DNA of 32,000 nt from NCBI GenBank assembly GCA_964480775.1, contig CAYZRF010000001.1, positions 58,201 to 90,200 of the forward strand. Reading direction: 5' to 3'. The notes below the pieces were generated by a model that saw nothing but the letters and a program-made list of their open reading frames with translations, did not search any database and was not told the DNA's origin. The DNA comes from an uncultured Nitrososphaerota archaeon. GTDB lineage: Archaea > Korarchaeota > Korarchaeia > Korarchaeales > Korarchaeaceae. The position numbers and the translations under genes were made by a program. This document shows positions 1-32,000 of this stretch, in pieces (positions within the stretch are counted from its first letter, which is position 1; every line of letters starts with the position of its first letter).

Positions 1-1777
1 TTCCTCTCTCGTCCCATCCCCTTATCTCGTAGTACCAGCTTAGCAGTTGGTCGTATGCGCCCTTATCGATCTTTGTGCCCTTCAACGGACCCTTTGTCAG
101 GGGTTCCTCGAACCATCTTGCCGGCGGATAGTCCATCTCCCTGCTCCAGTTCGGGTTCTCTCTTATCCAGAAGGCTCTAACGAGGTTGTATATCCTATCT
201 GCTATAAGCCAAAGGTCCTGCAGTGTATAGTCTAGGCCCGTAGCGGCCTTTAGATACTTTGGATACCATTCTAGGTTGAATGCAAGTTCAATCCAGGGAA
301 GTCTACAGGTTACAGCGGATTCAAAGAATCCGCCTCTTATGCGCTGCATTTCAATTAATCGCTCTACCTTCTCCTTTGTGACTAAGTCCCTCCCCATTTT
401 GAGCTCCCAAGCTATAAACCATGCGTCCTTGTGATGTGAGCCGATAGGAGACGTTCCGAAGGCTAGAGCCATACCTGGAGCCGCATGGCAGTCATAAGCC
501 GTTATCTCTAAGCCCTTTATGTGCATCGCGAACTTCTCAGATCCATGACCTATCTTGGCAGAGAACCTCTTAACTCCCTCAGCCATCTGGTCTCCTATGC
601 CCTTTCTTGAAGCGACCATTTCTGCGAGTTCAAACATAGCTTGACCGTCTCCCCACTTCAAGTCGATGCCGACCTCTTTCTTGGAAAGGAGGCCTTTCTC
701 CATACATTCTGTAGCAAATCCAAGAACGCTTCCTAACGTTATGGTATCTATGCCTTCCTTGTCCGCAAGAAGGTTTAGGTTTAGAGACCAGTCAAAATCT
801 CCTATTCCAAGGTTAGAGCCAAGCATTCCAATATTTTCGTAATCTACTTCGCAGATCTCCCCTTTATAAGGTCCATCCCTTATTTCACACTGCATCCCAC
901 ATTGCATATTGCAGAAGGGGCAACCTTTCTGCGAAACCTTGTACTCCTCCATCTTTGAGCCGCTTATTCCCTCCCATCCATCGAAAACCCCTTCTCTGAA
1001 GTTGTATGTGGGCAAAACGCTGTTTGCCTGGGACCATTCAATTGTGGCCATCGTTCCTTGCCTTACCCAGAAGTCGTAGTTTTCTGCGGCCTTTATTTCA
1101 GCGTATCCTTCTTTTGCCATTTCCTTTAGACCTTCAGGATTTATGGCAGGGATCTCCTTTGTTCCCTTTATTACAACGGCTTTCAGGTTTTTACTACCCA
1201 TGACGGCCCCCATACCAGTTCTGCCGCCAGCTCTACCCTTTTCAGAAACGACAACAGCAAATCTAACTAACTTCTCACCACCAGGGCCTATTACAAGGAT
1301 TCCAACCTTTCCATATTCTTCTTCCAGTAAATCCTGAACTTCGTAAGCGTTTCTCCCCCACAGATCCGTAGCAGGCTTTATCTCAACGGAATCATCTTCA
1401 ACATAGAGTAGAGATGGTTCATTTGCCTTCCCCTGTACGACAATTAGGTCATAGCCAGCTTTCCTCAGCTGAACCGAAGCTCTCGTCCCGATGTTCCCGT
1501 CACCATACCCTCCTGTTAACGGGGACTTGGCTGCGATAACAAGCTTTCCGCTACTTGGGAGTGCGAAACCTGTTAGAGGCCCTGTCGCAAAAATAAGCCT
1601 ATTTTCAGGGGAGAAGGGGTCTGTACCAGGCTTAAGTTCATCCCATAGGATTTTTACCGCTAGTCCCCTTCCTCCCAGCAGGTCGACCGCGTCTTTAGCG
1701 TCCAGATTTTGAACGGTGTGCTTCCCACTTGACAGGTCAACTCTAAGGATTCTACCTGTCCAGCCACCTCTAATCAT
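1..1777 (-). CDS. Tungsten-containing aldehyde:ferredoxin oxidoreductase family protein (AOR/FOR/WOR type); C-terminus runs off the window
   Basis: Absent from the ORF track because it is truncated. The minus strand is open from the window edge to the ATG at 1775-1777. My translation starts MIRGGWTGRILRVDLSSGK. It contains LLGGRGLA, SPLTGGYGDGNIG, GGRTGMGAVMGSKNLKAV and the CxxCxxxC 4Fe-4S ligand motif GCPFCNMQCG, all typical of the AOR family. Confidence 0.9.
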   Translation of the reverse strand, partial: MIRGGWTGRILRVDLSSGKHTVQNLDAKDAVDLLGGRGLAVKILWDELKPGTDPFSPENRLIFATGPLTGFALPSSGKLVIAAKSPLTGGYGDGNIGTRASVQLRKAGYDLIVVQGKANEPSLLYVEDDSVEIKPATDLWGRNAYEVQDLLEEEYGKVGILVIGPGGEKLVRFAVVVSEKGRAGGRTGMGAVMGSKNLKAVVIKGTKEIPAINPEGLKEMAKEGYAEIKAAENYDFWVRQGTMATIEWSQANSVLPTYNFREGVFDGWEGISGSKMEEYKVSQKGCPFCNMQCGMQCEIRDGPYKGEICEVDYENIGMLGSNLGIGDFDWSLNLNLLADKEGIDTITLGSVLGFATECMEKGLLSKKEVGIDLKWGDGQAMFELAEMVASRKGIGDQMAEGVKRFSAKIGHGSEKFAMHIKGLEITAYDCHAAPGMALAFGTSPIGSHHKDAWFIAWELKMGRDLVTKEKVERLIEMQRIRGGFFESAVTCRLPWIELAFNLEWYPKYLKAATGLDYTLQDLWLIADRIYNLVRAFWIRENPNWSREMDYPPARWFEEPLTKGPLKGTKIDKGAYDQLLSWYYEIRGWDERG

Positions 1778-1803
1778 CTTAGGTCTCGCTTCTTTTTCAG
1801 AGA

Positions 1804-1814
1804 TAAAATATAAA
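1804..1814 (-). promoter_or_regulatory. TATA-box-like element upstream of the AOR-family gene
   Basis: The minus strand reads TTTATATTTTA, centred about 30 nt upstream of the ATG at 1777. This spacing fits an archaeal short-leader or leaderless promoter. Confidence 0.4.
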
Positions 1815-1954
1815 CAATCTCGGATTCTTTAGTCTCCCCACTTATCCACAGCATTACTCTATCCTCTTTTAGTGGGGACAAATTTCTCTTCTTTATGTTT
1901 CTTGTTCTTAATCTAGTGATTTAACCCATCTCACAGTAAGTTACATCCCTTTTT

Positions 1955-2863
1955 TCAGGGAGAAATTTCCCTCAGGAATCTAACAGGGTTTTTCATACTC
2001 TCAATAATGCGGATCACTTCAGACGGCTTAACTACCCCTTGTTCTGTCACAATTGCCGTTATTAGCTCAGAGGAAACTATGTCGAAACCCTCTTCGAGTT
2101 CTGGCTTTTCTCTGAGGTAACTAAGGACGTTGAACTTAGTGGTTTCACAAAGAACATAAAATGGTAAATTAAGCCTTTTTGAGGCTTGAGCAAGCCGATA
2201 TGTTGGCGTCCCATTGATGAGTGAACCGTCAAAGAGTATGCTGTCTGCACCAACAAAGATCTTATTTGCTCTCTTTGCAGACGCAATAATCGCGTTGTCT
2301 GGAAATATTTCAACCTGAATCCCTTTTGCCTCTAATTTTTTAGCCATAAGCTGACCGTAGGATCTTCCACAAACACTAGATTCTGCAACAAGAACTCTGA
2401 AGTTCTTTCCATCTCTCTTAGCCCATATAAATGTTTCAAGAAGAGTTGAGCTATAACTGCACGTCATTATGACGTTGAAATCCTCAATTAAACTAGCTCC
2501 ATACTTGGAAACTTTTCTAACGGCAAGTTCAGACTCTATAAGTAGTTCATCAATTTTCGAGGAGGCAAACTCTTTGAAAGAAGATATACAGGCTCTTTCC
2601 CCTCCCTTTTCCTTCCATCCTTTGTTAACTTCGTAAATAGCCCTAGCAATTAAGTTTTGAATGGGCGACATATTAGGCCTAGCAGCAAACAACCTTCTTC
2701 CGACCTCATTTAGACCTCTCAAAAAATCCTCGGCTGTTTCTTCCTTGCTAGTTTCTATAGCGAATTTTAGTGCTAGCAGCGCTTCCTTGGCTAGTTCTCT
2801 CGCCCCTCTCCGTCTATCAAGCCTTATTTCCTCTATTTTCTCAAGGATTTCTTGGTTTATCAT
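1955..2863 (-). CDS. eIF-2B alpha/beta/delta family protein (ribose-1,5-bisphosphate isomerase / aIF-2B-like)
   Basis: The region VLVAESSVCGRSYGQLMAKKLEAKGIQVEIFPDNAI...VGADSILFDGSLINGTPTY...LPFYVLCETTKF is typical of the IF-2B fold. The track ORF begins at a TTG (2905). The ATG at 2861-2863 (MINQEILEKIEE) is the more plausible start. Confidence 0.7.
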   Translation of the reverse strand: MINQEILEKIEEIRLDRRRGARELAKEALLALKFAIETSKEETAEDFLRGLNEVGRRLFAARPNMSPIQNLIARAIYEVNKGWKEKGGERACISSFKEFASSKIDELLIESELAVRKVSKYGASLIEDFNVIMTCSYSSTLLETFIWAKRDGKNFRVLVAESSVCGRSYGQLMAKKLEAKGIQVEIFPDNAIIASAKRANKIFVGADSILFDGSLINGTPTYRLAQASKRLNLPFYVLCETTKFNVLSYLREKPELEEGFDIVSSELITAIVTEQGVVKPSEVIRIIESMKNPVRFLREISP

Positions 2864-2970
2864 GCTCCGACATTCACAAGTTAGAAGGAAACTAAAAGCA
2901 TTCAATTAACCCTTTTATTTTCCCCATCTTCCTTATGGGCTTCCTGAATGAATTCTCGTTAATCAGCCTC

Positions 2971-3732
2971 TCAAACCATAGTCTTGAACTCATCAAATCT
3001 CATGCCTACCTCTTCTTCGGCCCTCGGTAGCACCTGTTCCCAGAGATAATTTAAGGCAGCTCTTCTCCTCTTTAATTCCTCGGTCGATAAAGCCTTAACC
3101 TGCATTATCTGCTCTAATTTAGCTCTAAATTCCTTCGGTAACCACCTTAGATGAAACGATTGGCGTATACGCCATTTCTTGGGAGGGAAAAGTTCCTTGT
3201 TTATGGCGAAAACGGCCTTCAATAGCTCTTCAAGGGCTGCATTTATCGAATAATGAGCACTTACAACATCGCCCCTATAAACCCAGGACTCAGAAACGAT
3301 GTTACAGTACCACTCCGATTGGGTCATCCCCTCTATGATCATCCATTTTCTCTCTTTGCTTTTGAGGGGAACCTTATCACTGATAAGCTGCCTTATCCTG
3401 GATTCCGGATCATAGTATATCAACGCGTTGGAAAAAGCCCATCTTTTTTCCATATCCCACTCAGATCTTGCTGAATCTTCATAGTTTACGATCTCATAAT
3501 CGATCCTGAAACCCTTGTACTCTATCTCAGCCTCGTATTTCAACCTAAATCTATGTTTTCTTCTCTTGAAGATGATTACATCAATGTCTGAGAACTTGTC
3601 AAAGTATCCTCTAGCAATAGCACCAAGAAACACTATCCCAACAACGCCTTTCCTCTTGAATCTTGATGCAAATTCCTTGGCTGTAGCTAAAGCTTCTGAG
3701 ATCTCACCTGTTCCGAGGCCATCTAACTCCAT
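2971..3732 (-). CDS. Nucleotidyltransferase (Pol-beta superfamily) with C-terminal helical domain, KNTase/ANT-like
   Basis: The N-terminal motif GIVFLGAIARGYFDKFSDIDVIIF matches G[SA]xxxG...DxD of minimal nucleotidyltransferases. About 150 aa of helical C-terminal domain follows. ATG start at 3730-3732. Confidence 0.75.
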   Translation of the reverse strand: MELDGLGTGEISEALATAKEFASRFKRKGVVGIVFLGAIARGYFDKFSDIDVIIFKRRKHRFRLKYEAEIEYKGFRIDYEIVNYEDSARSEWDMEKRWAFSNALIYYDPESRIRQLISDKVPLKSKERKWMIIEGMTQSEWYCNIVSESWVYRGDVVSAHYSINAALEELLKAVFAINKELFPPKKWRIRQSFHLRWLPKEFRAKLEQIMQVKALSTEELKRRRAALNYLWEQVLPRAEEEVGMRFDEFKTMV

Positions 3733-3777
3733 GGGCTAAATGTTTCAATTTAGACTTAAATAAAATGAGTTTAGAAA

Positions 3778-3793
3778 CCTGAAAATTTTCAGG
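3778..3793. promoter_or_regulatory. Perfect 16-nt palindrome CCTGAAAATTTTCAGG in a divergent intergenic region
   Basis: Read directly from the sequence. It lies between the divergent nucleotidyltransferase (start 3732) and tandem-GNAT gene, next to the AT-rich TATA-like CTTAAATAAAA (3755-3765). Confidence 0.35.
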
Positions 3794-3863
3794 ACAATTC
3801 AACATGCTGTGTTTAAATGTTACATTCGGGTTCAATGCAAGAAAAGGATGGTTAAAGAAAATC

Positions 3864-4814
3864 ATGTTGAACATACGTAGCTTCGTGAGGAATCAAGATG
3901 AGCTAACTTGGATTGAGATACTTAACGCGGCATATAAGGAGTATGAGGGCCTGTGTAGAGTCCTTACTGTAAAGGAAATGTATGAACTGGAGAAAGATCC
4001 AAACTTTGACTTGGGGATGCGTTACATCGCTGAACTTGATGAGAAGCCTGTTGGAATATTACTCGCCAATGTTGACACTTCTGGAGTAGAGAAAAAAGGT
4101 TACATCCGTTCTTTCGCTGTTATTCCAAGGTTTCGGGGACGTGGAGTTGAAGAAAAGCTGCTAGAAGCAGCTATAAAAGAACTCAAGGGACGAGGGATTA
4201 AGTTGATAATGGCTTGGACCGAAGCTAGGAGAATTGAACAAATAAGGGTCTTCAAAAAGCTGGGCTTCAGGTTCGACTATAGAACATTCGACATGGAGAC
4301 CGATCTATCAAAGATTCCCTCGGATGCGGGGAAAAACACCGATGTAACCGTCAGAAAGTTTAGAAAAGAATTGAAGGAGGACATAAAGATGTTGAATTGG
4401 CTTGTAAACGAGTGTTTCAAAGAATTTAATAGCTTTAAGCCTATAACAATCGAAGAAACCTGCAAATCCTTGAAAAATCCCAAACTATCAAAACAAGAGT
4501 TCTTATTCGCAACGCTGGATGGGAAAGATGTTGGTTTCATAGGAATAAGCATAGACGAGGAGTATAACAAAAGGAGGAAGGCTAGATATGGTAAAATCAA
4601 CTCAATTGGAGTCTTAAAACCCTACAGGAGAAAAGGTATTGGCACCAGGCTAATGATAGATGCTTTAAGCGCTCTCAAAGCCAAAGGTATGGCTAGAGCC
4701 ACTTTGGACACCGAAGACTGCAATCCGACAGAGACAATGAAATTTTTCCAAGCAGTAGGCTTTAGGATTGTGCAAGAATACTTGACGTACGAAAAAAGGA
4801 TCCTAACCAGTTGA
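3864..4814 (+). CDS. Tandem-GNAT N-acetyltransferase (two acetyltransferase domains in one chain)
   Basis: Two acetyl-CoA-binding motifs are present: VIPRFRGRGVEEKLLEAAIKELKGRGIK and VLKPYRRKGIGTRLMIDALSALKAKGMARATLDT. The track ORF starts at ATG 3804. The ATG at 3864 (MLNIRSFVRNQDE) gives a typical GNAT N-terminus and is preceded by AAGGATGG. Confidence 0.85.
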   Translation: MLNIRSFVRNQDELTWIEILNAAYKEYEGLCRVLTVKEMYELEKDPNFDLGMRYIAELDEKPVGILLANVDTSGVEKKGYIRSFAVIPRFRGRGVEEKLLEAAIKELKGRGIKLIMAWTEARRIEQIRVFKKLGFRFDYRTFDMETDLSKIPSDAGKNTDVTVRKFRKELKEDIKMLNWLVNECFKEFNSFKPITIEETCKSLKNPKLSKQEFLFATLDGKDVGFIGISIDEEYNKRRKARYGKINSIGVLKPYRRKGIGTRLMIDALSALKAKGMARATLDTEDCNPTETMKFFQAVGFRIVQEYLTYEKRILTS

Positions 4815-4853
4815 AAACGTTCTAGAACTCCTTCATTAGTGTATTACACCACT

Positions 4854-5393
4854 TCAGCTTTCCATCGTCATTTGCATTGATATGTAATTGGGCTTAAATC
4901 CAAATCTCTCGTAAAAGCTAATGGCTTCATCGTTCGACGCTAGAACCTCAACTCTAATGGTTCGTACACCCCTATCCTTAAACCAGTTAAATGCGTGTTT
5001 CATTATCTTTTTTCCTATCCCTCTGTTACGCCATTCTGAAACGACATAAATCTCGTAAATTTCTCCATAAGCTCCTTCCTTGAAAAATTCGTTCTGATAT
5101 ACCTTTAACCAAGACCAGCCGACAACCTGGCCTTCTACTTCCCAGATGAACATGCCATCTTTCCCTTTATCATAGGCTTCTCGCAAGGCGCGCATGTAGG
5201 CTGGTAGGCCGTGCTTCTCCGAAGTCCTTAGTAATACTTTGAACTCCTGCTCAGTCATGTGCTCAGGTCTTATGTTACTTACCACTATGTCTTCGTGAAA
5301 TGTCTTAACGATCTCAGAGTGGAGGTCCCAAGAAAAATGTCTGAGAATTAGCTTGTTCAACCTTTTCAGACCTCCTGAGTAAGGTATTCCCAT
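4854..5393 (-). CDS. GNAT family N-acetyltransferase
   Basis: VVSEWRNRGIGKKIMKHAFNWFKDRGVRTIRVEVLASNDEAISFYERFGF is a canonical GNAT motif A/B region. Confidence 0.85.
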   Translation of the reverse strand: MGIPYSGGLKRLNKLILRHFSWDLHSEIVKTFHEDIVVSNIRPEHMTEQEFKVLLRTSEKHGLPAYMRALREAYDKGKDGMFIWEVEGQVVGWSWLKVYQNEFFKEGAYGEIYEIYVVSEWRNRGIGKKIMKHAFNWFKDRGVRTIRVEVLASNDEAISFYERFGFKPNYISMQMTMES

Positions 5394-5474
5394 CTAAATT
5401 TAAAAAGAAAAATTGGTTGCTTTGTGAACACCGAAAGAGACTCGAACTAAAATAGTAAACTCCTTTGGCTCTTG

Positions 5475-6503
5475 CTAAGGGACCCAAGTAGGATCAGCTT
5501 CCCAAGGATAGTCAGAGAGAATTTTCTCGTTGCTTCCATCTGCATTTGCCACTCTTATCCTGTGGGTGCGCCCTCCGTCCTCCCACACGTATGTAAAATA
5601 GCAAATCATCTTTCCATCAGGGGAAAACTGTGGTAGTACGTCCGATTCCCCATCATCCTCGGTTATCCTCCTTAACTTACCTTCTGAATTGAGGATAAAG
5701 ATATTATATATTGGTTCTCCAGCGTCTAACTCTCGAACCTTGGCCGAAAATATGATCTCGCTCCCGTCAGGGGAGAACATAGGATCATGGATCGCAAGCA
5801 ACTTCTCATCATGCCTAAGGACGAGCTTCTTGTTTTCTCCATCGACATCCATCATGTACATGTCGAAATAACCAGAGAGTCCTTCAGAATGAATGTACAG
5901 GATCCTTTCAGGCTCCTCAAACGAGAAACTTGGATCTGCATTTATCTCTCCTGGTTTCGCAAATGTTAGCTGCTTTAATCCCGAGCCGTCGGCGTTCATC
6001 ACGTATATGTCATAACGAGGGGGGACGCCCTTTTCTATGTCCTCTGCTGTCCTATGGGCAGAATCAGACACGAAGACTATTTTAGTTCCATCGTGGTTCC
6101 AATGTGCACCAAAGTCCATCCAACTATTGTTGGTAAGTATCCTAAGGTTCTTGCCATCTATATCCATGACAGCTATTTCCCAGCCGGGATCCGTTTCTTT
6201 CACGCGATCAGGCGAAAGGTGAATGCTAAATACTATTCTCTTTCCATCAGGAGAGACATCGGGCTGAGCTTCCAAGAACCGATTGTAAGTTATTCTTTGG
6301 ACATTAGAGCCATCTGGGTTCATGATGTAGAGTTCAAAGTACTTCTGAGGATTTTGTTTGAAGTCTGGATCATCCATTGGGGCGTCCCTAGCGCTCCTAA
6401 AAACTATTTTAAAGCCCACTTCTTCATCCTTTTTGGAGATAACTACAGTTAGAGCTAATATAATAGCAATAACGGCTAGAAGAGCGATGATTAGTTTATT
6501 CAT
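5475..6503 (-). CDS. Membrane-anchored TolB-like beta-propeller protein (PD40/WD40-like repeats)
   Basis: The N-terminal hydrophobic anchor is MNKLIIALLAVIAIILALTVV. PD40-type repeats follow: DVSPDGKRIVFS, HWNHDGTKIVFVSD, MNADGSGLKQLT, FSPDGSEIIFSA, FSPDGKMICY. The track start at 6515 is TTG; the ATG at 6501-6503 is preferred. Confidence 0.8.
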   Translation of the reverse strand: MNKLIIALLAVIAIILALTVVISKKDEEVGFKIVFRSARDAPMDDPDFKQNPQKYFELYIMNPDGSNVQRITYNRFLEAQPDVSPDGKRIVFSIHLSPDRVKETDPGWEIAVMDIDGKNLRILTNNSWMDFGAHWNHDGTKIVFVSDSAHRTAEDIEKGVPPRYDIYVMNADGSGLKQLTFAKPGEINADPSFSFEEPERILYIHSEGLSGYFDMYMMDVDGENKKLVLRHDEKLLAIHDPMFSPDGSEIIFSAKVRELDAGEPIYNIFILNSEGKLRRITEDDGESDVLPQFSPDGKMICYFTYVWEDGGRTHRIRVANADGSNEKILSDYPWEADPTWVP

Positions 6504-6538
6504 CTTGGACAACAACTATGAAGAACAGATAGATGTCA

Positions 6539-7327
6539 TTAACTCTTTCCTTTCCGTAATATGCGATACCAATATGTGTAAATGGTTCTGAAACCTATGG
6601 ACTTGTAAAGTCCAATGGCTGGTCTATTTTCAGCTTGAACTTGGAGAAATGCTTTACGAACCCCCTGATTTTTGGCCCACAAACCAATTGCTTGGCTTAC
6701 AGCCCTTCCAACACCTCTCCTACGGAACTGTGGGATTGTCCAAATCGCAAATAACCCCACCCATTCCGCCTCCATGACTCCAAGGCCAACGCCAGCAACC
6801 TTATTACCTATCTTTGCCAGAGCAAAGCCCTTTTTCGCTCTGATTCGATCCATTATTTCGAGTCTGACACGAAGCTCCATCTTAGCATATCTGTTTCCAG
6901 CATTATATGCTTCAATCCACTCTGGTGTGAGCGTCTCCTTAACTATGACATTTACTTTGGGCTTTACTGACGTGAGGGCTTCGATGGGAGCGGTCATGAC
7001 ATAGGTGTCCTTCTCTCGGGTAAACCCTCTTTTCTCCAAAACAAGATCCAATTCGGGAGGAAGACTTGCACGTGTGAGCTTGAATATCGGCGATAGATCC
7101 CTCTGTTCATAAAATTCTATGGCTATTTTGATGGCTTCGCTCAATTCAACATTGCCGCTCCAATGGAGAGGAAGAACGCTGTTAGCTCTCCAAGTAATAC
7201 CTTGGTTCGCCCTTAATACCCAACCATTGAGTTCCTCACTCTCACGAGCGGGCCACATCCTACTGGACATCATTTCGAATTGCGTTATTGTCGTAGGGCT
7301 AACCCTGTCTTCAGAGCCATCTAACAT
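6539..7327 (-). CDS. GNAT family N-acetyltransferase with N-terminal accessory domain
   Basis: The C-terminal half has IPQFRRRGVGRAVSQAIGLWAKNQGVRKAFLQVQAENRPAIGLYKSIGF (GNAT motif A). ATG start at 7325-7327. Confidence 0.8.
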   Translation of the reverse strand: MLDGSEDRVSPTTITQFEMMSSRMWPARESEELNGWVLRANQGITWRANSVLPLHWSGNVELSEAIKIAIEFYEQRDLSPIFKLTRASLPPELDLVLEKRGFTREKDTYVMTAPIEALTSVKPKVNVIVKETLTPEWIEAYNAGNRYAKMELRVRLEIMDRIRAKKGFALAKIGNKVAGVGLGVMEAEWVGLFAIWTIPQFRRRGVGRAVSQAIGLWAKNQGVRKAFLQVQAENRPAIGLYKSIGFRTIYTYWYRILRKGKS

Positions 7328-7341
7328 AATCTAGTGCCTCT

Positions 7342-8073
7342 TTACGAGAGGATACGCCTGAGGTTATCCCCTAGGATCTTCCTAAGCACGTCAGGCTCTA
7401 AGCCAGCTAGCTCGATCCTTCTAAGTTCGATCTGAGCCGCGTCTATAGGAGAATCTGATGCGAAAATCACTCGATTTAAGTCAAAATTTGCAGCTAGCCC
7501 CAACTTGAAGAACAATACGGGGAATGGACGAGTAAGCAAGTAAAGATTGTTAAGATTTTGAGCTGCTCTAGGAGCCCTAATACTCATTGAAGTGACAAAT
7601 TTCACGTTCTTAAAGTTGGAAGCAAGGTCAGCCACGTACTCAGGGGGACAGAAGATGGAATCGCCTGAGTGAACATATACAACTTTGCCCAAATCTTCGG
7701 CCACCTTTATGACTGGTTCAAGTGTCTGATTCCTTAAGTAGTAGCCATCATTGGTTGGATCCAACTGGATGCCAACGAAACCCTGACTCTCTAAGGCTTC
7801 TCTAACCCTTTCTTCTTCCTTCTCAAGTAGTGGATTTGCGTGATAGAGAGGTATAAGCTTGCCAGGATATCTTCTTGCTGCTTGTAACACGAGTTTGTTT
7901 GCTTCTTCATAAAATGGGCCTGGCGGTGGTGCAACAATAACTGAAGCCTCAATTCCAAGCCTATCCATCTCTGCAATAAGGTCCTCTGCCCTTTGCTCAA
8001 TGTATATGGATTTGCCAACAAATACATGACCGTCGACTACCTTCATTTCTTTTCTATTTTTCACGCTCATCAT
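7342..8073 (-). CDS. Amidohydrolase-2 (TIM-barrel metallo-hydrolase) paralog with degenerate metal-ligand motifs
   Basis: Aligns along its whole length with the upstream gene. Examples: VVDGHVFV vs VIDGHTHF, GIQLDP vs GIKLHP, VYVHSGD vs LFHTGD, FASDSPI vs YGSDMPF. The ATG ATG at 8068-8073 sits 4 nt after the stop of the upstream gene. The track start at 8097 is TTG. Confidence 0.75.
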   Translation of the reverse strand: MMSVKNRKEMKVVDGHVFVGKSIYIEQRAEDLIAEMDRLGIEASVIVAPPPGPFYEEANKLVLQAARRYPGKLIPLYHANPLLEKEEERVREALESQGFVGIQLDPTNDGYYLRNQTLEPVIKVAEDLGKVVYVHSGDSIFCPPEYVADLASNFKNVKFVTSMSIRAPRAAQNLNNLYLLTRPFPVLFFKLGLAANFDLNRVIFASDSPIDAAQIELRRIELAGLEPDVLRKILGDNLRRILS

Positions 8074-8077
8074 AACC

Positions 8078-8839
8078 TCACACTCCCTTGATTCCAAGAA
8101 TGTGGGCCATGTTTAGACCAAGGATCATCTCTTTCTCGCTTTTAGATAGCTTGCAAAGCCTTACACTCATTAATGCGATCTCCGGGATGCCAAAGGGCAT
8201 GTCCGATCCATAAATGACTCTGTCAGCTCCTACGCGTTCTACAGCTCTAGTTATCTCCCTAGGTGTGTGGAAGGAAGTTTCCAAGATGATGTTATCGAAC
8301 CACCTGGCAACCAAGATAGCGTCCTCATACAGTCTTTTGCCCATGTGGCCTATAATGATCGTAACCTCTGGAAACGTGTCAGCAAGGTCACCAACCAACG
8401 TTGGCTGAGCAAACCCATATGTGTCAGGATCTCCCGTATGAAATAGTAATGGTACCTTCAACTTGCCTGCCAGCTCCGCTATAGGAAAGACAAGTTTCTC
8501 GCTGTTTATTGGAAAAGCCTCGTTTCTTGGATGAAGCTTTATCCCTTTGAACCCCTGACGCTTCACTCCTTCCTCGATGCTACTAAGGGCATGATCTAAG
8601 AAGTGCGGATTTACCCTTATGAACCCAAATATTCTGTTAGGCGCCTCTTTCATGGCTTTTGAGATAAAAGCATTGGCTTCATCGTACTTCCTATCCGCTC
8701 CAATCGACGATAAGGGAGGCGTCGTGACCACAGCGTCGATATCATTCATATCCATAATAGAAAGAAGTTCTTTCACGCTGTTTGGAGGTAAACCTTTCTC
8801 CGGGCCTGCAAAATGAGTATGCCCATCGATTACAACCAT
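8078..8839 (-). CDS. Amidohydrolase-2 family metal-dependent hydrolase
   Basis: The N-terminal DGHTHF is the HxH motif. Later ligand positions are KLHP, FHTGD, IIGHMG and GSDMPF. Together these match the PF04909-type amidohydrolase ligand pattern. Confidence 0.85.
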   Translation of the reverse strand: MVVIDGHTHFAGPEKGLPPNSVKELLSIMDMNDIDAVVTTPPLSSIGADRKYDEANAFISKAMKEAPNRIFGFIRVNPHFLDHALSSIEEGVKRQGFKGIKLHPRNEAFPINSEKLVFPIAELAGKLKVPLLFHTGDPDTYGFAQPTLVGDLADTFPEVTIIIGHMGKRLYEDAILVARWFDNIILETSFHTPREITRAVERVGADRVIYGSDMPFGIPEIALMSVRLCKLSKSEKEMILGLNMAHILGIKGV

Positions 8840-8945
8840 AACAACCCCTAACTTCAGATGAAGTATTTATTTTAAATGGCGTGGCGTGATCTTCCTTTGA
8901 AAAAGAAATGTACCACATTCAATTTACTCAAGATTTAATTTCCTT

Positions 8946-9755
8946 ATGATATTTACAAGCTATCGGTGCTTTGCTATGCCTTGCGACATGACGAAGTTCA
9001 AACACTACCCATCTACAAACTACAGAGTCATAATATGCGACAAATCCAGAGCTCTCGAGACTATGCCACAGATGCTGGATGAGGCAGGGTTTAAACTTGC
9101 AAAATATGACTTAATCCTAGTAAAACCGAACCTCTGCGGTATGTACTATCCGGATACCCAACTAATTGAGAGAACTCTAAGGTTCTTCGAGCCACATGCT
9201 TCAAGAATAATCATCGGAGAGACAAAAAGCATGATACACACACCTGAAAAACAATTCAAGCGTTTTGGTATCTTTGACATGATTGGACAGTTCGGCGGCA
9301 AGGTTAGTGCTGTAAATCTAATGAAAAACGAGATTCTGGACGTAGAGATACCATTTCCTCATGCCGTAAACAGGCTACCAATACCAAAACTGGTCAACGA
9401 TTGTGACTTGTTAGTAAACATACCAAAAATAGGTAAACACTCCGACACGTTGCTTACATGCGCTTTGAAGAACCTATTCGGTTTGCTGGCAGAAGGCAAC
9501 AAATATGGTATTTATCATCCCCTCGGGGTAGACAAAGTGATTGCGGATCTGATAAAGATCATAAGATGCGATCTGAACATAGTTGATGCTGGAGAAAAAG
9601 TGATCGTTGGAACTGATCCTCTTACAGTAGACATATTCGCATGTCGCTTTGTCGGCTTGGACCCTTTGAAAGTAAAACATCTAAGACTTATCTCCGAAGA
9701 TAGAAATCTGAAGCTAGAAAACGTTCTAAACAATTTGCAGATAATTGAGATATAA
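8946..9755 (+). CDS. DUF362 domain-containing protein
   Basis: ILVKPNLCG near the N-terminus and HSDTLLTCALKNLFGLL match, from memory, the conserved KPN and H...T.A.KN.FG blocks of DUF362. The start is uncertain, with alternative ATGs at 8976 and 8988. Confidence 0.6.
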   Translation: MIFTSYRCFAMPCDMTKFKHYPSTNYRVIICDKSRALETMPQMLDEAGFKLAKYDLILVKPNLCGMYYPDTQLIERTLRFFEPHASRIIIGETKSMIHTPEKQFKRFGIFDMIGQFGGKVSAVNLMKNEILDVEIPFPHAVNRLPIPKLVNDCDLLVNIPKIGKHSDTLLTCALKNLFGLLAEGNKYGIYHPLGVDKVIADLIKIIRCDLNIVDAGEKVIVGTDPLTVDIFACRFVGLDPLKVKHLRLISEDRNLKLENVLNNLQIIEI

Positions 9756-9929
9756 TCTCTCCGCATAGTACCCTCCCAGATGTTGAGGGAATCCTATGAT
9801 ATATTGGGATAGGAGTTGTTAAGCCGAAAATTCACGATGAATTTCGGATAAAATATTGGCACACGGTTTGATAGCTATACACACATGGCGGTTGGTGTAT
9901 TCTAGGGTTTATTTGATCTCCTCGCTCTC

Positions 9930-9946
9930 AAAATAAAAAAAGAAAT
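9930..9946 (-). terminator. Oligo-T tract downstream of the 339-aa exported protein gene
   Basis: The minus strand reads TTTCTTTTTTTATTTT, 30-46 nt after the stop at 9976. Archaeal intrinsic terminators are oligo-T runs. Confidence 0.4.
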
Positions 9947-9975
9947 CTATCGTAAGCCATTGATTTTCTCTTAAG

Positions 9976-10995
9976 TTACCCATTACCTTCTTTCTTTCCC
10001 TTACCTTTGTTCTTATCATGTCCTAGCTTCCTTCCCTTACCTTTTCCTTCATTTTCAAGAGGATTCATGCCCTGAACGCTTTCACTTTCAATTTGTTTTA
10101 TCTTTCCCTTACCCTTGGCTTCTAATTGTTTTCCGCGCGCAACGGTCTTTTTCATCTCTCTTAGAATCTCCTTAATTTTCTTTACATCTCCTTTAGCCTT
10201 GGCTTCATTAAACTCATTTGTAAGGTTAGCGATTTTGGATTCAACTTCTTCTGGTATCGCTGTGAGGTTCATTTTTGACAAAGTTCTATTGAGCATTTTT
10301 TCAGCCTTAGCAATTTGACAGCACTTTACGACCTCCTTCTTCATTTCAGCCCTGATCTTATTGGCTTTTGCAAGCATTTTTGCGGCTTCGCTGGCGTTAT
10401 AGAAAGCAATAAGAGATCCATTCTCCAGCATCATAGATGCATTTTGATATAGCTGATTGAATAAGCTCAGATTCATGTATGTCCCGCTTACGTTCATTAT
10501 CTTTTGAATACTGAGATTTAGCTTGGTAAGCAACCTCTTGTGCCTTTCAAAAGCTACTTGCAGCCTTATCATGGATCCAATCGGTGTTGAGGTCTGGTTA
10601 GACGGCTCGTTCTTATGAACCTCTTTTAGGACACATCTAAGCATATTTATGGCTTTTTTCGTTAAGAAGGAAGCTTGAGAACAGTTCCCTTCTCCTAAAG
10701 ATGAATTAGCTTGTAGTGCAAGGGAGTAACTTAGGTTTAGAAGCTCTCCAATGCTTACTGTCCTGCTTAGGTTGATGTCTAAGCTAGACATGTTTGGAAT
10801 GGAAAGGTTCTCCTCCAAACTTAGGTTTGATGATTCCACTTTGCTTGAAACATAGTCATACGCCCTGAAGTAAATTGACAATAGGCTGCCTGCAGTTTCA
10901 CATGGATTTTTGACCTCTCCATCAGCTGCAATTTGTAAGACTGGAGCAAGGAGTAAGATCATGATAAAGATCAAAGGTAATTTTCTAGCTTCCAT
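9976..10995 (-). CDS. Exported alpha-helical protein, N-glycosylation-sequon-rich, with Lys/Gly-rich C-terminal tail (paralog of 17328-18284)
   Basis: The signal peptide is MEARKLPLIFIMILLLAPVLQIAA. I count 17 N-x-S/T sequons. The tail reads KGKGKIKQ...EGKGKGRKLGHDKNKGKGKKEGNG. It shares blocks with the 321-aa protein, for example TKKAINMLRCVLKEVHKNEPSNQT vs AKKAINTLREALLNVKEEYTPSNNAT. Confidence 0.75.
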   Translation of the reverse strand: MEARKLPLIFIMILLLAPVLQIAADGEVKNPCETAGSLLSIYFRAYDYVSSKVESSNLSLEENLSIPNMSSLDINLSRTVSIGELLNLSYSLALQANSSLGEGNCSQASFLTKKAINMLRCVLKEVHKNEPSNQTSTPIGSMIRLQVAFERHKRLLTKLNLSIQKIMNVSGTYMNLSLFNQLYQNASMMLENGSLIAFYNASEAAKMLAKANKIRAEMKKEVVKCCQIAKAEKMLNRTLSKMNLTAIPEEVESKIANLTNEFNEAKAKGDVKKIKEILREMKKTVARGKQLEAKGKGKIKQIESESVQGMNPLENEGKGKGRKLGHDKNKGKGKKEGNG

Positions 10996-11039
10996 TTTTG
11001 ATCTTCAACATATATTAGGATAATCTCAATTTAAGGGAC

Positions 11040-11097
11040 GAGATTGGGAGAAAATGGGATTGCAGTGAAAGAAAATGGAAGAGATTGGGAGAAAATG
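11040..11097. repeat. Two exact copies of GAGATTGGGAGAAAATG, 41 nt apart, with an extra GAAAATG between them
   Basis: The copies are at 11040-11056 and 11081-11097, with GAAAATG also at 11071-11077. The repeats lie immediately upstream of the TATA-like CTTAAATTG (minus strand, about 11028-11036) of the gene starting at 10995. Confidence 0.6.
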
Positions 11098-11116
11098 CAA
11101 GGAAATGAGACCATTT

Positions 11117-11131
11117 GAAACGAAACGAAAC
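11117..11131. repeat. (GAAAC)x3 tandem pentanucleotide repeat
   Basis: Read directly: GAAACGAAACGAAAC. It is intergenic, between the stop of the PPC-domain gene (11228) and the start of the 339-aa gene (10995). Confidence 0.8.
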
Positions 11132-11227
11132 CCTTTGCACTTAAATCTCTGAAGATGGTTATAAAAGTGGCTAGAGCTTATGTAGGGGACAATCAAGCAA
11201 GTTATGCTATTTTTTGTTGAAAAACGA

Positions 11228-12526
11228 CTACCTCTCTTTCTGCAGCTTTCTAACCTCTTCAAGATACTCTTCTATCCTCTTATCAATCAGTGCAAATTGT
11301 TCCTCAGTTATGCGTCCCTTAACCAAATCCCTTTGAGCCTCTTCCCTTATTGACAGGAGTGCAGCTTCGCACTCAGCCGCATTTGATTTGAATTCTCTAA
11401 AAGTAATCTCTATCTTCCTCATCAGAACTCTTAGCCTGGATCTTCTCATCTTAGAGACAACCCACGCAGAGATTGGTACGGCTATGGAAATAGCTATTCC
11501 CACGTATTCAGTTAATGAGATTCTTGTCCCAGTAGGTGCTGAAACAGTCGGAGGGGCTGTTGTTGGTTGCACGGTACTTGGAGAAGTGGTAGTTGTTGGA
11601 GTTGGTGTTGGAGACATAATTGGAGGAGGGGTCGGAGAAGGGGATGTTTGAGTCTTTCCTTCCCCTAACGTTATTTGAAGATCATAGTCGCAGACTACTT
11701 CTCCTACAGAGAAGCCAGTCGAGGAATGGACCTTTATGTAAACATCTTGTCTCTTAGGAGAGGTCCACTCAACGTTCAATATCTCGTCCATTTGCATTGA
11801 AACTTTTTCAGCTACCACATTTCTGTCCTCATCATAAATCGAGAGAACAAGGGTGTAAAGCAAGGGATTGCTTCTATAGTTTTTAGGTATGAGCTTGACC
11901 ATGAGTTTTTGGTTCGCATTTAACGTCATCTTGTAGTAGTCAGCATCATCATATCCATTTTTTGCTACAGCAATGAAACCATGATATGTTCCTTCACCTT
12001 CTGGAAGTTCTAAAAAATTCTCAAGTGTGTCCCCTGCATCTCTTCCACTATCTGCGTCGAAATGATCTGAGATCGAAATCGTAACGTCGAAGTTGGCTCC
12101 AGACATATAAGCGCCGTCGCATCTTATTGAGAAGTAGATTTCGTGTGAAGGCAGATCTGATCCCGCAAACCAGGCTAACTCATAAGTTTCTAAGGACGTA
12201 ACTGGACAAAACAGGCTCTCTAAGAGATTTCCATCCCAATCATAGAGGTTAATATGTAGACTAGAACCAGGAAACGATTTTTTCGGGCTTAATCTTATCT
12301 TTATGTAAAGTTCTTGGCCAGGTTTGATGTTTTTAACCTTGAAGAACTGGACTTCCCCTGGATCGATTTCCCCTCCGTTGTGTTCTCCAGGACTTAAGGG
12401 AGTGGCTTTTTCAAAGCTTTCTCCTCCTTTTAACTGAGCGGATAAATTGATTAGGGGGAAGGAGATTAACAATACAGAGATAGATAAGGAAAAAAGCACG
12501 GCTCTTAGGATAAGGGAAGAGCTCAT
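11228..12526 (-). CDS. Single-pass membrane protein: signal peptide, two PPC (pre-peptidase C-terminal)-like beta-sandwich domains, Thr/Pro linker, TM helix, cytoplasmic SHOCT-like coiled tail
   Basis: Two PPC-like blocks are present: GEVQFFKVKNIKPGQELYIKIRL...INLYDWDGN and DDADYYKMTLNANQKLMVKLIP...LSIYDEDRN. The linker is TQTSPSPTPPPIMSPTPTPTTTTSPSTVQPTTAPPTVSAPTGT and the TM helix is YVGIAISIAVPISAWVV. The tail contains GRITEEQFALIDKRIEEYL. The ATG at 12524-12526 is preceded by GAGGTGGGGG. The track start at 12541 is TTG. Confidence 0.8.
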   Translation of the reverse strand: MSSSLILRAVLFSLSISVLLISFPLINLSAQLKGGESFEKATPLSPGEHNGGEIDPGEVQFFKVKNIKPGQELYIKIRLSPKKSFPGSSLHINLYDWDGNLLESLFCPVTSLETYELAWFAGSDLPSHEIYFSIRCDGAYMSGANFDVTISISDHFDADSGRDAGDTLENFLELPEGEGTYHGFIAVAKNGYDDADYYKMTLNANQKLMVKLIPKNYRSNPLLYTLVLSIYDEDRNVVAEKVSMQMDEILNVEWTSPKRQDVYIKVHSSTGFSVGEVVCDYDLQITLGEGKTQTSPSPTPPPIMSPTPTPTTTTSPSTVQPTTAPPTVSAPTGTRISLTEYVGIAISIAVPISAWVVSKMRRSRLRVLMRKIEITFREFKSNAAECEAALLSIREEAQRDLVKGRITEEQFALIDKRIEEYLEEVRKLQKER

Positions 12527-12659
12527 GCCCCCACCTCTCAACCGGGGAGAAAAAAATGTTGTTTCACTTTTTGGGATCTCTCAAAAAATTTAATTTTTTA
12601 CTTCGCCCAAAAATATAAAATAAAAACTTAAGATAGCCTGAAAGAACGCTATAGAAGTT

Positions 12660-12706
12660 GAAAAAGTAACAATAGTTAAAGAAAAGCGAAGAACTGAGAT
12701 AAAAAT
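12660..12706 (-). terminator. Cluster of oligo-T runs downstream of the ABC ATPase gene
   Basis: After the stop at 12732 the minus strand reads CATTTTTATC...GCTTTTCTTTAAC...TACTTTTTCAAC. Confidence 0.3.
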
Positions 12707-12731
12707 GTGATTATAGATATTTCTTGAAAGT

Positions 12732-13445
12732 TCAATGATGATTCGATGGGAGCACCTTCTTTTCTATCCTTTCAATTCTGCCGTCACGCATATAGACGAC
12801 TCGATCGCTTGCTCCAATCATCTTAAGGTCGTGGGTGGCTGCAATTATGGTCACACCACGCTTCTCATTTAGTTCTTTTAGAATGTTAATGATCTCCCTT
12901 CCAGTTTGGAAGTCCAAGTTTCCAGTCGGTTCATCTGCCAGTATAATTGCTGGATCATTAACCATGGCTCTTGCTATAGCTACACGCTGTTGTTGTCCTG
13001 CTGAAAGCTCAGAAGGTCTGTGATTTAGTCTATCCCCAAGACCAACAGATCTAAGGATCATCTCAGCCTTCTTTCTGCCCTCATCCCTGGGAACTCCTGC
13101 AAAGATTGTAGGTAGTGCAACATTCTCCAAAGCTGTGAGGGTTGGTATTAGGTTGAAGGTCTGGAAGATGTACCCTATCTTCCTGCAGCGAAGCCAAGCC
13201 AGCTCATATGCGTCAAGCTGAGAGATATCAACCTCGTCTATTATGACCTTTCCTCGTGTTGGTCTATCAAGACCGCCAATCATGTTGAAGAGAGTGGTCT
13301 TCCCTGCGCCAGAGGGACCTACTATTGAGAGATATTCTCCTCTGTAAACCTTTAGGTTTACGCCATCAAGGGCTTTTATTACCTCTCCTCCTAGCTCGTA
13401 GTAGCGAGCCAAATCCTTAGTTTCGATTATGATATCAGATCTCAT
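12732..13445 (-). CDS. ABC transporter ATP-binding protein, MacB/LolD/FtsE-like (type VII ABC)
   Basis: Walker A is GPSGAGKTT, the Q-loop region is YIFQTFNL, the signature is LSAGQQQRVAIARA, and Walker B is IILADEPTGNLD with an H-loop THD. The start overlaps the upstream permease stop by 11 nt. Confidence 0.95.
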   Translation of the reverse strand: MRSDIIIETKDLARYYELGGEVIKALDGVNLKVYRGEYLSIVGPSGAGKTTLFNMIGGLDRPTRGKVIIDEVDISQLDAYELAWLRCRKIGYIFQTFNLIPTLTALENVALPTIFAGVPRDEGRKKAEMILRSVGLGDRLNHRPSELSAGQQQRVAIARAMVNDPAIILADEPTGNLDFQTGREIINILKELNEKRGVTIIAATHDLKMIGASDRVVYMRDGRIERIEKKVLPSNHH

Positions 13446-14043
13446 ATCTCAAAGCCTCCACAGGATCCAATTTCGCTGCCTTGTAGGCTGGATACATTGT
13501 AGCAACAATGCTTAGGAAGATTGAGAGGAGAACAACCTTCCCTAGAAGGATGAGAGGAACTGCTGGAGAAAGCTCAAATACAACGTGAAAGCCTATTGAG
13601 AAGCCACAGGCTAAAATGGAGGCCACAAGTCCTATCCCAAAGCCAAAAATGCCTCCCAAGAGGGCCATGATTATGGACTCGACGAGGAAGAGTTTGAGTA
13701 CGTGCTGATCTAGGGCTCCTAGGCACTTCATCGTGCCAATCTCCCTGTATCGCTCGTATACGGCTATGAGCATCGAGTTGGTTATGCTTACGATGCAGAC
13801 AGCAAGCGATACAAGGACTAGTCCGTATTGATAGCTTTCAACGATTAAGCTACCTCCTTCCACTTGAGCGTAAAGCTGAAAGAAGTTATCCATGAATGAA
13901 AGGGTAGAGAAAAAAGCTATTCCTAGCGTAACAGCAGCTATGCTTAGAACTGCCCTATCGAAACGCCTCTTCACGTTCTCGTATCCGAGCCTTAATGCAT
14001 CCGTAAGGCTGAACGTTATTTTCCCTTTCTCCTCTAAGTTCAA
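13435..14043 (-). CDS. Minimal FtsX-family ABC permease (4 TM, almost no extracytoplasmic domain)
   Basis: The N-terminal motif ALRLGYENVKRRFDRAVLSIAAVTLGIAF matches the MacB/FtsX TM1 entry. The C-terminal FtsX domain includes YERYREIGTMKCLGA...YPAYKAAKLDPVEALRYE. The TTG start at 14041-14043 is preceded by the strong SD AAGGAGGTG. Confidence 0.85.
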   Translation of the reverse strand: MNLEEKGKITFSLTDALRLGYENVKRRFDRAVLSIAAVTLGIAFFSTLSFMDNFFQLYAQVEGGSLIVESYQYGLVLVSLAVCIVSITNSMLIAVYERYREIGTMKCLGALDQHVLKLFLVESIIMALLGGIFGFGIGLVASILACGFSIGFHVVFELSPAVPLILLGKVVLLSIFLSIVATMYPAYKAAKLDPVEALRYEI

Positions 14044-14085
14044 CTAAACACCTCCTTTCTCTCAAATTCTAATGTATAGGCCAAT

Positions 14086-17085
14086 TTATCTGCTACCTCC
14101 TATTTTTCCTCTTTTAACATTCCACTCCAAAAGGATCCTACGAATGAAGGAGCCAGTCTTTTGAGCCGCCTCAGGAAGCCCATCGCTTATGAGTATGACC
14201 TCATAAACATCTTTCCCTACACCTTTTCTCAGAATGAGCTTGTTTCTCGTGTGAATAGGGCTCATCTGGCCCCCAGATGCATAGAAAAACTCTATAGTTC
14301 TGATGAATGCGTCTTCCTTCTCCTCCCTACTCTCTCCTATTACATAGGTATGATCTTCGTAGTCATCCATTCTAGATCTGAGTGCCCCCAAGACGAATTG
14401 CGTGAATTCCTCCACCTCCTCTTCTGCGATCCAGATTGGTAGGGTTAACTTAAAGGGTTCAGCGATATTGTATGCGCGCACATCTATCTTCCATCTTCTC
14501 TTGAGAGAGGGAGTAATAATTACAGATCCTTTCAAGGCCGTTACGCCTCCAACAAGAACTGCCGCTAGCGAAACAGTCATGGCAGCAAGCGTCCATAGAG
14601 CTGAGATCTTTTGCCTGACTTGTAGGGCTGCTGCCATAAGTGAAAGGGCCCTGTACCATCCGAAGCCGAGAAGGTAACCGATTCCACCTCCTACGACTCC
14701 AATAACTGCTGCCTCAGCTAGGAATATGCTTGCTATCTGGCTGGGGTTAATCCCTATAGAGGAGTAGATCAGGATATCTCTTTTCCTCTCGTATAGGGAG
14801 TTTAGCATCGTTATGACTACGTTAAGTACGACTATAAACCACGGAATTGCCACAGGAAGGCCCTTTCCTTCAAAGTAAGATGCTAAGCGAGCTAGACAAA
14901 CTTCTTTCTCGGTAGAAGCCCATACCCTGAAGCCTTTGTTGAGAGCTATTATCCTAGCACGCTCCTTCAAGTCCTCACCTTCCTCTAACAAGATATCTAT
15001 GCGGGAAAGCTGTAGCCCAGGGATCTTTGAGGCGGTCTTCCAAGTAGTCACGAGAATCTCGCTCGCAGAGCAAGGCGTCAAACCTTCAGTTATAATGTCG
15101 AAGCCCTCCTCTACAGGAGTCCTTCGAACTTCCACAATCTTCATTGGGAGAGGAGACCCTCCATCTAGGTCTCTAAGGTTCTCAAACTTTAGATCATCAA
15201 ATATCCCGACAATCTCTAGAGTAAGCCTTTTCCCTGAAATCTGGAGGGTTAAACTTTCTCCAACTGTTAAATTCAATTTCTTTTTAAGCTTCTCGCTGAT
15301 GAGGATGCTGTTCTCGTCCTCATCTCTCAGATATCTCCCCTCTACTATCGTTTTATTTAGGGACAGAATCTCCGCCTCTGCGCTAGGGACTATGCCAATT
15401 ATACCGAATACTGGATGCCCTTCCACGTATCCTAGTGGGTTGTAGGAACCTCTGTACTTGTACTGGCGGTGAGGTGTGTTTTCATATTTAGGTGCTACGA
15501 GGCGTACGTATGGACGAGCTTTGAACCACTCAATGGAGGAGTTTTCGAGAGGTGCGAACCAGAACACCCCCTTTCCTCCACTTACTGGTGCACGAGCCTC
15601 CATTACTGGAGGCTTCAGTGTCCTCACCATGATTCCTAATGAAGGCCCGGGGTGCTCGGAAACCTTGCTGAGGGTGAGACCATAGCCAGTTGTGAAGGAT
15701 GTCAGGGCGATGAAACTTGAGACAAGGATTACGACAGAAATAAGAGTTAGAGCCGATCTTAGCTTCCTTCGCCTTAAATTCCTCTTAGCTATAGAGAAGA
15801 TGGGAACTATTATGTTCCTCAGGGGTACTCGCCCTCTAAACTCCTTACCCTTTAATAACCTTGGAAAGAGCACAAAGAAGCATAAGATCGCAGTGAATGA
15901 GATCAGTGAGGTTCCTATGAAAAGAGCAAAAGCCATCATCCTGCTTCCTGGATATAGATAGTATGCTGCCAGCAAGAATAGGGCATAAAAGGCGGTCGCT
16001 GCACAGATCTTGCGATTTTCTTCTTCAAAATATAGGAATGAGACCGAAGTTGCCGTGAAAGCGAGAAATGGGATCAAAAGAAACGCTGACTTCAAGGCTT
16101 CGACATACATTTTGTTGAGCCAGCTTTGGAGATTAGAGATTTCCGTGTAGGCTTCCCGGAGTTTAGCGAAAGAGGATTCATAGGCATTTTGATCAAAAAG
16201 ATTCTCAGCCTCCAAGATCAGAGAGTTTATACGTGTCAATTTCTGTATTTCAACCGCTACATAAAAGCCCTCCCTTTCTCTTTCCTTTATCGTTAAATCA
16301 ACCTCAGATACCCTTTCTTTAACTGTTGACAGGGTATTGCGAATCGAGAACTCAGTCAGATCAATGTGAATGGACTCACCTTTCTTAAGAAGGAAGTGGC
16401 CTTGTCTATCGATGATGAATCTAAGTGCAACGGCTTCTTTTCTTTGAAATAGCACAATACGAGGCTGCTCCGTAACTTCGATTCCCGATTCAACCTTAAT
16501 CAAGAAAGGGATGCCTGCTGGAACTATGACTAGATTTGAGCTCAGCCCCAAGTATTTATTAGGAAACTCTAAGATTTCACCAAATTTGAGTGCATATTCA
16601 CCAAACTCCATAACTTTCCCTGAGCTTGGATCTAATACTGAAAATACAGGTTTTAATGACTCAGTTGACTCAACGAATAGAACTTCTCCATCTAAAATAA
16701 TGGATGCCCCATCCCAAAGCTCAAGGGTAATGTTTAGTTTCCCTCCAGACTTTGTTTCTATTCTCTTCATCGCTGGTATGTAGTCAAATCCTGGGGTATG
16801 GGGGTCATCGTAATATACACAGATGGTGTAGTTGGAGCCCACAGGGAGTTTTATGATGAAGCTACCATTTGAATCGGCTTCTCCCTGAAAAACCTTGCGG
16901 GAGTAGGATCCAAAAGGTCCAGCCAAAACTAAGATATTGGCGTTTGGGACGGGATTTCCAGTCCTACTCTCCCTGACGACGCCTGTTACAGTTATGTCCT
17001 CATCGCCAAAGACAGGGAATATTGGCAAGATCAATGACGCGGCTAAGAACGCTGAAAGGAGAAGCAATGATCCCCTTTTGGGCAT
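14086..17085 (-). CDS. Giant FtsX/MacB-type permease fusion: signal peptide, CarboxypepD_reg-like Ig domain plus ~300-aa exodomain, 3 extra TM helices, MacB-type core with ~280-aa extracytoplasmic domain, ~140-aa cytoplasmic C-terminal domain
   Basis: ITVTGVVRESRTGNPVPNANILVL...SNGSFIIKLPVGSNYTICV is carboxypeptidase-regulatory-like. IAKRNLRRRKLRSALTLISVVILVSSFIALTS is the FtsX TM1 entry. LYERKRDILIYSSIGINPSQIASIFLAEAAVIGVVGGGIGYLLG is the FtsX domain. The ATG at 17083-17085 (MPKRGSLLLL) is preferred over the TTG at 17103. Confidence 0.85.
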   Translation of the reverse strand: MPKRGSLLLLSAFLAASLILPIFPVFGDEDITVTGVVRESRTGNPVPNANILVLAGPFGSYSRKVFQGEADSNGSFIIKLPVGSNYTICVYYDDPHTPGFDYIPAMKRIETKSGGKLNITLELWDGASIILDGEVLFVESTESLKPVFSVLDPSSGKVMEFGEYALKFGEILEFPNKYLGLSSNLVIVPAGIPFLIKVESGIEVTEQPRIVLFQRKEAVALRFIIDRQGHFLLKKGESIHIDLTEFSIRNTLSTVKERVSEVDLTIKEREREGFYVAVEIQKLTRINSLILEAENLFDQNAYESSFAKLREAYTEISNLQSWLNKMYVEALKSAFLLIPFLAFTATSVSFLYFEEENRKICAATAFYALFLLAAYYLYPGSRMMAFALFIGTSLISFTAILCFFVLFPRLLKGKEFRGRVPLRNIIVPIFSIAKRNLRRRKLRSALTLISVVILVSSFIALTSFTTGYGLTLSKVSEHPGPSLGIMVRTLKPPVMEARAPVSGGKGVFWFAPLENSSIEWFKARPYVRLVAPKYENTPHRQYKYRGSYNPLGYVEGHPVFGIIGIVPSAEAEILSLNKTIVEGRYLRDEDENSILISEKLKKKLNLTVGESLTLQISGKRLTLEIVGIFDDLKFENLRDLDGGSPLPMKIVEVRRTPVEEGFDIITEGLTPCSASEILVTTWKTASKIPGLQLSRIDILLEEGEDLKERARIIALNKGFRVWASTEKEVCLARLASYFEGKGLPVAIPWFIVVLNVVITMLNSLYERKRDILIYSSIGINPSQIASIFLAEAAVIGVVGGGIGYLLGFGWYRALSLMAAALQVRQKISALWTLAAMTVSLAAVLVGGVTALKGSVIITPSLKRRWKIDVRAYNIAEPFKLTLPIWIAEEEVEEFTQFVLGALRSRMDDYEDHTYVIGESREEKEDAFIRTIEFFYASGGQMSPIHTRNKLILRKGVGKDVYEVILISDGLPEAAQKTGSFIRRILLEWNVKRGKIGGSR

Positions 17086-17114
17086 CTGATGTCCCTCGTC
17101 CAATGCGCGAAGAG

Positions 17115-17130
17115 CTAAATATAAAATAAA
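17115..17130 (-). promoter_or_regulatory. TATA-box-like element for the ABC operon
   Basis: The minus strand reads TTTATTTTATATTT, centred about 35-40 nt upstream of the ATG at 17085 and about 20 nt upstream of the TTG at 17103. Confidence 0.35.
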
Positions 17131-17275
17131 GGGCTAATTAAGAAAAAACTCATGAGAGAATAATCTAGCTCTTTTTATCTATAGAACAAGCACAATTTCA
17201 TGAATTTTGAATTAAATTGGGTCTATCGGAAACATCAGAACCTTGACTCATTCCATCAGGATGTTCCATCTCATT

Positions 17276-17290
17276 ACGCAAAGCTTGCGT
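17276..17290. promoter_or_regulatory. Inverted repeat ACGCAA-AGC-TTGCGT just upstream of the TATA-like TTATTTTT of the 321-aa gene
   Basis: Read directly: 6-bp arms with a 3-nt spacer. The TATA-like element is at 17300-17307 and the first ATG at 17328. A direct repeat TTCCATC (17251-17257 and 17264-17270) lies just upstream. Confidence 0.35.
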
Positions 17291-17327
17291 TACGGTTCCT
17301 TATTTTTCTCAAGTTATCTTGATTAAC

Positions 17328-18284
17328 ATGATGGCGATGATGAAAGCTGATAAAACACGGAAAATCCTGGCCTTATCTGTCTTAACGCTCACGTGCATAG
17401 GTCCTATATTTACGATTGCAGCTCAACCAGAAGATCAAGGAAACATAGCAGAAAAGATATTACAGATCTATAATCGAGCTAGAGAACTCACTCTCCGTTG
17501 GGCTATAAGGGCAGAACAAGCAGGTGTTAAGGACATAGCCGAGGAACTAAGGAGGGCCGTTGAGAAGGCAGACGATCTGATCAATCAAGCAAAGGATAAA
17601 TTAGAATCAGGAGAGAGAACAGAAGCTGCTGAACTCGCTAAAAAAGCCATAAATACGCTAAGAGAAGCATTGCTTAACGTAAAGGAGGAGTATACTCCAT
17701 CAAATAATGCGACTAGAGCAAAGGAATTCTTGCTTTCCGCTGTCAGGAGGCTAAGAGGTCTTATCCAGAAGCTGGAAAACTCCCTCAGAGCACTTGAGAG
17801 TAGAGGAATGGATGTAAAGGAACCTAGAGAAAAGCTGGAAAGAGCTAAAGATATGCTAGAGGACGCAACTGGACTGATAAGTGAAGGTAAGCTTGGAGAG
17901 GCTAGAAAAAAGATAGAAGGGGCTGTTGAATTAATGAGAGAGGTTTACTCTTGGATCAAAGAGCACATTAAGGAAGCTAAGAAGGAGATGTTGGAGAGAA
18001 GGGTTCAGCGTATTGTGTCAGCTTCTGAGAGGACCATTGAAAAACTCGAAAGCCTTGAGGAATGGCTGATTCAACATAACAGAACGGAGGCTGCTGCCAA
18101 AGTTTCAGAGGCTAAGAGCGCTCTGTCTCAAGCTCTGAGAGATTTTAATGATGCAGTGGAGGAGCAGGACTATGCTGCTGCCAGAGAAGCCCTTAAGAAG
18201 ATGTTGATAATACTCAGAAGGATAAGGCAGTACGTCATAGAATACAAGTCTCACAAAGGGATTTCAGCAAGAGCAGGGGGTTAA
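17328..18284 (+). CDS. Exported, highly charged alpha-helical repeat protein (paralog of 9976-10995)
   Basis: The signal peptide is KILALSVLTLTCIGPIFTIAAQ, followed by continuous E/K/R/A-rich helical sequence. It shares blocks with the 339-aa protein. Several in-frame ATGs occur at 17328-17342. The track start at 17319 is TTG. Confidence 0.8.
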   Translation: MMAMMKADKTRKILALSVLTLTCIGPIFTIAAQPEDQGNIAEKILQIYNRARELTLRWAIRAEQAGVKDIAEELRRAVEKADDLINQAKDKLESGERTEAAELAKKAINTLREALLNVKEEYTPSNNATRAKEFLLSAVRRLRGLIQKLENSLRALESRGMDVKEPREKLERAKDMLEDATGLISEGKLGEARKKIEGAVELMREVYSWIKEHIKEAKKEMLERRVQRIVSASERTIEKLESLEEWLIQHNRTEAAAKVSEAKSALSQALRDFNDAVEEQDYAAAREALKKMLIILRRIRQYVIEYKSHKGISARAGG

Positions 18285-18327
18285 AACCCTTCTCCTTTTT
18301 ATTTTGATTTCCCTCAATTAGAGAGGA

Positions 18328-19203
18328 TTGAAGACCATAAATAGAGTAGCTCTACTCTTGATGCTATTGACCTCCCCCGTTCTAGTTGCTTCACAAACAT
18401 CACCAGAAATTGTCGAAATAGAGGTGTACGAAGATGGCTGGGTCAATTTGAGTTATGAGATCAGCTTCTCAGATCCAGAACTAGTCGTCTATCTGCCCCT
18501 TTATGCTTCCCCAACATTTTTAGTTGTTATGGACGAAGAAGGTCTGCCCCTTAATGCTTCAGTAGTAGGAGAGTTTGTTGAGGTCCAACTCCTCGGGTCT
18601 CAGAAGGTAAAGATTTCATACTTCACTCAGGATATTGTCGAGAAGAAAGGAGCAGTCTGGACCTTAAATCTCAGCGTAATTCCCGTGAAAGCTCTTATAA
18701 CACTGCCTAAAGGTGCAAGAATTATTGGTCTATCGGATGTCCCTGAGACAATAATTACTGGAGGAGAGGAAAAAGGAATTCAATTAGTTATGCCTTCTGG
18801 AGCTAAATGGATAAGCTATGTTCAATCCTTCCCCTCAGTAATCGAAGGTGAGCAAAGCAAAGAATGGTGGAAGCCCCTTTGGTTTCTAATTCCGATAAGT
18901 TTTGGGGCCTTATCTGTCATCCTGATTGTAATTCGAATAAGAAGAGCTAAAGAGAAGAAAAAACTGGATCTTGTGGACAAAAAGATTCTGAAGGAACTTG
19001 CAACAGGTGGCCTTTACCTTACGGAATTGGCCGAGAAGATCGGAAGGTCAAAAACAACGGCATGGAGGCGTTGTCGTGCACTTGAAAAGGCTGGTTTGCT
19101 AAGGGTAATTAGGAGACCGGATGGAAACTTCATAAAATTAACAAATTCAGGTCAAACCTTGGCTAAAAAGTCTGAAGAACTAACTAACCAAGGAAAAGTC
19201 TAA
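18328..19203 (+). CDS. Membrane-tethered winged-helix DNA-binding protein: signal peptide, ~160-aa beta-rich exodomain, TM helix, cytoplasmic wHTH
   Basis: The signal peptide is MKTINRVALLLMLLTSPVLVASQ and the TM helix is WWKPLWFLIPISFGALSVILIVI. A positive-inside stretch RIRRAKEKKK follows. Then comes KILKELATGGLYLTELAEKIGRSKTTAWRRCRALEKAGLLRVIRRPDG, a MarR/ArsR/TrmB-like wHTH at about 18970-19152. The TTG start is preceded by GAGAGGA. Confidence 0.75.
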   Translation: MKTINRVALLLMLLTSPVLVASQTSPEIVEIEVYEDGWVNLSYEISFSDPELVVYLPLYASPTFLVVMDEEGLPLNASVVGEFVEVQLLGSQKVKISYFTQDIVEKKGAVWTLNLSVIPVKALITLPKGARIIGLSDVPETIITGGEEKGIQLVMPSGAKWISYVQSFPSVIEGEQSKEWWKPLWFLIPISFGALSVILIVIRIRRAKEKKKLDLVDKKILKELATGGLYLTELAEKIGRSKTTAWRRCRALEKAGLLRVIRRPDGNFIKLTNSGQTLAKKSEELTNQGKV

Positions 19204-19215
19204 AAGACACTTGGC

Positions 19216-19238
19216 TTTTTGATTCTCTAATATTTTTT
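19216..19238 (+). terminator. Oligo-T runs downstream of the wHTH gene
   Basis: GGCTTTTTGATTCTCTAATATTTTTTGG begins about 10 nt after the stop at 19203. Confidence 0.4.
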
Positions 19239-19284
19239 GGCCTCCCATCTGGCTTTTAAATAAAGTGGTCTTTCAGAAAAGTTG

Positions 19285-19794
19285 ATGTCAAGAGAAGAAC
19301 TCCCCTTTGGCCTAGAATCAGACGAAAGAGTGCTTTGGAGCAAGCGTCCAGAGACCGCTCCTTACTTAGGAAAATCATTGATCTTCACAATACTAGGACT
19401 CTTCTTTGCCATACCTGCTACAGCCGTGCTCATAGAAATAAAGAGCGCACCTTTGTTTCTTTTGGCGCTTCCAGGAATTATAGCTATTGTAGGATACTTT
19501 CTAGCAATCATACCTCCTTTAGCAAAGGTTCTGTCCTTGAAAAAGGTCAAGTATTTGATCACAAACAAGAGAATCGTAATACTTGGCGGTGTGTTTGATT
19601 CATCTATCAAGACAATTGATTTTTCTGACATAGAGTCGGTGATCATTAGGAGAGGATTCTGGGACAAAAGATTTGGGACTTCAACGCTTTACATAATCGT
19701 AAAGGGCGTTTTCATCGTACCCTCCTTCTCTTCCATAACGAATGCGGAGGAGGCTAAGGAACTGATAGAGAGGATGCTTGCTGAACGAAGGTAA
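19285..19794 (+). CDS. Membrane protein with bacterial-type PH domain (bPH_2/YdbS-YdbT-like)
   Basis: Two TM helices (IFTILGLFFAIPATAVLI and LLALPGIIAIVGYFLAIIPPLA) are followed by VKYLITNKRIVILGG...TIDFSDIESVII, which is typical of bPH_2. The ATG at 19285 immediately follows the TTG at 19282. Confidence 0.7.
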   Translation: MSREELPFGLESDERVLWSKRPETAPYLGKSLIFTILGLFFAIPATAVLIEIKSAPLFLLALPGIIAIVGYFLAIIPPLAKVLSLKKVKYLITNKRIVILGGVFDSSIKTIDFSDIESVIIRRGFWDKRFGTSTLYIIVKGVFIVPSFSSITNAEEAKELIERMLAERR

Positions 19795-19805
19795 GAAGTC
19801 CTTGG

Positions 19806-20186
19806 GTGGGTTCTGTGAAGTGTGTTCCGGGTTGTTACCTATGTTGTGTTGAAACTGACATGATACTCACAAAAGAAGACTTCAAAAACCTTCTATCTTT
19901 AGGATATAGGCCTGAGGAATTCTCAGAGTATCGAGACGGATATCTAAGGCTAAAAAATAAGAAAGGAAGGTGTTTTTTCTTAAACGAAAGAGGGACCTGT
20001 ACAGTCTACAAGAACAGACCAGTAGGTTGTAGGGCCTATCCAGTTGTTTATGACGTTAAGGAAAGAAAATGCAAGATAGATGAAGAATGCCCAGCAGGGA
20101 ATACCGTCACGCCAGAAGAGTTCTTAGAGAAATGTAAGCTAGTTATCAGAGCTCTGCCACAACTAATAAAGGGGGATACGGGTTGA
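19806..20186 (+). CDS. YkgJ-family cysteine-cluster protein (CxxCxxCC Zn/Fe-chelating domain, UPF0153)
   Basis: CVPGCYLCCVE is the CxxxCxxCC block. CFFLNERGTCTVYKNRPVGCRAYP is the hallmark second block. GTG start. The stop overlaps the next gene's start (TTGA at 20183-20186). Confidence 0.75.
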   Translation: MGSVKCVPGCYLCCVETDMILTKEDFKNLLSLGYRPEEFSEYRDGYLRLKNKKGRCFFLNERGTCTVYKNRPVGCRAYPVVYDVKERKCKIDEECPAGNTVTPEEFLEKCKLVIRALPQLIKGDTG

Positions 20187-21106
20187 CAGTTAGCTGCAAA
20201 TACTGTGATAAAGTTGCTAAATACTTTGTCCCGAATTTAGGAGCCTCTCTGTGTGATGAACACTTTTTATCCTACTTTTACAAGAGAGTGAAGAGAGTTC
20301 TTGAGAGAGCTGGCAAGGGAAAGAGGATTTTGGTCGGCGTCTCAGGTGGGAAAGACTCCATATCTGCATTATATGCGCTCTCAGCACTTAGAGATGAGTT
20401 TAATATAGAAATTGGCGCCGTACACATAGATTTAGGCTTTCCAGGTATGGAAGAGTGCTGTGAGATATTTAGAAGGGCTTGTGTAAGAAACGGGGTAAAA
20501 CGGTACGTGATCTCCTTAAAAGAAGAGTATGGCTTTGCTATTCCCGATTTAGCTAAGAGTATAAGGACCCTCTGTCAAGCTTGCGGTGTTGTTAGGAGAT
20601 ACCTGCTAAATAAGCTTGCATGGGAAGAAAAATATGATTTCGTTGCTACAGGTCATAATCTAGATGACATGGTTTATTTCGCGTTCAACAACCTGATTAC
20701 TCATAACATTTCCTTTCTAAACACATTGGATTCTGTTCTACCCTCAATTCCAAGACTCAAGCTAGTTGGAAGGATTAGGCCTTTGTTTTGGCTAAACGAC
20801 ATGGACTCTCTAACATATCTAGAAGTAATAAACGCAGAGTACTGTTATAGAAAGTGTCCTTTTCATGAGAAAACGAAACAATTATTTCTAAAGCCTCTAT
20901 TCGATGAAGTCCAAAAGGAATGGCCCCAAAGCAAGATAAATCTGGTTACCTCCTTGAGAAAGTTAGTGAGATTATCATCGATTATTGAGAAGAGAGAAGA
21001 AAGCATGAGACTCTGCTCGAGGTGTGGCTATCCAAGTATGTTAGAAATATGCTCCTTTTGCAGATTAAGAGAAAAAATTGAAAAGGCCAAGGCCTCTGAT
21101 CTTTAA
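20183..21106 (+). CDS. ttuA: tRNA 2-thiolation PP-loop ATPase, TtuA/Ncs6 family
   Basis: The N-terminal zinc finger is CKYCDK...CDEH, the PP-loop is VGVSGGKDS, and GHNLDD is present. Fe-S ligand candidates are CQAC plus YCYRKCPF. The C-terminal zinc finger is CSRCGYP...CSFC. The length (307 aa) matches archaeal TtuA. Confidence 0.85.
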   Translation: MTVSCKYCDKVAKYFVPNLGASLCDEHFLSYFYKRVKRVLERAGKGKRILVGVSGGKDSISALYALSALRDEFNIEIGAVHIDLGFPGMEECCEIFRRACVRNGVKRYVISLKEEYGFAIPDLAKSIRTLCQACGVVRRYLLNKLAWEEKYDFVATGHNLDDMVYFAFNNLITHNISFLNTLDSVLPSIPRLKLVGRIRPLFWLNDMDSLTYLEVINAEYCYRKCPFHEKTKQLFLKPLFDEVQKEWPQSKINLVTSLRKLVRLSSIIEKREESMRLCSRCGYPSMLEICSFCRLREKIEKAKASDL

Positions 21107-21142
21107 AAAGAGGCTATTTCCCATTAATCAGGAGGGATTGAC

Positions 21143-21487
21143 ATGGGCAGTCCTTATTCCAAAGATGAAGAACCAATCTTGGTATTCAGCACAGCTCCTG
21201 ACATGGAAAGCGCTAAAGAAATGGCTAGGTTGCTGGTGTTAGAGAGGCTTATAGCGTGCGTGAATCTAATTCCAGGTATAGTCAGTTATTACTGGTGGCA
21301 AGAGGAAGTGAGGGCAGAGGAAGAGGTACTGATGATAATGAAAACCTCTAAGGCGAAGTTCAAGGATTTAGAACTGAAAATAAAAGAAATACATCCATAC
21401 GACATACCAGAAATTCTGGCTTGTCCAGTAAAGGAGATAAGCGAGGACTATCTTGGGTGGCTTCTATCAGAAGTTGAGCTAAGATAA
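21143..21487 (+). CDS. cutA: Divalent-cation tolerance protein CutA
   Basis: VFSTAPDMESAKEMARLLVLERLIACVNLIPGIVSYYWWQEEV...IHPYDIPEI matches the CutA1 family throughout. A GGAGGG SD lies 8 nt upstream of the ATG. Confidence 0.9.
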   Translation: MGSPYSKDEEPILVFSTAPDMESAKEMARLLVLERLIACVNLIPGIVSYYWWQEEVRAEEEVLMIMKTSKAKFKDLELKIKEIHPYDIPEILACPVKEISEDYLGWLLSEVELR

Positions 21488-21771
21488 ATCACTTCAATCA
21501 CTATTTGAGGATCGATTAGTTTTATCCTCGGAACGATGTTATTGACAAATCCTTCACGGGATAGTAGAATTCTAAGTTCAGCCCTGTTAATCCACGGCTC
21601 CAAGAATAGGAGGGCAAGAATCCTTTTATTATCAGCTATTAGATACTCATATCCATGTATTCTAACGTAAAAACCCAGGCTTCTTATCTGGTGATATAAC
21701 TCCTCCCTTATCTCCGGAAAGATGAATCTAGATCGTCTTTTCTTCATCATCGTGCTTCTCCCTTCTAACAT
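21448..21771 (-). CDS. Hypothetical small protein (uncertain)
   Basis: This 107-aa ORF has three possible ATGs (21771, 21750, 21747). It overlaps the 3' end of the MFS gene on the same strand and the 3' end of cutA convergently. I recognise no motif. Confidence 0.3.
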   Translation of the reverse strand: MLEGRSTMMKKRRSRFIFPEIREELYHQIRSLGFYVRIHGYEYLIADNKRILALLFLEPWINRAELRILLSREGFVNNIVPRIKLIDPQIVIEVIYLSSTSDRSHPR

Positions 21772-22954
21772 CGGCCAAAACAGATTTCGAGGGTAAAAGC
21801 ATGCATGATATGACAGCCATCAGGCTCATCAAAAAGACAGATATCAAGATAGTTACGTCGGGGGACAGATCATAGAGTTTTCCTCCTGCGATGTTGCTTG
21901 CTGATAGCATAACGTTTGACATAAGCCTGCTGACGGCATCGACCCTCCCTCTCACTTCAGGTACCGTCACATCTGCACGCAAGGCAAATATTGCTGGAAA
22001 TCTTGGCATAATGGATGAAGCTAACAAAGATGCTAGAATGAAACCCTTTGCTCCTTTTGGAGACATAAATAGGATTAGATACCCGACAGAGGTTGAGAAG
22101 AAGGATAGAGAAACCACCTCCTTCCTTCCTACTTTGTCAGTTAGGTAGCCAGAGAGCGGCTGGCTAAATAATCCAGCAACTGAGGCCACTAAGTTCGCAA
22201 AGCCCCAATATGCTGGGTCTATCTCCAGACTTTCCACAGCATATATCTGTATAAACGGATCTATTAGTCCTGTAAAGGCTATTCCCATTGCACTAATCAA
22301 CGCAACCCTTCCAACTTCTTTTTTGAAAAGAGGAAGGACTTTTAGGTAGTCCTTCAGCATCCCTCTAAATGAGGGTTTTGTCTTCTTGGGAATGGTCTCT
22401 ATAAGGAAAGATCTTACCAGAGAACCGCAAATTAAGCCTATTGCTGATAAGAAATAGAGGAATCTGACACCGCTCTCTATTCCCTTGACCTTAACTATAT
22501 ACGCAGCTATGGCTGGACCTAACATCCCGAACACTCCGCTTATTGTGTTGGAAAGAGCCATATACCTGCCTCTTTCTCCCTCCGGTAAACTATCTGCCAT
22601 CAGGGCCCAGATTGCTGGTTGATAAAGGAGGGCGACAGAGGCAATCATGCGAGCGATCAACAGCCAAGTCCAGTCTTTTGCAATGGAGAAAAGAAGCCTA
22701 GTAAGGGCTAGAGTAAATGTCATCTGTACGACAAGTCTTTTTCTCCCGACAACATCGCATAAATATCCGCCAAAAAGTCTTGAAAAACCCAAAACCAAGG
22801 AAGAAAGTGAGGATATAAGTCCTACTTGAATGTTAGTAGCACCAAGGGATCTAGCATATAAAGAGAAATAGATCCCAGCAGCTCTTGTGAAGGGACTCAT
22901 AATTGCCCAGCTTATTGTCATTATAATGAGGTTTCTCTTGCCAGCTTTCTCCAT
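21728..22954 (-). CDS. MFS transporter
   Basis: About 12 hydrophobic segments are present. MFS motif A appears in both halves: GGYLCDVVGRKRL and SGYLTDKVGRKEV. Confidence 0.85.
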   Translation of the reverse strand: MEKAGKRNLIIMTISWAIMSPFTRAAGIYFSLYARSLGATNIQVGLISSLSSLVLGFSRLFGGYLCDVVGRKRLVVQMTFTLALTRLLFSIAKDWTWLLIARMIASVALLYQPAIWALMADSLPEGERGRYMALSNTISGVFGMLGPAIAAYIVKVKGIESGVRFLYFLSAIGLICGSLVRSFLIETIPKKTKPSFRGMLKDYLKVLPLFKKEVGRVALISAMGIAFTGLIDPFIQIYAVESLEIDPAYWGFANLVASVAGLFSQPLSGYLTDKVGRKEVVSLSFFSTSVGYLILFMSPKGAKGFILASLLASSIMPRFPAIFALRADVTVPEVRGRVDAVSRLMSNVMLSASNIAGGKLYDLSPDVTILISVFLMSLMAVISCMLLPSKSVLADVRREKHDDEEKTI

Positions 22955-22989
22955 AGCTGAGAACCCTCCGATAGCCTCACCTTAATGTG

Positions 22990-23619
22990 TTAAGGTACAG
23001 CCCTCCTAACTGAGCCATAGAGCTGACTAAAAAGCATTAAAATTCCAGATATAAGGAAAATATCGGATCCTAAACTTGAGAACGATAATTCGGCTCCTAC
23101 TGATTCCATTAGACCAATAAAATCGTTTAGGGTCCCTATTCCATGTGTTACTGATGGTGATTTCATAATTATTCCTATCAATATTATGAGAGCTGAGGAA
23201 ACTAAGGCTTCTTTGTGATAAGACTTTCTTCGGAATAATTTCATCAAGGGCCAGAGTCCTACGATAACTCCTAGAAGAGGAAACCAGAAGATGAGGTGAA
23301 TGTTAGAGAGCATAGTTTCTTCCGAGGCAATTGCTCCAGCAAAAGCCCCAGGTAACCCTTCTATTGAGACTCTCATCTTGTTGTACAAATAAAAATCATA
23401 AGTTCCGTTCATCCAAACGCCCATAAGAGGGACAGACATCTTAATCGAGAACCAAGGTAAGAAAAGCGAAATCAATGCTAGAAGTTCTCCAATTATCAAA
23501 AGAAACCTATCAACTATGGCGGTCTTAGGAGGAAATGTTCTCTGTTCTTCCACATAAACGTTCGAACTCAATTCGAGAGACTCAGCTTTCGTCATACAGC
23601 CTTTCATCCAGCGTAACAT
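22990..23619 (-). CDS. Hypothetical polytopic membrane protein
   Basis: A 209-aa ORF with about 5 hydrophobic helices. It lies 35 nt upstream of the MFS gene on the same strand. No recognisable motif. Confidence 0.55.
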   Translation of the reverse strand: MLRWMKGCMTKAESLELSSNVYVEEQRTFPPKTAIVDRFLLIIGELLALISLFLPWFSIKMSVPLMGVWMNGTYDFYLYNKMRVSIEGLPGAFAGAIASEETMLSNIHLIFWFPLLGVIVGLWPLMKLFRRKSYHKEALVSSALIILIGIIMKSPSVTHGIGTLNDFIGLMESVGAELSFSSLGSDIFLISGILMLFSQLYGSVRRAVP

Positions 23620-23678
23620 AATTAAAATCTATGAAGCTATCTATCTCCCCCATACAATTGCTGTGAGGATCGAGAAAG

Positions 23679-24518
23679 TTGAGAAGAGAGGACTTTCAAG
23701 GCAAAGTCTTGCTCGTTTTATTGGCAGCAGCCTGGGGTGGAACTTTTCCAACAATGAAGATAGCAATTTTGGATTTAGATGTATTTTTCTTTCTTTCGTT
23801 AAGATTTGGCATTGCGCTTTTGTCATTCATACCCCTTCTTATTCTGACAAAGAGGAGGATCATTCCAGACGTGAGAAGTATGGGAGTAGGATTTGTCGTA
23901 TTTTCTGGATTTCTTTTCCAGGTTTTTGGCCTCAAATATACCACAGCCATAAACTCAGCATTTATAACGAGCCTTAACTCCCCTCTCGTCCCCTTCCTTG
24001 GGTTGCTACTCTTCAGAAGAAAACCTAGTTGGAGGGCCATCCTTGGCATAATAATAGGAATGTTGGGCCTAGCCTTGCTTACTGGGGTTTATAGAGGAAT
24101 AACTATTTCCAAAGGTGACCTCCTAACATTCCTGTGCGCAATCTCATGGGCTCTTCAGATACTTCTAGTAGATGTGGTCACTAGAGATATAGATGCCCTC
24201 GAGCTAGCATACTCTGAGTCCTTTTCAGTTTTCGTCCTTTCAGCTATTTCATCTCTTGCTATAGGTGAGAAGTGGGTTATGCCAAATGAGAGCGGTATGT
24301 TAGCGGTGGCATACACTGGTATCGTTGCTACTACTTTCGCCTTTTTTGCCCAAGCTAGGTCACAAGAAATGGTATCTCCGGAACTCACTGGTCTCATGTT
24401 GTTGTTAGAACCAGTATTTGCATCTTTTTTCTCCTTTATAATTCTTAGAGAGATTCTTGGAGTTATAGAGGTTTTGGGTGCGCTCTTAATCCTCCTAGGA
24501 GTCAAGATCTCAGAATAG
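23679..24518 (+). CDS. EamA/DMT-family transporter (two EamA domains)
   Basis: 10 TM-like segments. The N-terminus VLLVLLAAAWGGTFPTMK is typical of EamA, and there is internal duplication. TTG start. Confidence 0.8.
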   Translation: MRREDFQGKVLLVLLAAAWGGTFPTMKIAILDLDVFFFLSLRFGIALLSFIPLLILTKRRIIPDVRSMGVGFVVFSGFLFQVFGLKYTTAINSAFITSLNSPLVPFLGLLLFRRKPSWRAILGIIIGMLGLALLTGVYRGITISKGDLLTFLCAISWALQILLVDVVTRDIDALELAYSESFSVFVLSAISSLAIGEKWVMPNESGMLAVAYTGIVATTFAFFAQARSQEMVSPELTGLMLLLEPVFASFFSFIILREILGVIEVLGALLILLGVKISE

Positions 24519-24552
24519 GCAAGCTATGATTTTTCATTGGATGCAGCTTTCT

Positions 24553-26916
24553 CTAAAGAAAGGCCATAAGACCTTCCTTCTCAGATAATAGATCCTCCTC
24601 TTTTACGCCAAATACAGACAAGATCCTTAGTGCGGCTGGAATTACCTGATTTCTAACGTAATAATCGAGATCAACCTCTTCCAGGGAAGCCATGAAGTAG
24701 GGAGCTGCTCTCTGGTAAAGCTTACCCTCTCCCTTTAGGATAATGAAGCCTACCTTGTCTCCAGGCTCTAGTTCCCATCCTGCCTCTATCATCTTCTTTG
24801 CTGCCTCAATATGGGCGCTTCTAGCTTTATACTCCTCCAAGGGCCTTGTGATCTCCTTCCAGATTATCAGATCGTCGTACTCGATCTTTCCTTCTCTTAG
24901 GTTTGATATAAATCCCTTCACATAAGAAATAGCCTCTCCTTTAGCTTTTTCCAAATCTTTTTCGCGTAATATGATCTCAAGAACTTTTCTCTGTACCTTT
25001 CTAGCAACATCTGGCCAATCTCCTCTCACAACCTCGAGGCCAACTATGTCAAGCCTTCCATCAGGAAGAAGTCCCGCATATCTCTTCTTAGCTTCAGTAA
25101 AAATTACACGCTCGTAAATCTTGTCAATTTTTATCTCCATCCTTAACTTCTCTTCTACTGATTTTAGAAAAGATTCAACTTTATTGGGCTCATATCTTAC
25201 GAATATGCTGTCAGTGTCACCGTAGATCAGTTCGAGACCCTTTTCATTGGCTATTGAGATTGTCTCCCTAATAGTAGCCCTTCCCCAAGCTGTGGTGGCT
25301 TCTGCAACAGGTTTTATGTACCACCTCGCACCTATCCATCCACTATATCCATAGCTGGCGTTTGCAATCACCTTTAAGGCTTTCTGCCTAGCGTCAAGCA
25401 CTCTATACTTAGGAATTCTAGGATCTAAAGAGCTAAGCCTTTCTTTGATCTCTTTCCGTGCTAAAAGGAGCTTTGAAAGAACTTCTTTGTAAAATCCTGG
25501 GGGGTCCTTTCTAAAAGCGTGATTAACCTCTGGAGCAAAGTAGTAATCCTCTTCCTTCTTCCTCGCCTCAGGAGACACGTATGTATCTGGAGATACGTTA
25601 TAGGCTATCATAATGTTGGGATACATGCTCGTGAAATCAAGAACAGCGATCTTTTCATGCCTTCCAGGTTTTGGCTCCAGTACTATGGCGCCAGGATAGG
25701 GCCTGTAAGGCCTCTCCACCCTTTCCGGCACAAGTTCGTTCCTTTTATGAGCTTCTCTTATGAGATACCATTCTACTTTGAATCCAACAGCAGCAGTACC
25801 TACGTGATCAAGCGGAATACCAACAAGTTCAGAAAGCTGTATCGCAAAGTCTAAGATGGAAGTGGATATTTTCATAATGCTCATAGAGCACTCGGATGCA
25901 TACTGTTTCAAATCTGATCTTTTTTTAGGATCTTCCCAATACAACGGGATCTCATACTCTCTAATTTTTCTTGGCTGGTCTACTCCAAAATACTCTGCCA
26001 TATTCTCCAAGGTCTTTAGCTTGATAGCAGCTATGTCCTCTATGAAATCGTAGAGGTCTACGTTTGCCCTTCCTGTGACAGATATGTGACCATATGCGCT
26101 AGTATGAACCTCTGTTCCAGTTCTGGTTATAGAGAACTTTAAACCCAACACGTTGGACCTCTTGTTTAGATAGGGCAAGTGTCTCTGATTGGACTCGAAC
26201 CCGACCAATACGTCTGGATCATATTCATTAACGTACTCTGTGAAATTTTTTATCACATCAAGATCGTCTTCATCTTCTGAAACGAAAAGTTTAGCCTCGC
26301 CTGAACTATTAATCGTTGCTATGACTATAACAGGATCTCTTTCAGGTTTTGGAGAGCCTTTTTTACTGTAATATATGGGTTGAAAAGCCATTATCCTAAG
26401 ATCTGGTACACCTTCTTTCTCTATCTTTTTCGGGGAATCCTTAGCCAGATAAACGGCATCTACTTGGGCCTCTATACATTTATCAGCTTTTTCCACTTCT
26501 ACTTCATGCCAACTACAAGGAGCAATGTCATTGTCGATCATATACTTCATGGAATACCTAATGTCGTGTTCCAAACACATTTTAACGTGCTCGATTTTTG
26601 AGATCTTCTTGGCATAATCATCAACAACAGTCGGATCCCTGCAAGTAACTTTTATGGCCTTCAATTCTTTCCCAAAATATTTTTTGTCAGCAATCGCTAC
26701 TTCTATAATCCCAGTGAGCTTCTCTCTCATGCTTTTTATCTTCTCTACCACATACTGCTCTCTATCTTCCTCAGGAATGGCATAAAAATAGCTGTAATAC
26801 CCTTTTTGAATTACTAAAACCCTTTTATCGTCTTCTGAAACCCCCCAAAGCCATATTTCAGGTTCGTGATCCACAACTTCGTGATTTATGTCTAATAGCC
26901 AGAAAATTAGCTTCAT
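24553..26916 (-). CDS. polB: Family B DNA polymerase with substituted 3'-5' exonuclease motifs
   Basis: Pol motif A is DFTSMYPNIM, motif B is KVIANASYGYSG, motif C is YGDTDS (25207-25224), and KKRY is present. The Exo I/II/III positions read AFQPIY, GFESNQRHLPYL and QYASECS instead of FDIET, NxxxFDxPYL and YxxxD. No intein interrupts the motifs. Confidence 0.95.
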   Translation of the reverse strand: MKLIFWLLDINHEVVDHEPEIWLWGVSEDDKRVLVIQKGYYSYFYAIPEEDREQYVVEKIKSMREKLTGIIEVAIADKKYFGKELKAIKVTCRDPTVVDDYAKKISKIEHVKMCLEHDIRYSMKYMIDNDIAPCSWHEVEVEKADKCIEAQVDAVYLAKDSPKKIEKEGVPDLRIMAFQPIYYSKKGSPKPERDPVIVIATINSSGEAKLFVSEDEDDLDVIKNFTEYVNEYDPDVLVGFESNQRHLPYLNKRSNVLGLKFSITRTGTEVHTSAYGHISVTGRANVDLYDFIEDIAAIKLKTLENMAEYFGVDQPRKIREYEIPLYWEDPKKRSDLKQYASECSMSIMKISTSILDFAIQLSELVGIPLDHVGTAAVGFKVEWYLIREAHKRNELVPERVERPYRPYPGAIVLEPKPGRHEKIAVLDFTSMYPNIMIAYNVSPDTYVSPEARKKEEDYYFAPEVNHAFRKDPPGFYKEVLSKLLLARKEIKERLSSLDPRIPKYRVLDARQKALKVIANASYGYSGWIGARWYIKPVAEATTAWGRATIRETISIANEKGLELIYGDTDSIFVRYEPNKVESFLKSVEEKLRMEIKIDKIYERVIFTEAKKRYAGLLPDGRLDIVGLEVVRGDWPDVARKVQRKVLEIILREKDLEKAKGEAISYVKGFISNLREGKIEYDDLIIWKEITRPLEEYKARSAHIEAAKKMIEAGWELEPGDKVGFIILKGEGKLYQRAAPYFMASLEEVDLDYYVRNQVIPAALRILSVFGVKEEDLLSEKEGLMAFL

Positions 26917-27079
26917 CTAGTGAAAAACACCTATCTACCTTTAAATGGTTGCGTTTAAGGTGTGCTAAGTTAAGCAAATTCTCACTTAAAGGAATCAAAC
27001 GTACGCAATGTATCGGTACCGTACATGTAGCTGGCACTAAATTCTAACTTTCTCCTTCCTTAAACCGATCTCAAATCCG

Positions 27080-27385
27080 TTACTTGGATAGGACGATGAA
27101 TATGTGTCTATCCCTTTCAATCCCATAACCTAATATCTTTAAACCAGCTTCTCTCGCTAAATCTATTAAATCTCCGATCAAATGCCAGAGAGAAGATCTT
27201 TCAACTGAATTCAAGGAATTATACCCTCTTTCTACTGTACCCACATAAATGAGTTCTATTTTTGAGGAGTGTTTAATAAACTCGATGATTCTCTCTAAGA
27301 ATCTCCTCTTTGGCATAACTCTGATCATCCACTCTATTCTATACTCATTATCCTGATGTTGGACGTTCTGTGATGACAAACGCAC
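27080..27385 (-). CDS. Small conserved hypothetical protein, paralog A (101 aa)
   Basis: By eye it is about 40 percent identical to the 102-aa ORF at 28678-28986. Shared blocks are HxDNE, ELI[YF]VG, IG[DE][LI]ID.A...GLK[IV]L and IF[IL]V[LI][SA]K. The GTG start directly abuts the stop of the upstream gene (27386-27388), suggesting translational coupling. Confidence 0.65.
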   Translation of the reverse strand: MRLSSQNVQHQDNEYRIEWMIRVMPKRRFLERIIEFIKHSSKIELIYVGTVERGYNSLNSVERSSLWHLIGDLIDLAREAGLKILGYGIERDRHIFIVLSK

Positions 27386-28483
27386 TTAGTCTCCTCTTCC
27401 TGCGCTTGCCCATCTTCGATAGTTATCTATCCCTCCTATGATCCCTTCTATCAAGGTATCTACGAAATCATTCCAATCATTTGTGTAGTGAACCTGTGTA
27501 ACTGCATGACGCTCAGGATTTTCTGTTGGATAGAAATGCACCTCGTTATCAGTTGAAGAAACTCTAAGGGTTCTTATACTGACGATTCCCAGTCCTGTTA
27601 AACCTCTTTCTCTGGCTGATATGAAGACATCCATCGTGTCTGGCATCCAGTACCACTTCATCCAGAATGGATCCAAGTTTATGTACCAACCCCACAGGGT
27701 GCGGTCTCTACCCTCAAAATCAATGGTTAGGTTGTAATCATAATTTTCAAAGTTGAAGACGATAAGATGGATTCCGTAAGGAAACCACCTAATATCTGGA
27801 AACTTAGCAACTTTCGACGGGAAGGTTCCAAAAGGGGAGTCGTAATCAGATCCTCCTCCACCAGGAACACCGCCGCCAGGACCACCTCTTCCAGATCCTA
27901 TTCCTTTCTGTATATCTGTTAGGTTAGTTGCTAAAAGACCAGCGAAGTAGGTGTCGCCTTTCTCTAATGTGTATATTATGACGACATTGTCTCCTTGTCC
28001 GCTTATAAGAGGTATTGTAACATTTTGGTACCAAAGGCCAATTCCCTTAGTTGAAAGCTCATTTCTTAGATGAGAGAGAGACTTATTTATGAAATCGGCT
28101 TTCTCCTCGGCAGTTCCTGGTAGCTTAGATGCAACCTCTATGACTGAAATCATGTAGGACAACGTATCAATGAACTCCTCGTGCACATTCTCTTCAACCT
28201 TAATCTCTGGCGGCGCCATATAGGCAGCTATGCTCAGTATGGTGACTGCTATAACAAATCCTACCAATAAGACTGTTCCTGCCCCACTTCTTTTCATTTT
28301 ATTCCTCACACCCGCCATATAATATGACCTTATTAAAGAACTATTGCACAGACTTTTCGGAATGGAATGAAACGAATGGGACGTCTCTCTTTTCGACAAT
28401 TGCCTTCCAGAGAACTTAGGTGAGATACTTATAAAGTCAGCCTTTCTTAGCAAAGTTGCCCATATGTTCTTTCTTATCATCAT
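27386..28483 (-). CDS. Membrane-anchored Trp-rich protein with Gly-rich linker (unknown function)
   Basis: The hydrophobic anchor is GAGTVLLVGFVIAVTILSIAAYMA, preceded by KMKRS. The Gly-rich tract is GSGRGGPGGGVPGGGGS (about 27850-27900). The aromatic-rich C-terminal domain includes WGWYINLDPFWMKWYWMPD. Alternative starts are at 28318 (MAGVRNK) and 28297 (MKRSGAG). Confidence 0.7.
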   Translation of the reverse strand: MMIRKNIWATLLRKADFISISPKFSGRQLSKRETSHSFHSIPKSLCNSSLIRSYYMAGVRNKMKRSGAGTVLLVGFVIAVTILSIAAYMAPPEIKVEENVHEEFIDTLSYMISVIEVASKLPGTAEEKADFINKSLSHLRNELSTKGIGLWYQNVTIPLISGQGDNVVIIYTLEKGDTYFAGLLATNLTDIQKGIGSGRGGPGGGVPGGGGSDYDSPFGTFPSKVAKFPDIRWFPYGIHLIVFNFENYDYNLTIDFEGRDRTLWGWYINLDPFWMKWYWMPDTMDVFISARERGLTGLGIVSIRTLRVSSTDNEVHFYPTENPERHAVTQVHYTNDWNDFVDTLIEGIIGGIDNYRRWASAGRGD

Positions 28484-28486
28484 TTT

Positions 28487-28523
28487 TAATTAGATAAAAT
28501 TTCTAAATAAATTTTGCTCTTCT
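28487..28523 (-). promoter_or_regulatory. Promoter block, copy 1 (TAATTAGA-N5-TTTCTAAATAAA-N4-nCTCTTCT as read on the plus strand)
   Basis: Nearly identical to 29001-29037. The minus strand contains the TATA-like TTTATTTAGAAA, 17-28 nt upstream of the ATG at 28483. Confidence 0.45.
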
Positions 28524-28677
28524 TTATTCTGGCACAAGCGTCAATAGATCTGCCAAAAATCAGTTATTTTCTCCAAAACTAAAATTTTGACCGGTTATAG
28601 GGTATAAAATACTCTTTGATAGGTGAAACGCTAGAATGTACATCATCAACCAACGCAAATCAAATATCTTACCGCTA

Positions 28678-28986
28678 TTATTTTGCAATAACTAAGAATA
28701 TGCGTCCGTCACCCGATATACCATGTTTTAGCACTTTTAACCCCATTTTCTTGGCTTCATCAATTATCTCTCCTATTTTTTGCCATATAGCAAATTTCTC
28801 AGGAAGAGAAAGGGACTCAACCTTGCCCTCCACTAAACCCACAAAAATGAGCTCAAAATTAGATGATTGCCTCTTAAAACTTCTAATCTTCTCTAATAAG
28901 TATTCTCTCTTGATAATCTTAATGCAATTAACTTTTTCATTATCTTTATGTTTTGAGTCTCGCACTAAGAGTAATTTAAGGATCAT
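28678..28986 (-). CDS. Small conserved hypothetical protein, paralog B (102 aa)
   Basis: Paralog of 27080-27385 (see that entry). ATG start with the duplicated promoter block immediately upstream. Confidence 0.65.
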   Translation of the reverse strand: MILKLLLVRDSKHKDNEKVNCIKIIKREYLLEKIRSFKRQSSNFELIFVGLVEGKVESLSLPEKFAIWQKIGEIIDEAKKMGLKVLKHGISGDGRIFLVIAK

Positions 28987-29000
28987 TTTTAGTTCGATTG

Positions 29001-29037
29001 TAATTAGAAATTGTTTCTAAATAAACATTACTCTTCT
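29001..29037 (-). promoter_or_regulatory. Promoter block, copy 2
   Basis: The same TAATTAGA...TTTCTAAATAAA...CTCTTCT architecture as 28487-28523. The TATA-like element lies 28-39 nt upstream of the ATG at 28986. Confidence 0.45.
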
Positions 29038-29171
29038 CCATCAATGAGGTTCGTTATTTGAGAACTGAATTTTTGCGTCTTTATTTGGTTTGTACAAGAT
29101 CTGTCATAAGTTAATCGTTGCCTTTTTGTGGCTCAATATCCTTAAAACATAAAATCAATCAAGATAATCCG

Positions 29172-30290
29172 ATGAAAGAAAAAGATGGAAAAAATCGAAT
29201 AATTGTGAAGATGTACAAAAGAACAATCTACAACTTTGATTTCAGGAATAGACATATATTGCATGCGTTCATAGCATCCATAATTTTCATGATGCTATGG
29301 ACTCCCTACAGGTACTTGACTCCTATTTTAGTTTCTAAGGGAGTATCCATCACTCAGCTTGATTCTATTGTCAAACCAATTGTAAAACTAGGGATCATTC
29401 TCTTTTGTTTAAAGTTCCTCGATAGAGTTCCAAGGAAAAGATATTTGCGAAACTTAGGTATAAAGAAGGAAAGTCTGCTAAAAGGGATGGTTTTTGGTTT
29501 TCTTACCTGGTTTCTTTATACGATAACCTTACAGTATGCCACTTTCCTTTTCATCGAAGGCAGGATATTCTATCCACATCCAACGTTGATAGTCTCAGAC
29601 TTTTCGAAGTATCTCTTGGATTTAGGATACTACTTACTTATCGTTGGTTTCTTTGAGGAGTTGCTGGCCAGAGGATATATCCTGAAAGAATTTTACAAAG
29701 GAATTAAAGGGAAACATAGGGTGATTCTTTCGATTACCGCCTCAGGAATTCTTTTCTCCTTGTTTCATTTACCTATTGATGTGTTTGTGGCTAGATTGGG
29801 AAAAACTCAACTCATATCTCATTTCTTCTTTACTTTCTTTTTCTCTGTTTTAGCAGGGCACCTTTTTATTAGATCTGGATGGCAAATAGCGAGCGTTTCC
29901 GTACTACATGGTTTGATTGATGTAAGACCTCTCTTTTCGTTGGTTCCATCCAAGTTTCAGCCAATAAAAGCTACAATGGAGTCAACAATTGCCTTCCTAC
30001 TGTCTATCTCCCTCTCAGTTTTTGTAATTGAAGGACTTTACGGAATAACCAAAAAGGGCACTTCTACTGGTCACTCAACAACGAAGGTGAATATGATAGA
30101 GAACTTCCAAAAGGAAGAAATTGCCCTATTTAAGGAGTTTAAAAGACAGAGGAAGGAAATGACATTTGAAGAAGCCGCTGAATTCCTAATAAAGTACACA
30201 GGAATGGTAAGGGATGCTGCAATATCCGAGGTTCAATGGTATACCATGAACCCCATATCCTCTCTCCTATCTGCTAGGAAAAGCACCTAA
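29172..30290 (+). CDS. CPBP-family intramembrane glutamic endopeptidase (CAAX protease/Abi), with a foreign C-terminal tail
   Basis: Motif 1 is FFEELLARGYI (EExxxR), motif 2 is FSLFHLP (FxxxH) and motif 3 is SVLHGLIDV (HxxxD/N), with multiple TM helices. The ATG at 29172 (MKEKDGKN) is preferred over the TTG at 29118. The last ~45-75 aa resemble DUF885 rather than CPBP. Confidence 0.8.
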   Translation: MKEKDGKNRIIVKMYKRTIYNFDFRNRHILHAFIASIIFMMLWTPYRYLTPILVSKGVSITQLDSIVKPIVKLGIILFCLKFLDRVPRKRYLRNLGIKKESLLKGMVFGFLTWFLYTITLQYATFLFIEGRIFYPHPTLIVSDFSKYLLDLGYYLLIVGFFEELLARGYILKEFYKGIKGKHRVILSITASGILFSLFHLPIDVFVARLGKTQLISHFFFTFFFSVLAGHLFIRSGWQIASVSVLHGLIDVRPLFSLVPSKFQPIKATMESTIAFLLSISLSVFVIEGLYGITKKGTSTGHSTTKVNMIENFQKEEIALFKEFKRQRKEMTFEEAAEFLIKYTGMVRDAAISEVQWYTMNPISSLLSARKST

Positions 30291-30430
30291 TACTAGAGTT
30301 GAAGAAAGAGCTAGCAAAAAGCTGGGTGAGAAATTTGATTTAAAGAAGTTTCACGGTACAATGCTTACGCTGGAGTTTGTCTTTCAAATATATGAGAGAA
30401 CTTGTTATAGAGAAATTTGTTGATAGCTAA
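30159..30430 (+). pseudogene. Decayed C-terminal remnant of a DUF885-family gene, first part read in frame with the CPBP ORF, remainder frameshifted
   Basis: Frame 1 reads MTFEEAAEFLIKYTGMVRDAAISEVQWYTMNP. A shifted frame reads PYPLSYLLGK. Further frames read LELKKELAK and KKLGEKFDLKKFHGTML, then MRELVIEKFVDS followed by a stop at 30428-30430. From memory, this follows the DUF885 C-terminal consensus (...EvxRY..xPgQaxxYxxGk..ilxLr....xxlGxkFdlkxFHdxxL...). Confidence 0.5.
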
Positions 30431-30442
30431 CCTTTGCAAACA

Positions 30443-31990
30443 TTATCTAATCATTCTCTTTCTCAGCATATTAGCTAATAGCTCAAGAGTTCTATTTACC
30501 TCTATAAGAGTTTCTTCCATATTTTTGTTCTCGTCTTCAGTGTAGGAACCACCCTCTAATGAACTAATTAGCTGCTTCACATGCTCTAACCCCTTTCTCT
30601 CCTCGCTGAGTTCTGTTCCTAGGAATTCTTCTAATCCTCTTAGAACTTCTTCAAATGCAGCCGCTTTCTGCCTAGCCACTTCGATACTTACTCCAACGGG
30701 CGAGAGGGCTCCTGCAAGAACAAGGTTCTCTCCAGATAATGAGATGTCCCCGACTTCCTTTACGATCCTTTCAACAACCCACTTTCTCCACCTTGGAGGA
30801 ATAAACTCAAGTTCTCCTATGGATACGGAGCCTCTTTCCCTCACTAGGGAAAGTATTCTTCTTCTCCATATGGGATATAACCTTAACAAGTCTTGAAGGA
30901 CTTCTTCTGAAGCTCTTGCTCCTCTTACAAGCTCCTTTGTCCTCTTTGTTATTTCTTGAACCTTCTTCTCCAGAGGAATATCGGATTCCAAGATTTTGAC
31001 AAGCTTCTGTATTTGGCGTTTGACCCTTTGAGACTTCCTGGTGTCCTCAGGGATCTTCCCAAGTTCCTTAATTGCCTTGCTCAGCTCGACTATTAATTTG
31101 ATATCTTTCAATACGGTCTCTGCCTTTTGAACAAGGCCATCTAGCTCAGCACTTTCAAGAATCGACTCAATCCCCGAAACAGAATTTAGATCCTTTTTCA
31201 GGGATTCGACCATATTTGAAAAGAAGTTTGTCCCTATCAAAGAATCTAAGGTTGGTACATCGTTTTCCACCTCTTTTAGTGCCTCGAAGAGTTCTATCCT
31301 CTTTTCTAGTAGCGAACTTATGCTTTCTGATTGAATTAATAACTGAGATAGCTCTTTTTCTAATTCTTGTGCCGAAGATATGGCCTCTTCATAGCACTCC
31401 GGTCCTGCTTTCTTACATTTATCTCTAATTCTCGAAATAAGCACATCCTTCCAACTTAAGTATTCATCAATGAATGAAAGCTTCAATCCTGCCTCAGAAG
31501 CTTGCTCTGAGACCTTCCCTAGCTCTTCAAATCTCTGCTTTATCTTCTTCAGATGTTCCTCAAGCTCCTCCTTCTTATCGAATAAGATCTTGCACTCAGC
31601 CTCTAACTCATCTAGCCTCGTAGTGAGCCTTGGGAGGTTTTCAACATAGAAGGTTAAGGTTTCTGGAGTAATTTCTCCACTAACGACTGACTTCAGACCT
31701 TTCTCAATTCTTAAAAGCTCATCTCTAAGCCCTATAGGCTCTAAACCAAGCCTATCCATTTTATCGAGCAATGAGCTACACTTTTCCATTAGATCTCTCG
31801 TTTTAACCCTTAGAGCTTCCACCGCAGATTGTGAAGCATCTTCCATCGCACTATCTATCTCTTCAATCAATTTCCTGAATCTCTCCTCATACTGCTGGAT
31901 AGTTGAGCTAAGGAACATCTTTCTATTGAATAGAATCTTCCTGTTGTAGTGTTCATCCTCGACCATCGAGCTTAGAAGATGTTGAAGCAT
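30443..31990 (-). CDS. Large coiled-coil protein with possible winged-helix-like segment near the C-terminus; N-terminus may extend beyond the window
   Basis: A 515-aa ORF, E/K/L-rich with heptad-like character throughout. The segment LLRLYPIWRRRILSLVRERGSVSIGELEFIPPRWRKWVVERIV is the possible winged-helix part. The frame stays open from 31990 to the window edge, so the true start may lie outside. Confidence 0.65.
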   Translation of the reverse strand: MLQHLLSSMVEDEHYNRKILFNRKMFLSSTIQQYEERFRKLIEEIDSAMEDASQSAVEALRVKTRDLMEKCSSLLDKMDRLGLEPIGLRDELLRIEKGLKSVVSGEITPETLTFYVENLPRLTTRLDELEAECKILFDKKEELEEHLKKIKQRFEELGKVSEQASEAGLKLSFIDEYLSWKDVLISRIRDKCKKAGPECYEEAISSAQELEKELSQLLIQSESISSLLEKRIELFEALKEVENDVPTLDSLIGTNFFSNMVESLKKDLNSVSGIESILESAELDGLVQKAETVLKDIKLIVELSKAIKELGKIPEDTRKSQRVKRQIQKLVKILESDIPLEKKVQEITKRTKELVRGARASEEVLQDLLRLYPIWRRRILSLVRERGSVSIGELEFIPPRWRKWVVERIVKEVGDISLSGENLVLAGALSPVGVSIEVARQKAAAFEEVLRGLEEFLGTELSEERKGLEHVKQLISSLEGGSYTEDENKNMEETLIEVNRTLELLANMLRKRMIR

Positions 31991-32000
31991 TAGCTCTAAT

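What the first reader, a model, noticed from the sequence alone, without database searches (positions are those of the whole stretch)
9976..19203. Cell-envelope module built around an atypical MacB/FtsX-type ABC machine
Eight adjacent genes, all encoding exported or membrane proteins apart from the ABC ATPase, form two divergent arms around the 17104-17327 intergenic region.

The minus arm carries a giant FtsX fusion permease, a minimal FtsX permease, a MacB/LolD-like ATPase, a double-PPC-domain anchor protein and an exported sequon-rich helical protein. The plus arm carries a charged paralog of that helical protein and a membrane-tethered wHTH protein.

No solute-binding protein or classical importer/exporter TMD is present. 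Type VII (MacB/FtsEX/LolCDE/BceAB) ABC systems are known to do mechanical work or sensing outside the membrane rather than transport across it.

The co-location with a transmembrane DNA-binding protein resembles the logic of bacterial BceAB-BceRS flux-sensing modules, but with an archaeal one-component regulator. That comparison is my inference only. I cannot tell from sequence alone whether this gene combination has been described.
Basis: partly seen in the sequence, partly recalled or inferred. Interest (0 to 1): 0.7.

Follow-up and report, generated by a model that had tools for sequence, protein, structure and literature searches.

The report
Split MacB-type ABC machine, Bathyarchaeia
The region holds a real and unusual three-gene ABC "mechanical" membrane machine (a 1000-residue FtsX protein, a 200-residue FtsX protein with no outer domain, and an ATPase) conserved across Bathyarchaeia and found in some bacteria. 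The neighbouring regulator and surface-protein genes are separate units that only sit next to it in this lineage.

Summary
The genes are at the stated coordinates, but the "eight-gene module" does not hold.

**What is conserved.** Only giant FtsX (14086-17103, -), mini-FtsX (13435-14043, -) and an MJ0796/LolD-type ATPase (12732-13445, -) stay together:
- In 37 of 44 giant-seeded loci that could be judged.
- In 9 of 9 loci seeded on close mini-FtsX relatives.
- In Desulfococcus multivorans, a bacterium.

**What is separate.**
- The helical protein and membrane-tethered wHTH pair occurs without the ABC genes, in contig L063 and in a Thermococcus contig.
- This pair has its own conserved palindrome at 17273-17293, found once in the window.
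- The PPC-like and sequon-rich genes are present only in the closest relatives.

**The giant protein.**
- AlphaFold2 (pLDDT 84) plus Foldseek confirm a MacB/LolCE/YbbP-type core.
- Added parts are an N-terminal beta-sandwich ectodomain, three extra membrane helices and a C-terminal cytoplasmic domain with no Pfam match.
- It matches PADLOC profile "CARF_m8--CARF_LolE_TM" (E 3e-159) but lacks the CARF tail that some relatives carry.
- Other relatives carry M28 peptidase or GH2 glycosidase ectodomains.

**Best reading.** A new variant of a type VII ABC mechanotransducer with a split, asymmetric (BceB-like) membrane part. The mini/giant heterodimer is inferred, not shown. The BceRS-like sensor link is not supported.

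The parts
14086..17103 (-). Giant FtsX-family permease. The ORF is 1005 aa; the database protein P0001 is 999 aa, so the likely start is the ATG at 17085. Core gene 1.
   Evidence: **Domains and fold**
- Pfam: MacB_PCD 450-639, FtsX 755-858, CarboxypepD_reg 38-98 (sub-threshold).
- AF2 pLDDT 83.7, pTM 0.72.
- Foldseek: MacB 1e-9, LolE/LolC, YbbP, YtrF, HrtB.
- PADLOC: PDLC01991 CARF_m8--CARF_LolE_TM, E 3e-159, residues 264-998 aligned to profile positions 3-683 of 810.

**Distribution**
- 58 homologous clusters.
- 54 genome loci, almost all Bathyarchaeia.
16099..16998 (-). Giant, residues about 36-335: N-terminal extracytoplasmic 'payload', made of two beta-sandwich domains and a helical stalk that runs into the membrane.
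   Evidence: - AF2 secondary structure: strands 36-248, helices 249-358.
- Foldseek local hits to Gram-positive shaft pilins and to the S-layer stalk protein SlaB (8qox_B, E 3e-5).
- Conserved motif around G105-D107-Y108-P110.
- Relatives carry M28 peptidase, GH2 or DUF4185 (sub-threshold) domains at this position.
14854..15702 (-). Giant, residues 468-750: MacB-like periplasmic core domain between FtsX TM1 and TM2.
   Evidence: - Pfam MacB_PCD, E 1.7e-10.
- Foldseek match to the LolE periplasmic domain 5udf_B (TM-score normalised to target 0.54).
14086..14502 (-). Giant, residues 868-1005: C-terminal cytoplasmic alpha/beta domain. It is the signature of the family, has no Pfam model, and is not a CARF domain.
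   Evidence: - AF2 of the domain alone: pLDDT 87.3, pTM 0.81, order beta-alpha-beta4-alpha.
- No Foldseek hit at E<=1e-3; only weak PsbP/DcrB/Mog1/KA1-like matches.
- The domain profile finds 288 representatives among 1.84 billion. Nearly all hits lie at the C-terminal end of proteins of about 900-1100 aa.
- It aligns to PADLOC profile positions 556-683. The CARF part is positions 679-810 and is absent here.
13435..14043 (-). Mini-FtsX (202 aa): four TM helices, no extracytoplasmic domain. Core gene 2.
   Evidence: - Pfam FtsX 75-194.
- PDB sequence hits cover only the TM2-TM4 region of MacB, LolC and YtrF.
- More than 120 clusters of about 203 aa at >=52% identity.
- Invariant coupling-helix motif ERxREIGTMKC, plus invariant residues in the short outer loop (D52, F54, E69, Y73).
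- 33% identical (E 2e-31) to the 228-aa mini-FtsX next to the Desulfococcus giant.
12732..13445 (-). ABC ATPase of the MJ0796/LolD/MacB type. Core gene 3. It overlaps the mini-FtsX gene by 11 nt.
   Evidence: - Pfam ABC_tran, E 4.5e-36.
- NCBIfam: LolD, MacB and FtsE profiles score best, all below their equivalog cut-offs.
- PDB: MJ0796, E 2e-70.
- Walker A, signature and Walker B motifs are intact in the translation.
- Median 74% identity across loci.
- T-rich tracts follow the stop codon.
17086..17318 (.). Divergent intergenic region. An A/T-rich TATA-like box (GCTAAATATAAAA, about 17113-17126) lies next to the giant gene. An operator-like element lies next to helB.
   Evidence: - Sequence read directly.
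- Alignment of six orthologous spacers.
17273..17293 (.). Palindromic operator-like site TTACGCAAAGCTTGCGTTAC, about 30-50 nt upstream of helB. It belongs to the helB-wHTH cassette, not to the ABC operon.
   Evidence: - Conserved upstream of helB orthologues in L055, L057, L058, L062 and L063; L063 lacks the ABC genes.
- Single site in the 32-kb window, against 0.22 matches expected by chance.
- Exact matches in only 3 of 146 loci, all upstream of helB.
17319..18284 (+). helB: exported all-helical charged protein, first gene of a separate cassette. Adjacent to the ABC module, not part of it.
   Evidence: - Signal peptide 16-34.
- No Pfam family above threshold; faint YfdX match.
- Orthologues only in L001, L055, L057, L058, L062 and L063.
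- Weak similarity to a 402-aa exported helical protein that precedes a TM-wHTH gene in Thermococcus.
18328..19203 (+). Membrane-tethered wHTH protein: signal peptide, beta-rich ectodomain, TM helix 184-202, cytoplasmic wHTH 213-259. Second gene of the separate cassette.
   Evidence: - Pfam HTH_24, E 6.5e-9.
- Only 9 homologous clusters.
- Two homologues in tandem cassettes in Thermococcus contig L059, with no ABC genes in the 8 kb upstream.
11228..12541 (-). Variable neighbour, not part of the ABC module.
   Evidence: - No Pfam or PDB sequence hit.
- Internal repeat E 0.02.
- Present in L001, broken into three ORFs in L057, absent in L007, L055 and L058.
- A 190-nt AT-rich gap separates it from the ATPase gene.
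9976..10995 (-). helA: exported helical protein with 17 sequons and a Lys/Gly-rich tail, paralogue of helB. Variable neighbour.
   Evidence: - Sequon count and paralogy with helB.
- Present in L001 and L058, split in L057, absent in L007 and L055.
- In L063 a helA-like gene is the direct divergent neighbour of helB.
11026..11262 (-). 78-aa ORF in the PPC-helA spacer; probably not a gene.
   Evidence: - No domain, no TM helix, composition typical of non-coding sequence.
- Conserved only where the DNA itself is about 80% identical.

Best explanation
The finding region is a juxtaposition of independent units.

**Unit 1: a three-gene ABC operon (the real feature).** It comprises the giant FtsX protein, the mini-FtsX protein and the ATPase. 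It encodes a type VII (MacB/LolCDE/FtsEX/BceAB-class) ABC mechanotransducer whose membrane part is split and asymmetric.
- An ATPase dimer would sit under two FtsX-type four-helix modules.
- One module is the mini-FtsX. It has the N-terminal amphipathic helix and the ERxREIG coupling helix needed to engage an ATPase, but no outer domain.
- The other module is the C-terminal half of the giant. It has the same coupling elements plus a MacB-like periplasmic core domain.
- ATP binding and hydrolysis would move the giant's stalk helices, and with them its two outer domains, rather than carry a solute across the membrane.
- The N-terminal outer domain is a swappable payload. It is a non-catalytic beta-sandwich and stalk here. 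In relatives it is an M28 peptidase, a GH2 glycosidase or a DUF4185-like domain.
- The likely job is therefore ATP-powered positioning or activation of a surface-binding or hydrolytic domain, or extraction of a membrane- or envelope-bound substrate toward it. This resembles FtsEX with its hydrolase activators, or YbbAP-TesA.
- The C-terminal cytoplasmic domain is a family signature. In some relatives it links to a CARF nucleotide-sensor domain, which the window protein lacks.

**Unit 2: helB + membrane-tethered wHTH.** A self-contained cassette with its own palindromic operator.

**Unit 3: the PPC-like and helA genes.** Lineage-specific surface-protein genes.

**Shown:** gene content, fold class, conservation of the triad, independence of the other genes, absence of the CARF tail.
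**Inferred:** the mini/giant heterodimer, the mechanotransmission cycle, and the nature of the substrate.
For: **The triad is conserved.**
- 37 of 44 evaluable giant-seeded loci have mini-FtsX and the ATPase immediately adjacent, in two layouts.
- 9 of 9 evaluable metagenome loci seeded on close mini-FtsX relatives have a giant with the C-terminal domain adjacent.
- The same triad occurs in Desulfococcus multivorans: mini 228 aa, then ATPase, then a 1595-aa giant.
- With a longer partner FtsX, it occurs in a Verrucomicrobia MAG and another contig.
- The mini-FtsX and ATPase genes overlap by 11 nt.
- T-rich tracts and a 190-nt AT-rich gap follow the ATPase gene.

**Fold.**
- The AF2 model has pLDDT 83.7.
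- Foldseek top hits are MacB, LolC/E, YbbP, YtrF and HrtB.
- The ATPase is of the MJ0796/LolD type.

**Asymmetry and coupling.**
- Both FtsX proteins carry the basic N-terminal helix and the ER-x-R-[ED]-I motif (translations; alignments).
- The giant's three extra TM helices are joined by 6-residue loops with no coupling helix.
- The engine evolves slowly and the giant fast: median identity to the window is ATPase 74%, mini-FtsX 52%, giant 34%.
- Several MAGs have two or three giants but only one mini-FtsX/ATPase pair was seen.

**Swappable payload.** Pfam assignments on relatives.

**CARF-bearing relatives, and no CARF here**.

**The other genes are independent**.
Against: - No complex prediction or experiment supports the mini/giant heterodimer.
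- Orphan giants exist with no pair within 2-10 kb (L017, L019, L042, L043, L051, L056, L064, L066).
- Many distant mini-FtsX/ATPase pairs have no giant within 7 kb. Giant homodimers and mini homodimers sharing one ATPase therefore remain possible.
- No substrate or partner is identified.
- The window's payload domain has no catalytic signature.
- All conservation evidence comes from MAGs and metagenome contigs, and much of the synteny among Bathyarchaeia could be vertical inheritance. The bacterial triads argue against that being the whole story.
- The helB-wHTH operon is divergently adjacent to the giant in every close relative that has both. Regulatory cross-talk in this lineage cannot be excluded.
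Confidence: 0.6

Rival explanations
1. All seven or eight genes form one cell-envelope module in which the membrane-tethered wHTH protein senses the activity of the ABC machine, as in BceAB-BceRS, and regulates both arms.
For: - Divergent adjacency of the two arms in the window and in L001, L055, L057, L058 and L062.
- All products except the ATPase are exported or membrane proteins.
Against: - The adjacency is confined to relatives whose whole flank out to PolB is syntenic.
- It is lost at 57% giant identity (L056).
- It is absent in more than 45 other giant loci and in the bacterial triads.
- The wHTH family has only 9 clusters.
- The cassette occurs without ABC genes in L063 and, within the sequence available, in Thermococcus.
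- The conserved operator-like palindrome occurs once, in front of helB only.
- The PPC-like and helA genes are absent in L007 and L055, and both are broken into fragments in L057.
Confidence: 0.07
2. Same three genes, different assembly. The giant forms a homodimer with the ATPase dimer, as MacB and FtsX do. The mini-FtsX forms its own homodimeric complex without an ectodomain, or acts as an accessory, on the same ATPase.
For: - Orphan giants, and mini-FtsX/ATPase pairs without a giant, both exist.
- MacB and FtsX are homodimers (review PMC5985334).
- Mini-FtsX and ATPase are always directly coupled, whereas the giant's position and strand vary.
Against: - The triad is conserved across archaea and bacteria.
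- Residues in the mini-FtsX's short outer loop are invariant, which suggests a conserved contact.
- BceB shows that a half without an ectodomain paired with a half carrying one is a workable type VII design.
- A type VII machine with no outer domain at all would have nothing to move.
Confidence: 0.25
3. The system is an ordinary MacB/SalXY-type exporter or detoxifier for antimicrobial peptides or hydrophobic compounds. The extra domains are lineage decoration.
For: - Database names given by sources are 'ABC-type antimicrobial peptide / lipoprotein release transport system permease'.
- The closest solved relatives include MacB and the S. pneumoniae MacB-like transporter.
Against: - No adaptor (MacA-like) gene and no resistance-type regulator is conserved nearby.
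- The signature C-terminal cytoplasmic domain, the extra TM helices and the enzyme payloads in relatives are not features of known efflux members.
- All NCBIfam equivalog scores are far below their cut-offs.
Confidence: 0.12
4. The giant is an antiviral-defence effector, like its CARF-bearing relatives, and the operon is a defence island component.
For: - Strong match to PADLOC profiles CARF_m8--CARF_LolE_TM (E 3e-159) and CARF_m8--CARF_Beta-galactosidase_LolE_TM (E 7e-79).
- About 19 of roughly 150 family representatives carry a true CARF tail.
Against: - The window protein ends at profile position 683 of 810 and has no CARF tail.
- None of the 57 giant loci examined has the tail.
- There are no cas or other defence genes in the 32-kb window.
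- The one CARF-giant context that could be read has no cas genes within 10 kb.
- In many Bathyarchaeia the gene sits beside the S12-S7-EF-1alpha ribosomal cluster.
Confidence: 0.06

Closest known systems
BceAB (bacitracin-type type VII ABC transporters of Firmicutes)
   Same: - The membrane part is asymmetric: one FtsX-type four-helix module without an outer domain, plus one with a large outer domain.
- It is driven by a dimer of a separate LolD-like ATPase.
- The permease carries extra TM helices.
- Source: review PMC5985334; BceA is among the ATPase PDB hits.
   Different: - Here the two halves are separate polypeptides, whereas BceB is one 10-TM chain.
- The giant adds a second, N-terminal outer domain, three (not two) extra helices and a cytoplasmic C-terminal domain.
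- No co-evolving BceRS-type sensor is present. The neighbouring wHTH is not a conserved partner.
LolCDE (heterodimeric type VII ABC lipoprotein extractor)
   Same: - Two different FtsX-family permeases share one ATPase dimer.
- LolE/LolC structures and the LolE periplasmic domain are among the best Foldseek hits.
- LolD is among the best matches to the ATPase.
   Different: - LolC and LolE are similar in size, and both have periplasmic domains.
- Archaea have no outer membrane and no LolA/LolB.
- NCBIfam LolC/E/D equivalog scores are far below their cut-offs.
FtsEX with its hydrolase activators, and YbbAP-TesA
   Same: - A type VII ABC engine controls or feeds an extracytoplasmic hydrolase rather than pumping a cytoplasmic solute (PMC12646458).
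- Relatives of the giant have M28 peptidase or GH2 domains fused on the outside.
- YbbP is a Foldseek hit.
   Different: - In those systems the hydrolase is a separate protein. Here the payload is fused to the permease.
- The window's payload is a non-catalytic beta-sandwich.
- FtsX is a homodimer, and YbbP is a fused double permease with two outer domains.
CARF_m8 'CARF_LolE_TM' proteins (PADLOC-DB profiles PDLC01991 and PDLC01990). I recall these names as coming from Makarova et al. 2020, NAR; that paper could not be read here.
   Same: Homologous over about 735 residues, covering stalk, extra TM helices, FtsX module and C-terminal domain (E 3e-159).
   Different: - The defining CARF domain (profile positions about 679-810) is absent from the window protein.
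- I found no accessible text describing the mini-FtsX/ATPase partners or any function.
MJ0796 (Methanocaldococcus jannaschii LolD-like ABC ATPase)
   Same: Best solved-structure match of the ATPase (E 2e-70). It is an archaeal representative of the MacB-family nucleotide-binding domains (PMC8277102).
   Different: MJ0796 is known only as an isolated ATPase structure. Its permease partner and function are not characterised.

Membership tests
Type VII (MacB/FtsX superfamily) ABC systems | Permease with FtsX-type topology: TM1, extracytoplasmic domain, then TM2-TM4 (Pfam FtsX PF02687). | tested here: met
   - Giant: FtsX, E 1.1e-10, and MacB_PCD, E 1.7e-10; Foldseek hits MacB, LolCE, YbbP, YtrF and HrtB at prob 1.00.
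- Mini-FtsX: FtsX, E 4.5e-19, but its outer loop is only about 24 residues.
Type VII (MacB/FtsX superfamily) ABC systems | Cognate ATPase of the LolD/MacB/FtsE clade with intact catalytic motifs. | tested here: met
   - NCBIfam best hits are LolD, MacB and FtsE.
- PDB best hits are MJ0796, MacB NBD and LolD.
- Walker A GPSGAGKTT, signature LSAGQQQR and Walker B ILADEPT are present in the translation.
Type VII (MacB/FtsX superfamily) ABC systems | Mechanotransmission: ATP-driven movement of the outer domain without transmembrane transport. | not testable with these tools
   Needs biochemistry or structures in different nucleotide states. Inferred from fold class only.
BceAB-BceRS flux-sensing modules | Single 10-TM permease (BceB) with one outer domain between TM7 and TM8. 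| tested here: not met
   - There are two separate permease genes.
- The giant has an N-terminal anchor, three extra TM helices and four FtsX TM helices, with two outer domains.
BceAB-BceRS flux-sensing modules | A co-evolving, conserved neighbouring signal-transduction partner. | tested here: not met
   - The wHTH gene is adjacent only in the closest relatives.
- It is absent from more than 45 other loci.
- Its family has 9 clusters.
- The cassette occurs without ABC genes.
LolCDE | LolC/LolE/LolD equivalog-level similarity; two permeases that each have a periplasmic domain. | tested here: not met
   - NCBIfam scores are far below the cut-offs: lolCE 56.5 and 26.6 bits against 362; LolD 237 bits against 308.
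- The mini-FtsX has no periplasmic domain.
CARF_m8 (CARF + LolE-like TM) proteins | Presence of the CARF nucleotide-sensor domain. | tested here: not met
   - The window giant aligns to profile positions 3-683 of 810.
- The CARF part (679-810) is matched by the tails of P0234 and P0316, which also cross-hit CARF1-4 profiles.
- Neither the window protein nor any ORF in L001-L063 matches the tail.
CARF_m8 (CARF + LolE-like TM) proteins | Homology of the non-CARF body: stalk, TM helices, FtsX module and C-terminal alpha/beta domain. | tested here: met
   - PDLC01991, E 3e-159, 530 bits.
- The C-terminal domain alone aligns to profile positions 556-683, E 3e-20.
PPC (bacterial pre-peptidase C-terminal) domain proteins (claim for 11228-12541) | Match to Pfam PPC or related profiles. 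| tested here: not met
   - No Pfam family at E<=10.
- No PDB sequence hit below E 0.1.
- Only a weak internal repeat.

The most novel reading that the evidence does not exclude
Mini-FtsX + ATPase + giant would be a previously undescribed, cross-domain class of type VII ABC inside-out transducers.
- A conserved engine (ATPase dimer plus an FtsX protein with no outer domain) would pair with interchangeable giant subunits.
- The giants would display different surface payloads: binding beta-sandwiches, M28 peptidases or GH2 glycosidases.
- In CARF-tailed members, the machine would be switched from the cytoplasm by cyclic-oligoadenylate-type signals.
- Cytoplasmic ATP or nucleotide signals would then mechanically control enzymes or adhesins on the cell surface, including in Bathyarchaeia.
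Probability: 0.2. Interest if true: 0.75.

Novelty: new variant of a known kind. Interest (0 to 1): 0.5.

Why it matters
**For ABC transporter biology.**
- Type VII ABC systems are known almost entirely from bacteria: MacB, LolCDE, FtsEX, BceAB, YbbAP, YtrEF and HrtBA.
- The known membrane layouts are homodimer, LolCE-type heterodimer and fused double permease (PMC5985334).
- A split layout, one bare FtsX plus one giant multi-domain FtsX, conserved in an uncultured archaeal class and in some bacteria, would add a new architecture.
- It would also give a natural system in which one engine may serve several exchangeable outer subunits.

**For defence signalling.**
- Relatives carry hydrolase ectodomains and CARF tails.
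- This points to a testable link between cytoplasmic nucleotide signalling and events on the cell surface.

**For Bathyarchaeia.** It marks a conserved, fast-evolving surface machine in organisms whose envelope is essentially uncharacterised.

**For the scan.** The eight-gene "module" should be split into three unrelated units.

Tried and rejected
- **The search for related loci with the 22-sequence alignment A1** failed: no stretch was conserved enough. It was redone with 11 closer sequences.
- **phmmer and 4-round jackhmmer** of helA, orf78, PPC-like, helB, wHTH and bPH against six-frame ORFs of 57 loci found hits only in the closest relatives, plus one PPC-like ORF in L032.
- **All-against-all clustering of neighbour ORFs** found only shadow ORFs and housekeeping genes as recurrent neighbours. 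These were judged vertical synteny rather than functional linkage.
- **Pfam at E<=10 and PDB sequence searches** for the PPC-like, helA, helB and wHTH proteins gave nothing informative.
- **The C-terminal domain** gave no significant PDB result, either with a sequence profile or with Foldseek on its own model. The idea that it is a degenerate CARF was rejected for three reasons: the strand order looks antiparallel, there are no CARF structural hits, and the CARF part of the PADLOC profile lies beyond it.
- **The giant's N-terminal half as a second FtsX unit.** Its topology (anchor, ectodomain, three TM helices) fits. It is not a functional coupling unit, because its loops are 6 residues long and carry no coupling helix.
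- **Literature searches** for Bathyarchaeota+FtsX, Bathyarchaeia+'lipoprotein release', 'FtsX-like permease'+M28 and CARF+LolE found nothing relevant.
- **The CARF classification paper** (PMC7498327 / 10.1093/nar/gkaa635) is not held in the library. Later CRISPR papers do not mention LolE/FtsX effectors.
- **tRNA and Rfam scans** of the window were empty.
- **Cluster look-up** gave no names or accessions.

Full report
**1. What is there.**

The region 9976-19203 holds seven credible ORFs.

On the minus strand:
- A 1005-aa protein at 14086-17103. The database copy P0001 is 999 aa, so the start is probably the ATG at 17085.
- A 202-aa FtsX protein at 13435-14043.
- A 237-aa ABC ATPase at 12732-13445, overlapping the previous gene by 11 nt.
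- After a 190-nt AT-rich gap with T-tracts, a 437-aa exported and C-terminally anchored protein at 11228-12541.
- A 339-aa exported helical protein at 9976-10995, with 17 N-x-S/T sequons against 3.4 expected.

On the plus strand:
- A 321-aa exported helical protein at 17319-18284. It is a distant paralogue of the 339-aa protein (24% identity, E 2e-6; confirmed by jackhmmer).
- A 291-aa protein at 18328-19203 with a signal peptide, an ectodomain, one TM helix and a cytoplasmic winged helix (HTH_24, E 6.5e-9).

Two details of the observation do not hold. The "eighth gene" can only be the 78-aa ORF at 11026-11262, which looks non-coding. The "double PPC" label could not be verified: there is no Pfam hit even at E<=10, no PDB sequence hit, and only a weak internal repeat.

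The window is ordinary chromosome of a Bathyarchaeon. It carries PolB, an IF-2B-like gene, GNAT acetyltransferases, MFS, EamA, CutA1 and a TtuA-like PP-loop ATPase. It has no cas genes, no tRNA and no Rfam match.

**2. Synteny test, seeded on the giant.**

The giant has 58 homologous clusters. It has 54 loci among one-genome-per-species contigs, nearly all labelled Bathyarchaeota, Bathyarchaeia or Thermoproteota. Three further contexts came from metagenome contigs.

- The seven window proteins and neighbours were searched against six-frame ORFs of all loci. Only the mini-FtsX and the ATPase recur. Of 44 loci with at least about 2 kb beyond the giant's 3' end, 37 have the pair immediately adjacent.
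- Two layouts occur. In one, giant, mini and ATPase are co-directional, as in the window, often followed by a second, convergent giant. In the other, the mini-ATPase pair converges on the giant.
- Seven loci hold orphan giants (L017, L019, L032, L042, L043, L051, L056).
- Several MAGs have two or three giants.
- The other recurrent neighbours are housekeeping genes: EF-1alpha, S7, S12, UbiA, MFS, a cyclophilin-like protein, a DGQHR protein and AOR. These were read as vertical synteny.
- Median identity to the window across 35 loci is 74% for the ATPase, 52% for the mini-FtsX and 34% for the giant. The engine is conserved and the exposed subunit evolves fast.

**3. Reciprocal and cross-domain tests.**

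- Eighty metagenome loci were seeded on the mini-FtsX. Mini-to-ATPase adjacency is almost universal.
- For the close clade (at least 43% identity, L067-L076), a giant with the signature C-terminal domain is adjacent in 9 of 9 evaluable loci.
- Among more distant mini-FtsX loci, about 14 of 30 evaluable have an 800-1800-aa giant within 7 kb. The rest have none.
- The weakest hits of the giant search are bacterial proteins of 1460-1680 aa with an M28 peptidase N-terminus. They align to giant residues 442-913.
- In the complete genome of Desulfococcus multivorans the order is mini-FtsX (228 aa; 33% identical to the window's, E 2e-31), then ATPase, then giant.
- A Verrucomicrobia MAG and another contig have a 488-493-aa partner FtsX, then ATPase, then giant, then an OPT-like protein of about 670 aa.
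- The triad is therefore not just inherited gene order within one archaeal class.

**4. The other genes are separate units.**

- The wHTH family has only 9 clusters.
- It lies next to a giant only in relatives where the whole block helB-wHTH-bPH_2-CxxCxxCC-PP-loop-CutA1-MFS...PolB is syntenic.
- At 57% giant identity (L056) the arm is gone.
- In L063 (wHTH 57% identical) the gene divergent from helB is helA-like (45% identity over residues 4-110, E 1.6e-17), with no ABC genes between them.
- In a Thermococcus contig the order is exported helical protein (316 aa), TM-wHTH (320 aa), exported helical protein (402 aa), TM-wHTH (288 aa). No ABC genes lie in the 8 kb upstream, and the contig ends just after the last gene.
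- Aligning six orthologous spacers shows one conserved element, consensus YRTTRCGYAACGATTRCGTAACGGTTCCTTATT, just upstream of helB. It is also present in L063.
- In the window this element is the palindrome TTACGCAAAGCTTGCGTTAC at 17273-17293. It occurs once in 32 kb, against 0.22 matches expected. It occurs exactly in only 3 of 146 loci, always before helB.
- Nothing comparable precedes the giant, PPC-like or helA genes.
- The PPC-like and helA genes are intact together only in L001 (81% giant identity). They are broken into several ORFs in L057. Both are absent in L007 and L055, where the ATPase gene is followed by DUF362 or IF-2B respectively. In L058 only a helA-like gene remains.

**5. 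Anatomy of the giant.**

AlphaFold2 on a 51-sequence alignment gave pLDDT 83.7 and pTM 0.72. The order of parts is:
- An N-terminal anchor or signal helix (11-24).
- Beta-sandwich domains (36-248).
- Three long helices (249-358), the last entering the membrane.
- Two more TM helices (362-383, 392-417), joined by 6-residue loops.
- A basic amphipathic helix (429-445).
- FtsX TM1 (447-467).
- A MacB-like periplasmic core domain (468-750).
- TM2-TM4 (752-859).
- A cytoplasmic alpha/beta domain (884-1004).

Foldseek against the PDB puts MacB, LolE/LolC, the S. pneumoniae MacB-like permease, YbbP, YtrF and HrtB on top (E 1e-9 to 3e-5). Local hits of the N-terminal part go to shaft pilins and to the S-layer stalk protein SlaB.

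The C-terminal domain:
- Modelled alone (pLDDT 87.3), it has no significant structural relative (best E 0.02; PsbP/DcrB/Mog1/KA1-like).
- It has no Pfam model.
- Its profile finds 288 representatives among 1.84 billion, nearly always at the C-terminal end of proteins of about 900-1100 aa.

Both FtsX proteins carry the elements that contact an ATPase: the basic N-terminal helix and the ER-x-R-[ED]-I coupling motif. The giant's extra helices do not. The mini-FtsX has invariant residues in its 24-residue outer loop.

**6. The link to CARF proteins.**

- A PADLOC scan matched the giant to PDLC01991 "CARF_m8--CARF_LolE_TM" (E 3e-159; residues 264-998 aligned to profile positions 3-683 of 810). It also matched PDLC01990 "CARF_m8--CARF_Beta-galactosidase_LolE_TM" (E 7e-79).
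- About 19 of the roughly 150 listed representatives, plus P0044, P0046 and P0052, have about 130 extra C-terminal residues.
- These tails match profile positions 679-810 and cross-hit CARF1-4 profiles.
- The window's C-terminal domain matches positions 556-683 only.
- The window protein is therefore a CARF-less member of a family whose CARF-bearing members were catalogued in a CARF census. That paper could not be read here.
- The single CARF-giant context I could read (L066) has no cas genes and no ABC ATPase within 10 kb. It sits next to an M28-type giant.
- Payload domains differ among relatives: CarboxypepD_reg, M28 peptidase, GH2 and DUF4185 (sub-threshold).

**7. Interpretation.**

The best-supported reading is a type VII ABC mechanotransducer with a split, asymmetric membrane part. 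An MJ0796/LolD-type ATPase dimer would be coupled to one bare FtsX module (the mini-FtsX) and one FtsX module carrying the outer machinery (the giant).

This is the BceB design (review PMC5985334) in two polypeptides, with an added N-terminal payload domain and a cytoplasmic C-terminal domain. By analogy with FtsEX and YbbAP-TesA (PMC12646458), and given the hydrolase payloads in relatives, ATP turnover probably moves or activates the outer domains rather than transporting a cytoplasmic solute.

- Shown: fold class, conserved triad, independence of the neighbouring genes, absence of CARF.
- Inferred: the heterodimer, the cycle and the substrate. Orphan giants, and mini-ATPase pairs without giants, keep the homodimer alternative alive.

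**8. Verdict.**

- Novelty: a new variant of a known kind, partly catalogued under another name (CARF_m8 LolE_TM).
- Interest is moderate (0.5). The architecture, the exchangeable payloads and the CARF-tailed relatives make a concrete, testable story. The window's own copy is a chromosomal, CARF-less member with unknown substrate.

Noticed in passing
window 17273-17293; also L055, L057 9768-9787, L058 6935-6954, L062 1482-1502, L063: A conserved palindromic, operator-like element (two TTACGYAA-type half-sites one helical turn apart, followed by GGTTCCTTATTAC) lies directly upstream of helB orthologues. It occurs once in the window and in no locus lacking helB. It is a candidate autoregulatory site for the membrane-tethered wHTH.
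   Followed up: partly
L059 4674-8867 (Thermococcus sp. metagenome contig): A tandem duplication of an 'exported helical protein + signal-peptide/ectodomain/TM/wHTH' cassette. The 316-aa helical protein ends in a basic Gly-rich tail like the window's helA. This suggests a conserved archaeal two-gene unit built on a type I membrane-anchored transcription factor, which I could not find described.
   Followed up: partly
P0234, P0268, P0314, P0316, P0322, P0044, P0046, P0052 (relatives, not in the window): A subset of giant FtsX proteins carries a C-terminal CARF domain after the signature domain. P0316 also has an N-terminal GH2 beta-galactosidase-like ectodomain. The cytoplasmic CARF and the extracellular enzyme lie on one type VII ABC permease.
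   Followed up: partly
L060, L061, L064, L065, L066: Bacterial and M28-type giants are repeatedly followed by an OPT-like polytopic protein of about 650-670 aa and/or neighboured by a DUF6785 protein. A second small ABC ATPase is sometimes present. This may be an extended bacterial version of the module.
   Followed up: no
L002-L054 (for example L010 8772-9158, L002 17049-17432): In 30 of 54 Bathyarchaeia loci a cyclophilin-like gene of about 130 aa is the divergent neighbour of the convergent-type giant. It is followed by a DGQHR-domain gene, UbiA, and the S7/S12/EF-1alpha cluster. This was read as vertical synteny and not tested further.
   Followed up: no
L057 14499-17086; L058 3635-6632: In the 79%-identical relative, the PPC-like gene is split into three ORFs and helA into two. 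In L058 the giant is split into ORFs of 518 and 469 aa. These are either pseudogenisation or assembly frameshifts.
   Followed up: no
window 19282-21487 (+): The block bPH_2 membrane protein, CxxCxxCC protein, TtuA-like PP-loop ATPase and CutA1 follows the wHTH gene in every relative that has the cassette (L055, L057, L058, L062, L063). It is co-directional with short gaps, so the wHTH operon may extend further than the finding's end coordinate.
   Followed up: partly
L016, L019 (DATLAV01, labelled Patescibacteria group bacterium); L043 (DATKWY01, labelled Candidatus Desulfaltia sp.): Typical Bathyarchaeia-type giants (31-34% identical, full length) sit on contigs of MAGs labelled as bacteria. 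These are probably binning contamination rather than transfer.
   Followed up: no
L032 4834-5490 (-): A PPC-like ORF (phmmer E 1e-7) lies 1.5 kb downstream of a distant giant (32% identity). It is the only co-occurrence outside the closest relatives and may be chance.
   Followed up: no
window 6539-7327, 3804-4814, 4854-5393: Three GNAT acetyltransferase genes lie within 4 kb. One has the Rv0428c-like C-terminal domain. Two tandem Amidohydro_2 genes (7342-8839) are also nearby. All are unrelated to the finding.
   Followed up: no
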